Below, piece after piece: positions 1-64,000 of a stretch of 64,000 bases of DNA (position 1 is the first letter of the stretch; each line of letters opens with the position of its first letter). The notes beneath the pieces are model-generated. The model saw only the letters and a list, made by a program, of their open reading frames with translations, had not been told where the DNA came from and made no database searches. Source of the DNA: Spirochaetia bacterium. GTDB taxonomy: Bacteria; Spirochaetota; Spirochaetia; SZUA-6; Bin103. The DNA is taken from contig CBDBOV010000006.1 of assembly GCA_965208575.1 (NCBI GenBank), positions 608,001 to 672,000 on the forward strand, written 5' to 3'. A program made the position numbers and the translations under genes.

Positions 1-381
1 TGACTCGAACGGGATGATCATGGTGAACAAGATGCAGGAAAAGATAAACTCCTTGAACCGGAATCGAATCTTTTCGAACAGGTAGCCGGTAAACGAGGCC
101 AACAGCAGCTCCGCCACAACGATGATCACCGACACCAACAGCGTATTCCAGTAGAACAGGGCCATTGGCACAACCTCGAACACCCGGAAGTAGTTCTCGA
201 TAGTGAAATTCTGCGGGTACAGGGTCGGCGGCCACTCGAAGATCTCCGACATCGGCTTGAACGAGGTCGATACCATCCAGTAGAATGGCGCGATATAGAA
301 GATACCCGCTATTGACAGGACGGCGTACACAATTGAACGATAGATTCTAGTCTTGGTCCGGTAGCCGCCGATAGCAAACAT
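1..381 (-). CDS. Carbohydrate ABC transporter permease (MalG-type), 3' part runs off window
   Basis: Manual translation MFAIGGYRTK...APFYWMVSTSFKPMSEIFEWPPTLYPQNFTIENY...; follows MalF-type permease. Confidence 0.85.
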   Translation of the reverse strand, partial: MFAIGGYRTKTRIYRSIVYAVLSIAGIFYIAPFYWMVSTSFKPMSEIFEWPPTLYPQNFTIENYFRVFEVVPMALFYWNTLLVSVIIVVAELLLASFTGYLFEKIRFRFKEFIFSCILFTMIIPFES

Positions 382-399
382 CACATGCACCTTGGACCG

Positions 400-1332
400 C
401 TAGTAGCTGTAGTCGAATCGGTTAAAAAACCTCCGTTGGAAATACGTCAGCAGCAGCACGATTGCGGCAAGTATGAAGGCAAACGCCTGCCCCACACCGA
501 GACGGAAATCCAAGAAGGAAAGCTGGTATATCTGTAGTACGATGGTCAGCGTACTGTTCATCGGCCCGCCCTTGTGGATAACCCCGCTGCTCATCACGAA
601 CATCTGAGTGAATACCTTGAACGAACCCATTGTGTTGACAACAACGGCGAGCAATAGAATCGGCACCAGCAGCGGTATGGTTATCGACCTGGTTACCTGG
701 AAACCGGAGGCCCCGTCGACCCGCGCTGCTTCGTAGAAGTTCTCGGGTATGGCTTTCAACCCAGCCAGGAAGATGACCATGGAAAAACCCATCGCCCGCC
801 AGATGGTCATCACAATGATGGATCCAAGTGCATACTTGGGATCGGTGAGCCAACCGATCTTTGTGGTAGCCCCGAGTTTCTCGAATACAAAGTTCAAGAT
901 GCCGATATCGCGATTGTAGATCCACATCCACAGTTGTGAAATGGCAACCAGTGAAACCACCATCGGCATAAAGAATATCGTCCGATATACGACAGACCCG
1001 CGGGTCATACGATCAAGAAAAAGGGCGACCACGAGACCGATAAAGGTGCCGCCGGTGACCACACCGACCACGTAGACAAACGTATTAACCATGGCGCGCC
1101 AGTGGATCGGGTCGGTGAAAATCTCGACGTAGTTGTCAAGCCCGACGAACGTGAACGCTCCCGTCAACAGGTCATAGGCGTTGAAGCTCACGAACAGAGC
1201 AAAGAACACGGGATAGTAGTGGATGGCGAGGAAGAAGGCAAAGATTGGAACCAGGAACAGGTAGGCGCTTACTTCCTCGTGGTGCTTTCTGAACACGCCG
1301 CGGAGCTTGTTGGTAGCGCTCGCTGCAATCAT
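400..1332 (-). CDS. Carbohydrate ABC transporter permease (MalF-type)
   Basis: Hydrophobic ORF with EAA loop YEAARVDGAS. Confidence 0.92.
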   Translation of the reverse strand: MIAASATNKLRGVFRKHHEEVSAYLFLVPIFAFFLAIHYYPVFFALFVSFNAYDLLTGAFTFVGLDNYVEIFTDPIHWRAMVNTFVYVVGVVTGGTFIGLVVALFLDRMTRGSVVYRTIFFMPMVVSLVAISQLWMWIYNRDIGILNFVFEKLGATTKIGWLTDPKYALGSIIVMTIWRAMGFSMVIFLAGLKAIPENFYEAARVDGASGFQVTRSITIPLLVPILLLAVVVNTMGSFKVFTQMFVMSSGVIHKGGPMNSTLTIVLQIYQLSFLDFRLGVGQAFAFILAAIVLLLTYFQRRFFNRFDYSY

Positions 1333-1411
1333 GTCGGTCCTCCGTCAGGCAGGAACTGTCATGGAACAAACGTGGACTTCCCACAGAGTATGCGGGAAGC
1401 CCACGTCGAAA

Positions 1412-2746
1412 CTAATCGTCGAACGGAACCTTGATCTCTGAAATGTATCGGGTCTCGGTGATTTCTTCGTACGCCGCTACCATCCCGTCGAGAGCGTCAT
1501 CCAGCGACTTCGTCTTGCTCAGAAAGGCCTCGATCTCTCGACCGACCTGCGTGTAGTAGTCGGTCGCTCCGGTGCCTTGCATCCTGGACCTCAGATTTTT
1601 CTGTTGGGTCGCGATCTTCCACGGCTCTTCCGATTGGAACTTGGGCAGCATGGAGGCGCTCATGTAAGGCGGCAGAAGCGAAAAGCTGCCGATGTCGAAC
1701 AGCTCGGATATGTTCTCATCCTGGATAATATAGCCAAGGAAGCGCCATGCCTCATCCGGATTCTCGGAGTCCTTGTACACGGACACGGGCCGGACCGCGA
1801 GGATGGTCGAAGAATACTCGCCGGTTGGGATATTGTCGATGATCCAGTTCAGGTCCGGTGCATTATTCGATATCCGGGCGATGTCGTAGATGCCTTCGGC
1901 GGAAATGGCGTTCAGGCCCTGGTGGAAAGCCTCTCTCGGTTCACCCATTCGGAAATCTCCGGCCTTGTCGGTCCAGGTGACGTCATAGATAAACTGCAGC
2001 GCGTTGCCCCACGCCTCTCTGCCGTCCGGCGTCATAACATCGGCCGCCGAGTTGTCGTCGTTCAACCAGGTCCCGCCGGCACTATGCATCCACGCACCGA
2101 AGGCCCAGGCGGGATCCTGGATTCGGAACGTGAACCCAGCCCTGGTGATATTGCCGGAGGCATCGGTCTTGACCAGTTTCCTGGCGTATTCCCGAAGCTC
2201 GTCCCAAGTCTCTGCACCGCGCATCGGCAGGCCGGCTTCCTGCAGGTAGTCGGAGTTGTAGTAGAGTTGCTGCCAGTGTGTGAACAGGTTGATGATCATT
2301 ACCGGTTTGTCCAGATCGCCATCCTGGTGAGCCATCTTTCGAAACGTCGGGTGCAGCGAGTTTTCGTCCATGATCTTGGCAATGGGCTCTGGCGCCTCGT
2401 TGAAAAAGCCCGCCGACGCCAACGTCGAATTGTCGATGTCGTGGATCTGAATGATGTCGGGCACATCCTTCCCTGACCTGAGCACCAACCTGATCTTGGT
2501 GCCATAATCGCCCCACGACCCGGTTTGCCGTTCGATATTGATAGTCGTGTTCGGGTTCGCGATCATGTATTGTTCTGCCAGTCCGGTGACCCAATCGTGA
2601 AACGCCGGGGCGTCCTTGTGCCAATACAACAACGACTTTGGTTCGTCGGATGCGGCGCCCGCATCCTGCTCGCCGCTTGCCCAGATGGTCCCCGTTGCCA
2701 ACAGCAAGCCGACAACTGCCAAGCCTAAGATTCCAGTAAGCTTCAC
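1412..2746 (-). CDS. Carbohydrate ABC transporter substrate-binding protein
   Basis: Signal peptide ending WASGEQD, LYYNSD and TWDEL motifs of SBP_bac_1; AGGAG RBS. Confidence 0.9.
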   Translation of the reverse strand: MKLTGILGLAVVGLLLATGTIWASGEQDAGAASDEPKSLLYWHKDAPAFHDWVTGLAEQYMIANPNTTINIERQTGSWGDYGTKIRLVLRSGKDVPDIIQIHDIDNSTLASAGFFNEAPEPIAKIMDENSLHPTFRKMAHQDGDLDKPVMIINLFTHWQQLYYNSDYLQEAGLPMRGAETWDELREYARKLVKTDASGNITRAGFTFRIQDPAWAFGAWMHSAGGTWLNDDNSAADVMTPDGREAWGNALQFIYDVTWTDKAGDFRMGEPREAFHQGLNAISAEGIYDIARISNNAPDLNWIIDNIPTGEYSSTILAVRPVSVYKDSENPDEAWRFLGYIIQDENISELFDIGSFSLLPPYMSASMLPKFQSEEPWKIATQQKNLRSRMQGTGATDYYTQVGREIEAFLSKTKSLDDALDGMVAAYEEITETRYISEIKVPFDD

Positions 2747-2874
2747 TACTACTCCTTCTGTGAAAATGATATTTGGCGGACCGGCGGATCACCGATCCAC
2801 TCCGTTTCGAGTTCGAAACTCTCGATTGGTTCCTAACGCGTGGGTGTCGCGCTCTGGCCCTCCTTTCCCGAGTG

Positions 2875-2903
2875 ACTATGCGCGGGCCAACGGCCGGTGT
2901 CAA
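2875..2903 (-). promoter_or_regulatory. Sigma70-like promoter of sugar ABC operon
   Basis: TTGACA-17 nt-CATAGT on minus strand; palindrome GTTTCGAGTTCGAAAC at 2804-2819 in the leader may be an operator. Confidence 0.55.
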
Positions 2904-3017
2904 CCACGTCCGTGACGCAGTACGCGGTCGAGGCAGGCGACGCGCCGCTATTGCCGATGAGATGACCGACGGCACCATGCGGCGGACCGCCCAACCGGCG
3001 GCGCGGCGTCAGACCGT

Positions 3018-3076
3018 CTGAACATGTTCGGTAACGCGGTGAGGGACCTGCTGGACCCGAGGTCGCGCGGCGCTAG
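3018..3076 (+). pseudogene. Orphan 3' fragment of a DppC/OppC permease gene
   Basis: Translates LNMFGNAVRDLLDPRSRGA*, the conserved DppC C-terminus. Confidence 0.65.
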
Positions 3077-3537
3077 ACGAGCTTGAATACCGGCACCGTG
3101 CCGCTTCCGTCGGCGAGCGTCTCGAACGCCACCTCTACCTTGCGACCGACCTCGATCTGATCGGCGTCGGCGTCGGCGTCGAGGTCGACGATGTTGGACT
3201 GCAGGCGCACGCCTTCCGCCAGATCGATCTGCGCCACGACCAGCGGCAGCCGTCCCTGGTGTCGCGGGTGGTACGGTCGGTGCAGCACGGCGTAGCTGAA
3301 GATCGTGCCGCGGCCGGAGGCGTCACGCCACTGCATCGCGCTTGAGCCGCACGCCTGGCAGCGCGTACGCAACGGAAACGCCCACGTGCCGCATGCGCGG
3401 CAGCGCTGGAGCCGGAGCTTGCCCTCGCGCGCGGCAGCGAAAAACGGTGCCGCCCCTACCGCCGCCGCCGATGCGCCCGGCGTCGACACGGCCGCCGTCT
3501 CCGCGGCAGCCACCGGCAACCAGGCTGCTTCGGTCAT
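3073..3537 (-). CDS. DUF35 Zn-ribbon/OB-fold protein (ChsH2-like thiolase partner)
   Basis: CxxC...CxxC, ASGRGTIFSY, OB fold; ATG overlaps thiolase stop (ATGA). Confidence 0.88.
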   Translation of the reverse strand: MTEAAWLPVAAAETAAVSTPGASAAAVGAAPFFAAAREGKLRLQRCRACGTWAFPLRTRCQACGSSAMQWRDASGRGTIFSYAVLHRPYHPRHQGRLPLVVAQIDLAEGVRLQSNIVDLDADADADQIEVGRKVEVAFETLADGSGTVPVFKLV

Positions 3538-4739
3538 GCCTTCGCCTCCGGCGACAGCAGCAACGTCGAATGATGCTGCAGCGTGCCGCCGTTGCCGCTC
3601 ACCAGAATGAGCTGGTTGGCCGCTTGCCGCCGGCCACCCTGTCCGCGGCCTTGAATGATCGCCTCCGAGATCGGCGTCATCCCCCACATGTAGTAGGAGG
3701 AAAGCTGCCCCCCGCCGGTGTTGGTCGGCAGTGAACCGCCGCGCCCGATGGCCCCCGACGCGGCGAACGGGCCGCCTTCGCCCTTGGTACAGAAGCCGTA
3801 ATCTTCGAGGGTGGTAATGACCGTATAGGTGTAGCAGTCATAGAGCTGGCACTGGCTCACGTCGGCGAGTTGCGCGCCGGCCATCGCCAGCGCTTTCGGG
3901 CCCGACCGCCTGGCCGGCGACTCGGTCAGCGGATCGAAGCGCGCCCAACCCACGTCGTGGTGGTGAGCTTGGGCGAACCCACGGATGTAGACCGGTGGCT
4001 GGGCGCCATCCCGGGCCCGCTCGGCGGACGTCACGATTACCGCTACGCCGCCGTTGGAGACCAGGCAGCAATCCAGCACGTGAAAGGGTTCGACCACCCA
4101 CGGCGATGCGTGGTAGCCGTCCAGATCCAACGGCTCGCGCTTGGTTGCACGTTCGTTGAACGCGGCCCACTTGCGTTGCGCGATGGCGACCTGCCCGAGC
4201 TGATCCTGCGTGGTGCCGTACAGGTCCATGTGGCGGCGGGCGCCCGACGCATAGGCGGGAATCGGGCCGGCCCAGCCGTACATCTGCCGCAAGCTGTCGA
4301 GTGCCGACATCGGCCGCCCGCCCGCATACGCGGCCCCGGCGCGCTGCCCTTCCTGCAACGGGTCGTCGGCGAACACGCAGCAGACGACATTCGCCAGCCC
4401 GGCGTGCACCGCCATCGCCGCGTACTGGACCATCTGACCGGCGCTCGATCCGTAGCCCTGCATGAAGGTCAGCAGGTCGAGCTCCCGCAGCCCGAGCGCC
4501 CGCTGCAACGACACATCGATGCCACGCGTCACTCCCGCGTTGATGAGCAAGCCATCGAGCTGCGACTTGTCGAGCCCGGCATCCTCCAGCGCCAGGTAAA
4601 CCGCCTCGACCGCGAAGTCCTCCGCGCTCCGATAGACCCGCCCCATCTCGGTCATGCCGAGCCCGCACACGGCGGTCGCGCCTTGCAGTGGATGTGATGT
4701 CGACCCGCTCACGCCCACCCAGTATAGCCTACCGGCCAC
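3534..4739 (-). CDS. SCP2/Ltp2-like thiolase-family protein (start probably near 4712-4718)
   Basis: LDCCLVSNGG, QLYDCYT, NTGGGQLS motifs; coupled to DUF35 gene. Confidence 0.88.
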   Translation of the reverse strand: MAGRLYWVGVSGSTSHPLQGATAVCGLGMTEMGRVYRSAEDFAVEAVYLALEDAGLDKSQLDGLLINAGVTRGIDVSLQRALGLRELDLLTFMQGYGSSAGQMVQYAAMAVHAGLANVVCCVFADDPLQEGQRAGAAYAGGRPMSALDSLRQMYGWAGPIPAYASGARRHMDLYGTTQDQLGQVAIAQRKWAAFNERATKREPLDLDGYHASPWVVEPFHVLDCCLVSNGGVAVIVTSAERARDGAQPPVYIRGFAQAHHHDVGWARFDPLTESPARRSGPKALAMAGAQLADVSQCQLYDCYTYTVITTLEDYGFCTKGEGGPFAASGAIGRGGSLPTNTGGGQLSSYYMWGMTPISEAIIQGRGQGGRRQAANQLILVSGNGGTLQHHSTLLLSPEAKA

Positions 4740-4868
4740 CGAAGTTCAGGCTGGTCCCTCTCTGGGCCCGCAGTTTCAGACCAGGTCGCTGACTCTGCGG
4801 ATGGGCGAATAGAAACCGATCTCCACCATCCGGGCGAGCAGCGCATCAGCTTCGTCGGCGGAAACGAT

Positions 4869-6122
4869 CAGGGCAATCGACTGAGTGGATTTACTCAGGT
4901 CGTGAGCAGCGAGTAGAGAAAGTCCTCATTCCAGGCAGCGATGTGACGACTGGCGCGCATGCTGTGTTTGCCCTTGCCGCGCCGCAGGAGATTGCTGGCC
5001 ATGTGCTTGATGGTGGCGAAGTTCGCCGGCGCGTGCCCGCTCCGTATGCGGCACTCGTCATCGCGGAACACCATGTCCATCACCCAGTGCAGCCCATTCT
5101 CGACGCCCCAGTGGCTGCGTATCGCGTGGCCGATCTGCTCGGCATCCGCCGGCAACGAGCTGATGTAGTAGCGCGTCTCGGTTTCGACCTTGTCCTCGAC
5201 CAATAGTTCACGCCGGCTCTCCACCTTCACGATGCTGCGCAGCCCCGGCCAGCGGTGGTCCTGCTGCAGCCACGCGATGTCCTCGGTCGCTACCACCCGC
5301 CGCGTCTCCAGACGTCCGTGGCCCTTGTCACTACTCTCATGTACCGTGACTTGGTGCCCGGCGAAGCCATCCTGTCGTTCGTCGAAGAACAACGCCACAT
5401 CCTTATGCAGCGTCCCCTGATTTCCTTTCAGACCCAATACATAGTCTGCTTTCTGCTCGATGATCCGGGCACCGATCTCGCGCTGGCAGCCCATCGCGTC
5501 GATGGTCACCACCGCGCCGTGCAACTCCAGCAACCGCAACAGCTCCGGGATCGCCGGGATCTCGTTCGACTTGTCCGCCACCTTGCACTGGCCCAGCACC
5601 AGCCGCTGCTGGCTACTCCACGCCGAGATCATATGGATCGGTCCCTGCTCGGCAGCGCGATCAAGCGAGCGCCGCAGCGTCTTGCCATCTACCGCCACCA
5701 CTCCACGCACCGCCGCCGTAAACCGCTCCACCCAGGCGATGAAACAACTCTGGAACTGCTGCGCGTCCAGCCGCGCGAACACGTTCCCCAGTTGGTCATG
5801 CGATGGGACCCCATGGGCGAATGGCAAGAAGCGGCGCAGAAACTTCAGCTTCTGCTGGCCATACAGCGCCACCTCGACCCAGCTATCGGCACCGCCGAGC
5901 ACTGCGCACAGGCACAGCAACAGGATCTCCGGCAGCGGATAGAGCACCTTCGCCTGCTGGCGCGGGTCGTCGAGAGCGTCGAAACTGCCTAAGAATTCGA
6001 CATCACCACCACTGTCATCGTTCATCAGAATGCCCCTCCCAGAGCTATTTCCTAGCTCCTTCAGTACATACTGATCACCGCCTGTCTGTCACCCTACCCA
6101 AAATATTCGGTCGATTGCCCTG
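4869..6122 (-). mobile_element. Complete ISAs1-family insertion sequence
   Basis: IRs CAGGGCAATCGACTGA / CAGGGCAATCGACCGA; perfect 10-bp TSD CGGAAACGAT at 4859-4868 and 6123-6132. Confidence 0.95.
4895..6025 (-). CDS. ISAs1 family transposase
   Basis: DDPR, VAVDGKTLR, TIDAMGCQ, KGNQ, RSHWGVENGLHW motifs. Confidence 0.96.
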   Translation of the reverse strand: MNDDSGGDVEFLGSFDALDDPRQQAKVLYPLPEILLLCLCAVLGGADSWVEVALYGQQKLKFLRRFLPFAHGVPSHDQLGNVFARLDAQQFQSCFIAWVERFTAAVRGVVAVDGKTLRRSLDRAAEQGPIHMISAWSSQQRLVLGQCKVADKSNEIPAIPELLRLLELHGAVVTIDAMGCQREIGARIIEQKADYVLGLKGNQGTLHKDVALFFDERQDGFAGHQVTVHESSDKGHGRLETRRVVATEDIAWLQQDHRWPGLRSIVKVESRRELLVEDKVETETRYYISSLPADAEQIGHAIRSHWGVENGLHWVMDMVFRDDECRIRSGHAPANFATIKHMASNLLRRGKGKHSMRASRHIAAWNEDFLYSLLTT

Positions 6123-6450
6123 CGGAAACGATGCGATCGGTTGCCAGCGAAGTTAGCCAGCGTTACGGTATCGAAGAAGAATCGCCTCGAAGGCCGATCA
6201 GGCACTCAGATGATCGTCAGCCGACATCGCAGTGTACTGGTCGATGCCGTGCTCGGAGAGCCAGCTGCCCAGGCTGCCCGCGGGGCAGCCGGCACACACA
6301 ACGCACAGAGACCACCATAGACCACGCCTTCGGTCCTTCGGAGGTGAGGCCGCGCACTCGCGCCGCGCACGGGCGGCCGCTATCCTCGCCGCCGATGGAC
6401 GACCAGATCGTGCTGCCCTCGCCGCGGCGGCCCAACGTTCAAGCTGCAGT

Positions 6451-6654
6451 CTATCGGAACACGAGCTTCTTGCCGTTGGCGGCGCACTCCCGCAGATAGA
6501 GGTTGATCAGTGTCTGGTAGGGAATGCGGCTGTCCGCTGCCAGTGCCTTGAAATACTCCAGCGTATCCAGGTCCAGCCGGATCGTAACCTGTCTCTTGAG
6601 ATGCTTCGCATAGGGATTGCGTTTCGCCTTCGAGAAGTCGTAGTTGGCTCTCAT
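6451..6654 (-). CDS. brnA: BrnA-family antitoxin
   Basis: YDFSKAKRNPY, VTIRLD, PYQTLINLYL; overlaps brnT stop. Confidence 0.88.
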   Translation of the reverse strand: MRANYDFSKAKRNPYAKHLKRQVTIRLDLDTLEYFKALAADSRIPYQTLINLYLRECAANGKKLVFR

Positions 6655-6947
6655 CGCGCCCACCTGCGCTCATATTCGGCGCGTTCCATGCGGTTGGCCC
6701 TGCGTGCCGAGAAGATCCGAATGACCTCGTCATCCTCACGATAGCAGTGGCACACCACCAGGGTTCGAAGCGACAAGCTCATTCCGACGAGCACGAACCG
6801 ATCCTCGTCCTCAGAGTGATCCGGATCACTGATGAGCAGAGCACGCTCGTCGTAGAACACGGTCTGGGCCTCCTCGAATGAGACCCCATGCTTGCGGCTG
6901 TTCTCGGTACGCTTGTTCTTGTCCCACTGAAAACGTATCTCGGCCAC
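6651..6947 (-). CDS. brnT: BrnT-family toxin
   Basis: FQWDKNK, KHGVSFEEA, EDR, IRIFSARRA. Confidence 0.92.
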   Translation of the reverse strand: MAEIRFQWDKNKRTENSRKHGVSFEEAQTVFYDERALLISDPDHSEDEDRFVLVGMSLSLRTLVVCHCYREDDEVIRIFSARRANRMERAEYERRWAR

Positions 6948-6955
6948 ACGAGTGC

Positions 6956-6985
6956 ACAATAACTACACCGTAGTGAAAGTGTCAA
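6956..6985 (-). promoter_or_regulatory. brnTA promoter with palindromic operator
   Basis: TTGACA-18-TATTGT with ACTAC-N3-GTAGT palindrome in the spacer. Confidence 0.55.
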
Positions 6986-7175
6986 TGCCGACAACCTGTC
7001 GGGCCTGCCGACCCTCTGGGAACAGGAATCAATGGGCGGCAGCCACGGCCAGTTCGCCAAGCGCTCGCCGCACGAGGAGTCGATCCGGCCTCGCCGCTCG
7101 CGGCCGGGAGCCGTAGTGCTGGGTGGTACGGTCGCCAAGCCGGGGTCAGTGGTTGGACGAAGCGATCTCGGCGAC

Positions 7176-7529
7176 CTACTGGGTAGGCATACCCCGGTGA
7201 TCGAAGATCGTGACGAGGCGAGCAAGCACGTCGTCCATGATCTGCTCGGGAACGGCCTCGACGCGCCTCCCGTTGCGGGCACCGACATCGAGCGCGCGGG
7301 GCTGGTCGCAACGGATCACCCCGGTGGTTCGGGTGCCGGCAACCTGGAGAGACACGGCGAATCCACGCCTGCGGGCAAAGCTCCCGCCCCGGGTAATCGG
7401 CACCACTACCGGTGTCGCGGTAAGCTTGTTGAACGGCGCTGGCGAAACGATCAGCACCGGACGGACGCCCTGTTGTTCATGTCCGGCAGTCGGATCGAGA
7501 CTGACCAGCCAGATTTCGCCCCGCTCCAC
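7176..7529 (-). CDS. pemK: PemK/MazF-family toxin
   Basis: MERGEIWLVSLDPTAGHEQQGVRPVLIVS...CDQPRALD. Confidence 0.93.
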   Translation of the reverse strand: MERGEIWLVSLDPTAGHEQQGVRPVLIVSPAPFNKLTATPVVVPITRGGSFARRRGFAVSLQVAGTRTTGVIRCDQPRALDVGARNGRRVEAVPEQIMDDVLARLVTIFDHRGMPTQ

Positions 7530-7793
7530 CTATAGCAGCTCTTTACCGACCGGCTTCGCATCCATCCAGGCGCGGTCTTCCGCCGACGGGCTCTCGGCGT
7601 CCTCGCACTGTGCCAACAGCTCATCGAGCGAATACCGGGGCCGTGTCCTCGGCTGAACGACCAGTCGCCCGTTCTGGACGTCAATGTCCACCTTGGCCCC
7701 CACCCCAAGCTCCAGGAGTTCGAGGAGCGCCGGGGGTACCGCGAGCATGATGGAACCGCCGACTCTGCGCAGGTTTGTCGTATGCATAGCCAT
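7530..7793 (-). CDS. pemI: PemI/MazE (AbrB-type) antitoxin
   Basis: MHTTNLRRVGGSIMLAVPPALL...YSLDELLAQC. Confidence 0.92.
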   Translation of the reverse strand: MAMHTTNLRRVGGSIMLAVPPALLELLELGVGAKVDIDVQNGRLVVQPRTRPRYSLDELLAQCEDAESPSAEDRAWMDAKPVGKELL

Positions 7794-7797
7794 CTCT

Positions 7798-7815
7798 ATT
7801 ATACACAAGTATAAC
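7798..7815 (-). promoter_or_regulatory. pemIK operator/-10
   Basis: Inverted repeat TTATAC-ACAA-GTATAA overlapping TATAAT. Confidence 0.6.
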
Positions 7816-7961
7816 CACGTCCAGGAGGTTGCGCGGCGCAAGATCCGCAAGATCCGGGCGCCCCAGCTCAGTGGGTGCCCGGCGAAGCGAGGGATCCGAC
7901 CGGCCAGGGGATGCCGCCGGCGACGCCGCGTGGCTCAGGCCGACCCTTTGAGAGCGGCGAC

Positions 7962-8160
7962 TTCCTCGGCTTCGGTCTGTCGCCCGAGATACCGAGCTGG
8001 GGCTCGCTGCTGAGCCGGGACGGTCGCAAGTACATGGAGCAGGCGCCGTGGCTGGCGCTCTGGCCCGGTCTCTGCCTGACGCTCACCGTGTACAGCCTCA
8101 CATGTTCGGCGACGCGGTGCGGGATCTGCTCGACCCGCGGCTGCGCGGTGCGGGGGGCCG
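7962..8160 (+). pseudogene. Second orphan DppC 3' fragment (frameshifted)
   Basis: FLGFGLSPEIPSWGSLLSRDGRKYMEQAPWLALWPG...then MFGDAVRDLLDPRLRG in shifted frame. Confidence 0.75.
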
Positions 8161-8337
8161 CCTCGGTGGTGCTGCCGCCAGGTCGGCCACGTAACCCGCC
8201 GAACTCCACCACTTCGGCGGCGAAGTCGGCGGCGTGCGTGGGGTTGGCCGGCGTCGATGCCGCTGGCTCCGCTAACTGAAGCGCGGGCGACCTGCGGCGA
8301 GACGCTCGGCAGGCAGGATCCGGGCGGTCGGGCCGGG

Positions 8338-9036
8338 CTATGCTGCGCGGCGGTAGATCCAGGCGTCCCAGGCCAGGGTGTGGGCGGCGAAGATGCGGCG
8401 GAATCCGCCGCCGGCGATGGCCGCGGCGGCGCGGTTCCAGTCGTGGTAGAAGGGGTGGAAGGAGCTGCGCAGCAGCTTGAACACGGCGATGGCGACGCGC
8501 CAGGCGGCTGCCACCAGCCAGTGGGAGCGCGGCACGACCACCGCGTAGAGGCGCTCGGTGCGTTGCAGCGATACCGCCAGCAGGGGGTGGAGGTCGGGGT
8601 AGCAGCACAGCACCTTGTCCAGCACCACCAGATGCGCGGGAGCCAGCTCCGCGGCGCGCTGCACGGCGTCGCCGACCAGGAAGGCGGTCCGCTCGCCAAG
8701 CCCTTCGCGTTCCGCCGCTGCCTGCGCTTCGGCGATCATGCCGGCGGCCACGTCGATGCCGACGGCGCCGGCCGCACCGGCGGCGAGCACGCGGCGCTGC
8801 AGCTCGCCAGTGCCGCAGCCGATCTCCAGCACCGAGACGCCGCCGACGCCGGCCGCCTTCAGCCCGTCGAGCAGCTTGCGCTGCACCGCATCGAGCCCGC
8901 GGCGGCGGTAGCGGCGCGCCAGGCGCGTTGCCTCGCGCGAGAAGAAGCGGTCGGTGCCGGGACAGGGGCCGCCGCGCGAACGCTGCGAACGCCCCGCTCC
9001 TCCGGCCCCGCCGCCAGTAGAGCAGCAGCAGGCCAT
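8338..9036 (-). CDS. Class I SAM-dependent methyltransferase
   Basis: VLEIGCGTG, GIDV, VLDKVLCCYPD. Confidence 0.85.
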   Translation of the reverse strand: MACCCSTGGGAGGAGRSQRSRGGPCPGTDRFFSREATRLARRYRRRGLDAVQRKLLDGLKAAGVGGVSVLEIGCGTGELQRRVLAAGAAGAVGIDVAAGMIAEAQAAAEREGLGERTAFLVGDAVQRAAELAPAHLVVLDKVLCCYPDLHPLLAVSLQRTERLYAVVVPRSHWLVAAAWRVAIAVFKLLRSSFHPFYHDWNRAAAAIAGGGFRRIFAAHTLAWDAWIYRRAA

Positions 9037-9092
9037 GCGCCCATTATGCTGCGCCGGAGCGGCCGGCGGAAGACCGGCTCGTCAGGCGGGAG

Positions 9093-9893
9093 TCAGGCGG
9101 GGGTTTCCGGGAGCATCAGGCCGAAGCCGGCGCCCTGCGGGTCGCGCACGAAGGCGACGCGCCCCACCGTGGCGATGTCGGTCGGCGGCATGTTCACGGC
9201 GCCGCCGGCCGCGGTCACGGCGGCCACCGTGGCATCGACATCGGCGACCTGGAAGTAGACGCTCCAGTGCGGCGGGACCTGCATCTCGAGCAGCTCGTCG
9301 GGCAGCGCCATGAGACCGAATGCCGGCATACCCTCCGCCATCAGCGCCGTGTATTCGACGCCGTGCTCCATGGTCTGACGTGCGCTCTGCACGCCGAGCA
9401 GATCGGTGTAAAACGCCGTCGCGGTATCCGGATCGGTGGTCATCACCTCGCACCACACCATGGCGCCGGGCTCGTACTTCACGCCGGCCCCGACGTGGTT
9501 GCGCGGCTGCCACAGCGCCACGGCCGCACCGGTGGGGTCGCTGAGCACGGCCATGCGGCCCGACTCGAACACGTCGAACGGTTCCATCATCAGCTTCCCG
9601 CCGAGTTCGCTGACCCGCCCCGCGGTCGCGTCCACATCGTCGACGGCGAGGTGAATACTCCAGTGCGGGGGAATGCCCATCTGCCGCTGCTCTTCCTGCT
9701 GCGTGTAGATGGCCGCGGCGAAGGAGCCTTCGAGACTCGCCATGCTGTAAAGCTGCTGGCCCGCCTCGTCCATCGGCATGTCCTCGTAGCTCCAGTCGAA
9801 CAGCTCACCGTAGAGCGACTTGGCCGCCGCCTGGTCGGTTGTGGCCAGGTCGACCCAGCAGGGCGCGCCCGGCGCATGTCGTTCGATCTTCAT
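9093..9893 (-). CDS. Two-domain VOC/glyoxalase family protein
   Basis: PCWVDL, DVDAT, DPTGA / DPQGA repeated domains. Confidence 0.9.
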   Translation of the reverse strand: MKIERHAPGAPCWVDLATTDQAAAKSLYGELFDWSYEDMPMDEAGQQLYSMASLEGSFAAAIYTQQEEQRQMGIPPHWSIHLAVDDVDATAGRVSELGGKLMMEPFDVFESGRMAVLSDPTGAAVALWQPRNHVGAGVKYEPGAMVWCEVMTTDPDTATAFYTDLLGVQSARQTMEHGVEYTALMAEGMPAFGLMALPDELLEMQVPPHWSVYFQVADVDATVAAVTAAGGAVNMPPTDIATVGRVAFVRDPQGAGFGLMLPETPA

Positions 9894-10042
9894 CGTTTGT
9901 CCACCTTTGCGGGAGCCTGTGTAGTCGGGGGCGCCATCGACGCCCGCCGGCGGCCGCTTCGGCTATGCCGTCTGCGGCCGGGCTCCGCTATCGCCGCAAG
10001 GTACTCACGCCGGCGCGGCGTGTCGATAGCATCACCAGGCCA

Positions 10043-10110
10043 ATGTCAGGCAAGCCCGGGTTCGAGGCCGCCGGCGCCGGCAAGATCTTCCACCACACCG
10101 ACTCGCCGCG
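10043..10110 (+). pseudogene. Possible sulfatase gene fragment
   Basis: GFEAAGAGKIFHH resembles the sulfatase GK(W/I)H region. Confidence 0.3.
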
Positions 10111-10320
10111 CGCCCCGGGATGCGGCCGCTGATAAACGATCTCCGCGCCGGGTTGCCGGGCTCCGATGCCCCCGACGCACCGGTGAAGTCCGACTGGAGC
10201 TTCGACCACGGTTCCTACACGTGGAGGCCGGCGTGAATCATCTGCCTGGACCTCGATTCGCTCCGGCGCGCTTACCCGCCCGCCCTCTATCCGGTACCCT
10301 CGCCGGAACGGAGGTTACGA

Positions 10321-11328
10321 ATGGAACAACGCAGGTTCGGGGACAGCGATCTGACCTGTTCGGCGCTCGGGTTCGGGACCTGGGAGCTGAGCACCACCCA
10401 GTACGGGGAGATCGACATCGGGGAGGCGCAGCGGGCGGCCGGGGAGGCGATCGACCACGGCATCACGCTGTTCGACACCGCCGAGGCATACGGGCCCTAC
10501 ATCGCGGAGGAGCTGCTCGGCAAGGCGCTCGGCGCGCGCCGCAAGGAAGTCGTCCTGGTGACCAAGGTGGGGTTCAAGTACGGCGGCGGCCGCCAGGGCG
10601 CACAGTGCTCATCGTTCGACCACGTCGTGTCCAGCACCGAGGGCTGTCTGCGGCGCCTCGGCACCGACTGGATTGATCTAATGCTGATCCACTGGCCCGA
10701 CCACAACACCCCGTACGGGGAGCCGATCGCGGCGCTGGAGAAGCTCAAGCAGGACGGCAAGATCCGCCACTACGGGGTGTCCAACTTCTCCCCGGCGATG
10801 ATGGACGCGTGCGAGAGCGCCGGCCACCTGGCCGCCAACCAAGTGGGGTACCACCTGTTCGACCGGCGCGTGGAACGGGCGGTGCTGCCCTACACGCGGG
10901 CCCACGGCATCGGCTTCATGGCCTACGGCACGCTCGGTTTCGGCCTCCTGACCGGCGCGTTCAATGAGTCCACCACCTTCGTGGACTGGGACTGGCGCTC
11001 GAAGGGTTACGCCTTCGGCCTGCCCCTGTTTCAGCGCGAGCAGTTCCTGAAGCAACTGCGGGTGGTCGAACGGCTGCGCGCTATCGCCGCCCGCAACGGC
11101 AAGTCGGTGGCCCAGCTCGCCATCTCGTGGGTGCTCGGCAACCCCGCGGTCACCGTGGCGCTGGTCGGCATCCGCCGCAGCGAAGAACTGAAAGAAAACG
11201 TGGCGGCGGTGGAGTGGCGCCTGTCCCCCGGTGAACGCCAGGAGATCGACACCATCTTCGCCGACGAGGGAGTGCCGACCCACGCCGAAACCTCACAGAT
11301 CACCGAGCCGTTCCTGCCGGCCCGCTGA
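10321..11328 (+). CDS. Aldo/keto reductase (copy 1)
   Basis: LGFGTW, DTAEAYG, TK, IHWPD, GVSNF; GGAGG RBS. Confidence 0.95.
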   Translation: MEQRRFGDSDLTCSALGFGTWELSTTQYGEIDIGEAQRAAGEAIDHGITLFDTAEAYGPYIAEELLGKALGARRKEVVLVTKVGFKYGGGRQGAQCSSFDHVVSSTEGCLRRLGTDWIDLMLIHWPDHNTPYGEPIAALEKLKQDGKIRHYGVSNFSPAMMDACESAGHLAANQVGYHLFDRRVERAVLPYTRAHGIGFMAYGTLGFGLLTGAFNESTTFVDWDWRSKGYAFGLPLFQREQFLKQLRVVERLRAIAARNGKSVAQLAISWVLGNPAVTVALVGIRRSEELKENVAAVEWRLSPGERQEIDTIFADEGVPTHAETSQITEPFLPAR

Positions 11329-11376
11329 CCGGGACCACGCCCGGCGCACGCCCAGCGCACGCCCCGGCGCCCGGCG

Positions 11377-11640
11377 TCAGTCCCAGGTGAACAGCACCTT
11401 GCCGGTGCGGCCGGTGGCGAACAGATCGAACGCCTGCTGCGCCGCGGCCAGCGGGAAGCGGTGGGTGACCAGGTCGGCGAAGCGCAGGCCGGTGCGGTGC
11501 ATGAGCCGGGTCAGCTCGTAGCAGTCGGCCTCGGTGAACATGTTGGACCCCATCAGGCAGCGCTCGCCGAGCATCGGCCCCACGGTGGCGTTCCGGGCGG
11601 TACCGCCCCAGCCGACGTAGACGCGGTCGTCGACCCTGCC
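11377..11640 (-). pseudogene. C-terminal fragment of a Zn-binding alcohol dehydrogenase
   Basis: LVTHRFPLAAAQQAFDLFATGRTGKVLF; no N-terminal domain. Confidence 0.7.
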
Positions 11641-11770
11641 GCGGCCAAACCGCGACGCGGCGCCGACCGGGGCGGCCCCGGCCAACGCGCCGCGCCTTCC
11701 GCGAGCCGTGGACCAGCCACGGCCGCGGTTACGGACTTTCAGCTAACAGCTACCGCCATTATCCGATTGA

Positions 11771-13492
11771 CTAGTATCCCATCGACGCCTTCATGTCCTG
11801 GTCGATCCACATGAGGTCGAAGAGGCCGTCGTGCACCATGTAGCACGCCTCGCCGTAGTAGTTCTTTACCCACGGCCACCAGAACGTGAACTTGAGCGGA
11901 TGCGGAATGGCGATGGTGAGCGCGTTGTCGATCAGGATCAGGTTCGCCTCGGTCAGCAGCTCCACGCGCTTGTCCTTGTCGAACTCCTTCTCCGCCTCGG
12001 CCAGCAACTCGTCGAAGCGCGCATCGCTGAACCGGTTGATGTTGTTGCGCGCGTCCGTTGCGGCGTTGCCGCGGAACCTCATCAGCGTCAACTCGGTGCC
12101 CCACCACTCGATCCAGGCATCCCAGTCTTCCCGGTCATGCGGCTGTCCCCAGTGCAGGCCGGCTTCGTTGACCTCGATCTCGACGTCGATGCCGAACTGC
12201 TGCTTCCACAAGCCGGCGAACGCCTCCGCTACCGGCGGCGTGAACGGCCGGTTGCTCGACAGCAGCTTCATCTTGAAGCCGTTCGGGTAGCCGGCGTCGG
12301 CGAGCATCTGCTGCGCCTTCTCCAGGTCGTAGGTCAGGATCTCCTTGTGCTGCGGCGGCAGCTCGTCGTACGGCACGAAGCCCTCGGCGCGCCACATCAG
12401 CGGCCACTCCAGCGGCGCGTCGCGCTCGTACACGGTTTGCGCAATCGCTTCCCGGTTGGTGCCGATCGACAGCGCGCGGCGCACCGCCACGTTGTCGAAC
12501 GGCGGCCGGTCCACGCGCAAGCGCATACCGATCACGCCGCCGTAGACGTCGTACGCCTGCTGGATATCGGGATTGGTCATGGCCAGCGAGTCGGCGTGCG
12601 TCTTCTCGGCAAACGACACGTAGTCCAGCTTGGCCGTGCGCAGCGCGGCGATGCGCGTGGTTTCATCGCGAATGATCGGAATCACCACGTTGTCGACGAA
12701 CGGCAGTTGATACTGCTTGCCGTCTATGGTCGTTTTGCGCCAGTAGAGCGGGTTTTTCGCCATGCGAAAGTGGGAGCCCGGCGAATACTCCTCCAGCACG
12801 AACGGCCCGGTTCCGACCATGTTGTTCCAGTCGACCGGACCGGCTTCCACCATCTCCGGCGGAATGTGCCAGCCGCGCGCGAGGTCGAGCAGATCCTCCA
12901 ACCAGATCGGGTTGAAATACTTGGTGTGCAGCTTGACCGTGCTGTCATCGATAACCTCGATCGACTTTATCCAATCCTTTTGCATCACAGCCGTGCCGCG
13001 CGGTGCGTCCAGGAAGCGGCTGATGTTGAATTCGAAATCGTGGGCGGTGTACTCACGCGCTTCCATGACCGGGTTGGGACTCATGCCCGACCACATGACA
13101 CCCGGCCGAATGTGGAATACCAGCGCATCGGGGCTCTGTTCCCAGCGTTCCACCGTGCGCCCCACGTAGAACTTGTTGGGTGGGAACTCACCGTCGAACG
13201 GATACTCGTTGGTGCCTCTCGGCCCGTACTCCTCGACGCCCCCGGTCCACGGTTTCTCACCGATCAGGGTAGCCACCCTGGTCTCGCCGGGAGGTGCCGA
13301 GCTGACCGGATCGCCGGTGCCGTCGGTCTGAATGATGCGCTGCATCACGTTCAGGGTGCCGCCGTATTGCGGTTCGCCCGAGTCCGCGGCCATGTCTCCC
13401 GCCGCCGTGGAGGACTCTTCCTCTCCACCGGCAAACAGCGGCGCTCCGGCCACCAGGAGACCCAGAATGATAAGGGTAAAAAACTTCGTCAT
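11771..13492 (-). CDS. Peptide/nickel ABC substrate-binding protein (family 5)
   Basis: Signal peptide FAGGEEE, PQYGGTL, VGTGPF, PFDNVAVRRAL. Confidence 0.92.
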   Translation of the reverse strand: MTKFFTLIILGLLVAGAPLFAGGEEESSTAAGDMAADSGEPQYGGTLNVMQRIIQTDGTGDPVSSAPPGETRVATLIGEKPWTGGVEEYGPRGTNEYPFDGEFPPNKFYVGRTVERWEQSPDALVFHIRPGVMWSGMSPNPVMEAREYTAHDFEFNISRFLDAPRGTAVMQKDWIKSIEVIDDSTVKLHTKYFNPIWLEDLLDLARGWHIPPEMVEAGPVDWNNMVGTGPFVLEEYSPGSHFRMAKNPLYWRKTTIDGKQYQLPFVDNVVIPIIRDETTRIAALRTAKLDYVSFAEKTHADSLAMTNPDIQQAYDVYGGVIGMRLRVDRPPFDNVAVRRALSIGTNREAIAQTVYERDAPLEWPLMWRAEGFVPYDELPPQHKEILTYDLEKAQQMLADAGYPNGFKMKLLSSNRPFTPPVAEAFAGLWKQQFGIDVEIEVNEAGLHWGQPHDREDWDAWIEWWGTELTLMRFRGNAATDARNNINRFSDARFDELLAEAEKEFDKDKRVELLTEANLILIDNALTIAIPHPLKFTFWWPWVKNYYGEACYMVHDGLFDLMWIDQDMKASMGY

Positions 13493-13594
13493 CTTCACTC
13501 CTTCATGAATCTGACAACTGAACCCATGAATGATCGAAGGCATGGCGGGTGGTTCCGGCCTGCCATGCGGATCCCATGTGATATCTTCCTGAAA

Positions 13595-14515
13595 TCACCT
13601 CCTCCGTTGCGAGACGCGAAAGTTGCCGGTGCCGCCGCGCAGCCGCGGATCGAGCAGATCGCGCAGCGCGTCACCGAGCACGTTGATGCCGAACACTACC
13701 GCGGCCAGGGCAACGCCCGGCCACAGCGCCATCCACGGCGCCTTGAACATGTACAATCTGCCGATGATGCCGAGCATGCCGCCCCAGCTCGGTTGCGGCG
13801 GCGGCACCCCGTAGCCGAGGAAACTCAGGCTCGCCTCGGTAAGAATCAGCGACGGCACCTGCAGGCTGAAATTGACGATCGCCGGCGCCATGATGTTGGG
13901 CAGAATGTGCCGGAAGATAATGGATATGGTGGATGTCCCGATGGCGCGCGACGACTCCACGTAGGCGTTTTCCTTGATGTCGATCACGGCGCTGCGGATG
14001 ATGCGCGAGCCGCCGATTCCCCCCAGGATGCCGAGCACCACGATCACCGACCACAGGCTCGCCCCGACCATGGAGACGGCGGCCATCACCAGCACCAGGC
14101 CCGGCATCGACATGACGCCGTCCACGACCCGCTGCACCACCATGTCGAAGCGGCCGCCGAGGTAGCCGCTCAGCATGCCCAGGAACAGCGTCAGCAGGGT
14201 GGCGATCGACGCGCCGGCCAACCCCACGATCACCGACACGCGCGCCCCGAACATGATCTGGCTGAGCATGTCGCGCCCGAGGTTGTCGGTGCCGAGCCAG
14301 TACTTGGCCGATGGCCGCAGCAGGTTCTCGCCGAGATGGATCTCGTTCATCGGGTACGGCGCTATGAAATCGGCAAATACGGCGACGAACAGGAACGACA
14401 GGCTGATCAACATGCCCACCGCGCCGAGCGGCTTTTCCCTGATCAGGCGCTTGAAGAAGTCGACCGCTTTGAGTTGCCGCCGTGCGACGATGATGTCGGG
14501 AGCACTGTCCGCCAC
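13595..14515 (-). CDS. Peptide ABC permease DppC/OppC
   Basis: LGTDNLGRD, HILPN, SLSFLGYG, GDALRDLLDPR; start GTG 14515 inferred. Confidence 0.92.
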   Translation of the reverse strand: MADSAPDIIVARRQLKAVDFFKRLIREKPLGAVGMLISLSFLFVAVFADFIAPYPMNEIHLGENLLRPSAKYWLGTDNLGRDMLSQIMFGARVSVIVGLAGASIATLLTLFLGMLSGYLGGRFDMVVQRVVDGVMSMPGLVLVMAAVSMVGASLWSVIVVLGILGGIGGSRIIRSAVIDIKENAYVESSRAIGTSTISIIFRHILPNIMAPAIVNFSLQVPSLILTEASLSFLGYGVPPPQPSWGGMLGIIGRLYMFKAPWMALWPGVALAAVVFGINVLGDALRDLLDPRLRGGTGNFRVSQRRR

Positions 14516-14538
14516 GTACCGCCTCGCTTCGCCCCCGC

Positions 14539-15531
14539 CTATTGGTAGTGGATCTGCGGATTGAGGAATCCGTAGGTCAAATCGACCACCAGGTTGATCA
14601 ATACCATGCCGCAACCGAAGATGATCAGGGTGCCGCTGACCACCGGATAGTCCCGGAGCCGGGTCGCCTCCACGATCAGTTCACCCATGCCGGGCAGGCC
14701 GAAGATGGTCTCGATAATCACCGTGCCGCCCACCAGGATCGGCATCCACAAGCCGACGTAGGTGACCACCGGGATCAGCGCGTTCTTGAGCGCGTGGCGG
14801 ATGATCACCACCTTCTCCTTGAGCCCCTTGGACCATGCCGTGCGGATGTAGTCCCGGCGCAACACCTCCAGCATCATGGTGCGGTGAAAGCGCATGCTGC
14901 CGCCGGACATCGACAGGCCAAGCACGACGCCGGGAATGATGAACATGGCGAGGTTGCGGCCCACGTCCTTGTGCAGCGGCACGTACATCAACGGGGGCAT
15001 GAAGCCCCACCACACCGCCGGGAACACGATCACCAGCGTGGCCAGCCAGAAGGCGGGAATGGAGATGAACAGGATCGAGAAGCTGCGCACCACGTAGTCG
15101 CCGATGCTGTCCTGCCGGATCGCCGAGTAGGTGGCGATCGGGAACGCAAAGCACTGCCCCACGAGCAGCCCGATAATGCTCAGCTCGACGGTCACCGGCC
15201 ACCTGCGGCCGATCTCCTCCAGTACGCTGTTGGGACGCCACAGGCTGTCGCCGAGATCGCCCTGCAGCACGCCGCGAAACTCGCCGTCCGCCTGCGCCAC
15301 GATGCCGAGCCAGCGCCCGTACTGGTGAACGAGCGACACGTCCATGCCCAGCTCACGCATCAGCGCTTCGCGCGTCGCCTCGACGTCGCCGCCGCCCTCG
15401 ATGGCGAACTGGCTCACCATGATGTCCACCACGTCGCCGGGCACCAGGCGCATCAGCACGAACACGATGAACGTGACCACGAACACCGTGGGAATCATGA
15501 GCAGCAACCGCCTGATCATGTACGTGCGCAC
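14539..15531 (-). CDS. Peptide ABC permease DppB/OppB
   Basis: PGD, GDLGDSL, DYIRTAWSKGL, RHALKNALIP, RDYP. Confidence 0.94.
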   Translation of the reverse strand: MRTYMIRRLLLMIPTVFVVTFIVFVLMRLVPGDVVDIMVSQFAIEGGGDVEATREALMRELGMDVSLVHQYGRWLGIVAQADGEFRGVLQGDLGDSLWRPNSVLEEIGRRWPVTVELSIIGLLVGQCFAFPIATYSAIRQDSIGDYVVRSFSILFISIPAFWLATLVIVFPAVWWGFMPPLMYVPLHKDVGRNLAMFIIPGVVLGLSMSGGSMRFHRTMMLEVLRRDYIRTAWSKGLKEKVVIIRHALKNALIPVVTYVGLWMPILVGGTVIIETIFGLPGMGELIVEATRLRDYPVVSGTLIIFGCGMVLINLVVDLTYGFLNPQIHYQ

Positions 15532-15657
15532 GTTTCCTCCCCATCGCCGGCGCCGCGCGCGGCAACCGAGCGGCCTTTATAACACGCACGCTGACAGCCG
15601 TCAAAATCGCCGCGGCCGAACAGGCCGGGCCGGCTGCGCCGAGAGAACCGGCCGCGC

Positions 15658-17580
15658 CTACGGAGCTGGGAGAGCCTGCCGCCCCCGCCGGTAGACCAGA
15701 CGCCACATCCGATCTCCGGCCATCTCCCCGAGATCCTCCCGCACGCCGTCGGACCAGACCACGCGCACCGCGGCAGTAGGCGATTGGCCGAGGCCGAAGT
15801 GCAGCGCGGTGTCGTTGCCGGCGCCCAGGCTCGAGCCGCTCTTCACCTCCTGCATGCGCACCCGGCCGCCGGCGGGTGTCACGAACACCCGCGCCCCGAT
15901 CGCGTCGCGGTTCACCGGCGGGCGCCCTTCCAGCCGCAGCGTCAGCCAGTGGTTGTCGGCCGCGGCCAGGCCCGTGTTGCGGTACAGCGCGTAGCCGGAG
16001 TCGAAGTTGCCGACCACGAAGTCGACCAGGCCGTCGCGGTCGTAGTCGGCGTAGGCCACGCCCATGGTCGGGTGGCGGTGGCGGTGCCAGCTCGGCGGCG
16101 TGGCGTCTTCGAAGTTTCCGTAGCCGCGGTTCCGGAACAGCACGTTGGCATACGGCAGCAGGAAGTCGACCAGCTCGGTGGCATCCTCGAAGTGGCCGGC
16201 ATATCCGCTCGCCGCCAGGAACAGGTCCAGCCAGCCGTCGTTATCGTAGTCGAAGAACGCCGCGCCCCAGCCGGCCAGGCCACCGGGCTGCTCGGCCCCC
16301 ACGCCGGCCGCCTCGGTGGCGTCGCGGAACCGCCCGCCCACGTTCTGCAGCAGCGACATCCCCTCGCCCATGTCCGAGAAGTAGAAGTCCAGGTCCAGGT
16401 CGTTGTCGTAGTCCCCCACCGCCAGCCCCATGCCGTACCCCACGTCCCCGGTCCGGGTCTCGGCGGAGGCGTCGCGCCAGCACCAGCCGCCGCACCCCGG
16501 CCCGTCGTTGCGCCACAGCACGTTGCCGATCGGGTGCTCCACCTTGTCGTTGACCACGTAGATGTCCGGGTCGCCGTCGTCGTCGAAGTCGGCAAAGCTC
16601 GCCGAGAAGGCGGCCCCCTGCCGCTTGGCGCCGAGCAGCCGCGACACGTCCTCGAAGGTGCCGTCGCCGCGGTTGCGGTACAGCCGGTCGCCGGCCAGTT
16701 CCGCCGCGCGGGCGCGCGGGCACTCCGGGAAGCAGCGCCAGTTGGCCACGAACAGGTCCAGGAAGCCGTCGCCGTCGTAGTCGCCCCAGGCGGCGGTGGC
16801 GCCCTTGCCCGTGTCGCCTACCCCGGCCGCGGCGGTAACGTCGCGGAAGCGCATGCCGGCCTCGTTGCGGAACAGCACGTTGCGCCCGTGCGCCACCACG
16901 TACAGGTCGCGCCAGCCGTCGTTGTCGTAGTCCGCCCACACCGCTCCCCCGGTCCAGGTGTCGGCCAGCGCCACCCCCGCGGCCTGCTCCGGGATGCCGA
17001 AGGTGCCGTCGCCATTGTTTCGGTACAGCCGGCTCGGCGCCTGGCCGCCGGCCAGGAACAGGTCCACCCAGCCGTCATTATCGTAGTCGCCCCACGCCTG
17101 CCCGGTGCCCAGGTAGCCGCGCGCAAACGCCTTGCCCGTAAACTCGTCCCAAGTGCCGCGATGCGGCGCATCGATACCGGCCGCAACGGTCGCGTCCACA
17201 AAGACCTCAGCCAACTGTTCCAGTGCCGGCGCCTGTGCTGCCGGCGCCGCCTGTTGTGCTGCCGGCGCCGTCTGTGCTGCCGGCGGGGTCTGTGCTGCCG
17301 GCGGGGTCTGTGCTGCCGACACCGTCTGTGCTGCCGGCACCGTCTGTGCTGCCGGCACCGTCTGTGCTGCCGGCACCGTCTGTGCTGCCGGCACCGTCTG
17401 TGCTGCCGGCACCGTCTGTGCTGCCGGCACCGTCTGTGCTGCTGGCACCGTCTGTGTTGCCGGCGGCGCCTCTCCTGCCGGCGGCGTCTGTGCTGCCGGC
17501 GGCTCCTGCGTCCCCGCCGGTGCGACCGCCAGCACCGTCAGCGCCGCCAGCCCGGCTGCCAACCGGCCGACCGTCAACAC
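15658..17580 (-). CDS. Secreted CRTAC1/ASPIC-UnbV protein with FG-GAP repeats (start uncertain)
   Basis: Multiple DYDNDG Ca-binding loops, NRDAIGARV, LHFGLG; N-terminal signal-like segment. Confidence 0.88.
   Translation of the reverse strand: MLTVGRLAAGLAALTVLAVAPAGTQEPPAAQTPPAGEAPPATQTVPAAQTVPAAQTVPAAQTVPAAQTVPAAQTVPAAQTVPAAQTVSAAQTPPAAQTPPAAQTAPAAQQAAPAAQAPALEQLAEVFVDATVAAGIDAPHRGTWDEFTGKAFARGYLGTGQAWGDYDNDGWVDLFLAGGQAPSRLYRNNGDGTFGIPEQAAGVALADTWTGGAVWADYDNDGWRDLYVVAHGRNVLFRNEAGMRFRDVTAAAGVGDTGKGATAAWGDYDGDGFLDLFVANWRCFPECPRARAAELAGDRLYRNRGDGTFEDVSRLLGAKRQGAAFSASFADFDDDGDPDIYVVNDKVEHPIGNVLWRNDGPGCGGWCWRDASAETRTGDVGYGMGLAVGDYDNDLDLDFYFSDMGEGMSLLQNVGGRFRDATEAAGVGAEQPGGLAGWGAAFFDYDNDGWLDLFLAASGYAGHFEDATELVDFLLPYANVLFRNRGYGNFEDATPPSWHRHRHPTMGVAYADYDRDGLVDFVVGNFDSGYALYRNTGLAAADNHWLTLRLEGRPPVNRDAIGARVFVTPAGGRVRMQEVKSGSSLGAGNDTALHFGLGQSPTAAVRVVWSDGVREDLGEMAGDRMWRLVYRRGRQALPAP
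17225..17500. repeat. 18-bp coding VNTR (GCCGGCACCGTCTGTGCT) encoding PAAQTV linker
   Basis: About 14 tandem units, central ones near-identical. Confidence 0.95.
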
Positions 17581-17859
17581 CAGCCGTACCCGCTGCGGCC
17601 TCCCCCGCAGTCGCTGGCTGTGACAGACTCTCCGTACCCGTGCACCTCTCACAGATACCATTGACCCGGCCTGCCAGTCAGTCCGGCCTGTGGGGGGCGA
17701 ACGCGTAAAGCGGCAAGCGATCACTTACCCAGGGATCTGCCTGATCGAGGGCGTGGAACCGAACATCCTGGAGCTGACGAACTGAATCGGCGAGGCGATG
17801 GTGCGCGGCTTCGCATCGACCGCCGATAGTCGGGGCGCCGGTTCCACGACCGTGTGCGA

Positions 17860-19854
17860 TCAGGCCCCGGCCCGATTGACTGCCGCATACGAACCGGCGG
17901 TCTGCCCGCGCTCGTTGCCATCGACCGCGAAGACCGGAGCGCGTCGGGCTTCAGACGGCTCACTCCCGGCGTTCACATGGCGCTGAGCGTGGCGCAACCG
18001 GTGATGCGCACCGCAGCGTACCCTCAAATTCGGCGGCTCGGCACCACCGCCGAGCGCGAACGGCACGATGTGGTCGATCTTCTACCGATAGCGGGAGCCA
18101 CAGCGCCGACCGCTGTGGCGGTCGACATAGCTGCAACGACCCTGGTCGCGCCGCCACACCTCCCGCAGCACGGCCGCCGGGATGTACCGTGACCGGGAGC
18201 CCGGCACCGCGCCGACGCAGCGCAACGCGGACAAGTGCCGCTCCAGTGCCGGCGAACGCTCCCCCGTCCCTATCGCACCACGCCCGGCGGTGTCCGCAAG
18301 CCGCTTCGCGGGCGAAGTCGGGAACCGGTAGCCGCCCCGTAGCGGTGCCCACGACCCGTTGCGCCGGTCGGCTTTGAACCGCGCTCCGGCGGCACACGCT
18401 GCACGCTCCGGGACACCGCCCGCCCCCGCGTCCCGGCCATCGCCGACCGCTCGCCCCTGCCGCTTCGCCAGCGAAGCAGCCCGACCGCCTCTGCCAAGCA
18501 TCGCCTGCGGTTGTCCGCATGCGGCGGCGCCACGAATACGTTGCGCCTCCTCGACATGCGCGTGCTCATCTCGCTTCGGCGACGAAGCGGTGCGGCGGAC
18601 AACATTTCGCACCGCCGCGGACTTCGCGCTGCCGCGTTCGGCTTCCGTGTGCCGCTTCGCCACCGATTCGGGGTGGCCGCTGCCGTCCCGCACCCCCGCC
18701 CGCTCCGCGCTGCCGCTCTCCGCTTCCGTATGGCGCTTCGCCGCCGAAACGGGGTGACCGCCACCGTCTCGCGGCGCCGCCGGCATCGTGGTGCCGCTCT
18801 CGGCTTGCGTATGCCGCTTCGCCACCGAAAGACGGGGAGCGCCATCCCGGTTTGCCGCCAACGATATGTCGCCCGGCTCGCCCTCGTTCAGCCGTTCGAC
18901 ATCGCTCCCCTTCGCGCGTACCACGTTCCGCCGCACGGTCTCCGCGTCGCGTCGCACCGGCTTGCTCGGCGTTCGGGCGCCGTCGACCGAGGCGTCCCCG
19001 CCCCGACGCCGCGACCTCCGTGGCCGCTCCGGGTCGTAGCGGTCCAGGCCGTCCCGCACCAGCCTCGCCACCAGCCGGCCCAGCGTCAGGTGCGGGTCCC
19101 GGTGCGACAGCAGCATCTGCAGCTTCTCCAGTCCATGCCGACACTCCGCGTCGACCGCCGCCTTCAGCTCCCAGCGCCCGCCCCCGAGCGCGCGCATCCG
19201 GTCGCTCGGCCGCGCCAACTCCGGGTCCACCTCGGCCAGCATCTGCTGCACTTCGCGCGTGCTCTTGCCGGCCGCCTGCTTGACCAGCTCCTCCCGCGCC
19301 GCCGCGTCCAGTACCGGCCCGGCTGCCGGTGCCGGCCCGGCTGCCGGTGCCGGCCCGGCTGCCGGGGGCGCCGGATCGTGCTCGCCGCCGCGCACCGGGG
19401 CCGCCGGTCCCGATTCGCCCGGTGCGCCGTCGCTCCGTGGCGCACCGCCCGGGGCGCCACCTGCTCCGGTACTTACCGGCGGGCGGCCCCGGCTGCGGTC
19501 GCTGCGGTCGCTGCGCTCGAACAGGCTCTGCAGTTGCGCCGCGTTGCTCAGGTTCAGCGAGCCGTCCTGCAGCATCTCGCGCGCCCCGCTGGTCTGGCTG
19601 CACAGCCGCATCGCCTTGATCCTCCGCCAGGCGGCGGCCGCGGTGTAGCCCAGTTCGTGCACCACGTAGTCGAACAAACTGCCATACCCGCGGGTCAGGT
19701 GCAGGCGGCGCGCCTCGATTTCGCGCAGGTGGTCGAGGACCAGGATCTGCAGCGCCTGCTCGTGCCGGGCGAGCTGCCGAGTCTGCGCCAACAGGAGGTA
19801 GTCGGGCAGCGCGGCGACGGTGGACCAGGGGGCGGGAGAGATCACGGTATCCAT
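17860..19854 (-). pseudogene. DUF222-like N-terminus plus C-terminal HNH endonuclease, with in-frame TAG at 18082-18084
   Basis: RYIPAAVLREVWRRDQGRCSY...CGSRYR*KIDHIVPFALGG...NLRVRCGAHH. Confidence 0.8.
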
Positions 19855-20196
19855 GTCGTAAGTATAATATGGGATTCAAGATAGCCGATTTGTCCGAGTC
19901 CTCGACGGCGGTGAAACGCAGCCCGGAAGGCCGCTCAGCGGGGCGCTGTCGTACCCGCGGAAGCCAAGTCGTCTCCGGACCGTCGGAGGGGCCGCCGCGC
20001 GCCGTAGCGAGCCACTATGAGCCCCGAAAATTGCGTCAAGGGGTGCGCGCAGTTTTTTGCAACTTTTTTTGCGATTCTCTCCATGTCCCGCGCTCTGTCG
20101 GGACGGCGGGGCTGCCTCGTACCGGAAAGTGGGTCCGCTCCCGGTCAGTGGCGCACGCGGACAAAGAGACGGTAAACGAATACTATCGAATGCGCT

Positions 20197-20436
20197 GTGA
20201 AGACGGTCACGGTTCGCCTCGACGACGACACCTATCGATTGATCCGGCAGGCCGCCGGCGGCGAGTTGCGCAGCATCTCCAACTTCATCGAGTACGCCAC
20301 CCTGTCCTATCTCACGGACGCGGCTTCGGTGTCCGATCAGGAGATGGCCGAGATACTGTCGGACCCTGACCTGGTGTCGACTCTGCAGCACACGCGGTCC
20401 GAAGTGAGTGGCAAGAAGTACCGGATCATCGAGTAA
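20197..20436 (+). CDS. Ribbon-helix-helix antitoxin
   Basis: MKTVTVRLDD...RSISNFIEYA; precedes RelE-like remnant. Confidence 0.8.
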   Translation: MKTVTVRLDDDTYRLIRQAAGGELRSISNFIEYATLSYLTDAASVSDQEMAEILSDPDLVSTLQHTRSEVSGKKYRIIE

Positions 20437-20701
20437 CTACACCGTCGCGGAGACCGAGTCGCTGCGCAAGAACAAGGCCTTGCCCGCCTCTACCCCCGCG
20501 TTTCGCGACACCGTTTATCCGCTGCTTCGCCGCGAGCCGTACCTCGGGCCCAACATCAAGCGGCTGCAGGGGCGAGTTCAGCGACTTCTACCGGTATCGA
20601 CTGGGGCGATTACCGGTTGTTCTCCACGATCGACGAACAGGACACGGTCGTGGTCGTGGCCGACCTCCGCAGCCGGGCAAGCGTCGTACCGGAGACGATA
20701 G
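20423..20701 (+). pseudogene. RelE/ParE-family toxin, frameshifted
   Basis: YPLLRREPYLGPNIKRLQG then EFSDFYRYRLGDYRLFSTID in another frame (G-run near 20570). Confidence 0.75.
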
Positions 20702-20798
20702 CCGCCCGCCGGCGGCACCGCTGCGGCCAAGTTTCCCCGGGCAAGCCCTGCTGCCGCCGCAGAGCACCCGCGCAACGCCCCGCGTGTCGATTGCCGTG

Positions 20799-21236
20799 CT
20801 ACCCGGAAGCCGCCATCGACTCGATCAGCAGGTCGATCTTGTCGCCGTAGTCGAGCAGCGCCGGAAGGGCGTTCAGGTCGGCCCAGAAGAAGTCGAACGG
20901 GATCAGGACCGTACCGTCCTCCGCCACCTCCCCATGCCGCCAGAATTGTTTCGGCCGTCCCTCCAGGGTCAGGTGGAAGAACCAGCGATACTGGAGTTCG
21001 TCGAGCCCGTAGTCCCGCATGTCGCGGGTGTCCTGTGCGAGGAGCCTCTCGTACTTGAGTCCTGCCAGACCCGTTTCCTCGCGCGCTTCCCGCATCACGG
21101 CGTGCTTCGGGCTCTCTCCCGGTTCGATCGTCCCGGCGGGAACCTGAACGCCGGCGTCCGGAGATTCCGGGTGGGTAAAGAGGAGCAGCCGGCGGCCGTT
21201 GGTGATGTAGGCGTATACCCGGTGACGGATGTTCAT
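20799..21236 (-). CDS. NUDIX hydrolase
   Basis: Nudix box GTIEPGESPKHAVMREAREETGL. Confidence 0.9.
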   Translation of the reverse strand: MNIRHRVYAYITNGRRLLLFTHPESPDAGVQVPAGTIEPGESPKHAVMREAREETGLAGLKYERLLAQDTRDMRDYGLDELQYRWFFHLTLEGRPKQFWRHGEVAEDGTVLIPFDFFWADLNALPALLDYGDKIDLLIESMAASG

Positions 21237-21319
21237 CGATCAGATCGCGCGGCCGCGACCGCCGGTCTCGGCACACCTCACGTGGCACTCGGCTGGCCGC
21301 CCGCCCTATCCTATGGTGC

Positions 21320-22912
21320 ATGGGCTCTCCACCGCCAATCGTGTTCATCACCACCGATACGCAGGGGCGCGACATGGTGTCGGCGTACGGACCGGCGCAT
21401 TGGCACCGGCCGGCGGCCGCGGATGGCGGCGGCGCTGCCGGGGTCCAGCTTCCGGCCACGCCCAACATCGACCGGCTGGCGGCACGCGGCACCCTGTTCG
21501 ACACCGGCGTCGCCGCCTCGCCGCTGTGCACGCCGGCGCGCTCCGCCTGGTACACCGGCCTGCCGCCCAACCGCAACGGCGCCGTGTGCAACGACACCGC
21601 CCCCTCGCGCGCCGTGCCGATGCTCGGCGAACTGTTGGCGGAGGACGGCTGGGCGGCGCACCACGTCGGCAAGTGGCACCTGGACGCGGCCGGCTATGCC
21701 GGCGCCGGGCGCGCCGACGGCGGCTTCGCGAACGACACCTGGTACGACCTGAGCCGGTTCTACGACGAGGTGGGCCGCGGCGGCGCCAACCGCTTCGGCG
21801 GCTGGCTGCGCGGGCTGGAGGACGAGCGCTTCTGCTTCGCGCACCGCGTGGTGGACCGCGCCATCGGCGTACTGCGCGCCCGCGACCCCGCCGCACCGCT
21901 GTTCCTGGCCGTGGAGTTGGACGAGCCGCACGGCCCGTACATCTGCCCGCCGCCGTTCCAGGGCCGCTACGAGCAGGACCGCCTGCCCCGCCCCGCTTCG
22001 TTCCCGGCCTGCCCCGGCGACAAGCCGCGCCTGCAGCGGGACTACGCCGCCTGGCTGGCGGCCTCCCGCGCCGCGCCCGACCAGTACCCCGCCTACTACC
22101 ACAAGTACTACGACTGCAACAGCTACGCCGACTACGAGATCGGCCGCCTGCTCGACGCGGTCGACCGCCACTGCCCCGACGCCCTGCTCATCTACACCGC
22201 CGACCACGGTGACCACCTCGGCGCCTTCGGCCTGTGCGCCAAGGGCCCAACCATGTACGACCACACCGTGGCCGTGCCCCTGGTGGTTGCCGGCCCCGGC
22301 CTGCCAGCCGGCGAGCGCAGCGAGTGCCTGACCAGCAGCCTCGACGTGTGGGCCACGATCATGGACGCGGCAAACCCGGAAGGCGAGCTGGGCAACGGGA
22401 CCGGCCACCGCCCGGCAGCGCCAACGCGATCACCCCGTACCGGCGGAGCCGACGGCGGCCCCTTTCCGCGCAGCGCCGGCTACACCGGCCGGTCGCTCCT
22501 GCCGTTGCTGCGCGGCGAACGCACCGCCGCCGAGCACCGCAGCACCGCATTCAGCGAGTACCACCGCTTCGGGATCGGCCAGCACCGGGCCGGCGGCTGC
22601 TACCCGATCCGCTGCGTGCGCACCGCCGACTGGAAGCTGGCGATCAACCTCCTCGACCGCGACGAGCTCTACGACCTGCGCCACGACCCCGGCGAGACCG
22701 CGAACCTGATCACCGACCACCAACACGCCGCCGTGCGCAACGAGCTGCACGACCTGCTGCTCGCCCACATGGACGAGACCGGCGACCTGCTCGCCGGCCC
22801 CGGCTGGGCGCGGCGGCCCTGGCGCGGCCCCGCCGCCGAGCGCCCCTTCGAAGGCTACTTCACCACCGGCTACCACGACCGCTGGCCCTCCGGCTCGTTC
22901 TTCACCTGGTAA
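21320..22912 (+). CDS. Cys-type sulfatase (YidJ-like)
   Basis: TTDTQ, CTPAR, GKWH, DHG, ELYDL..DPGE motifs. Confidence 0.92.
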   Translation: MGSPPPIVFITTDTQGRDMVSAYGPAHWHRPAAADGGGAAGVQLPATPNIDRLAARGTLFDTGVAASPLCTPARSAWYTGLPPNRNGAVCNDTAPSRAVPMLGELLAEDGWAAHHVGKWHLDAAGYAGAGRADGGFANDTWYDLSRFYDEVGRGGANRFGGWLRGLEDERFCFAHRVVDRAIGVLRARDPAAPLFLAVELDEPHGPYICPPPFQGRYEQDRLPRPASFPACPGDKPRLQRDYAAWLAASRAAPDQYPAYYHKYYDCNSYADYEIGRLLDAVDRHCPDALLIYTADHGDHLGAFGLCAKGPTMYDHTVAVPLVVAGPGLPAGERSECLTSSLDVWATIMDAANPEGELGNGTGHRPAAPTRSPRTGGADGGPFPRSAGYTGRSLLPLLRGERTAAEHRSTAFSEYHRFGIGQHRAGGCYPIRCVRTADWKLAINLLDRDELYDLRHDPGETANLITDHQHAAVRNELHDLLLAHMDETGDLLAGPGWARRPWRGPAAERPFEGYFTTGYHDRWPSGSFFTW

Positions 22913-23116
22913 CCGCGCCCGCCCGCCTGCATCGGCGGACAACGAGGCCGCGCCGCGCTTACCCGCCCACCCACTTCCGGTATGCGGCCGGTGGCGAACA
23001 GCCCGAACCCCTGCTGCGCCTTGGCCAGCGCGGAGCTTGCTTGCTGGTTCACAACAGTCGATTGCTCGACAACCTATCGCTGGACGGATGCACCACGCCT
23101 GCTTAGAATCTCCACG

Positions 23117-23800
23117 ATGACGGACATTCACGGCGGCATGCACCCCGCTGAAGTCCCCACATACACACCAACCGAGGTCGCGCGGATCATCGGGCGCCCG
23201 GTATCGACAGTGCGATCCTGGACGCGCGGCGCACGCTACATGACCAACGCCGGAAAGCAGTTCTGGCCACCCGTCGTGCCTGCCGACCCACCGTACCTGT
23301 CGTTTCAGAACCTGGTCGAGTTGTATGTGCTTTCCTCGCTGCGCAGCTTCCACGCCGTACGCCTTAGTAGAATCCGGATCGCTATCGACTATCTCCGAAA
23401 GGTCGAAGGAACCACTCATCCGCTCGCTGACTATCGTCTCCTTACTGACCGATCGGACGTGTTTGTTGAGACGGCGGGCGAGTATCTCAACCTCAGCCGA
23501 GACGGCCAACTCGAAATGAAGGCGCAACTGCTCAAGTGCATGAAGCAGGTGGAAAGAGGAATAGACGGATTCCCCAACAAACTGTGGCTTCTGGATTCCA
23601 CGAACAACAGGGCGGCGGAAGTAGATCCGGAGATCAGGTTCGGGCAACCGCGAATCCCCGGCACCGGCATCCCCACTGCGATCATCTACCAACGCAAGCG
23701 CGCCGGTGAAACGGCAGAGCAGCTCGCCGCAGCGTACGAACGGCCCGTGGTCGAAGTAGCCAGGGCGATCAGTTACGAGGAATCGAGCCGCGCTGCGTGA
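23117..23800 (+). CDS. HTH + DUF433 antitoxin (VapB45-like)
   Basis: YTPTEVARIIG, LSFQNLVE, DPEIRFGQPRIPGTGIP. Confidence 0.85.
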   Translation: MTDIHGGMHPAEVPTYTPTEVARIIGRPVSTVRSWTRGARYMTNAGKQFWPPVVPADPPYLSFQNLVELYVLSSLRSFHAVRLSRIRIAIDYLRKVEGTTHPLADYRLLTDRSDVFVETAGEYLNLSRDGQLEMKAQLLKCMKQVERGIDGFPNKLWLLDSTNNRAAEVDPEIRFGQPRIPGTGIPTAIIYQRKRAGETAEQLAAAYERPVVEVARAISYEESSRAA

Positions 23801-24246
23801 AGCCGCTCACTTTCTATGTGGATGAGACATACGGACGCGGCCTCGTCGGCTTGCTCCAGGGGATCAGTCTGCACGCAGTCACCTACCGCGACGCAGATGA
23901 CATCAATGCTGGTGATCCCGACGTAGCCTGGATACCCAGTGTCGCGAGACGCGAGTGGATTGCGGTATCCTCCGACAAGAGACTCCGGTCCAGGCGTGCA
24001 GAGAGGCAGGCAATACAGACTGCGCGGCTACGGCTCATCGTGATCGCCGCTCGCAACGCGACCGAGGAAGAAACCGCCAGCATAATCAACAAGCACCGCA
24101 GATCGATTCTTGCTCTCGTGCACTACATGCCACCGCCTTTCATTATCTCTCTCACTGGCCAGAAGCTTGAGTTTGAGTGGCTTGGGCCCGAGGATGAGTT
24201 AGCAAAAACCGCCACTACGGCGTGTCCAACTTCTCCCCGGCGATGA
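23797..24246 (+). CDS. VapC45-like PIN toxin, extreme C-terminus replaced by AKR fragment
   Basis: FYVDE, DVAWIP, SSDKRLR; GTGA coupling. Confidence 0.8.
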   Translation: MKPLTFYVDETYGRGLVGLLQGISLHAVTYRDADDINAGDPDVAWIPSVARREWIAVSSDKRLRSRRAERQAIQTARLRLIVIAARNATEEETASIINKHRRSILALVHYMPPPFIISLTGQKLEFEWLGPEDELAKTATTACPTSPRR

Positions 24247-24330
24247 TGGACGTGTGCGAGAGCGCCGGCCACCTGGCCGCCAACCAGGTCGGCTAGCACC
24301 TGTTCGACCGTCGCGTGGAACGGGCCGTGC
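24209..24330 (+). pseudogene. Internal fragment of a third aldo/keto reductase allele
   Basis: Near-identical to 10764-10885 and 27313-27434, with frameshift and TAC>TAG. Confidence 0.9.
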
Positions 24331-25170
24331 CTCCGCCAACTGGAAGGCCTCAAGCAGAAAATTATCCGGGAGCAAAAGCGACACGGTGCCCAGCCTACCG
24401 ATCAGCGGTCCGCTACCGATCGACAGCTGGACTACATCGAGAGCCTGCTGGATTCGACAGGCACGACCCTGAGCGCCGCCACCAGGGCCCTGCTGGGCCG
24501 TTCGGTCAGCATCGACCGTCTGTCGCTCGACGAAGCCTCCGACCTGATCGACCATCTGAAAGAGATCTCGGGGGAGAGCCAGGGTGGAACCACTACTCGC
24601 CACCGAGCAACTCCTCGTGGACGCAAGCCAGGCATCGCGGAACTACGCCCGCTGCTGAACCGCCCTGACGTGCTGGTGGTGGACGTGGAGACGACCGGCT
24701 TCGGCGACCGTGCCGAGGTGCTGGCGGTCGCGGTGGTCGACGCCACCGGGCGGGTCCGGCTCGACACCGTCAGCATGCCGCAGGGGCGAATTCCAAGTGA
24801 CGCGAGCAACGTGCACGGTCTGACCCGCACCCGCCTGCGCAGCATGGGAGCGCGACCCTGGCCGGAGGTGCATCGCGAGCTGGAGAAGCTGCTCGGCGAT
24901 GCCAGCGTCCTCGTGGCCTGGAATGTCGAATTTGACCGCCGCCTGCTGCACCAGACCGCCAAGCGCCACGACTTGACGCTGCCGGTCCGGCCTTGGCACT
25001 GCGCCATGGAGGCGGAGACCACCACGCGCGGACCGGATGCTCCGTACGCGAAGCTGTCCGACACCGCCCGTCGCCTTGGCGTGTCGTCGTCCGGCGCACA
25101 CAGCGCCCTGGGGGACGCCCGCGCCACGCTCGCCGTCGTGCGCGCCCTGGTGGGGGACGTCTCCGCGTGA
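24331..25170 (+). CDS. DEDDh 3'-5' exonuclease, N-terminally truncated (frame open from about 24331)
   Basis: DVETTG, WNVEFD, HSALGD; upstream in-frame SATDRQLDYIESLL segment. Confidence 0.75.
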   Translation, partial: LRQLEGLKQKIIREQKRHGAQPTDQRSATDRQLDYIESLLDSTGTTLSAATRALLGRSVSIDRLSLDEASDLIDHLKEISGESQGGTTTRHRATPRGRKPGIAELRPLLNRPDVLVVDVETTGFGDRAEVLAVAVVDATGRVRLDTVSMPQGRIPSDASNVHGLTRTRLRSMGARPWPEVHRELEKLLGDASVLVAWNVEFDRRLLHQTAKRHDLTLPVRPWHCAMEAETTTRGPDAPYAKLSDTARRLGVSSSGAHSALGDARATLAVVRALVGDVSA

Positions 25171-25457
25171 CCGACCGGTACGCCGCGCTGAATGACGAGA
25201 TTGACCGCCTGCGCGGAGATCCCGACTTCGAGCGGGACGTTGCCGAGACGGCTCGTGCCTTCGGACCGCCTCCCGGTCCCGACGTGGTGGACGATTCCGG
25301 CCACTTCACGGCGCAACGTGTCGACGACCTGCTGGCAGACGGCAAGCTCCGCGAGGCCGCCGTACTGACGGCCGGCAAGCAACTCGCCGACTCCTGGCCA
25401 CGGCAGAAGCGCCGGCCCGTTGACGAACATTCTGAACACGAACACCCCGGCAGTTGA
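25167..25457 (+). CDS. Hypothetical protein
   Basis: GTGA-coupled to exonuclease; MTDRYAALNDEIDRLR... Confidence 0.5.
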   Translation: MTDRYAALNDEIDRLRGDPDFERDVAETARAFGPPPGPDVVDDSGHFTAQRVDDLLADGKLREAAVLTAGKQLADSWPRQKRRPVDEHSEHEHPGS

Positions 25458-25512
25458 CGAGGGTGATCCAGCCGCCACGCGTCGGCAGCCCGCACTTCGT
25501 ATACTGGCGGCC

Positions 25513-25915
25513 ATGAGCAGTGCGCGGACGATTGTGTTCATCACCACCGACACGCAGGGGCGCGACATGGTGTCGGCGTACGGACCGGCGCATTGGCATC
25601 GACCGGCGGCTGCTATCCGATCCGCTGCGTGCGGACCGCCGACTGGAAACTGGCGATCAACCTGCTCGACCGCGACGAGCTGTACGACCTGCGCAGCGAC
25701 CCTGGCGAGACCGTGAACCTGATCGCCGACCACCAACACGCCGCCGTGCGCAACGAGCTGCACGACCTGCTGCTCGCCCACATGGACGAGACCGGCGACC
25801 TGCTCGCTGGGCGCGGCGGCCCTGGCGCGGACCCGCCGCCGAACGCCCCTTCGCGGGCTATTTCACCACCGGCTAGCACGACCGCTGGCCGTCCGGCTGG
25901 TTCTTCACCTGGTAG
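25513..25915 (+). pseudogene. Internally deleted second sulfatase allele
   Basis: 5' end homologous to 21320-21418 fused to 3' end homologous to 22590-22912. Confidence 0.9.
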
Positions 25916-26009
25916 CGCGGCGAACGCGAACAACCGCTTCATCGTGCTTGGCCACCATCCTGCGCGTGCTGGTGAGGGTGGGCGGCGGCTCCGCCGGCAG
26001 GCGCCGTAC

Positions 26010-26049
26010 TTGACGAATACGTAGAGAATCGGAAAGAATCTTACGTATC
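26010..26049 (+). promoter_or_regulatory. TA promoter/operator
   Basis: TTGACG and inverted repeat ATACGTA...TACGTAT just before ATG. Confidence 0.5.
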
Positions 26050-26328
26050 ATGTCGGTCAACACGAAACTCACGTTGAGTGTCGATGCCGCGGTCATCCGG
26101 CGGGCCAAGGCGTTCGCGAGACAGCGCAGCAAAAGCCTCTCGAGGCTGGTCGAGGAGTATCTGCGGTTCGTCAGCGCCGAGTCCGAGCATACGCCCCCGA
26201 TCAGCAATCGCGTCCTGACCGTGGCAGACTCGCTCGACCTGCCGCCCGGGGCCACCTACGACAACCTGAAGGAGCAGTACCTGCGGGACAAGCTGCTCGG
26301 AGGGGAACGTGCGCAGGATACTGATTGA
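26050..26328 (+). CDS. DUF6364-type RHH antitoxin
   Basis: TKLTLSVDAAVIRRAKAFARQRSKSLSRLVEEYL. Confidence 0.85.
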   Translation: MSVNTKLTLSVDAAVIRRAKAFARQRSKSLSRLVEEYLRFVSAESEHTPPISNRVLTVADSLDLPPGATYDNLKEQYLRDKLLGGERAQDTD

Positions 26329-26779
26329 TTCCGACGTCATTCTCGATCTGTTCGTCGCGCGCGAGCCGCATCACACGATCGCGCTGCACTTTTTCACCTA
26401 CCTCGAAGTCGACAGCGGCGGCATCGCCGCCACGGCCTCACCGGTGGCCCTGGCGAACGTCGCCTACGTCCTGGCCAAGCTGAAGGACAAGGCCTATGCG
26501 GTGGGCAAGCTGCGCGAACTCCGCACTCTGATCGGAGTGTCCCCGATCGACCAATCAGCCGTGGACCGTGCCCTGGCCCGCCCGCATCGAGATTTCGAGG
26601 ACGCGCTGCAGCGGGAGTGCGCGCTGGACAACGAGATCGGTATCCTCGTGACCCGAAACACGCGCGATCATCCCAAGGACACGATCCTGATCCTGACCCC
26701 GGTCGACGTCATGCGCCTCCACTCCACCGAGCAGGCCCGGCAACAGCTATCCAGACCAGTGGATCGGTGTCCGCCATAG
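26309..26779 (+). CDS. PIN-domain (VapC) toxin
   Basis: ILIDSDVILD, DFEDA, VTRNTRD. Confidence 0.88.
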   Translation: MRRILIDSDVILDLFVAREPHHTIALHFFTYLEVDSGGIAATASPVALANVAYVLAKLKDKAYAVGKLRELRTLIGVSPIDQSAVDRALARPHRDFEDALQRECALDNEIGILVTRNTRDHPKDTILILTPVDVMRLHSTEQARQQLSRPVDRCPP

Positions 26780-26869
26780 CCCGCGTGTGCATCGCGCAAA
26801 CGAGGCTTCCGGCGCGCTTACCCGCCCGCACTCTTTCCGGTATTCTGCACGCCGCAACGGAGGCTACCG

Positions 26870-27877
26870 ATGGAACAACGCAGCTTTGGGGACAGCGGTC
26901 TGACCTGTTCCGCGCTCGGGTTCGGCACCTGGGAGCTGAGCACCACCGATTATGGCGAGATCGACGCGGCCGAGGCGCAGCGGGCGGCCCAGGAGGCGAT
27001 CGAGCACGGCATCACCCTGTTCGACACCGCCGAGTCATACGGGCCGTACATCTCGGAGGAGCTGCTCGGCAAGGCCCTCGGCACGCGGCGCAAGGAGATC
27101 GTCCTGGTGACCAAGGTCGGGTTCAGGTATGACGGCAACCGGCTGGTGAACCAGTGCTCATCGTTCGATCACGTGGTCACCGCCGCCGAAGGCTGCCTGC
27201 GGCGCCTCGGCACCGACTGGGTCGACCTGCTGCTGATCCACTGGCCCGATCACAACACGCCGTACGGGGAGCCGATCGCGGCCCTGGAGAAACTCAAGCA
27301 GGACGGCAAGATCCGCCACTACGGCGTGTCCAATTTCTCACCCGCGATGATGGACGTGTGCGAGAGCACCGGTGACCTCGCCGCCAACCAGGTGGGCTAC
27401 CACCTGTTCGACCGCCGAGTGGAACGCGCCGTGCTGCCCTACACGCGCTCCCACGGCATCGGCTTCATGGCCTACGGCACCCTCGGCTTCGGCCTGCTGA
27501 CCGGCGCGTTCAACGAGTCCACCACCTTCGTGGACTGGGACTGGCGCTCCAAGGGCTACGCCTTCGGCCTGCCCCTGTTCCAGCGCGCGCAGTTCCTGAA
27601 GCAACTGCGGGTGGTCGAACGGCTGCGGCCAATCGCCGCCCGCCACGGCAAGTCCGTCGCCCAACTCGCCATCTCCTGGGTGCTCGGCAACCCCGCGGTC
27701 ACGGTGGCGCTGGTCGGCATCCGCCGCACCGAGGAACTGAAAGAGAACGTCGCCGCCGTCGAGTGGCGCCTGTCCCCCGACGAACGCCAGGAGATCGACA
27801 CCATCTTCGCCGAAGAGGGCGTCCCCACCCACACCGAAACCTCCCAAATCACCGAACCCTTCCTCCCCGCCCGCTGA
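26870..27877 (+). CDS. Aldo/keto reductase (copy 2, close paralog of 10321-11328)
   Basis: Same length (335 aa), nearly identical protein. Confidence 0.95.
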   Translation: MEQRSFGDSGLTCSALGFGTWELSTTDYGEIDAAEAQRAAQEAIEHGITLFDTAESYGPYISEELLGKALGTRRKEIVLVTKVGFRYDGNRLVNQCSSFDHVVTAAEGCLRRLGTDWVDLLLIHWPDHNTPYGEPIAALEKLKQDGKIRHYGVSNFSPAMMDVCESTGDLAANQVGYHLFDRRVERAVLPYTRSHGIGFMAYGTLGFGLLTGAFNESTTFVDWDWRSKGYAFGLPLFQRAQFLKQLRVVERLRPIAARHGKSVAQLAISWVLGNPAVTVALVGIRRTEELKENVAAVEWRLSPDERQEIDTIFAEEGVPTHTETSQITEPFLPAR

Positions 27878-28117
27878 CCCGCCGGGAGAGTCTGTTTATC
27901 GCTCCGGCGGCCGACTGAGCGATCATGCCGTTCGTGCAAGCGCGTGCATTCGCGCGCAACTCATAAACAGAGAACGAAAACAAGGCACTCAGGACGCCGG
28001 ACCCTGCCTGCGGGACGGGTGCCCTTTCCTGCGCCAGGTGTACGAGTCGCTTAGCGCGCGGCTCGCTACTTCTGTCGCTAGCCCGGACGCCTGCCGGTGG
28101 AAGAGTCCTTCCAACGT

Positions 28118-28181
28118 GGGTAACTGGGTAATCTACCCTATTTCCCACTTGCCCACCGGGTGAATCGTGTGTTACCCTATT
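28118..28181 (+). promoter_or_regulatory. GGGTAA/TTACCC repeat cluster, putative RHH operator and extended -10
   Basis: GGGTAAC, GGGTAAT, TACCCTA, GTTACCCTA directly upstream of RHH gene. Confidence 0.45.
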
Positions 28182-28184
28182 AGC

Positions 28185-28775
28185 ATGGCCAAGACAGAAC
28201 AAGTTCGGGTGGCATTGGACCCAGACGAGCGCTACCGGCTCGACAGGTACGCACGCCGAATGTCAATCAGCCAATCGGAGGCGGTGCGCATTGCCCTGTC
28301 CATGCTGTTCAAGGCTGAGGACGAGTCCGAGTTCCGGCGTCGTCGCTGTCACCGCGAATGGCTGATCGACGCGATCAACCCGACCGACGAGCAACAGAAG
28401 TTGCTCATGGGCGAGTTGCCGATGCCGCCGGAGCCGCCGCACGAAATGCGGTTGGAGCTGGATCGTGACGAGTTGCGCTTCATCATCAAGCAGACGCGGG
28501 CCAACATGGCGGAGCACCCGGAATACCGACGGCCTGACCTGGAGCAGCGGATTGAAACGGCGCAGAATCTTGTAGCAGAAGCGGAAGCGCTGCTTGCCAT
28601 GCGCCAGGCGGATACCACGGGCTACCTGGCGAGCCTCGACACTCCGAGGGAGCCGGGCGTTGTCCATGAATTGCACGCCTTACCCGTGCCGGCAGGCGCG
28701 GACAAGGCGGCCGGCCTGGACTGGTACCGCCGGGTTACGTTGGTTCGCAATAGCCTGGATCTGCTGGAATCATGA
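28185..28775 (+). CDS. Hypothetical protein with N-terminal CopG/RHH domain
   Basis: VRVALDPDERYRLDRYARRMSISQSEAVRIAL. Confidence 0.65.
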   Translation: MAKTEQVRVALDPDERYRLDRYARRMSISQSEAVRIALSMLFKAEDESEFRRRRCHREWLIDAINPTDEQQKLLMGELPMPPEPPHEMRLELDRDELRFIIKQTRANMAEHPEYRRPDLEQRIETAQNLVAEAEALLAMRQADTTGYLASLDTPREPGVVHELHALPVPAGADKAAGLDWYRRVTLVRNSLDLLES

Positions 28776-28865
28776 TGTCGCGCCTTGATCGACATCCTCA
28801 AGAGCTATCCCACCGGCCCCTGGGCCGGCGCAGTCATGAAAGAAACAAGGGTGAGCTATAGTGTG

Positions 28866-29065
28866 GGCAGAGTTCTGGGTGGAGCGCGAAAGTAGGCCGG
28901 CGCGTCACTGGCGTTACGTTCTGCGAACCCGTTCAAGAGCTTGGCCCCGGGGCGGGTGGCGTAGTCATTGGTGAGGTTGTCAGCCGGCGCGGCCGGGTGG
29001 CGATCATCCCGTTCAGGAGAATACCTGCTACACACGCCTTGGCCGCACCACTCAGTCGTAGCGGA
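28866..29065 (+). ncRNA. Predicted IS110 bridge RNA (limits approximate)
   Basis: TATAGT -10 at 28857; contains TCAAGAG (target match, 28933-28939) and TCAGGAG (donor match, 29013-29019), both preceded by CCCGT. Confidence 0.7.
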
Positions 29066-29071
29066 GGTTTC

Positions 29072-30460
29072 ATGGCACGACGCAGACACAGACGCAAGGG
29101 CAAGGGCAGTCGCACAGCGCAACCAAAGGTGATGCACCCGGACGCTGCCGGCTTGGACATAGGCGCTACCGAGGTGTACGCGGCTGTGCGCCCGGAGCGC
29201 GACCCGGACCCGATCCGGAACTTTGCTACGTTCACCGCGGACCTGCACGCCTTGGCCGACTGGCTCAAGGAATGCGAGGTCACCACGGTGGCGATGGAGT
29301 CCACCGGTGTGTACTGGATTCCGGTGTATCAGATCCTGGAGGCACACGGCTTCGACGTGGTGCTGGTGAATGCGCGTCACGTGCACTCGGTACCCGGTCG
29401 GAAGTCCGACGTGGCCGACTGCGAGTGGTTGCGCTACCTGCACTCGGTGGGATTGCTGCGCGGCTCATTCCGCCCTGCCGACGAGGTGTGTGCACTGCGC
29501 TCGGTGCTGCGCCATCGCGACACCTTGATCAAGATGGCGTCGCGCAGCGTGTTGCACATGCAGAAGGCGTACAGCCAGATGAACGTGCATCTGCACCATG
29601 CCATCTCTGACCTGACGGGGACGACCGGTCTGGCCATTACGGACGCTATCCTGGCGGGTGAGCGGGATCCGGCGCGGTTGGCCGCTCTGGCCGACCGGCG
29701 GATCAAAGCCAGCCGCGAGACCTTGATCAAGGCGCTGCAGGGCGACTGGCGCGCCGAGCACCTGTTGGCGTTGCGGCACGCGCGAGCGACCTATGCCCAC
29801 TACCAACAACTCATCACGGAGTGCGATCAGGAAATCGAAGCCGGCATCCGCGCGTTCGAAGCCAGCAGCGAGCCACCCGGCGCGGTGGGCGACGACCCAC
29901 CGGATGAGGGAATCGATGCGGAGCCCGAGGCGCCAACCGAGTCACCGGCCAAGCGGTTCGACCTGCGCGGCCACCTTACGCACCTGTTCGGCACTGACCT
30001 GACGCTGATTCCCGGCATCGGCGAAAGTACGGCGCTGGTTCTGTTCACCGAACTCGGCCCGGAACTGTCCCGCTTTCCGACCGCACCGCAATTCGCCTCC
30101 TGGCTGCACCTGTGCCCCCACAACCAGATCACCGGCGGCAAGATCATCAGCTCGCACACCGGTCGGGGCACCAATCGGGCCGCCCAGGCGCTGCACTGGG
30201 CGACCCAGTCGTTGTACCGCAGCCCATCGGCCCTGGGCCAGCACTTCCGCCGCATGCGGGCGCGTCTGGGTACTCCCGAAGCGACCACTGCAGTCGCGCA
30301 TAAACTGGCTCGGATCATCTACCATCTGATCACGCATCGCGTGGCCTACGATGACAGCATCCTCGCCGCCGAGGAGCGCCAGGACCGGCGCCGCTTTGAA
30401 CGCCGGCTCCGAAGGCAGGCACACGCACTCGGTTATGAGCTTGTCCCGGAGGCCGCCTGA
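29072..30460 (+). CDS. IS110-family DEDD recombinase
   Basis: GLDIG, MESTGVYW, KSDVAD, IPGIG, LCPHNQITGG, AVAHKL; GGAGG RBS before ATG 29072. Confidence 0.95.
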   Translation: MARRRHRRKGKGSRTAQPKVMHPDAAGLDIGATEVYAAVRPERDPDPIRNFATFTADLHALADWLKECEVTTVAMESTGVYWIPVYQILEAHGFDVVLVNARHVHSVPGRKSDVADCEWLRYLHSVGLLRGSFRPADEVCALRSVLRHRDTLIKMASRSVLHMQKAYSQMNVHLHHAISDLTGTTGLAITDAILAGERDPARLAALADRRIKASRETLIKALQGDWRAEHLLALRHARATYAHYQQLITECDQEIEAGIRAFEASSEPPGAVGDDPPDEGIDAEPEAPTESPAKRFDLRGHLTHLFGTDLTLIPGIGESTALVLFTELGPELSRFPTAPQFASWLHLCPHNQITGGKIISSHTGRGTNRAAQALHWATQSLYRSPSALGQHFRRMRARLGTPEATTAVAHKLARIIYHLITHRVAYDDSILAAEERQDRRRFERRLRRQAHALGYELVPEAA

Positions 30461-30608
30461 TTGTTGTTTCTCAGGAGTGCCGTCATTCCACCGCTGGTCC
30501 GGTCACGACTCTGTATCCCTTTGTTCAGAAGGGCTTCGTCAAGGGTGAGATGATGAGACGCACAAGGTGCTACCCAAATCTCGGCATCACGAATGAGGAG
30601 ATTCTACC

Positions 30609-30803
30609 GTGAGAGTCCTGTTGACCCTGACCGTGTTGGTACTAGCCATAGCCATTCTGTTCCTGCTGTTCCTGGTGGCTCTGCTGTGGCGGCGCCAAGG
30701 CGAGTCGTCAAACAACCGCTTCTTCTTGAAGGTTGAAGCGGGGCCGCATGGCAGTTCCCCACCGTCTGCGCGGGTGACTCGTCTTGAGGAAGAGCAGTCA
30801 TGA
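30609..30803 (+). CDS. Small membrane protein
   Basis: GAGGAG RBS, single long hydrophobic helix. Confidence 0.5.
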   Translation: MRVLLTLTVLVLAIAILFLLFLVALLWRRQGESSNNRFFLKVEAGPHGSSPPSARVTRLEEEQS

Positions 30804-30869
30804 GGGGATCCAGGATTCGATCCGGCTGCCGGTAGGCCCCGTGCCATCCGTTTGATAAATGGGGACAGC

Positions 30870-31151
30870 TTACTGGATGCTGTCAAACTGGATCCGCAGC
30901 CGAGTTTCCGTTGCCCGCGCGACCTTCTCCAGCGTCCGCGTGGACGGTGGTGTGCGACCGCTCTCCAACCGCGCAACCGCCGACTGCGTCGTCTTCATCC
31001 GCGCGGCCAGCTCCGCCTGGGTCAGGCCCGCGCGTGTGCGCGCCTCGATTAGCGCACGTGCCACCTCGTATTCCGGCCCCAGTTGTTCGTACGCCTCGCG
31101 ATAGTCGGGATCTCGGCTCCACTGTTTGTGCAGTTCGGCAAGCTTGCTCAT
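30870..31151 (-). CDS. XRE HTH antitoxin (HigA-like)
   Basis: ARTRAGLTQAELAARMKTTQSAVARLESG. Confidence 0.88.
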   Translation of the reverse strand: MSKLAELHKQWSRDPDYREAYEQLGPEYEVARALIEARTRAGLTQAELAARMKTTQSAVARLESGRTPPSTRTLEKVARATETRLRIQFDSIQ

Positions 31152-31436
31152 TACGATACCTCCCCGGCGCGTCGTAGCGCCACCTCGATCTCTCGCCGCG
31201 GCGTCCCTCCGGTCTTCTTCGCGAACACCCGCACCACCACGACCCTCCGATGCTTCACGGTGACACACAGCGCCCGCGCGATGCCGTGCCGACCGCTGAA
31301 GCGCCTTTTCCAGCGGTCCGGTCAGGTGTCTGACATGCGGCACGCCGACCCGCTCCAGGCCGACCGTCGCGATCAACTCGCCGATGTGAGCAAACCGCAC
31401 GCGCATGTCGGCCGGCAACACGTCGACGTGCCATCA
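31151..31436 (-). pseudogene. HigB/Gp49-like RelE toxin, frameshifted
   Basis: LPADMRVRF...PHVRHL, then GIARALCVT...RVFAKKTGGTPRREIEVALRR in another frame. Confidence 0.75.
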
Positions 31437-31541
31437 CAGGGGCATTAGGGTCATCTATATCAAGCGCTTGACGTATGTGTTGAAGACGAAAAGAGACCGC
31501 TATTCGTACCCACAATCCCCGCGTCTCCAGGGTTAGACAGC

Positions 31542-32009
31542 TCACCATCCAGCGCCATTTCTGGCGTCTCGTTTCTCACGATTACGCCCGCGGTTGCCCA
31601 AAACCGGGACGTAGCCTCCTGCGCCGCCTAGTTTCATATCATGCCTATCAGACTCCTGCAAGAGAGCGTCCTCTGCTACATCTGCATGTTTTTCGGTAGC
31701 TTTTACAAGTCGAGCTGTCTCCTCGGCCTGGCGTCTGAGCTCCGCCTGCTGCGACTCGAGAGCCCTCGTGTTGACTCGTATTTCCTGTCCGTATTGAAAA
31801 TATCCGATCACGATCCATCCGAGAGCCAGAGGAGCGGTTACTCCGGCAAGAAAATCTCCCCATTCATTCAGAGTCATTCCCGGGATGTCACTCCTCCTAA
31901 GGAGTATGAAGAACAGTATGATGGCGAGCCATACGGTGGTTCCGGCAATGCCTGCGGCTGTGAGACGACGAGTTCGGACAGAGTTCTTCGAGCTAGCGTG
32001 TCGCCTCAC
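31542..32009 (-). CDS. Hypothetical membrane protein with coiled coil
   Basis: Two TM helices with LNEWGDFLAG motif; lower GC; directly downstream of HsdR_N gene. Confidence 0.7.
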   Translation of the reverse strand: MRRHASSKNSVRTRRLTAAGIAGTTVWLAIILFFILLRRSDIPGMTLNEWGDFLAGVTAPLALGWIVIGYFQYGQEIRVNTRALESQQAELRRQAEETARLVKATEKHADVAEDALLQESDRHDMKLGGAGGYVPVLGNRGRNREKRDARNGAGW

Positions 32010-32011
32010 AG

Positions 32012-32962
32012 TCAGCTTCTCGGTTGCTCCAAGTATACGCGCCCTGGGTCTTCGCCCAAGCGCTCCAACAGCGTCTTCGCTCGCCGCATATGAACGGCTC
32101 CGCTGCCGTGTCTATCAATCTGCATTCCCGTACCTGCAATTTCAATAGGCCACCTTGGATTCCACCTATGGTCATCGACATGCCCAACCAAGAAGCTGCC
32201 TTCCCTCGTCGATTGCACTGGCGTGTTGTCGATCTTCAGCTTGCCAACGCGAACGAGCCACTCTGCCGTGCAAGACAGGACATGCCACCAAGCTCGGACC
32301 GGCTTCTGCTCGCTATCGGGGAAGATGATACCGGTCGGCTTGGGTGCACCTCGAACGAACTTGAACTCCGATAAAGGAATCCCGTCAGACGGGGGCTGCG
32401 GACCGGGAGGAGTAGGGTCAACTGGCAAGTCGGGGCTACCTACCGCATCTCCCTGCTCCAGATTGGCCTTCCATAGCCAAAGGAACTGGATGGCGAGTTG
32501 CGCGGACGACTCTGACTCTCGATCGAGCGCTACATTTAGGCGGCGGCGCTCTTCAAGCTCGCCCGGCTTGAACACCTCGTACATCTCCCACTGTCTTCCG
32601 TTGGTGAGGGCAACGTAGCTGCTTCCTACTACCGACGCGTATGCCACCACCTGAGTACGGTGCTTGTCGGTGAGCGACTCTCCAAGCCGCTTCGCCTCGA
32701 CGATTGCTCGGGGCTTAGCGTCTGCTCCCAGCAGGGCATAGTCTGCCGAGCCCGATCTTACGCGGTACTCAGGTACCACAACCGCAGGATCGGACACATC
32801 CCATCCAAGCGCGGACAGTAGCGGGTCTACCAGCGCGACGCGGGTGCGGGTCTCGTTCTCCTGAAGCAGGTCTCTGTGGACACTAATCCTGCGTCGCAGC
32901 ATGTCGAGTGTGCCAACCAGAGGGTAAAGAAGATCGATTTGCTTTCCTTCGACCACGCGCAT
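32012..32962 (-). CDS. HsdR N-terminal (PD-(D/E)XK) nuclease domain protein
   Basis: NETRTR..LVDPLL.ALGWD, PEY, ADYAL, IVEAKR, LTNGRQW. Confidence 0.85.
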   Translation of the reverse strand: MRVVEGKQIDLLYPLVGTLDMLRRRISVHRDLLQENETRTRVALVDPLLSALGWDVSDPAVVVPEYRVRSGSADYALLGADAKPRAIVEAKRLGESLTDKHRTQVVAYASVVGSSYVALTNGRQWEMYEVFKPGELEERRRLNVALDRESESSAQLAIQFLWLWKANLEQGDAVGSPDLPVDPTPPGPQPPSDGIPLSEFKFVRGAPKPTGIIFPDSEQKPVRAWWHVLSCTAEWLVRVGKLKIDNTPVQSTREGSFLVGHVDDHRWNPRWPIEIAGTGMQIDRHGSGAVHMRRAKTLLERLGEDPGRVYLEQPRS

Positions 32963-32974
32963 TGCTTGCCAGAC

Positions 32975-33150
32975 ACGGAATGGGCGTGTCAAGCAAGGCC
33001 GCAACTGACGCACTGACGCCAACCCCTCTGATGAGCTCGCGCGACATGAAGAAGAAGACTGGCCGCGAGCGCTTCCAAGCATCTGGCCAGCCGATGGACG
33101 TGGACGTGTCATCCTTCCGGGCATGGGCATACTCCGATTTCGTCAACAAC
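32975..33150 (-). pseudogene. IstB-like ATPase remnant
   Basis: VVDEIG Walker B and VAALLD segments, degraded. Confidence 0.45.
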
Positions 33151-34035
33151 TGTCAATGCCGGAGAAATTCTCCCCACTTCTGCCGGAGTAAAATTCCCAC
33201 CCTGGCGTAACGGTAGGTCGGTGGTCAGCCGTCGGTTGACGCAGGTGCCTCCGTCTTGCGCGGGCGACCTCGCCGACGTTTCGGCTTTGGGCACCGCGAC
33301 CAGCACGCCGCGGTCGAACAGGTGCAGCTCCGCGGCTAGGCGATGGACCTCCACGACGCGTCGGGTGACCGTGTCCGGAACCGAGTATTGGTTGCCTTCG
33401 ACGCTCACCATCCCGTCGCGTGACAGACGCCGCTCCATGCGCAGCACGGTGGTGTATGGAGGCGCCGGCAGCGGCTGCAACTGTGGCCGTTCCTCGGTGA
33501 ACGCTTCCTCCACCACCCGCCGCGTGGTGCCGTGCCGGCCCCGATTTGCCACTTCGCGTCGCCAACGGTCGAACTCGGCGTTCAGATGACCGAGATTGTC
33601 GAAGTCGCTGCCCAGGAAGAATCCTCGCGCACGTAGCGGAATGGCCGCTCCACCTTGGCTTGGTCTTGGCCCGATATGGCGCGCACGCCCGCGGGCGGAA
33701 CCCATAGTGGGCAGCCAGATCAAGTAGCGTCGGGTGGTAGCGCACCTGGCCCCCCTGGTGCTCGCCGAGCAACGCGGCCTTCATGCGGTCGTACAGCACC
33801 GCGGGTGGCACGCCGCCAAACTGGGCGAACGCCGCCACGTGGCAACTCACCACCGTCTCCAGATTCTGACCCAGCACATAGCGCCCGAACAGGTACCGAC
33901 AGTAGCCGAGCACCATCGAGAAGAGCCACACCACCTGCACGGTCTCCGGCTGGTCCCGGAACTCCACCTTGAACTGAGCGAAGTCCACCTGCGCCTGCTG
34001 GCCGGCTGGCATCTCGAACCGATGCTCAAACTCGG
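33151..34035 (-). mobile_element. istA: IS21-family remnant: terminal repeat plus frameshifted istA
   Basis: TGTCAATGCCGGAG...GCCGGAG end; RFEMPAGQQAQVDF, LYDRMK, PYRAKTK, YSVP. Confidence 0.85.
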
Positions 34036-34108
34036 CTAAGCGCTGCTCGATGCCCCGCTGGCGAGCGAGCAGCCAGTCCATGGCGCTGTTACAGCTCGTT
34101 CTCGTCGT
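34036..34108 (-). mobile_element. IS1634-family transposase fragment
   Basis: DENEL..AMDWLLARQRGIEQRL. Confidence 0.55.
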
Positions 34109-34194
34109 ACCGGCTGCGCGAGAAGCGCCGCGCCGGCGTGCTGGGCGCATCCGCCTCGTCGCTGGCGAAGGCGTCGTCGTGAGCGTGCGCGGCA

Positions 34195-34704
34195 GGGCGC
34201 TACGAATTCCTGCTCCGCTCGTCCTTCGGCTTATTAGTTCGCCGGCCGGCCCCGTGTTGCTGCCAGCCTGTTCGTGCCCCGCTCTCGCGCTCCCGACGCC
34301 TCGCAGGCTCGGCGCCGGTACCGGGATCTATGTTGTTCACGCTGGCCGTCCCCGTTCCAGCGAATCTCGCCCACGGGCAAGAGCAGGACCTTCCTGGCTC
34401 CCTGTCCCGCGACTCTGCGCCGGTCCACGACCCCGGACGATCCATCGTGCCTCGCCACTGGCGGCGCTACCGGCTGCCCCCAGATTCACCACACTGAAGG
34501 CATCGTCATAGAACTATCGAGGCTTAGAGCGACGCTACATCATCGCCCGCTGTTTACGCTTCACGACGAAAGTTGCCGTTTGCCATGCAAGACTCGCTTC
34601 CGGCTGGCGGGCTGCGCCTTTGCCGGGCGGGAGTCGAACCCGGTGGGGCGCTTCGAAAGGCTCAGATCAAGTCGTCGTCCTCGCCAGGACTTCTCCTGGC
34701 GCAA
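34195..34704 (-). mobile_element. 5' fragment of a group II intron ribozyme (no RT ORF)
   Basis: Starts TTGCG; hairpin CGCCAGGAGAAGTCCTGGCG; GGTTCGACTCCCGCCCGGCAAAGG, GCCGGAAGCGAGTCTTGC, GAAGCGTAAACAGCG domain I motifs. Confidence 0.7.
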
Positions 34705-34753
34705 GGTCAATTTTCGATGTCGCCAGGGGGTCAGTTTCTGCTGTCGCGTGATA
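34705..34753 (-). mobile_element. IS21-type left end, truncated by the intron
   Basis: TATCACGCGACA..AAACTGACCCCCTGGCGACATCGAAAATTGACC tandem binding repeats. Confidence 0.65.
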
Positions 34754-35169
34754 GCGGACGTCAATAAGCGATCTCGGGCCATCATCCGTCCGCGCTTGCG
34801 GCTCCAGACCAGTCTGGACGGCGGCCGTGCCCAAAATAACGAAGGGGGAACGGTGCGGGGGTAATGAGCTAAGACATAGCAGCGGTGCGGGGATTATACT
34901 GGCCGGCATGACGGACGCTGACCGGAACGAGTTGTCTGCAAGGGCTGGCGGAGAAGGTGGACGCGCTGGCAAGGATCTGGCGTCGTGCGGGGTGAGAAGA
35001 ACCGCGCCCGGCGGCCTGTCGTTTCTGCCTCCACGAGCGTCGCGCGTGGTCGTCGAGGTCCTGCAGCACACAGCCATAGCCGCCGGCAGTCCGCACCGGA
35101 CCATCCAAGTGAGCGGCGACGACGTTTCGAATGCGGACCGGGCCACCGTCGGCGGAAGCGCGAAGTAGT

Positions 35170-35700
35170 ATGAATTCTGATTGGCAAAACCTGCCAGCAG
35201 ATGCTCAGCAGTGCCGAGAGGTTTTCGCTAGGTTTGGCTTGGCGATGTACTTTTCCCAATGTCTTGAGATACAGATCGGGTTGATGTTAGCTACTATGTT
35301 CAATCGTCAATTCCTATCCGTTCCTTACGAAGACAGAGGCGCACTATTCGATAAATCGTTCTCGAATACCTTGGGCCGCATGATGTGGATTCTGAAGAAG
35401 GACAAGCTTGTCTCACCAACGTTGGAAAGCAGATTGGAAAGAGCAGTCGAGGTTAGAAACTGGCTAGCACATAAGTACTTCTATGAGAGGTCAAGAGAGT
35501 TTCCCTCTCACGAGGGCCGAGAAGCTATGATCTCTGAACTTCAATGTCATGCAGATTTTCTTCAGGAAACCGATGTGATATTTGCAGAACTAATGAAGAA
35601 GTGGAGGCGCCACATAGGCGTGTCGGACGAGGACGTTAGTGCAGAGATGGAGCGCTTCCTTTCGGAACCAGATCGGCCTTCGACATCCCGGACGCCGTGA
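35170..35700 (+). CDS. Low-GC hypothetical protein, putative HEPN RNase
   Basis: TLGRM...RNWLAH (RxxxxH) in helical protein. Confidence 0.65.
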   Translation: MNSDWQNLPADAQQCREVFARFGLAMYFSQCLEIQIGLMLATMFNRQFLSVPYEDRGALFDKSFSNTLGRMMWILKKDKLVSPTLESRLERAVEVRNWLAHKYFYERSREFPSHEGREAMISELQCHADFLQETDVIFAELMKKWRRHIGVSDEDVSAEMERFLSEPDRPSTSRTP

Positions 35701-35732
35701 GTATTCATTTAGCCAGCGGGTCGGGGCCGGGG

Positions 35733-36280
35733 CCAGGCGCAGGCGATCACCGCCGAGGGGTGCGCCGCCATCTTCGCAACAGCCGCATCCCGAGACACAC
35801 CGGGCGCGGCATGGAGGGTGAGACGGCCGCCGCCGAACGGGGCGCCGTGGACAAGGCGATTGCCAACCTGTTGTTCCAGGGCGGGTTGCGCAGGTCGAAA
35901 GCTGCGGCGCTCCGCTGGGCCGACGTACCGGACGGCACCGCCGCGGACGTGCTCTGCCTCAAGACGGGTGCGCCGTGGCGCTCCGCGGGCTTCGCGACCT
36001 GATCACCGTGTAGCGGTCAGGCTTGCGGCCGGAGCCGACCGACCAGGCGCTCGCGGGTTGAACGGCCAGTCTATCGCCTGGCGCCTCGCAGCGGCCGCCA
36101 GGGCCGCCGGCATCGAGGGCCGGCGCACCGGCCACTCCCGGCGTGTCGGTCTCGCATCCAAGCTCACCGCCCGTAGCGCCAGTACCACCGAGACGATGCT
36201 TGCCGGCGGCTGGACAACCACCCGCATGGTCGCCCACTACAGCGGCGGCGCAACCGTCGAGCAGGTCGCCGTCGCCAGTA
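35733..36280 (+). pseudogene. Cre-like tyrosine recombinase remnant
   Basis: GGLRRSKAAALRWAD, GHSRRVG, AGGW...MVAHY across frameshifts. Confidence 0.8.
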
Positions 36281-36531
36281 TGTGTGACCGGGACGGCATG
36301 GCAGCGCCGTCGCCGAGAAAGCCCTGGACCGGAACGGTTGACGGTGCCGGCATCCCACGGTCACGGGTCAGCCTCCGTGCGGGTCGTCCGCCGCTCGACC
36401 ACGCACAACATCCCCCACGCCGCCCACAGGCTGATCGGCAGCCACACGGCGAACACCAACAGGTAGTCAGCGTCCGTGCCAACCGTGCCGAACACCTTGC
36501 CTCCGACAAAGACCAGGGTGCCGCCGACTAG

Positions 36532-38302
36532 CCCGCATCGCTCACCAAGGGGATCGGCTGGCCGATTTGGTCCCGAGTTGAGGGCGCCGGAAGTGTGCAG
36601 AGAGCAAGGAGGGGCCGTGGGGCGGCGGTGCGAGCGTGGTTTTCGTGCCACGCGCCGCTGATCAGGTCGTAATGGTCAGTCACAGGCGCTGCAAGCTGCG
36701 GAATTGGACGCACCTCCCCCTGGTCAGACCTGCTGCAGTGAGTTTCGTGGCGCTGTGGCGGGGCTACCCAGGTGCGTCGCGCACAGGGGCCACGCACACG
36801 GGGGCAGCGCGCAGGGCGGTGAGCGCCTGTGCGAACAGCTCCTGCAACGGATATACCGATGACAACGAGATCCGTACCCTGCGCACCGACACCTTGATAC
36901 GTCCCGCGAGCTTGATCAGCCGCGCCCGGATGGTGTCGAAGCGCGCGTTGGCAAGCTCGGTTCCTTGCAGTCCCACGCGGCGCAGGATCGTCAACAGGAT
37001 GCCGGCAAAGGCGGAGAAGTACAGCCGTATCTGATTGGCACGCATCGTCGCCGTCGAGGTACGGTCGGCGAACAGCCACAGTTGCTGCTCCTTGATGCGG
37101 TTCTCCATGTCACCACGGGCGCAGTACAGCTCTTCGTAGAGGGCCTGCTTGGCAATCGTCTGCCGGTCGAGGCTGGTCACCACGAAGCGCGGATTGCCGC
37201 CGCCGGTGCCAGGCAGCCACTCCGCCTTGGCCACCACCCGGCGGCTTCGGCTCCACGAGTCCAGCGTTCGGTAGCGGAACTCCCGGAACCGTCGCGACGC
37301 CTTCCCGCTCGCCGCACTGCGGCGCCGCGACTTGCGCAGCGCCTTGGCGATGCGCCGCTGCAGGCGTGCGTTGCGCGCCAAGCCGAGCACATAATCGACG
37401 CCGTTGTCCTCGCACCAAGCCATGATCGATTCGCGACAGAATCCCGAGTCACCGCGCACCAGAATCTTCGTCTCCGGCCAGCGTTGGCGGATCTGCGCCA
37501 CTATCACTGTCAGTTCCTCCACCGCTCCGTCACTCGCGTCGCAGTCGGCGCGGCGCAGACGGCAGCGCAGCACATGCTCGCCACAGGTGATGTACAGCGG
37601 CAGATAACAGTAATGGCCGTAGTAGCCATGGAAGAAGCGGCCTTCCTGGTTGCCGTGCAACCGGTCATCGGTCGCATCCAGATCCAGCACTACCTGTGCC
37701 GGCGGTCGCCGCTCGCTGTCCAGAAACAGATCCACCAGCAGGTCGTCGATGATCCGGCCATCGGCGAGGATCTTCTTGTAGCGATGACACTTGGCCGTGT
37801 CTGGATCGCCCAGCTCCAGGCGGTTCAAGGTGCTGGACCCGGCCAGGGCGTGACCGCGGTCACGTTCGCGCAGGCGCTGCGCGCCGGTCACATCGGCGCA
37901 CCCGGTGGCCAACGCCAGAGCGCTGTCGTCACGCAATCGGTCATGGTCATTGAGGTCCTCATAGCCGGCCGCCAGCCCCAGCACCCGCTGGGCGATCAGG
38001 ATCTGAAGGGGATGCTCGACCCGCTCCGGATCGCGATAGTCGGTGAAACAGGCCGCCAGTCGGCCGGTCACGTCAAATAACCGGTCAGCTTCGCGGAGCA
38101 ACAGCACGCCGCTGTCCGATGTCAGCCGACCGCCATCAAACGCGCCCACGACCGAGCGCCGTCCGAGACCTTCAAATAGCAGTTGTTCTGTAGTACAGTG
38201 TGTTTCCACGGGGTGGTTCCTTGTGGCTTTGTATTTGTTGCTACCATATACAGATAACCACAAATTCCACCCCGTGTCTATCCCCCTGGTGAGCTTTCCG
38301 GG
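36532..38302 (-). mobile_element. Complete IS1380-family element
   Basis: IRs CCCGCATCGCTCACCAAGGGGAT / CCCGGAAAGCTCACCAGGGGGAT; 4-bp TSD CTAG at 36528 and 38303. Confidence 0.93.
36764..38209 (-). CDS. IS1380 family transposase
   Basis: FDGGRLTSDSG, GYEDLNDH, LDLDATDD, RGDSGF, RGDMENRIKE. Confidence 0.95.
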   Translation of the reverse strand: METHCTTEQLLFEGLGRRSVVGAFDGGRLTSDSGVLLLREADRLFDVTGRLAACFTDYRDPERVEHPLQILIAQRVLGLAAGYEDLNDHDRLRDDSALALATGCADVTGAQRLRERDRGHALAGSSTLNRLELGDPDTAKCHRYKKILADGRIIDDLLVDLFLDSERRPPAQVVLDLDATDDRLHGNQEGRFFHGYYGHYCYLPLYITCGEHVLRCRLRRADCDASDGAVEELTVIVAQIRQRWPETKILVRGDSGFCRESIMAWCEDNGVDYVLGLARNARLQRRIAKALRKSRRRSAASGKASRRFREFRYRTLDSWSRSRRVVAKAEWLPGTGGGNPRFVVTSLDRQTIAKQALYEELYCARGDMENRIKEQQLWLFADRTSTATMRANQIRLYFSAFAGILLTILRRVGLQGTELANARFDTIRARLIKLAGRIKVSVRRVRISLSSVYPLQELFAQALTALRAAPVCVAPVRDAPG

Positions 38303-38556
38303 CTAGGGTCGCGCGCCACACCAGCGCCCACCAAGCAGCAAGAACCGCCGACCACGGCACCAGGTCGCGGCGCAGGATCGCCCGCACCGCCCACAGGCTG
38401 ACCAGCAGCACCACCGGGAACCTCACCGAGGGAATCGAGTCGTCAATGCGGCCCAACGCTACTTCCGCCAGGGCGGTCAGCACAACGCCGACCAGCGCCA
38501 TACGCCAGGTCAGCCTCCACCAGAAGATGAGCACCGCGGCCGGGTCGCTCCCGCGA

Positions 38557-39567
38557 TCATCGGTCATGGCGCCTCGCAGCCGGGCAGCCGGGCAGGAGTC
38601 GGGTCGCGTCGCAGCCCTCCACATGGCGAAGCAACCCGACCCCGGCAAAGTTGGCGTCGGTCAGGATCGCTCCGGTTAGATCAGCACCGCCCACGATAGC
38701 GTTGCCGAGGTTGGCGCCGGTGAGGTCGGCGCCGCTCAGGTTCGCCCAGAGCAGGTAAGCGGCAATCAGGTCGGCGTCGGTCAAGTCCGCCTCAGACAAG
38801 TTGGCCAGTCGCAGCAGAGAATCGCCCAGGTCAGCTGCGATCACCTTCGCACCGTCCAAGCGTGCGGCGATCAGGTTCGCCCCTCGAAGATAGGCGTGGC
38901 TCAGGTCGCCCCCGACTATGCTGGCCTCGGTCAGGTCGGCCCCCTCGAAGGTTGCAAGGGTCATCCGCGCTCCAGACAGTGAGGCCCCGCTCAGGTTGGC
39001 CCCGGTCATGGTTGCCGGGTACAGGTTGGCTCCGGCCAGTTTGGCGCCTCTCAAGTCCAGATCGGTCAGGTCGGCGTGGCTCAGGTTGGCTCCGCGCAGG
39101 TCCCCTCGCAAGTCAGTGCCGTGCCGATCAGCCAGGGGGCCTTCTTCCAGCTCCACATCTACCAGAGTCGCCCCGTTTAGGCGCGTGTCGCGCAGGGTGG
39201 CCCATAGCAGATGGGCACCTGCCAGGGAGGCACCGCTCAGGTCCGCGCCCGTCAGGTTGGTGAACACCAAACCAGCGCCGGCCAGGGAGGCACCGACCAA
39301 GGTGGCGTTGGTCAGATCGGCGTTGGTCAGGTTCGCACCGGCCAAAGTGGCACCGGTCAGGTCGGCACCGACCAGATTGGCGTTGGTCAGGTCGGCACCA
39401 GCCAGGGTGACACCGCTCAAATCAGCCCCACTCAGGTCCACCTCGTAAAGGTCCGCACCAGTGCAGGCCGGCAGGCATTCCGGGAGCGCTACGGCGCCGG
39501 CGGTAGTCGTCAGCAGAAGCGCCGCGACGATGGCAATATTCACGGCACGTTCAGGGCGTCGTTTCAT
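38557..39567 (-). CDS. Exported pentapeptide-repeat protein
   Basis: Signal-like N-terminus, long A(D/N)LxG repeats, Cys caps. Confidence 0.88.
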   Translation of the reverse strand: MKRRPERAVNIAIVAALLLTTTAGAVALPECLPACTGADLYEVDLSGADLSGVTLAGADLTNANLVGADLTGATLAGANLTNADLTNATLVGASLAGAGLVFTNLTGADLSGASLAGAHLLWATLRDTRLNGATLVDVELEEGPLADRHGTDLRGDLRGANLSHADLTDLDLRGAKLAGANLYPATMTGANLSGASLSGARMTLATFEGADLTEASIVGGDLSHAYLRGANLIAARLDGAKVIAADLGDSLLRLANLSEADLTDADLIAAYLLWANLSGADLTGANLGNAIVGGADLTGAILTDANFAGVGLLRHVEGCDATRLLPGCPAARRHDR

Positions 39568-39723
39568 GGGTCGGTGCCTTACCGCCGGCGCGCCAAGGCA
39601 CGCACCCACAAGAGGGGTAAGCCCAACCAGCGGGTGCACCCGGCGTAGCAGGCTGCCGCTCCTTAGGCCGAGCGGTTTCACGTCCACGCCTCCATGAGTG
39701 CATCTCGCCGGCCTCATGTCGCT

Positions 39724-40566
39724 TCATTCTATCACAAACCCTATAGGGTTTATGTCTACAATATCTCGTATAATCCTGATGGGCACGGCGTGCAGTAGTC
39801 CCGCGTTGCTAATTGCTACTGCACCCGTGTCCCGTCCTGTCACGGTCTTCACCTCAACCGGTGCGTTTACGTAACCCGTGATTACGCCTGCAATCTTCCA
39901 GCGGCACTCTTCACGGGTACGTGCTTTCAGCGGCTGAAAGACTACTGGCCCCCCGCTGAATCCCATGTTGTTGTGACCATCTATCCATACGGATTCCCCG
40001 ACGCCCACGTCATCCTTGAATTGGAAACCGCTCAATACGCCACCCATAACGAGCGGAGCACCTCTGTTCTTGTAACCCGGAAGAGGGCTTGTCTGGACAC
40101 TGGAAAAGTAACCAAGAAATCTTTCTGACTGACCGAGTGTCAAGCCATCTGTTCCCTGATCGACCGGATAGGCTTCCGACAGCTGTCGATTAGTGGCCAA
40201 AACCAGAACGTCTTGATTTTCCCTTCCCACTCCTACCAGTCTCACCGGTATCGCAGTCCATTCGTCAAGCTGAATTTCGACAGAAGACGGCAACTCTCCT
40301 GCGACAAGATGTTTTGCGGTCACGAGATACTGCCGGTGACCGATTTCCATTGTGAAACCTGTGGCGATCTGATTCGCAACTCGCAATGGAAAGACTCGAT
40401 AGAGTATGTTTGTCGTTACTGGTCCACGGTCTATAGGGCACGCAACATTCCCCTCGGTACCTGCTTCGTTGGGAGAATCCCCCTCGGCGGCAGCATAGTG
40501 GGCCAGCAACAACGCCATCGTTATGAGTATCGAAAGCACGCAGCTCCTTTCCTGTATGGGCTTCAA
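39724..40566 (-). CDS. Secreted trypsin-like serine protease
   Basis: LVTAKH, D, GHNNMGFSGGP triad motifs; signal peptide; low GC. Confidence 0.85.
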   Translation of the reverse strand: MKPIQERSCVLSILITMALLLAHYAAAEGDSPNEAGTEGNVACPIDRGPVTTNILYRVFPLRVANQIATGFTMEIGHRQYLVTAKHLVAGELPSSVEIQLDEWTAIPVRLVGVGRENQDVLVLATNRQLSEAYPVDQGTDGLTLGQSERFLGYFSSVQTSPLPGYKNRGAPLVMGGVLSGFQFKDDVGVGESVWIDGHNNMGFSGGPVVFQPLKARTREECRWKIAGVITGYVNAPVEVKTVTGRDTGAVAISNAGLLHAVPIRIIRDIVDINPIGFVIE

Positions 40567-40624
40567 GTTTCCTCCGTCGTCAGCATATAGCGCTCCACCC
40601 GATGCCTGCTAACAGTACCAGTTC

Positions 40625-40830
40625 CACGGCGGCAGCAGTACCGGCTCTCGATGCAGCTGTCTCGAAACGTTCGAGCGAGGCCCCGATCCTGGCCTTCCTC
40701 GTTTGCCACTCGATGAGCAATGGACGGACCACCACCGGCTTGACGATCAGCATGATCTTATCCCGGTCGGTGTAGTGTACACCGAGTTGAGTGCGCTTGT
40801 ACGGATCAAGTCCCCCTCGAACACCCCGTC
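40625..40830 (-). pseudogene. MmeI-like type IIG RM enzyme fragment
   Basis: GLDPYKRTQLGVHYTDRDKIMLIVKPVVVRPLLIEW. Confidence 0.75.
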
Positions 40831-41001
40831 GCCAGATACGCTTGAACGTCGAAGCCTGCGAGTATAGGATGAGCCAGTTCTCTGTTGGGGGTCACCGTGT
40901 ACCGGGCAAGTACTGGCGGTAGCCCCTATCTCTTTTCTCTGATCTCCGGAATCGCTCCCGGGCGAACCTATCCTACCCTCCGCTGGCCGGGTTGCTCAAA
41001 A

Positions 41002-41488
41002 TCAGGAACTCTCACCTGGCGGGCAACAGTTGGGGTGGAACACGTCAACGCCGTTGTCCTGGACCGGGATGATCTCGATGTCGGGTTCGCTGAAGATCAC
41101 GAACAGGTTCCCCTTGCCGGTGTTCTTGAGGTGGGCTGCCATGTGAAGGTCGGCGTTCATGCGCGCCTTGAGGATCGGGATGCAGCCCAACTTGCTGAAC
41201 TCGGTGGCGTGCGCCTCGTAGCTGAACGCGCACGCGATGAGCACGTCGAAGCCGGCGTCGGCTGCTCCGCGTGCGGCGGCCACCAAGTCGGGGCGGAAGA
41301 CGGTGCCGAACTCGGGGCCGATGAAGATGCCGGCCCGGCGTTCGATGCCGGTGTCCGCGTCACCTTCGACGTAGCGCCCCTCGGCACAGATGAGGTCGCC
41401 GGGCCACGGGGGTGAGCGCGGTGAAGGAGATGCGGTCCTCGCGGTGGGCCTGCTGGACAGCGGACGTGTTCAGGTGCACCAGGATCAT
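41002..41488 (-). pseudogene. Detached C-terminal part of type III Mod
   Basis: QQAHREDRISF, IGPEFGTV, FDVLIACAF, ARMNADLHM, TGKGNLFVIF. Confidence 0.85.
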
Positions 41489-41663
41489 CACTCCCGAAAG
41501 AACAACGCGAGCACCGCGACCGGCTGGCCAAGAGTGGGCTATAGTCAATCTCGTGTACACCCTTTCCGTACCATGGAGTCCGCTACCGCCTCACCGCTCC
41601 CCCAGCGCGTTCGCACGCCACCGAAACGGGCCTCGCGAGCGCTCGCACACGAGATTCGGGCTG

Positions 41664-42563
41664 GTGATCCATTATGCCGTGCTCGCTCTAGTCGTGGCTG
41701 CGATGTTGGCTCCGGTGGCTGCGTACTCTGATCATTTGATTCAAGTGGTGGACGAAAGCTGCGGAGTTATCATCGGGCGCGATCAAGCCGATATCGAGGC
41801 GGCCACAACGCTCTGCTCTGTCCTTGAAGATGGACCCAGGTTGGTTCGTATAGTTGCCGACGGGCGGTTCTTGTCCCTAGAAATAGACGAAGATACAGCC
41901 CGCGAAGCGTTGGCGAACAAGCCTTGGTTCAAAAACACAGTGCGTGATTTGATGGCGATTTGGAGAGGGTTGACCCAATCGGAGTCGATCGTTGTTTGGG
42001 TATACTGGACGGACACACTGCTTGCTAAGAGCGGCAAGCCAGCGTATTCAGATGATCTGAATCAAACGGCGGTTGATGGGTGCGGAGTTATCATCGGACG
42101 CGATCAAGCCGATATCGAGGCGGCTACAGCGCTGTGCTCTGTCCTTGAAGGTGGGCCCGGGTTGCTGCGCATAGATGCCGACGGGCGGCTTCTGTCCTTG
42201 GTGTTGGACTGGCCCCTTAGACTCAGCGAGGTTCTACCCTGGGGGTCAGACATAGAGCACCCCTCCGTGGAAGCCTGGGCTCGGAGAGGTAGTGAAGCGT
42301 TCGACACATCCAGGCTTCGGACCAAAGAGAGTGTGCTTGAACTTATGGACCTATGGAAGAGGCTAACCGGAGTTGTGCGTCCGGTCGTTGTTCGGGTGTA
42401 CTCGAAGGGCCAGCTGCGCGACGCATGGGAGGTGCTGGAAGGCAAGCCGGAGGTCTTCGGTCATGGCCACGTTGTGACATTCACTCATGAGTGGATCCAG
42501 CAATACGATCAAGCCCTCCGGGTTTTGGGACTACCAACCCTGCCACCGGTGGTGCCGCGCTGA
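41664..42563 (+). CDS. Hypothetical exported protein with duplicated domain
   Basis: Signal-like start; two copies of CGVIIGRDQADIEAAT.LCSVLE. Confidence 0.65.
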   Translation: MIHYAVLALVVAAMLAPVAAYSDHLIQVVDESCGVIIGRDQADIEAATTLCSVLEDGPRLVRIVADGRFLSLEIDEDTAREALANKPWFKNTVRDLMAIWRGLTQSESIVVWVYWTDTLLAKSGKPAYSDDLNQTAVDGCGVIIGRDQADIEAATALCSVLEGGPGLLRIDADGRLLSLVLDWPLRLSEVLPWGSDIEHPSVEAWARRGSEAFDTSRLRTKESVLELMDLWKRLTGVVRPVVVRVYSKGQLRDAWEVLEGKPEVFGHGHVVTFTHEWIQQYDQALRVLGLPTLPPVVPR

Positions 42564-44929
42564 GCGGGCGCCGTCGCTGAGCTGTCGACGGGCGCCTCCC
42601 GTCGCGCAAAAATCGGCCGCTCGGCGCAGATCAGGTCACCCGGCCACGGGGTGAGCGCGGTGAAGGAGATGCGGTCCTCGCGGCGCGCCTGTTGGACGCC
42701 GGACGTGTTCAGGTGCTCCAGGATCATGGTCGCGAAGTCGTGCTGGCCGTCGTAGCCAGTCTTGGTCTCGGCGAGATGGTTGATGAGTTCGTCATTCTCG
42801 TCGACGCCGAGGGTGCGGTGGGGCGCCAGGCTCTCCACCGTGAACGGGCCAGCCACGCGGACGATGCCCCGATCTTCGTAGGGCTTGTCGTACAGGTATT
42901 CGAAGTCGGCCTTGGCGGCGATGGACGCGTCGATCTCCTTCTGCCGCGCGATGCGCGCCTCCCACCAACGGCGGTGCAGGTCGGTCGGCCCGGCGTCCCA
43001 CGGGTCGCGCGGCTGGTCGGGGACGTCCTCGAGGGTGTAGTCGCGGCGCAGGGCGTTGTTCAAAGCCAACAGTCCGTCGGCTCTCTGCGCATCGGACTTG
43101 GCCGACTGCAGGCGCTTCAACGCTGCCGTGGCCCGATCGGGCCACGGGTCGCCGGCCTCTCGCGGGATCTCCCAATCCTCCCAAGTGCGGCCAAGCACGC
43201 CGTTCAGTTCCGCCCGAAGCGGCTCCAGGGTCTCCTGCCATCGCTCCCAGATCACTTCGATCTCCGCGTTGTTGGCTATTGACTTGAGGGTGATGTGCGG
43301 TACGCGTTGGTACACGAAGCCCTGTCGGATGTCGCCACCAATCGGGGCGCCGGCCGGCACGGTCTGGGTGAGTTCGGCGTCCCTCTCCCGTCCCGCCGTG
43401 CTGTCCGCGAGCAGGTAGTAGGGATACCGCGCCCCCATGACGCGGGATCGGGCCAGCGCCAGCGCTACGCGCGAGGTGTCGATGGTAATCCATCGCCGCC
43501 CCCACTGTTCCGCAACGTAGGCAGTCGTACCGGAGCCGCAAGTTGGGTCGAGCACAAGATCCCCAGGGTCGGTGGTCATGAGGATGGCACGTTGGATAAC
43601 GCGTACATTTGTCTGCACGACGTATGTTTTTTCCGCTCCGAGGGTTCCTCCGGTATCGTCCCAAGAACTGTTCACCGGAAAGTACGGCGACTCGTCGAAA
43701 TAGCGAACAAGACTCAACGAAGTATTGGCTCCATGCAGCCGTCCGGCAAGAGCCGCTCTGGCAAGACCAACTTCGGTGGTTGTCCAACCTCGTGTGCCTG
43801 ATGGTCGATAACTACTGCCTTCAAAAGAAAACAAGAATCCCATCGCTGAGTGTTCGCCAGCCGACCGTCCCTGCCGCTGTGATGTGGTGTCTCCCATCCT
43901 CAGCAAACGGACCCCAGGATCAGATAGTAGCCCTCCCTCTGCGAGAAACTCGGTCAACGATAATTTCATCCCGTCCACGTCAACAATCCTGTATGGACCA
44001 GGGTTGGCGACATCGAGTGGACGAGAGATGAACATCCTTCGAAATTTCATTGATTGCTTTTTCTTCGAGAACCAGAGCGCATAGTCTTTCGGGTTAGACA
44101 AGTACACAGAAGTTGAACCGGAAGTTGTATTGAACGCAATAAGAGAGACAAAGTTTTCTTCTCCAAAGACCTCGTCCATCAATGCTCTCACACGGTGGAC
44201 GTTTTCGTCGCCGATTTGGACGAAGATGCTGCCGGTTTCGGTGAGGAGGTCGCGGGCTACGGTGAGGCGGTCGCGGAGGTAGGTGAGGTAGGAGTGGATT
44301 CCGTCGCGCCAGGTGTCGCGGAAGGCTTTGACTTGCTCGGGTTCGCGGGTGATGTGTTCGGCTTTGCCGTCGCGCACGTCGCGGCTGGTGGTGGACCACT
44401 GGAAGTTGGAGTTGAACTTGATACCGTAGGGCGGGTCGAGGTAGATGCACTGCACCTTGCCGCGCAGGCCTTCGCGCTCGGCCAGGGAGGCCATTACCTG
44501 CAGGCTGTCGCCGAGGATCATGCGGTTGGACCAGTTGGCGTCGTGGCGGTAGAACTCGGTGCGGGCGTTGTCGTCGGGCAGGCCGTTGAAGTCGGCGAAC
44601 AGGTCGAGCTGGTCGTCGGCGGCTTGTTCGCCTTGCTTGCTGCGGCGCACCAGGTCGTCGATCAGCGCCTTGGGGTGGACCTTCTCCTGGATGAACAGCG
44701 GCGGGGCCTGCACCACGAGGTCGGACCAGTCCTGCTCGTCCTTGCCGCGCCACACGAGTTGCGGATCGAGGTCGCGGTTGCGGCGCTGGTAGGCCACCTG
44801 GACGGGGCTCTGGTCGCCCTTCTCCATCACCGACCGGTACTCGGCGGTGGGGATGTTGCGGCGCGATGCCTCGTCGTGGGTAATGGTGGTTACTTCGATC
44901 GGTTTCTTGCGCGTCCGGCGCTTGGCCAT
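42509..44929 (-). CDS. mod: Type III RM N6-adenine methyltransferase, C-terminally truncated at about 42620
   Basis: DPQLVWRGK, DPPY, DPTCGSGTT; low-GC TRD around 43590-44200. Confidence 0.88.
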   Translation of the reverse strand: MAKRRTRKKPIEVTTITHDEASRRNIPTAEYRSVMEKGDQSPVQVAYQRRNRDLDPQLVWRGKDEQDWSDLVVQAPPLFIQEKVHPKALIDDLVRRSKQGEQAADDQLDLFADFNGLPDDNARTEFYRHDANWSNRMILGDSLQVMASLAEREGLRGKVQCIYLDPPYGIKFNSNFQWSTTSRDVRDGKAEHITREPEQVKAFRDTWRDGIHSYLTYLRDRLTVARDLLTETGSIFVQIGDENVHRVRALMDEVFGEENFVSLIAFNTTSGSTSVYLSNPKDYALWFSKKKQSMKFRRMFISRPLDVANPGPYRIVDVDGMKLSLTEFLAEGGLLSDPGVRLLRMGDTTSQRQGRSAGEHSAMGFLFSFEGSSYRPSGTRGWTTTEVGLARAALAGRLHGANTSLSLVRYFDESPYFPVNSSWDDTGGTLGAEKTYVVQTNVRVIQRAILMTTDPGDLVLDPTCGSGTTAYVAEQWGRRWITIDTSRVALALARSRVMGARYPYYLLADSTAGRERDAELTQTVPAGAPIGGDIRQGFVYQRVPHITLKSIANNAEIEVIWERWQETLEPLRAELNGVLGRTWEDWEIPREAGDPWPDRATAALKRLQSAKSDAQRADGLLALNNALRRDYTLEDVPDQPRDPWDAGPTDLHRRWWEARIARQKEIDASIAAKADFEYLYDKPYEDRGIVRVAGPFTVESLAPHRTLGVDENDELINHLAETKTGYDGQHDFATMILEHLNTSGVQQARREDRISFTALTPWPGDLICAERPIFARREAPVDSSATAPAQRGTTGGRVGSPKTRRA

Positions 44930-47900
44930 CTATCCAGCAATCCTCTTGTGGTCGGCATCGGCGTTCACGAGGCCGGTGGCGGCGGCAAACTCGTCGGCAA
45001 TGCTATATACGTCGGTGAACTCTGCGAAGGCCCAGCGGCCGTAGGCGCCGGAGTGGTTGATGCCCGGTATCCAGTAGGTGTCCATGGTGGCCTTCTTTTC
45101 CTTGGCGTCCTCGCGGCGGTAGCCCTTGATCTCGACCACGAGGTGGAGCAGGTCATGGTCGCCGCGGCCATCGTCCACCAGCACGATGAAGTCGGGCAGG
45201 TAGGTGCGCGCCTCGGCGCCGTAGCGGTAGGGAACCTCCAGCCCCAGGCCGTGGTTCTTGACGTAGGCGCGGACGTGCGGCTGCGACTCGACGAAGCGGC
45301 AGAACTCGGCCTCCCACTCGCTGTCGCACACCACCCAGTTCACGTGGCACCGGCGGGGGTCGGTTTGCCAGCGGGTCTGCTTCGAGGTGGTGAAGTTGAC
45401 GTGGCTGGTGGAGCCGGTCGGATTGTAGGGGTCCAGCACCGCGGTAACGGCGCGCTCCCCGAGATGGCGCGCCACGACCGCACGCGTGATGCGCGTGCAC
45501 GCCTGGTCGGCCAGTTCCTGGTACATGAGCTGGGCGGGATAGGTGCCGCCCTTGCAGACCAGGTGATCGTCCAGCCAGCGGCGGGTGACCCGCTTGAGTT
45601 GACCGAACAGGTGCAGCTTCGGCTCCTGGCCGGGCTCGCGCCAGTGTTTCTCCAGCAGGGTCTTGGTGAGGTGGTAGACCAGCGTGGCGGGGCGCAGGTC
45701 GCGGCGGTGGATCAGGTTCAGGTCGACGCCCTCGCCGATGATGCCGGCATTGTGGGTCACGGATGGACCGACGATGTCCGGGGTCAGGACCAGGGTGGAG
45801 TCGCGGTCGAACCTGGCGTCGACCTGTTCTTCCGGCAGTTCCACGCGGTAGCCCTGCACGCGCGGGAAGCGAATCTCGCAGGCGTCGCGATCCGGGGTGA
45901 TGGCCCTTACCGCTACTGTTTTGCGTGGCTTCGCCGGCTTGACGGCCACCGGCTGGGCGGTGAAGTCGAACGGGATGCCGAGCACGTCGGCGTACTCGAC
46001 GTTGAACCGGCCCTTCTCGTTCAGGTCGTAGGACTGGCGGCGCAGCGCGCGGCCCACCACCTGCTCGCACAGAAGCTGGGTGCCGAACGCGCGCACGCCG
46101 AGGATGTGGGTGACGGTGCGCGCGTCCCAGCCCTCGGTGAGCATCGACACCGACACCACGCAGCGGGTGGAACCGCCGAGCCGGCCCGCCACGCCGACGG
46201 TGTTCATCACTTCGCGCAACAGGTCCTGGTCGGACAGGCTCTCGGCCTGGCGGCGGTCGCCGGTGCGGGCAATGATCTCGCGGCGAAAGCGCTCGATCTC
46301 GTCGCTCGCGGCGCCCCGGAACTCGCGCCCGAGTCCTTCGCCGGAGTCGAGCTGCTCGCTGTCGATCAGCAGGGTGTGCGGCCGGGCGAGCGGGTTTCCG
46401 TGGTCGTCGAAGTTCCGGAACAGCTCCAGCCGTCCGTTCTCGAGCGAAGCGGAGCCGTCCCCGCGTTGGCGATGGAACCCGGAGATGTAGTCGTAGACCA
46501 GCTTGGAGGTGGCGGTGTTGTTGCACACCACGATGAAGCAGGGCGGCACCTCGATGCCGGCCTCGCGCTACTGGTCGAACACCTTCTCGTAGTGGCCGTA
46601 GAGCGCGTCGAGGGCGGTCTTGAGCCGAGTGGGAATGCTCAGCGGGTCGAGCGCCGCCGCCTTGGCGCGCCCCTTTGCGCGGCATCTGCTTGCCGATGTG
46701 CTGCCACAGGTTGCGGAACGTGGGCATCTCGCCGCTGGGGATGTTGTCCGCCACCGGCACGCGCGGCAGCTTGACGATGCCGCACTCGATCGCGTCCATC
46801 AGCGAGAAGTCGCTCATCGTCCACGGGAACAGCGTGCCCTCCGCGTAGCCGGAGCCGCGCAGGAAGAACGGCGTGGCCGACAGGTCGATCACCCGGCTCA
46901 GACTCAGCCTGCGCTGCACCGTTTCGAGGCCGGAAATCCACACCCGCGCGGCTTCGCTGTTCTTGCTTGCCTCGCGGCGGTCGTCCGCCGTCAGCCTGGC
47001 CTCCTCGCTGTCCTGCGCCGGCTTTTCGCGGTAGCAGTGATGCGCCTCGTCGTTGAACGCCATGATGTTCTTCATGCCCATCAGGCCGGGCATGACCCGC
47101 TGCAGCACCTGCCCCTCGGTCTCCAGCGTGTGCAGCTCCGGGCCGCGGCCCTGCAGCAGGGCGCGTCCGCCGCGGGAGATCTCCTGGGTCTCGCGCGCCA
47201 TGAAGGCGTGGTAGTTGGTGATGACAATGGCGGCGCGCTGCAGGTCGCCGAGCATGTCGCGCGGCACCAGTTCGCGGCTCTGGTAGTAGCTGTCCGGGTC
47301 GTTGGGCTGCAGCACGCGCAGGCGGTCGCGGATGGTCAGGCCGGGGGTCACCACCAGGAAGCCGCGCGTGAATCGCCGGCTGCCGGGATGGCGCACCGCG
47401 TTGACCGTCTGCCACGCGATCAGCATCGCCATCACCGTGGTCTTGCCGGCGCCGGTGGCGAGCTTGAGCGCCAGCCGCGCGAGGCCGGGGTTGGCCTACT
47501 CGTTCGCCTCCTGCAGCCGCTCGATGAACCCGCGCCCCTCGCGGCCGGCGCCGGCGGCCACCTCGGTCAGCCAGATCACGGTCTCCACCGCCTCCACCTG
47601 GCAGAAGAATGGACGCAGGTCGCTGAACTGGTGGTGGCGCCAATGCTGCAGCAGGCGGGCGGTCTCCGGGGTAACCCGCCACCGGGCACGCGGCAGCCGG
47701 CGCCACTCGTTCACGCTGTTGCGCACGCTCTCGATCATCCTCATCAGCTCGTATTGCTGGCCGTCCTCGTCCGCCGCGGTGCGGGCATCGTCCAGGCCCA
47801 ACTCGCTCTGAGCCGCGCGTCGCTTGCGGGCGGCGGGTATCGGCGTGATGAACGACACGGTACGCCGGCGGTCGACGATCCGGTTGGTGGGCTGGCGGTT

Positions 47901-47978
47901 CTCGTCCAGTTCCCAGTGCCGCGCCGGGTACTCATACGGCGAATTCAGGATCGGCTGTTCGAAGAACCTCTCCGCCAC
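44930..47978 (-). pseudogene. res: Type III RM restriction helicase/nuclease, disrupted
   Basis: PILNSPY, ATGAGKT, DEAHH, SATP, EGWD, YLPDF..EIKG; TAG at 47496 and 46568, frameshift near 46670. Confidence 0.9.
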
Positions 47979-48183
47979 GCCGCCATCGTAATTCCTCGCC
48001 CCCATGTATGAGAACACCTTGTCGATTAAGGTCGATCAAGCCCTGAGTCGCGGCCGTTCCGGGACCGCCGCCTGTCGACCTCCCCGTCCTGGCGCCGGCC
48101 CGGCGACGCCGACCCGTTGCCGGTTGCTCGCCCGGCAGCAGGGGGTTGCGGAACGAGCGGTCAAGATGATATGGTGGTCGAAG

Positions 48184-48407
48184 AATGATGAGTAACTCAC
48201 CCGAGCCCAGAGAACGCGATGATCCCGGGGACAGAGTCGAAAGGTGGCTAGCCGATTACCACGAGCGGGTGCGCGAGCGGCCTCGCGATCGCACAGACAT
48301 ACCAGAGTATATCAACCGTTCTTGGAGGGTGTCACGAGGCTTGAGGCGATGATACGGGATCTCATCGAGAAGAAGCCGACCGCTCCGAATGACGATGGTG
48401 CCGGTGA
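48184..48407 (+). pseudogene. Degenerate paralog of the 48555 gene
   Basis: Shared upstream region and EP.. start; EGVTRLEAMIRDLIEKK vs VGLARVEAAVRGLAETK. Confidence 0.5.
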
Positions 48408-48554
48408 AGAATGACGCGCTGAGAGAGGCCGCCGGAGCCCCTGCCGTGGTGCCGCCCGTCGCGGCCGGCCCCGGCGACGCCGCCCGGTTGCTGGTTGCTC
48501 CCGGGATAGTAGCGGATTGTGGAACGTTCGGTCAAGCTGGTATGGTAATTGACG

Positions 48555-48947
48555 ATGATGAATGATGTGCCCGAGCCAACACTCCGCGACGTGATGGACC
48601 ACCTGATCCGCATCGACCGGCGACTGGATGAAAACAACGAGCAGATCCGCAACCTGGATGACCGCCTGGACCGCATCGAGGTACGGCTGGATGAGCACGG
48701 CGAGCAGATCCGCAACCTGGGTGGCCGCCTGGACCGCATCGAAGGGCGGCTGGACAGCATCGAAGGCCAACTGCGCACGCTGCGCAACCGCATGGACAGA
48801 CTGGAGCAAGCCGTCGCCGACGTGCTCAAGGTCGGACTCGCGAGAGTGGAGGCGGCCGTTCGGGGCCTCGCCGAGACGAAGGCAGACCGCTCCGAACTGG
48901 CGGAGCTGCGGGCGGACGTTGACGCGCTGAAGGAGGCGGCCGGATAG
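48555..48947 (+). CDS. Small heptad-repeat coiled-coil protein
   Basis: RLDRIE/EQIRNL repeats. Confidence 0.75.
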   Translation: MMNDVPEPTLRDVMDHLIRIDRRLDENNEQIRNLDDRLDRIEVRLDEHGEQIRNLGGRLDRIEGRLDSIEGQLRTLRNRMDRLEQAVADVLKVGLARVEAAVRGLAETKADRSELAELRADVDALKEAAG

Positions 48948-49178
48948 GCAGCCGGCACACGCCCCATGGCGTCGGTGCGCCCAGTCTGTCTCGACACCGC
49001 CCCGAGCGGACACTTGATCGGCGCGCCCGTATGGTGCGCAAATCGTGAATCTCACCTTGTCCGTCGATTAGCAGACCGCGAAGCGTGCGAGGTTGACAGC
49101 CTGGAGGCGGTGAACCCGTTTGCCGGCACCGCGTCGACGGCCGTGTCTCGCCAGGGCGGGTGAGGATCCTCCCGGGCC

Positions 49179-50381
49179 TCAATGGTCAGACTCCCGCGGG
49201 CCGGGTGCCTGGTGTTGGACGGTGCGGACGGTGCCGTCGCGGTTGAAGGTGTAGGTGACGCCGGCCCAGGTGACACGGCGCATGAACAGGGAGCGCAGCG
49301 CTCCCCACAGCGCTACCAGTGCGACCAGCGGCGTCAGCGCCACCCAGCGACGCCGTGAGAAGGTGAGCGGGCGCTCGCGCGGCGCCGTGCACAGCAGCGG
49401 CGACACCAGCACGGCGGCGAACAGCCCGGCCGCCGCCACCACCGGCCACGCCGCGGCGCCGCTTCCCCCGATCGCCGCGACCAGCTCCGCGGCGGCACCG
49501 GCGAACGCCGCCGCGAGTCCCAGGATCCCGATTACCGCCGCCCACCACGACCCCGGCGTGTAGAGCCGCGTGTAGAACACCTGGCGGCTGAACCAGTCGA
49601 GCAGGTCGGGGAAACCGGCGATTGCGTCGCCGGTCGGCGACACGCAGCGCGGCACGAACACGCGGCGGGCGCGGTGGCGGGCCAGCAGGGTCTGCAGTGA
49701 CAGGTCGTCGGACAGCCGCGTGACCCAGTGGGTGGCCACCCCCAGGCGCTGCCAGTCGGTGCGCCGGATCGCCCAGGTGCCGCCCCACACCGCCTGCGAG
49801 GTGGGCCAGGCGGCGAGCGCCGCCATGTGCGCCGACAGCACGGTGTGCACCTGCGCGGCCACGCTCGCCGACACGGGTGCCAGCCAGCGGTAGCCGGTGG
49901 CGACCGTCACGTGCGGCCGCCGCAGCGCCCCGACCAGGTGGTGCAGCAGGTCGGGAGGCGGCTCGATGTCGGCGTCGCAGAACGCGTACACCTCCGCCTC
50001 CGCGGGCGCGGCCGACACCGCGACGAGCAGGTTGTGGATCTTCTGCGAGCCGGTGCGGGCCAGGCCGGCGACCACGTGGCGGACGTGGTCGTGATGTGCG
50101 GCCACGGCGGCGATCAGCGGCACCGCGGCGTCGCGCTCGCTCTCGGTGACGAAGGTGATCGCGAGCGGACGGTAGCGCTGGGCGGCGAACGCCTCGAGGT
50201 GGCGCTCCAGGTGCGCGCCGGCCCCCTTGCACGGCACGACCAGGTGCACCGCGGCGGCGGGGCTGCGCGCCAGGCGCGGCCGGTAGCGGCTGCCGCGCCA
50301 CCAGCTCAGCGCCGCCGGCGCCACCTGTACCGCGCTCAGGACGGCGAACAGGAGCGTCCGCGTCAGCTCCCAGCCGGTCAC
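49179..50381 (-). CDS. GT2/GT21 membrane glycosyltransferase (ceramide glucosyltransferase/HpnI-like)
   Basis: VPCKG, QKIHNL, DAD, SDD, WFSRQ; TM helices; GTGA coupled. Confidence 0.85.
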   Translation of the reverse strand: MTGWELTRTLLFAVLSAVQVAPAALSWWRGSRYRPRLARSPAAAVHLVVPCKGAGAHLERHLEAFAAQRYRPLAITFVTESERDAAVPLIAAVAAHHDHVRHVVAGLARTGSQKIHNLLVAVSAAPAEAEVYAFCDADIEPPPDLLHHLVGALRRPHVTVATGYRWLAPVSASVAAQVHTVLSAHMAALAAWPTSQAVWGGTWAIRRTDWQRLGVATHWVTRLSDDLSLQTLLARHRARRVFVPRCVSPTGDAIAGFPDLLDWFSRQVFYTRLYTPGSWWAAVIGILGLAAAFAGAAAELVAAIGGSGAAAWPVVAAAGLFAAVLVSPLLCTAPRERPLTFSRRRWVALTPLVALVALWGALRSLFMRRVTWAGVTYTFNRDGTVRTVQHQAPGPRESDH

Positions 50382-50863
50382 GCCGGCGCGCTGCCCGGCG
50401 CCCCGGCCAGCCACTGCGCCAACGCCTTGTCGGGGCTCGCCAGTTGTTCCAGGTCGGTATAGTAGTAGCGTTCCCAGCCTTGCTCCGGGAGCCCGGTAAA
50501 CAGCATCAGGTTGAGCGGATAGTGCTCGCTGTCGGTGCAGCGCCGGAAGTCGTCGCGAAACAGGAAGGTCGGGATCCCTCGGGCGATGGCCACGCCCAGT
50601 TCCACCATTACCCCCTCGTCGGGCGGCGTGCCGTTGACGATGGCGAAGATGGCGTCGCAGGTGCTGACATCGTTCAGATCGCGCTGCCCGACCCGGTACG
50701 CCCAGCCCGGACTGGTCACGTCGAAGTTGTTGTGCGCAAACGGCTCCCACACCTCGGCACCAAGCGCCTCCAGGCGCGCCACGAACTCGGGCAGCAAGCG
50801 CTCCTTCTGCTGCGCCGAAAAACCGTACGGGCTGGCCAGGTAGATCCGTTTGCGTGCCACCAT
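50378..50863 (-). CDS. Nucleoside 2-deoxyribosyltransferase family protein
   Basis: IYLASP, DEGVMVELG, NLM. Confidence 0.9.
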   Translation of the reverse strand: MVARKRIYLASPYGFSAQQKERLLPEFVARLEALGAEVWEPFAHNNFDVTSPGWAYRVGQRDLNDVSTCDAIFAIVNGTPPDEGVMVELGVAIARGIPTFLFRDDFRRCTDSEHYPLNLMLFTGLPEQGWERYYYTDLEQLASPDKALAQWLAGAPGSAPA

Positions 50864-50954
50864 GGGGCCAACCCTACCGGGCGCACCCCGCCGCGACAAC
50901 GGCTGCGCCGATCGGCTACCCTGCAGCCTGATCATGGCAGCGGGAAACCAACAG

Positions 50955-51632
50955 GTGGACAAGCAGCGCCTGGCGCGTCTACTCGTCGATTCCGGCGCGG
51001 TTCGGTTCGGCGAGTTCGCCACCAAGAGCGGGCGCATCTCGCCCTACTTCATCAACCTCGGCGAGATCTACCGCGGCGCACAGATCGCCGAGCTGGCCGA
51101 GTACTACGCGCAAGGCATAGCCGAACACTTTGCCGATGAGCGTCCCGACTGCCTGTTCGGCCCCGCCTACAAGGCGATTCCCCTCGCCGTGACCGCCGCC
51201 GTCGCTGCCTCCCGGGTTCTCGACCGCCAGTTCACCTACACCTTCAACCGCAAGGAAGCGAAGCGGCACGGTGAGTCCGGCATACTGGTGGGCCGTGCGC
51301 CGCGCGGCCAAGACCGGGTGCTGATCGTCGACGACGTGGTCACCGACGGCGGCGCCAAGCGGGAGGCGGTGGAACTGCTGCGCGCCCACTCCGCGGCGCC
51401 CGTCGTGGGGCTGCTGATCGCCGTGGATCGCATGGAGCGGGGCACGGGGCGGCTGAGCGCGCTTGCCGAGTTGCAGGCCGAGTTCGGCTTCAGGGCGCGG
51501 GCGTTGATCGACATTGAGGAGCTGGTGGAGATGGTGCCGGTGTCCCTCGATCACCGGGCCGCTGTGCGCCGCCACCTCGACCGCTACCGGGCGTCCGAGT
51601 CTTCCCGCGAAGTTTCCCGACACCGCCTGTAA
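50955..51632 (+). CDS. pyrE: Orotate phosphoribosyltransferase
   Basis: FGEFATKSGRISPYF, FGPAYK, NRKEAKRHGE, VDDVVTDG. Confidence 0.95.
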   Translation: MDKQRLARLLVDSGAVRFGEFATKSGRISPYFINLGEIYRGAQIAELAEYYAQGIAEHFADERPDCLFGPAYKAIPLAVTAAVAASRVLDRQFTYTFNRKEAKRHGESGILVGRAPRGQDRVLIVDDVVTDGGAKREAVELLRAHSAAPVVGLLIAVDRMERGTGRLSALAELQAEFGFRARALIDIEELVEMVPVSLDHRAAVRRHLDRYRASESSREVSRHRL

Positions 51633-51744
51633 CCTTTGCCACGGGTCGTGGTTTCTCTTTTATACACAGACTGGGGGGCTTTCCGGACACCGGCTGGCCA
51701 AGGTTGGGTGTTCCGCACCCCGGGTGTATCGATTTCCATCCACC

Positions 51745-51786
51745 GGCCCCTGGGGTTTTACCTCCTTTACCCAGGGGCCTTTTTTT
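51745..51786 (+). terminator. Intrinsic terminator hairpin with ACCTCCTTT loop
   Basis: GGCCCCTGGG/CCCAGGGGCC stem followed by T7. Confidence 0.85.
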
Positions 51787-51859
51787 GTGCCCTTGCCCGT
51801 AACGCACCGCCGTTTCTCCCGCCCTCGCAGGGCAGCGGCCCTGCTATACTCGCCCCGCC

Positions 51860-53260
51860 ATGCCCGCGTCACAGCAGCGAGCCGCAGTGCTCGGCGCCAC
51901 CCGCCTCTACTACCTTCCGGTAACGACCCGCGTACCGCTCAAGTTCGGCCCCGAGGTGCTTACCGAGGTGATGTGCGCTCGCGCGCGCGTCCAGTTGCGC
52001 GCGGCCGGCCGCGCGGGGACGGCGGACCGGACTTCCGCGGTGGGCTGGGGGGAGACGCCGCTCAACGTACAGTGGGTGTGGCCGGGCAGCCTCACCTACG
52101 CCGAGCGGCTGGCGGCGTTGTGCGACCTGACCGAGACGATCGCCCGCGCCTGGCCGGACGACGATCGGCCCGGCCACCCCATGGAGATCGGCCATCGATT
52201 CATCACCACGCGGCTCCCGGCACTGCTGGCCAAGGCCAACAGCACCCGCCCGGCGCACGCAGCCATCCCCTGGCTCGCCGCGCTGGTGTGCGCCTCCGCC
52301 TTCGACCTGGCGACCCACGACGCCTACGGCAAGCTGCACTGCTGCCCGACCTACGCGACCTACGGTCCCAATTACCTGACAAGCGATCTGTCCGCGTTCC
52401 TCGACGACGCGGCGTTCGCCGGCCGCTACCCGAACGACTACCTGGCCGCGCCGCCGCGCCGGCTGATCGCGTGGCACCTGGTGGGCGGCCTCGATCCGCT
52501 GTCTCCGGCCGACCTCACCGGCGACGAGCCCGACGACGGCTACCCGACGCTGCTGGAAGACTGGATCCGGATCGACGGCCTGCAGGCGTTGAAGGTGAAG
52601 CTGCGCGGCGACGACGAGGCGTGGGACTACGAACGCCTGGTTGCGGTCGGCGCGATCGCGGCGCGCCACCCGGTGCTGTGGCTGTCGGCCGACTTCAACT
52701 GCACCGTGGACGACCCCGAGTACGTGAACCGGATACTGGACCGCCTGCGCGACGAGGAGCCGCGCACCTACGCGTCGATCCTGTATGTGGAGCAGCCGTT
52801 TCCGTACGACCTGGAGCGCCACCGGATCGACGTGCGCTCGGTGGCGGCGCGCAAGCCGCTGTTCATGGACGAGAGCGCGCACGACTGGACCCTGGTGCGC
52901 CTGGGCCGTGAACTCGGCTGGAGCGGCGTGGCGTTGAAGACCTGCAAGACGCAGACCGGAGCGATCCTGAGCCTGTGCTGGGCGCGCGAGCGCGGCATGA
53001 CGCTGATGGTGCAGGATCTCACCAATCCGATGCTGGCGCAGGTAGCGCACGTGCAGTTGGCGGCCCACGCCGGCACCATCATGGGGGTGGAAACCAACGC
53101 CATGCAGTTCTATCCCGCCGCCTCCGCCGCCGAGGCGCAGGTGCACCCCGGCCTGTACCGGCGCCGCGGCGGGTGTGTGGATCTGTCCACGCTCACCGGC
53201 GCCGGGTTCGGCTACCGTGTCGACGAGATACGGCGCGCGCTGCCCGAGCCGGTGGTGTGA
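51860..53260 (+). CDS. Mandelate racemase/muconate lactonizing (enolase superfamily) enzyme
   Basis: GWGE, KVK, DFN, EQP, DES metal ligands. Confidence 0.88.
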   Translation: MPASQQRAAVLGATRLYYLPVTTRVPLKFGPEVLTEVMCARARVQLRAAGRAGTADRTSAVGWGETPLNVQWVWPGSLTYAERLAALCDLTETIARAWPDDDRPGHPMEIGHRFITTRLPALLAKANSTRPAHAAIPWLAALVCASAFDLATHDAYGKLHCCPTYATYGPNYLTSDLSAFLDDAAFAGRYPNDYLAAPPRRLIAWHLVGGLDPLSPADLTGDEPDDGYPTLLEDWIRIDGLQALKVKLRGDDEAWDYERLVAVGAIAARHPVLWLSADFNCTVDDPEYVNRILDRLRDEEPRTYASILYVEQPFPYDLERHRIDVRSVAARKPLFMDESAHDWTLVRLGRELGWSGVALKTCKTQTGAILSLCWARERGMTLMVQDLTNPMLAQVAHVQLAAHAGTIMGVETNAMQFYPAASAAEAQVHPGLYRRRGGCVDLSTLTGAGFGYRVDEIRRALPEPVV

Positions 53261-53298
53261 AGCACCCGGTGGTGTGAAGCACCCGGCGGTGTGAAGCA
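53249..53298. repeat. Three 17-bp tandem repeats CCGGTGGTGTGAAGCAC spanning the stop codon
   Basis: Direct reading. Confidence 0.85.
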
Positions 53299-53304
53299 AC
53301 TGCC

Positions 53305-53571
53305 CTGCTGACGGCGTGCGCGCCGGCTGCCGCGTGCAAGGCGGCGGCGAGGCGGGAACAGCGACTCCAATCGCTGAGCGGCGCGCCGGCTACCGTCTGC
53401 AAGGTCGCGGCGAGGCGGAACCGCGACTCAGTCGCTGAGCGGCGCGCCGGCTACCGGTCTGCAAGGTCGCGGCGAGGCGGAACCGCGGCTCAGTCGCTGA
53501 GCGGCACGCCGGCTACCGTCTGCAAGGCCGCGGCGAGGCGGAACCGCGGCTCAGTCGCTGAGCGGCACGCC
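53305..53571. repeat. 61-62-bp tandem repeat (about 4.5 units) containing the glpD stop
   Basis: TCGCTGAGCGG at 53371, 53432, 53494, 53555; no unique spacers. Confidence 0.9.
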
Positions 53572-55359
53572 GCCGGCCGCGACCGCCGCCCAGGCGGCGT
53601 GCAGCCTGGTGGCCGCGGCAGCCTCTTCGCGGCGCCGCTGCGCGGCGCTCCAGTTCAGTTCCCCCGCCAACAGCTCAGCCACCCTCGGCACGCTCGCCAG
53701 GGCGGCCGCGCTGTCCAGGAACGCCAGGCGGGTGCGCCGCGACAGCACGTCGTCCACCGTGCAGGCCGCTTCGTGGCGCGCCGCGTACACCGCTTCCGCC
53801 TCCAGGTAGGGGTAGCGCGTCGCCAGCCGGGCGCCGGCGCCCGCCGCGGCCAGCCGGGCGACCGCGGTGGCGCGGGCGCCGTAGGTGGTGTCGAGATGGC
53901 GGGCGATGTCCGGCGGCAACCGGTGGCGGCGCTGCAATCGGTCCGCATCGGGGCGATAGCCGGCGGCACCGGCCAGCAGCGTGGTGCGGGTCTGGGAAAC
54001 GGTGCGGGCAGCCAGCCCGCCGGCGGCCACGGCGCGGTTGACCGCGTGCACCGCCATGACGCGGTAGGTGGTCCACTTGCCGCCGGCCACCGATACCAGT
54101 CCGGCGCGGCTCTCGGTGAGGTGATGGTCGCGGGTCAGGGACGCGGTCCCGCGGCGGCGGCGGCGGCCACCGGCGACGCGGCGCGGCGGCGCGGCGATCA
54201 GGGGACGCAGGCCGGTCCACGCGGCCGCCACGTCCTGGGCGCTCACCGGTACGTTGAGGTAGTTGTTCAGGTGATCGAGCAGGTAGTGCACCTCGCGCGC
54301 GGTGGGCATCGGATCGTCGGACACCGGCGCCGACACCTCGGTGGTGCCGACCAGCAGCCGGCGCTGCCACGGCAGCACGAATATCACCCGGCCATCCTCC
54401 GTGCGCGGAATCAGGAACCCGGTGTCGGGCGCGGGGAAACGCGGGCCCAGCACCAGGTGGGTGCCGGCGCTGACGCGCAGCAGCGGTACGCTCGCGGCGT
54501 CGTCGAGCTCGCGCAGGCGGTCCACGTAGGGACCGGCGGCGTTCAAAACCACGCGCGCCCGCACCGGCCAGGAGGTGCCGGTAAGCTGGTCGCGCACCGC
54601 CGCCCCGGTGATGCGCCCGCCCGCGTCGGTGGTGAATGCCTCCACTGCCACGTAGTTGGCGACCGCGGCGCCCTGCTCGGCGGCGGTCAGGGCGATGGCG
54701 AGATTCATGCGCGCGTCGTCGAACTGGCCGTCATGGTAGACCACGCCGCCGCGCAGGCGGCGCGGCGGTCCGTGCCCGCGCACCTCCTCGCGCAGGTAGG
54801 GGAAACGCGTCAGGACATGCTCGCGCGGTACGAACTCGGAACGGTGCAGCGCGTACTTGCCGGCGAGGCGGTCGTACAGCCGCAGGCCGATTCGGTAGTA
54901 GGGGTGCTGGCCGAGCTGATACAGCGGCACGAAGATCGGCAGCTCGTGCACCAGGTGCGGGGCCAGCTCCAACAGCGCCTGCCGTTCGCGCAGCGCCTCC
55001 CGCACCAGGCGAAACTGGCTGCGGTCGATCCGCTTCACCGCCTGCTCCAGGTAGCGCACGCCGCCATGCACGAGCTTGGTGCTGCGGCTGCTGGTACCGC
55101 TGCCGAAGTCGGCGCGCTCCACCAGCGCCACCCGCAACCCGCGGGTGGCGGCGTCGAGCGCGCTGCCGCAGCCGGTGGCGCCGCCGCCGATCACCAGCAG
55201 GTCGAAGCGCTCCTCCTGCAGCCGGCGCAACTGCTCCGTGCGCTTCAGCGGTCCGTTCCGATGTGTGACGCGACTACCCGAGGCGACCGCACTAGCCGGA
55301 CTCGCCGGACCCGCCGGCGCTCGGTGCCGGCGGGCGCGAGCGCGCGCGATCCACCGCAT
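53551..55359 (-). CDS. glpD: FAD-dependent glycerol-3-phosphate dehydrogenase (start uncertain, probably near 55260)
   Basis: [45 protein letters not shown]. Confidence 0.94.
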
Positions 55360-56812
55360 CGGCCCAACCGGAGAGCAGCGCCTCCCGCCGGCGCGCCGCC
55401 ATCCGCGGCTCGAAGCGCCGTTCGGCGCGCCACAGGTCGGCGGCGGCGGAGCGGTCCGGCCACAGGCCCACCGCCAGGCCGGCCAGCAGCGCGGCGCCCC
55501 AGGCGGTGGTCTCCAGGTTGGCCGGGCGCACCACCGGCAGATCGAGCAGGTCGGCCTGCAACTGCAGCAGCAGGTTGTTGGCCGCGGCGCCGCCGTCCAC
55601 GCGCAGCTCGCTCAGCGGGGCGCCGAGGTCGCGTTCCATGGCGCGCACCACGTCCACCACCTGGCAGGCGATCGCCTCCAGCGCCGCCCGCGCCAGGTGC
55701 GCCCGGCCGCTGCCGCGGGTCAGCCCGGTCACCGTGCCGCGCGCATCCTGGTCCCAGTAGGGGGCGCCCAGCCCGGCGAACGCCGGCACCAGGTAGACGC
55801 CGCCGGTATCGGGCACCGACGCGGCCAGCGCCTCCACCTCCGGCGCGCCGGCGATCAGCCCCAGGCCGTCGCGCAGCCACTGCACCACCGCGCCGCCCAT
55901 GAACACGCTGCCCTCCAGGGCATACTCGCGCCGCCCGGCCATCTGCGACGCCACCGTGGTCAGCAGCCGGTTGGCCGAGCGCGCCGCCTCGGCGCCGGTG
56001 TGGGCAAGCAGGAAGCACCCGGTGCCGTACGTGTTCTTGGCCAGCCCAGGCGCGAACAGCGCCTGCCCGACCGAGGCCGCCTGCTGGTCGCCCGCGATGC
56101 CGGCCAGCGGCACCGGTTCGTCGAGCAGCCCGGTCAGCTCGCCGTACACCGCCGACGAATCGCGTACCTCCGGCAGCAGCGCCGCCGGAACGTCGAGCAG
56201 GCCGAGCAGCTCCTCGTCCCAACGGCCGCGGTGGATGTCGTACAGCAGCGTGCGGCTGGCATTGGTGGCGTCGGTGAGGTGCAGGGCGCCGCCGCTGAGG
56301 CGGAACGCCAGCCAACTGTCGATGGTGCCGAACGCCAACTCGCCGGCCGCGGCGCGCGCGCGGGCGTCCGGCACCCGGTCCAGGATCCAGGCCAGCTTGG
56401 TGCCGGAGAAGTACGCGTCCAGCACCAGCCCGGTGCGCCGCTGGAACAGCTCGCCGTGACCGGCCGCCTCCAGTTCCGCCACCATCCCGCTGGTGCGCCG
56501 GTCCTGCCACACGATCGCCGGGTGGATCGGCGTGCCGGTGCTGCGCTCCCATACCACGGTGGTTTCGCGCTGGTTGGTAATGCCCACGGCGGCCACCTCG
56601 CCGGCGCGGCCGCCGGCGTCCGCCACCGCCTGCCGCGCCACCGCGACCTGGCTGGCCAGGATCTCCTCGGCGTCGTGCTCCACCCAACCCGCGTGCGGGA
56701 ACATCTGCCGAAACTCCTGCTGCGCGACTGCCACGACCGCGCCTGCCGCATCGAACAGCAGCGCCCGCGAACTGGTGGTGCCCTGGTCGAGGGCCAACAC
56801 GAACCTGCCCAT
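55292..56812 (-). CDS. glpK: Glycerol kinase
   Basis: [33 protein letters not shown]. Confidence 0.97.
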
Positions 56813-57005
56813 GGCGCAGCCAACCTAAACCCGCGCGCCGGCTCCGGCAACCCCACCCCGCCGGCGGCGCGGCCAGACGCATCCCAGGGGCGTCACATTG
56901 ACGGCGGCCAGTGCGGCTGACGACTATATGGGGAACACCACACCGCGGCGCCGCGCACCGCACGGGCCGCACCAACCGCAACCAACGAGGAGAAATTCGT
57001 CAACC

Positions 57006-58034
57006 ATGAGCAAAGTACGCGTCGGATTCAACGGCATGGGCCGCATCGGCAAGAACGTGATGCGGGTCATCGTCTCCAAGCTGAACGACCGCTTCGAGAT
57101 CGTGGCCGGCAACGACCTGGTGCCGGCGGCCGACATCGCCGCCAGCCTGCCCAAGGACGCGGTGTACGGCCGCTTCCCCGCCGCCGTGGAGCAGACCGCC
57201 GCCGACAAGATCCGGGTCGGCGACCACGAGCTCACCATCTACGCCGAGATGGACGCGTCCAACGTGCCGTGGGGGGACCACGGCGTCGACATCGTGTTCG
57301 AGTGCACCGGCTTCTACCTGACCACCGAGAAGGCCGGCGCCCACCTCGCCGGCGGCGCGGGGCGCGTCATCGTCTCCGCACCCTGCAACGACGACACCGA
57401 CACCGTGGTAGTAGGCGTCAACCACGACATCCTCACCCCCGAGCACAAGATCGTCTCCAACGCGAGCTGCACCACCAACTGCCTCGCGCCGATGACCCGC
57501 GCCGTCGACCTGAGCTACCCGGTCAAGGGCGGCCTGATGAGCACCACGCACGCCGCCACCGCCACCCAGAAGGTGGCCGACACGTTTGGCGGCGGCAAGA
57601 ACCGCGCCACCCTCAACAACGTGATCCCGGCCAGCACCGGCGCCGCGGTGGCGGTCGGCAAGGTGCTTCCGCACCTGAACGGCAAGCTCAACGGCACCGC
57701 GCTGCGCGTGCCCACCGACACCGGCAGCGTGGTGGAAGCGGTCTACCAGATCGACGGCACCCCGTCCAAGGAGGAACTGGTCGCCGCGCTCACCGCCAAC
57801 GCCGACCAGATCAACGGCTCCACCCTGCTCGGCGAGGTGATCACCGTCAACGACTACTACGAGTGCTCCCGCGATTGCGTCGGCGAACCGTTCTCGTCGA
57901 TGGTATCGGACAGCCCGCTGGTGGTGCCGGTGGACGGCTTAGGCTCCCTGGTCAAGCTGACCAGCTTCTACGACAACGAAATGGGCTTCAGCCACCGCAT
58001 GGCCGAACTCGCCCTCATCTTCGCCGCCGCCTAG
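57006..58034 (+). CDS. gap: Type I glyceraldehyde-3-phosphate dehydrogenase
   Basis: NGMGRIG, ECTG, NASCTTNCL, STGAA, YDNE; GAGGAG RBS. Confidence 0.95.
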   Translation: MSKVRVGFNGMGRIGKNVMRVIVSKLNDRFEIVAGNDLVPAADIAASLPKDAVYGRFPAAVEQTAADKIRVGDHELTIYAEMDASNVPWGDHGVDIVFECTGFYLTTEKAGAHLAGGAGRVIVSAPCNDDTDTVVVGVNHDILTPEHKIVSNASCTTNCLAPMTRAVDLSYPVKGGLMSTTHAATATQKVADTFGGGKNRATLNNVIPASTGAAVAVGKVLPHLNGKLNGTALRVPTDTGSVVEAVYQIDGTPSKEELVAALTANADQINGSTLLGEVITVNDYYECSRDCVGEPFSSMVSDSPLVVPVDGLGSLVKLTSFYDNEMGFSHRMAELALIFAAA

Positions 58035-58058
58035 GACTGCGAGTCGTTCAGCGTCCCG

Positions 58059-58841
58059 TCACGATGTCGTACCGGCTTCAGTCAGGAATCTTTGGATTCT
58101 GTCTCGGTTAGCCGTTAGGCTGGAGAATTGTTTCTCGCAAACGTCGCTGAAGCGCGCCAAGACTCTTCTGCTTATCGATTCTTGGTCTTCGAAGATCGCC
58201 AATGAGCGGAATCGAACGCCCCATTTTTCGAATTGAAGGAGCGTGATGGTGGCGTCTCGTGTCCTTCCGTCATTGGCAAGTGCGTGGACGAACAGGGGCC
58301 GGTCCATGTTGTTTACTCGACAGTCGATAGTGTACATTCCCTGCGGATCGTGTTGGGGGTGGTTCCAGTCGAAACTGCGCCGTTCCTCGGCGACCGTGTA
58401 GCTCAAGAGCGAACGAAAATCATCCATGAAGGTCGACCGAGCTCTTTCTCGAGATAGGTAGGCGACGTCAGCTACCTTCATGAGTGCCTGGATAAAGGAA
58501 TACAGCGCGTCCCCATAGCGCTCATCTGGAATCTCAAGAACAAGTTCTCCATCCCGGTCGTCTACACCGAATGTCGACAAGGTGTTGGAGATGATGCTCT
58601 GGCGCGTACCGCTGGAGAGATCCCTTTCATTGATGTCGTACGTCAGATGCATGTATGTGTGAGCATCATCCGAGAATACCCATTGCGATCGTTCTCTCTT
58701 CAACACGATCGCCAGATGGTCGCCGTCCTCAAAGAGAAACGGCGTGAAGACACGATAACGATCTACACCCTCAGCTGCCAGACGAACTTTCTCTGAAACT
58801 TTCTCGTGAAACTGCCGTTCCAATGCTGTCTTGGTCATCAC
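58059..58841 (-). CDS. DUF1828-like domain protein
   Basis: VFTPFLFEDGDHL, FSDDAHT, FIQALMKV; low GC. Confidence 0.75.
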   Translation of the reverse strand: MMTKTALERQFHEKVSEKVRLAAEGVDRYRVFTPFLFEDGDHLAIVLKRERSQWVFSDDAHTYMHLTYDINERDLSSGTRQSIISNTLSTFGVDDRDGELVLEIPDERYGDALYSFIQALMKVADVAYLSRERARSTFMDDFRSLLSYTVAEERRSFDWNHPQHDPQGMYTIDCRVNNMDRPLFVHALANDGRTRDATITLLQFEKWGVRFRSLAIFEDQESISRRVLARFSDVCEKQFSSLTANRDRIQRFLTEAGTTS

Positions 58842-59326
58842 TCCCCCGATCCAAAAACAAACTCGCTCTGCGGGTCCGCATCAACCGATAGTCTAGTGTC
58901 CTCAATGAAGCAACGCAACGCACTGCGATAGTCGGCATATCGATCAGTCGGCTCTGCGTAAGCGTCCTCACGAGTTCCCAAATTCTGATAACGTTCGGTA
59001 GCATAATGGATGTGAAAATCGTAGAATGTCTCTTCTTCGAGGTGATTTGTATGTTCGTGGCTCCTGCCGTTGTAACGGCGAAGCCGGAACAGTTGGTTTG
59101 AGAGCGGTATTCGCACAGCCAAAATGATCGAGAAGTCGAATTGGTTCACTGTGCTCTGCCTAAGGATTAGGCGGAACTCATTCCCTTCGTCACCGAACAG
59201 GTCCAAATCCTGTTCACGGTGTCCACGTTTGGCGCGGAGCCGAATCCGGTCGGTCCAATCTGCAGGAGCGGACTTCCGTTCGTGCACTAGGGCATGGATT
59301 TCATGGTCCAGGTAGGTTACCGGCAT
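58838..59326 (-). CDS. DUF6978-like His-rich hypothetical protein
   Basis: LRRYNGRSHEHTN...FHIH; stop overlaps next start; low GC. Confidence 0.7.
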   Translation of the reverse strand: MPVTYLDHEIHALVHERKSAPADWTDRIRLRAKRGHREQDLDLFGDEGNEFRLILRQSTVNQFDFSIILAVRIPLSNQLFRLRRYNGRSHEHTNHLEEETFYDFHIHYATERYQNLGTREDAYAEPTDRYADYRSALRCFIEDTRLSVDADPQSEFVFGSGE

Positions 59327-60063
59327 GACTCTGTTGCTTGCTCACTTCCATCATACTGAATCACCGCGAGTGCATCATCCTTCGGCCGGGACAGCTTGCG
59401 TCCGCCGGCCCGCGGTCAACCGGTTGCCTGACGGCGGACGGCGAGGGGCTTGAGTTCGGTGTAGATTTCGGGGGGCGCGGCGAAGCGCAGCCCGGCGTCG
59501 CGGGCGCGGGCGATGAGGTCGGCGATCCACCCGCACTGCGCGGCGAACTCCCGCTTCGTCGCGGTGCCGTGATCGTGACTGCACAGGTTCCAGAACCAGC
59601 CGTTGCGCGCCGTCTCCTCGACCATGGCGAACAGATAGTCCTGGTAGGAGTCGCCGTGTGAGCGATCGTCGAACCGGTCCCAGTAGAAGCGGTCCTGGTA
59701 GCCCTGGATGCCGAGTTCCAGGATCTCGGGAAATCCCTGGTCGCTGAAGAAGAACGGCTGCTCGGAAAACGGCGTCGGCTGGCAGTCGCGGTAGTCGCGC
59801 GCGTTGGTGCGCACCCAGCGGATGCCGTTGTCGCGCAGGATCTGCAGAATGTCCGGGCGGTCCGCCAGCCCGCGGTAGTAGCCCCAGGGCCCGGTCAGCC
59901 CCCGACAGTCCACCCCGAGCAGCTCCCTGATGACGCGCTGCGCCCGCGCGACCTCGGCGCCGATCTGCTCCAGCGTGCCGCCGGCCTTGAAGAAATTGGG
60001 CGCCGCGCCGTGTACCGGCCGGCCGTCGCCGGGCGTCATGTAGACGCTCCTGAGAAACAACAA

Positions 60064-61452
60064 TCAGGCGGCCTCCGGGACAAGCTCATAACCGAGTGCG
60101 TGTGCCTGCCTTCGGAGCCGGCGTTCAAAGCGGCGCCGGTCCTGGCGCTCCTCGGCGGCGAGGATGCTGTCATCGTAGGCCACGCGATGCGTGATCAGAT
60201 GGTAGATGATCCGAGCCAGTTTATGCGCGACTGCAGTGGTCGCTTCGGGAGTACCCAGACGCGCCCGCATGCGGCGGAAGTGCTGGCCCAGGGCCGATGG
60301 GCTGCGGTACAACGACTGGGTCGCCCAGTGCAGCGCCTGGGCGGCCCGATTGGTGCCCCGACCGGTGTGCGAGCTGATGATCTTGCCGCCGGTGATCTGG
60401 TTGTGGGGGCACAGGTGCAGCCAGGAGGCGAATTGCGGTGCGGTCGGAAAGCGGGACAGTTCCGGGCCGAGTTCGGTGAACAGAACCAGCGCCGTACTTT
60501 CGCCGATGCCGGGAATCAGCGTCAGGTCAGTGCCGAACAGGTGCGTAAGGTGGCCGCGCAGGTCGAACCGCTTGGCCGGTGACTCGGTTGGCGCCTCGGG
60601 CTCCGCATCGATTCCCTCATCCGGTGGGTCGTCGCCCACCGCGCCGGGTGGCTCGCTGCTGGCTTCGAACGCGCGGATGCCGGCTTCGATTTCCTGATCG
60701 CACTCCGTGATGAGTTGTTGGTAGTGGGCATAGGTCGCTCGCGCGTGCCGCAACGCCAACAGGTGCTCGGCGCGCCAGTCGCCCTGCAGCGCCTTGATCA
60801 AGGTCTCGCGGCTGGCTTTGATCCGCCGGTCGGCCAGAGCGGCCAACCGCGCCGGATCCCGCTCACCCGCCAGGATAGCGTCCGTAATGGCCAGACCGGT
60901 CGTCCCCGTCAGGTCAGAGATGGCATGGTGCAGATGCACGTTCATCTGGCTGTACGCCTTCTGCATGTGCAACACGCTGCGCGACGCCATCTTGATCAAG
61001 GTGTCGCGATGGCGCAGCACCGAGCGCAGTGCACACACCTCGTCGGCAGGGCGGAATGAGCCGCGCAGCAATCCCACCGAGTGCAGGTAGCGCAACCACT
61101 CGCAGTCGGCCACGTCGGACTTCCGACCGGGTACCGAGTGCACGTGACGCGCATTCACCAGCACCACGTCGAAGCCGTGTGCCTCCAGGATCTGATACAC
61201 CGGAATCCAGTACACACCGGTGGACTCCATCGCCACCGTGGTGACCTCGCATTCCTTGAGCCAGTCGGCCAAGGCGTGCAGGTCCGCGGTGAACGTAGCA
61301 AAGTTCCGGATCGGGTCCGGGTCGCGCTCCGGGCGCACAGCCGCGTACACCTCGGTAGCGCCTATGTCCAAGCCGGCAGCGTCCGGGTGCATCACCTTTG
61401 GTTGCGCTGTGCGACTGCCCTTGCCCTTGCGTCTGTGTCTGCGTCGTGCCAT
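60064..61452 (-). CDS. IS110-family DEDD recombinase (copy 2)
   Basis: Identical protein to copy 1. Confidence 0.95.
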   Translation of the reverse strand: MARRRHRRKGKGSRTAQPKVMHPDAAGLDIGATEVYAAVRPERDPDPIRNFATFTADLHALADWLKECEVTTVAMESTGVYWIPVYQILEAHGFDVVLVNARHVHSVPGRKSDVADCEWLRYLHSVGLLRGSFRPADEVCALRSVLRHRDTLIKMASRSVLHMQKAYSQMNVHLHHAISDLTGTTGLAITDAILAGERDPARLAALADRRIKASRETLIKALQGDWRAEHLLALRHARATYAHYQQLITECDQEIEAGIRAFEASSEPPGAVGDDPPDEGIDAEPEAPTESPAKRFDLRGHLTHLFGTDLTLIPGIGESTALVLFTELGPELSRFPTAPQFASWLHLCPHNQITGGKIISSHTGRGTNRAAQALHWATQSLYRSPSALGQHFRRMRARLGTPEATTAVAHKLARIIYHLITHRVAYDDSILAAEERQDRRRFERRLRRQAHALGYELVPEAA

Positions 61453-61458
61453 GAAACC

Positions 61459-61658
61459 TCCGCTACGACTGAGTGGTGCGGCCAAGGCGTGTGTAGCAGG
61501 TATTCTCCTGAACGGGATGATCGCCACCCGGCCGCGCCGGCTGACAACCTCACCAATGACTACGCCACCCGCCCCGGGGCCAAGCTCTTGAACGGGTTCG
61601 CAGAACGTAACGCCAGTGACGCGCCGGCCTACTTTCGCGCTCCACCCAGAACTCTGCC
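61459..61658 (-). ncRNA. Predicted bridge RNA, copy 2
   Basis: Guide motifs at 61585-61596 and 61505-61516. Confidence 0.7.
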
Positions 61659-61980
61659 CACACTATAGCTCACCCTTGTTTCTTTCATGACTGCGCCGGC
61701 CCAGGGGCCGGTGGGATAGCTCTTGAGCAGCACGTGGCTGTAGGTGTGCTGCGCGACCGTGACCAGGGGACTGTGCATGCAGGTACGGATCGCATCCGTG
61801 CACCGCTCGACCGTCTCGCCGGTGAGGTAGATGGTCCATGGTACGCCGAACCGTTCGTGCAGTTCGGCGGCGCCCTCCAGGAACCCCACCGAATCCTGCG
61901 ACGCCATCTCCACGTCGTACCCGAACAGCATCGTTCCGCTCATGGCCGGGCTGCCGTCGCTGCCGTCGTGCCGGCGCCGG

Positions 61981-62880
61981 TCAGCCGGCGCGGCGGCGGG
62001 CGGACTGCTCGCGCAGGCGCGTGCGCGCCTCGTCCCAGGAGGAGTAGGCGCCGAGCGTGTGCGGATGGCGGCTGCGCACCACCAGCGGCGGGCGCCCGCT
62101 GCGGTCGAGGGCCGCCTGCAACGCGGTGTCGCCGATGCGCTCGGGCTCGCTCTGCTCGCGGTAGCCGGGGGTCTCCCGGAAGCGCACGTCGACGCTCCAG
62201 CGCACGCCGTCGCCGTGGTTCACGTCGCTGCCGTGAAAGGTGAGGTTGTGGAACGCCAGGAAGTCGCCGCACCGCATCGGCTCCGGGACCGGCGTGCCGC
62301 GCCGCGTTACGTCTTCGAAGCTCACCATGTTGTGGTCGGCGCGGCGCGCGCCCGGCAGCAGGCCCCACTGGTGGCTGCCGGGAATGAGCTGCAGGCAGCC
62401 GTTGTGCTCGTCCACGTCGACCAGCGGGATCCACACCGAGATCACCAGGATGTGGCCGGTTTCGGGGCCGTAGTATTGGCTGTCCTGGTGCAGCGGAAAG
62501 GCGGTGTTGGTGCGGCCGGGCAGCTTGGGCCGCAGGTGGTAATCGCCGTTGAAGGAAATCTCCTCGCCGAGCAGCGGCTGCAGGGCGTCCAGGATCGCCT
62601 CGTGCCGCACCAGCGCGTACAACTCCGGCGAGAACAGGAACGTGTTCCAGGAGCGCATGCGCGACTCCGCGTCGCGGTACAGCAGCGCCAGCCGCCGCTC
62701 GAAGGAGGCGCCGGCGTGGATCGACCCGATGGCTCCCTCGGCGTGCAACTCGCGCGCATGGGCATCGACGTTGCGGTCGATGAGGTCGCGGATCGGCTGC
62801 AGCACCGAGTCCGGCAGCGCACCGCGCACGATGAAGTAGCCGTCGTTCTCGAACTGCTCGGGCGGGGAGGCTGTTGTCAT
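61981..62880 (-). CDS. Phytanoyl-CoA dioxygenase (PhyH) family protein
   Basis: HQD, VWIPL, NGCL..IPGSH, FHGS..N....R. Confidence 0.9.
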   Translation of the reverse strand: MTTASPPEQFENDGYFIVRGALPDSVLQPIRDLIDRNVDAHARELHAEGAIGSIHAGASFERRLALLYRDAESRMRSWNTFLFSPELYALVRHEAILDALQPLLGEEISFNGDYHLRPKLPGRTNTAFPLHQDSQYYGPETGHILVISVWIPLVDVDEHNGCLQLIPGSHQWGLLPGARRADHNMVSFEDVTRRGTPVPEPMRCGDFLAFHNLTFHGSDVNHGDGVRWSVDVRFRETPGYREQSEPERIGDTALQAALDRSGRPPLVVRSRHPHTLGAYSSWDEARTRLREQSARRRAG

Positions 62881-62982
62881 TCGTGTCTCCGCGTGACGAC
62901 GGATCTTACCACCACGTATCGCCGCGCGGGTAGGCCTGGGTGTACGCGCCGGTGGCGCTGGTGACCGGCGGCGGGCGGGGCA

Positions 62983-63912
62983 TCACTTGTCGTCGCCTTC
63001 CGGTGATCGGTGCCGATCCTCGCGTGGTTTACGGCGCCCGGCTCGTACGGCAATCACGCTGGCGGCGATGATCAGCAGGGTTCCGGCGGCCATGAACCAG
63101 TCTGGGCGTTCGTCCCAGATCAGCCACGCGAGTACGGCGGCGAACAGCACCGACGTGTAGTGCAGCGTGCCCACGCGGTCGGCCGGGGCAATCAGGCAGC
63201 CGCGGGCGAAGATGACATGGGCGGCCGTGGAGAACCCGCCAAGCATCGCCAGCGCAAGCCAGGTGTCCGCCGGCGGCAGGCGTGGTGCGGCGAGTACCGG
63301 ACCGCCCGTGATGAAAATGCCGATGAGTGCGAAGTAGACGGCGATGCGGGCCGCGCTCTCCTCCTTCGGCATGCGCCACACGGCTACCACGGCGAGTCCG
63401 CCCAGCACACCCGCCGCGAGTCCGACCAGTGCGGCGGGCTCGAACAGGGCCGTGCCCGGCTTGAGAATGAGCGCGGCGCCCGCGAAACCGACCAGCACGG
63501 CAATCAGCACGGGCCGGCTCAGCGGGAATCGGAACAGCAGCAATCCGAGGATCGGGACGAAGATCGGCGCGCTGAAGTTGAGCAGCACGGCCTCGGCCAG
63601 CGGAATCACCGAGACCGCGTAGTAGTAGCACAGCAGCGACACCACCACGGCTACGCCGCGCATCACGATCAGCCCGGTGTGGGCCGGTCGTATGGAATCG
63701 GGCCAGCGCAAGACGATCCACGGCACCAGAATCAGCAGGCTGAGCACGTTGCGCCAGAACAGCACCTCGACGCTCGACAGTCCGGCACTCGCCAGCCTGA
63801 TCGCCACCCCAGCCAGCGCGAACACAAGGCCCGACGCAGCCACCAACGCTGCTCCGGCAAGCATATGGCGCCGGCCGGGTCCGTCCTCGGACGTTGTACT
63901 CTGTCGGTTCAT
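62983..63912 (-). CDS. DMT/EamA family transporter
   Basis: About ten TM helices in two EamA repeats. Confidence 0.9.
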   Translation of the reverse strand: MNRQSTTSEDGPGRRHMLAGAALVAASGLVFALAGVAIRLASAGLSSVEVLFWRNVLSLLILVPWIVLRWPDSIRPAHTGLIVMRGVAVVVSLLCYYYAVSVIPLAEAVLLNFSAPIFVPILGLLLFRFPLSRPVLIAVLVGFAGAALILKPGTALFEPAALVGLAAGVLGGLAVVAVWRMPKEESAARIAVYFALIGIFITGGPVLAAPRLPPADTWLALAMLGGFSTAAHVIFARGCLIAPADRVGTLHYTSVLFAAVLAWLIWDERPDWFMAAGTLLIIAASVIAVRAGRRKPREDRHRSPEGDDK

Positions 63913-64000
63913 GGTCTACGCCCAGGCTCGTCGCGAGTAAAGACGTGTTGGTCGCAGGGACGTGCAATCGTAAACCAAGGGATTCCGGGCGATTCTTGCG

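What the first reader, a model, noticed from the sequence alone, without database searches (positions are those of the whole stretch)
28797..30477. IS110 bridge-recombination system with target, donor and guides readable from two insertions
Seen: two identical 1673-bp copies (28805-30477 plus; 60047-61719 minus). Reconstructed empty sites are GACATC-CTCAAGAG-TGCCGT and GTGCTG-CTCAAGAG-CGTCTA; the second restores the deacetylase frame HVLLKSVYM. The reconstructed circle junction is GTTT-CTCAGGAG-CTATCC, with crossover inside the shared GAG. The 5' non-coding end carries CCCGTTCAAGAG (28928-28939) and CCCGTTCAGGAG (29008-29019), exactly 80 nt apart, matching target then donor. Established: IS110-group elements such as IS621 encode a bridge RNA in the left end with target- and donor-binding loops in that order. 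Inference: an active, programmable recombinase whose target and donor differ by one base in the octamer and whose two loops look like an internal duplication. I could not identify the right-hand guides with confidence.
Basis: partly seen in the sequence, partly recalled or inferred. Interest (0 to 1): 0.88.

Follow-up and report, generated by a model that had tools for sequence, protein, structure and literature searches.

The report
IS110-family bridge-RNA insertion sequence
This is a recently active, RNA-guided "bridge recombinase" insertion sequence whose guide segments, insertion site and joined ends can all be read from the genome; it is a new example of a known kind of element with a few unusual details.

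Summary
The window has two identical copies, and the genome has 15 at 14 independent sites plus one tandem dimer. All 14 sites carry TCAAGAG on the left; the right flank is not conserved. A same-genus genome keeps the empty site GTGCTG-CTCAAGAG-CGTCTA inside a polysaccharide-deacetylase gene. The dimer shows the predicted end-to-end junction GTTT-CTCAGGAG-CTATCC.

The ORF is an IS110-family recombinase (Pfam PF01548 + PF02371; NCBIfam NF033542). The 267-nt left end encodes a roughly 190-nt RNA with two homologous internal loops, and 72 homologues support its fold by covariation. UUCAAGAG (28932-28939) matches the left target. UUCAGGAG (29012-29019) matches the left donor. Close relatives with other loop heptamers sit at matching sites, for example UGUCAAG at TGTCAAG in 5 of 5 copies.

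Three amendments. [quoted passage not shown] The right-target guide position is identifiable only by homology, and this element's flanks do not match it. The right-donor guide stays unresolved. Thr replaces the IS621 catalytic Ser. No transcript was shown. I rate it a new member of a known kind.

The parts
28798..28804 (+). Left target half-site plus core (TCAAGAG), copy 1. It derives from the target and is not part of the element.
   Evidence: Present at 14 of 14 independent insertion sites. An empty site carrying this heptamer was seen for copy 2.
28805..30477 (+). Element copy 1, 1673 bp, from CTATCC... to ...GTTTCTCAGGAG.
   Evidence: It is one of 15 copies with an identical interior.
28813..28828 (+). 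GC-rich hairpin in the left end (CCGGCCC-CT-GGGCCGG), 9 nt right of the core. Its function is unknown; it may help recognise the right donor half.
   Evidence: Read from the sequence. A palindrome occupies the same place in homologues in the alignments. This was judged by eye and not counted.
28841..28848 (+). Left arm (AGAAACAA) of an inverted repeat whose partner lies in the right end.
   Evidence: The two arms change together in homologues: GGAACA/TGTTCC, GAAACT/AGTTTC, GTAAC/GTTAC, TGAACA/TGTTCA (read).
28857..28862 (+). -10-like hexamer TATAGT, a possible promoter element for the RNA.
   Evidence: The hexamer column is T/G-A-x-x-x-T in the homologue alignment. The tool's sigma-70 scan found no promoter, so this is weak.
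28870..29057 (+). Predicted bridge RNA of about 190 nt; its ends are not mapped. P1 pairs 28875-28885 with 29045-29055. The target loop is closed by P2 (28895-28899 with 28942-28946). The donor domain is closed by P4a (28947-28952 with 29037-29042) and P4b (28956-28958 with 29022-29024).
   Evidence: Alignment of 72 homologues and RNAalifold. In one search, 92.4% of cells are paired against 30.6-48.3% when partners are slid. 25 of 35 pairs show changes on both sides. No shuffle of 500 reached the observed score.
28901..28906 (+). Position homologous to the right-target guide (CGCGUC), on the 5' side of the target loop (loop 28900-28909).
   Evidence: In the 50%-identity homologue group this hexamer is complementary to G plus the right flank: mean 5.68 of 6 pairs in 37 loci against 4.59 in the control. 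In this genome the 14 right flanks do not match it.
28910..28930 (+). P3, the inner hairpin of the target loop.
   Evidence: Helix cols 46-50/72-75 is 100% paired; 3 of its 4 pairs never vary.
28932..28941 (+). Left-target guide UUCAAGAG (28932-28939; the first U can wobble-pair with the G opposite C at -8), followed by the 2-nt extension CU (28940-28941), which matches the first two bases of the left end.
   Evidence: Relatives with other heptamers sit at matching sites. The extension matches the first 2 bases of the left end in 13 of 19 curated homologues. In the 46-locus group it follows base 2 of the left end (G:G 42, A:A 3, of 45 scored).
28959..28969 (+). 5' side of the donor loop (GCGUAGUCAUU), the expected place of a right-donor guide. 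GUAG (28961-28964) could pair with CTAT using one wobble pair.
   Evidence: Pairing with the right donor is not supported across homologues.
28970..29010 (+). P5, the inner hairpin of the donor loop.
   Evidence: helix cols 118-124/159-165 is 99.8% paired, and 5 of 6 pairs show changes on both sides.
29012..29021 (+). Left-donor guide UUCAGGAG (29012-29019) plus the extension AA (29020-29021).
   Evidence: It matches the right-end TCAGGAG. The loop heptamer equals the right-end heptamer in 48 of 50 homologues.
29072..30460 (+). Recombinase gene, 462 aa, with GGAGG upstream of the ATG. D29, E76, D113 and D116 are conserved. Thr354 stands at the position of the IS621 nucleophile Ser241.
30464..30471 (+). 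Right arm (TTGTTTCT) of the inverted repeat.
   Evidence: See the left arm.
30471..30477 (+). Left donor half plus core (TCAGGAG), the last 7 bases of the element.
   Evidence: It abuts CTATCC in the tandem dimer.
60047..61719 (-). Element copy 2, identical to copy 1. It interrupts a polysaccharide-deacetylase gene.
61720..61726 (-). Left target half-site plus core (TCAAGAG) of copy 2.

Best explanation
A recently active insertion sequence of the IS110 family, that is, an RNA-guided 'bridge' recombinase.

Components. The element is 1673 bp. It carries a 462-aa DEDD/Tnp recombinase gene. Upstream, in the 267-nt left end, it encodes a structured RNA of about 190 nt with two homologous internal loops.

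Guides (shown by sequence comparison). The 3' strand of the first loop, G-UUCAAGAG-CU, has the sense of the target's top strand. [quoted passage not shown] Its last two bases match the first bases of the element. The 3' strand of the second loop, G-UUCAGGAG-AA, likewise matches the last bases of the element (left donor plus core).

Reaction (inferred from what is published for IS621). The element's ends are abutted as GTTTCTCAGG-AG-CTATCC. Target and donor are exchanged at the shared AG, which reads CT on the other strand. This places the element immediately right of TCAAGAG in one orientation.

Site choice (shown). In this element it rests on the 7-8 nt left half-site plus a non-guide context further left (T-15, A-13, T-11, C-8). 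The right flank is free.

Tandem dimers (inferred). Because the right flank is free, the left junction of a resident copy remains a valid target, which would explain the dimers.
For: Protein:
- Pfam PF01548 6.4e-20 and PF02371 1.5e-11.
- NCBIfam NF033542 'IS110 family RNA-guided transposase', 251 bits against a cut-off of 140.
- D29, E76, D113 and D116 are invariant in 76 of 76 family proteins.

Mobility and target:
- 15 copies with an identical interior.
- TCAAGAG at 14 of 14 sites.
- An empty site in G006.
- The abutted-ends junction is present as DNA in the C4 dimer. RE-LE junctions also occur in relatives (L190 and L192; L107 and L133).

RNA structure:
- 92.4% of cells paired against 30.6-48.3% in slid controls; 25 of 35 pairs carry double changes; 0 of 500 shuffles reach the observed score.

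Guide-to-DNA agreement:
- The donor-loop heptamer equals the right-end heptamer in 48 of 50 homologues, in 7 matched heptamer types. The right end was defined by a rule that does not use the loop.
- Relatives whose boundaries are fixed by multiple copies: UGUCAAG with TGTCAAG in 5 of 5 (G003) and 2 of 2 (G014); GUAAAG in 3 of 4 with GCAAAG in the fourth. Single copies: UGUGAAG with TGTGAAG 1 of 1; G004 TGTCAAG 1 of 1.

Strand sense: it agrees with Durrant 2024, where left guides pair with the bottom strand and include the core.

Upstream context, occupied against unoccupied TCAAGAG sites: C-8 in 11 of 14 against 93 of 317; A-13 in 11 of 14 against 98 of 317; both in 9 of 14 against 39 of 317, Fisher p = 1.6e-5.
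Against: - No transcript was shown. One metatranscriptome assembly gave 3 short contigs on the ORF only, and three raw RNA runs gave 0 reads.
- No sigma-70 promoter or terminator was found by the scan.
- No Rfam family matched.
- The global single-sequence fold is no better than shuffles, z = -0.49.
- The right-target guide position, defined by homology, does not match this element's right flanks. The best complementary run is 3.71 in occupied sites against 3.69 in free sites; in-register pairs are 1.36 against 1.98 of 5.
- No right-donor guide was found.
- The residue aligned to the IS621 nucleophile Ser241 is Thr354.
- In the 50%-identity group the left-guide heptamer matches the left flank only partly: 3-7 of 7, and all 7 in only 5 of 39.
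- For 19 single-copy homologues I located the left junction by its match to the loop. Those matches are not independent evidence.
- The dimer junction is not proof of a free circle.
Confidence: 0.85

Rival explanations
1. The two CCCGTTCA(A/G)GAG boxes act as DNA, not RNA. They would be internal recombinase-binding sites that resemble the ends, or relics of earlier nested insertions. Site choice would be made by the protein.
For: No transcript was shown and no promoter was found. A non-guide sequence context left of the heptamer does influence site choice. A covarying inverted repeat at the DNA level exists in the ends.
Against: The boxes sit in the same internal-loop position of a fold supported by compensatory changes. 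They change together with the flank or right end, both in relatives of 74-81% nucleotide identity and in distant homologues. The internal TCAAGAG of the 15 copies is never itself occupied (one search set these internal copies aside; searches show no nested copy). The published mechanism for the family is RNA-based.
Confidence: 0.05
2. The element is a bridge-recombinase insertion sequence but is now a fossil. The 15 copies would have spread earlier, or by duplication, and Thr354 in place of the catalytic Ser would make the enzyme inactive.
For: Thr stands at the position aligned to IS621 Ser241. No RNA was detected. There is no direct evidence of circles.
Against: All 15 copies are identical over 1665 bp and lie at 14 unrelated sites with exact boundaries. 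A same-genus genome still has an empty site. Related elements with Thr at this position are also multi-copy, for example 5 identical-guide copies in G003 and several in G014. The four acidic residues are intact.
Confidence: 0.07
3. The exchange point is not at AG/GAG but further left in the shared TCA. The natural target would then be TCAGGAG and the abutted ends would read ...TCAAGAG-CTATCC.
For: The two junction octamers share both TCA and GAG, so the window alone cannot tell the two apart.
Against: The empty site in G006 reads CTCAAGAG. The dimer's middle junction reads CTCAGGAG-CTATCC. In homologues, target and donor heptamers share only the final AG.
Confidence: 0.02

Closest known systems
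IS621 (E. coli; IS110 group) and its bridge RNA (Durrant 2024, PMC11208160; Hiraizumi 2024, PMC11208158; passages read)
   Same: - The recombinase has a RuvC-like DEDD domain plus a Tnp domain.
- A long left end encodes the RNA upstream of the gene, and the right end is short.
- The RNA has two internal loops, target loop first and donor loop second.
- The left guides have the sense of the top strand, so they pair with the bottom strand, and they include the core.
- There is a dinucleotide core. Here it reads AG, which is CT on the other strand; IS621's core is CT.
- A short extension next to a guide matches the non-cognate partner, like a handshake guide.
   Different: - The protein is only distantly similar: phmmer E = 1.3e-7, mainly over the C-terminal domain. 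It is 462 aa against a 328-aa chain.
[quoted passage not shown]
- The extension follows the left guide and matches the right donor on the bottom strand. In IS621 the handshake guide follows the right guide and pairs with top-strand positions 6-7.
- The right flank of the target is unconstrained here.
- Thr stands at the Ser241 position.
IS1111-group elements and their seekRNA (Siddiquee 2024, PMC11187229; passages read)
   Same: The order of the two target matches along the RNA is the same: the top-strand complement comes first and the bottom-strand match second. That paper states this order for IS1111 and the reverse order for IS110. There is also a subterminal inverted repeat that covaries.
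   Different: The non-coding region here lies upstream of the recombinase gene, not downstream. The left arm of the inverted repeat lies 36 nt inside the left end rather than about 7 nt. I built no protein tree placing the element relative to IS1111.
ISPpu10 (preprint 10.64898/2026.03.19.712850; abstract and outline seen)
   Same: An IS110-family element whose site choice has a second layer on the 5' side of the guide-matched target.
   Different: There the extra layer is a GC-rich stem-loop in the target. Here it is a short sequence context (T-15, A-13, T-11, C-8) with no evident hairpin.
'Half-match' recombination of IS621 (preprint 10.64898/2026.08.31.748434; abstract seen)
   Same: Recombination in which a substrate matches only part of the bridge RNA.
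   Different: There it describes excision and off-target events of IS621 in vitro. Here a left-half-only match appears to be the normal way natural targets are chosen, which is an inference from 14 sites.

Membership tests
IS110 family (DEDD recombinase insertion sequences) | Recombinase with a DEDD_Tnp_IS110 domain followed by a Transposase_20 domain | tested here: met
   PF01548 6.4e-20 (residues 26-166) and PF02371 1.5e-11 (residues 310-385). NF033542 scores 251 bits against a cut-off of 140.
IS110 family (DEDD recombinase insertion sequences) | Four acidic catalytic residues in the RuvC-like domain | tested here: met
   D29, E76, D113 and D116 are invariant in 76 of 76 aligned family proteins. 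Their equivalence to IS621 D11/E60/D102/D105 rests on the partial alignment and on motif position. It was not confirmed by structure.
IS110 family (DEDD recombinase insertion sequences) | Serine nucleophile in the Tnp domain (Ser241 of IS621) | tested here: inconclusive
   The aligned residue is Thr354. In the family the column holds S in 70 and T in 6 of 76. All 17 close-relative loci scanned have T. Thr keeps a hydroxyl group and the Thr-bearing elements are multi-copy, but activity was not tested.
IS110 family (DEDD recombinase insertion sequences) | No terminal inverted repeats, no target duplication beyond the core, and one fixed orientation at a specific site | tested here: met
   The ends are CTATCC... 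and ...CTCAGGAG. The empty site holds one octamer. All 14 sites have the same orientation relative to TCAAGAG.
IS110 family (DEDD recombinase insertion sequences) | Circular intermediate with abutted ends | tested here: inconclusive
   The abutted-ends junction exists only as a tandem dimer in assembled DNA. No read-level test for free circles was possible.
Bridge RNA of the IS621 type | Structured non-coding RNA in the left end with two internal loops, target loop first | tested here: met
   The fold is supported by covariation. The first loop matches the target and the second matches the donor.
Bridge RNA of the IS621 type | [quoted passage not shown] | tested here: met
   UCAAGAG equals the left flank at 14 of 14 sites. 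The loop heptamer equals the right end in 48 of 50 homologues. Retargeted relatives are shown.
Bridge RNA of the IS621 type | [quoted passage not shown] | tested here: not met
   Here the left guides lie between the inner hairpin and the 3' strand of the closing stem. The right-target guide of homologues lies on the 5' side. Durrant 2024 states the opposite arrangement for IS621.
Bridge RNA of the IS621 type | Right-target guide complementary to core plus right target | tested here: not met
   It is met in the 50%-identity homologue group (5.68 of 6 pairs against 4.59 in the control). For this element, occupied sites score no better than 317 free sites.
Bridge RNA of the IS621 type | Right-donor guide complementary to core plus right donor | tested here: inconclusive
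   No consistent complementary diagonal was found across 23 representatives. The only local candidate is a 4-5-bp one.
Bridge RNA of the IS621 type | The RNA is made and binds the recombinase | not testable with these tools
   RNA runs gave no reads or contigs on the left end.
IS1111 group | Long non-coding region downstream of the recombinase gene | tested here: not met
   There are 267 nt upstream of the gene and 17 nt downstream.
IS1111 group | Subterminal inverted repeats of 7-17 bp close to both ends | tested here: inconclusive
   An 8-bp covarying inverted repeat exists (28841-28848 and 30464-30471). Its left arm lies 36 nt inside the left end.

The most novel reading that the evidence does not exclude
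This clade may be a distinct working variant of bridge recombination. The RNA is encoded upstream, as in IS110-group elements, yet each loop carries its guides in the IS1111-like order. The DNA would then be held in the opposite polarity relative to the genes (core AG on the sense strand, CT on the other). In this reading natural targets are chosen by a single 7-8-nt left guide plus a protein-read or otherwise unexplained context further left, with no right-target pairing. The nucleophile would be a threonine rather than a serine.
Probability: 0.25. Interest if true: 0.6.

Novelty: new member of a known kind. Interest (0 to 1): 0.45.

Why it matters
RNA-guided bridge recombinases are being developed as genome-writing tools, and natural diversity is the source of new properties.

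This element, with its relatives in the same genus and family, offers a compact natural retargeting series. The scaffolds are nearly the same, and four different target heptamers each match a loop heptamer, so the guide rules can be read directly.

If the details hold, three points would bear on engineering and on how the IS110 and IS1111 groups relate: the guide order is inverted relative to IS621, targets are selected from the left half only, and Thr is tolerated at the nucleophile position. As an annotation it is otherwise an ordinary, recently expanded insertion sequence. One copy has disrupted a polysaccharide-deacetylase gene.

Tried and rejected
- Single-sequence fold of 28805-29075. 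MFE is -112.5 kcal/mol with z = -0.49 against shuffles, so it is uninformative. I replaced it with comparative folding.
- Rfam at E up to 1 on 28000-31500: no match.
- Promoter and terminator scan of 28700-30600: none found.
- Empty site for copy 1. The left flank 28200-28796 was searched in 5 same-genus genomes and gave only a 128-nt, 73% match elsewhere. This is not informative.
- Mutual-information scans of RNA columns against flank positions. The first was swamped by the flanks being inside the alignment. The third was swamped by the over-represented 50%-identity group. From I kept only the right-target and extension signals.
- Right-donor guide. I searched for complementary runs in 25 representatives and for diagonals in 23. 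An apparent match about 26 nt after the first loop overlaps helix P4, which is itself supported by covariation, so I dropped it. The GUAG/CTAT match in the donor loop is too short to count.
- A helix 'P2' that I first drew between GGCC (28896-28899) and GGCC (29041-29044) was replaced by the pairing 28895-28899 with 28942-28946 that RNAalifold found and one search supports.
- Expression. Of 24 runs listed I laid 4. The metatranscriptome assembly X16 gave 3 contigs of 105-315 nt on the ORF (0-14 differences) and none on the left end. X21-X23 (raw RNA reads) gave 0 reads, which the tool marks as 'no test'. There is therefore no evidence for or against transcription.
- The Citrobacter plasmid relative was read only at its ends and was not analysed further.
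- Supplementary files and figures of the cited papers were not seen. They may already show this RNA architecture. That applies to Extended Data Fig. 10c and the supplementary data of Durrant 2024, and to the covariance models of preprint 10.64898/2026.10.21.760802 (passages read).
Full report
**1. Observation**

The repeat finder reports one inverted pair, 28797-30486 / 60038-61727. The truly identical part is 28797-30477. It consists of the octamer CTCAAGAG, the element's left end starting CTATCC at 28805, and the right end ...GTTTCTCAGGAG finishing at 30477. The minus copy runs 61719 down to 60047. CCCGTTCAAGAG lies at 28928-28939 and CCCGTTCAGGAG at 29008-29019.

**2. Copies and target**

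The window lies on contig C6 of a 6.5-Mb, 6-contig genome. I laid the genome in the script box and found 15 copies whose 1665-bp interior is identical. They occupy 14 independent sites.

The fifteenth copy forms a head-to-tail dimer on C4.

The logo of the 14 sites shows:
- TCAAGAG invariant (14 of 14);
- C at -8 in 11 of 14;
- A at -13 in 11 of 14;
- T enriched at -15 and -11;
- no conservation to the right (C at +1 in 9 of 14, nothing beyond).

The genome holds 317 further, unoccupied TCAAGAG sites. Against them, occupied sites compare as follows:

| Feature | Occupied | Free | Fisher p |
|---|---|---|---|
| C at -8 | 11 of 14 | 93 of 317 | 3e-4 |
| A at -13 | 11 of 14 | 98 of 317 | 5e-4 |
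| both | 9 of 14 | 39 of 317 | 1.6e-5 |

The heptamer is therefore necessary but not sufficient, and the extra information lies to the left.

**3. Empty site and exchange point**

A same-genus genome (G006) matches both flanks of copy 2 at 97-98% identity. Its sequence is uninterrupted...CACGTGCTG CTCAAGAG CGTCTACATG.... The site sits in a 601-aa ORF with a polysaccharide-deacetylase domain.

Because the empty site carries A at the position where the two junction octamers differ, exchange must occur to the right of it, within GAG. In homologues the target and donor heptamers share only the last two bases (for example CGATAAG against TTGGGAG). The core is therefore most likely AG.

No empty site was found for copy 1.

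**4. The protein**

The 462-aa ORF (29072-30460, GGAGG upstream) has the IS110 domain pair. It passes NCBI's 'IS110 family RNA-guided transposase' model.

It is only distantly related to the solved IS621 recombinase: E = 1.3e-7, mainly over the C-terminal domain.

In an alignment of 76 family proteins, D29, E76, D113 and D116 are invariant. The residue that one search aligns with the IS621 nucleophile is Thr354. That nucleophile is Ser241 according to Hiraizumi 2024 (passages read); my count along the 328-residue chain gives 243, and I assume two extra N-terminal residues in the deposited chain. The column holds Ser in 70 and Thr in 6 of 76. All 17 close-relative loci that I scanned have Thr.

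**5. The RNA**

A fold of the single sequence is uninformative, and Rfam has no match.

I collected relatives from genome contigs (52 loci) and from metagenome contigs (212 found, best 80 kept). Of 132 loci with a protein match, 97 had a near-full ORF and enough upstream sequence. I aligned 72 distinct upstream RNAs.

RNAalifold, refined by hand, gives:
- P1, 28875-28885 with 29045-29055;
- a target loop closed by P2 (28895-28899 with 28942-28946), with inner hairpin P3 (28910-28930);
- a donor domain closed by P4a (28947-28952 with 29037-29042) and P4b (28956-28958 with 29022-29024), with inner hairpin P5 (28970-29010).

On the alignment, 92.4% of cells are paired, against 30.6-48.3% when partners are slid by 1-3 columns. 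25 of 35 pairs show changes on both sides. No shuffle of 500 reaches the observed covariation score. P1 is the weakest helix (about 79% paired), partly because of a one-column offset in some rows, this window's among them.

The two loops are built alike: a 10-11-nt 5' strand ending CAYU, a GG...CCC hairpin, then G plus an 8-nt guide plus two more bases.

**6. Left guides**

Durrant 2024 (passages read) states that left guides pair with the bottom strand and include the core. They therefore read like the top strand, and that is the sense found here.

Donor side. I defined the right end by a rule that ignores the loop (GTTNM plus 7 bases ending AG, after the stop codon). The loop heptamer equals the right-end heptamer in 48 of 50 homologues. 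The matched types are TTGGGAG, TCAGGAG, TTAAGAG, TTAGGAG, TTAGAAG, AAAGAAG and TTGAGAG. The two exceptions differ by one base.

Target side. The cleanest test comes from elements of 74-81% nucleotide identity in the same genus and family. I fetched them with flanks and read them. In most cases their boundaries are fixed by multiple copies.

| Element | Loop heptamer | Left flank | Count |
|---|---|---|---|
| G003, element A | UGUCAAG | TGTCAAG | 5 of 5 |
| G014, element A | UGUCAAG | TGTCAAG | 2 of 2 (a third copy is cut at its 5' end) |
| G004 | UGUCAAG | TGTCAAG | 1 of 1 |
| G003, element B | UGUGAAG | TGTGAAG | 1 of 1 |
| G014, element B | (A)GUAAAG | GTAAAG | 3 of 4; the fourth reads GCAAAG |

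A fifth locus of G014 element B lies in a tandem context and differs. Their right flanks are also unconserved.

In the more distant 50%-identity group the agreement is only partial (3-7 of 7; all 7 in 5 of 39).

For 19 single-copy homologues I placed the left junction by its match to the loop. Their high agreement is not independent evidence.

**7. Extension**

The two bases after the left-target guide (CU, 28940-28941) equal the first two bases of the element (CT). The same holds in 13 of 19 curated homologues. In the 46-locus group the column follows base 2 of the left end (G:G 42, A:A 3, of 45 scored). The 3' strand of the target loop thus matches the finished left junction.

This resembles the handshake guides of IS621. 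It is mirrored, however, because it follows the left guide and concerns the bottom strand of the right donor.

**8. Right guides**

Right-target guide. In the 50%-identity group a hexamer on the 5' strand of the target loop is complementary to G plus the first five bases of the right flank: GCCGAC with TCGGC, GGGGAC with TCCCC, GGCGAC with TCGCC or TCGCT, CGGGAC with TCCCG. The mean is 5.68 of 6 pairs in 37 loci against 4.59 in a control that swaps flanks between guide types. Two tandem cases were left out.

The homologous hexamer here is CGCGUC (28901-28906). The 14 right flanks do not match it better than the 317 free sites do. In this element right-target pairing therefore seems weak or absent.

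Right-donor guide. I could not find one.

**9. Comparison with known systems**

The bottom-strand guide lies on the 3' strand of each loop, and in homologues the top-strand guide lies on the 5' strand. This is the reverse of what Durrant 2024 reports for IS621. It matches the order Siddiquee 2024 reports for IS1111-type elements, where the top-strand complement comes first. Yet the non-coding region here is upstream of the gene, as in the IS110 group.

Read on the other strand the core is CT, the IS621 core. A simple reading, which is an inference, is that the RNA-protein-DNA assembly is the same as in IS621 but the DNA is held in the opposite polarity relative to the genes.

I have not seen the figures or supplements that might already show such an architecture. 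A 2026 preprint says that many bridge-RNA models deviate from IS621. For these reasons I do not claim this as new.

**10. Mechanism in this genome (inferred)**

Because only the left half is read, the left junction of a resident copy (TCAAGAG-CTATCC) stays a valid target. A second insertion there gives exactly the dimer seen: TCAAGAG on the left, CTCAGGAG in the middle and on the right.

Junctions of right end to left end also occur in relatives: L190 and L192, and L107 and L133.

**11. What is missing**

There is no evidence of transcription, no promoter call and no direct evidence of circles.

**12. Verdict**

This is a new member of a known kind. Interest is moderate.

Noticed in passing
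G000 contig C4:1265899-1269251 (outside the window): Head-to-tail dimer of the element. The two copies share one CTCAGGAG octamer. The left flank is TCAAGAG and the middle junction is GTTT-CTCAGGAG-CTATCC. Junctions of right end to left end also occur in relatives (L190, L192, L107, L133).
   Followed up: partly
window 30131-30133 (codon of Thr354; position worked out by me from the ORF start): The residue aligned with the catalytic Ser241 of IS621 is Thr. Among 76 family proteins the column holds Ser in 70 and Thr in 6. All 17 close-relative loci scanned have Thr, including multi-copy elements.
   Followed up: partly
window 28841-28848 and 30464-30471: An 8-bp inverted repeat (AGAAACAA / TTGTTTCT) links the left end, 36 nt in, with the right end. 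Its two arms change together in homologues. It is reminiscent of IS1111 subterminal repeats but is placed asymmetrically.
   Followed up: partly
window 28781-28790, and the equivalent stretch at the other 13 sites: Used TCAAGAG sites carry a context further left (roughly GAT-S-A-S-T..C at -17 to -8) that unused sites mostly lack. Targets of the 50%-identity homologue group show a similar GATYRGTMC. No RNA segment explaining this was found.
   Followed up: partly
window 28813-28828: GC-rich palindrome 9 nt right of the core in the left end. A palindrome occupies the same place in homologues. It might stand in for the missing right-donor guide or insulate the RNA promoter. Neither idea was tested.
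   Followed up: no
L192 (G005:C2:197623-199729): An 81%-identical relative whose target-loop guide (UUCAGGAG) equals this element's donor guide. It sits in a tandem array next to right-end-like sequence.
   Followed up: no
G000 contig C2:51410-51817: A partial, 94-95%-identical right-end fragment of the element lies about 400 bp from a full copy. It is followed by the same flank as that copy, which suggests a local duplication or an older insertion.
   Followed up: no
window 17188-17536; also 10301-10885, 21289-27434 and 41721-42197: A 13-copy array of an 18-nt unit, and several dispersed repeats of 81-94% identity. These are unrelated to the element.
   Followed up: no
L164 (NZ_CP056547.1, Citrobacter plasmid): A 46%-identical relative is found in plasmid records; 61 of the 448 matching records bear a Citrobacter name. 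It has the same layout: the loop reads CCCGUUCAGGAAG and the right end reads GTTTCTCAGGAAAG.
   Followed up: no
window 28700-30580 in public runs: Runs holding at least 41% of the element's sampled words include ones labelled coral reef or sponge metagenome. Only 4 runs were laid, so this is no more than a hint about habitat.
   Followed up: no
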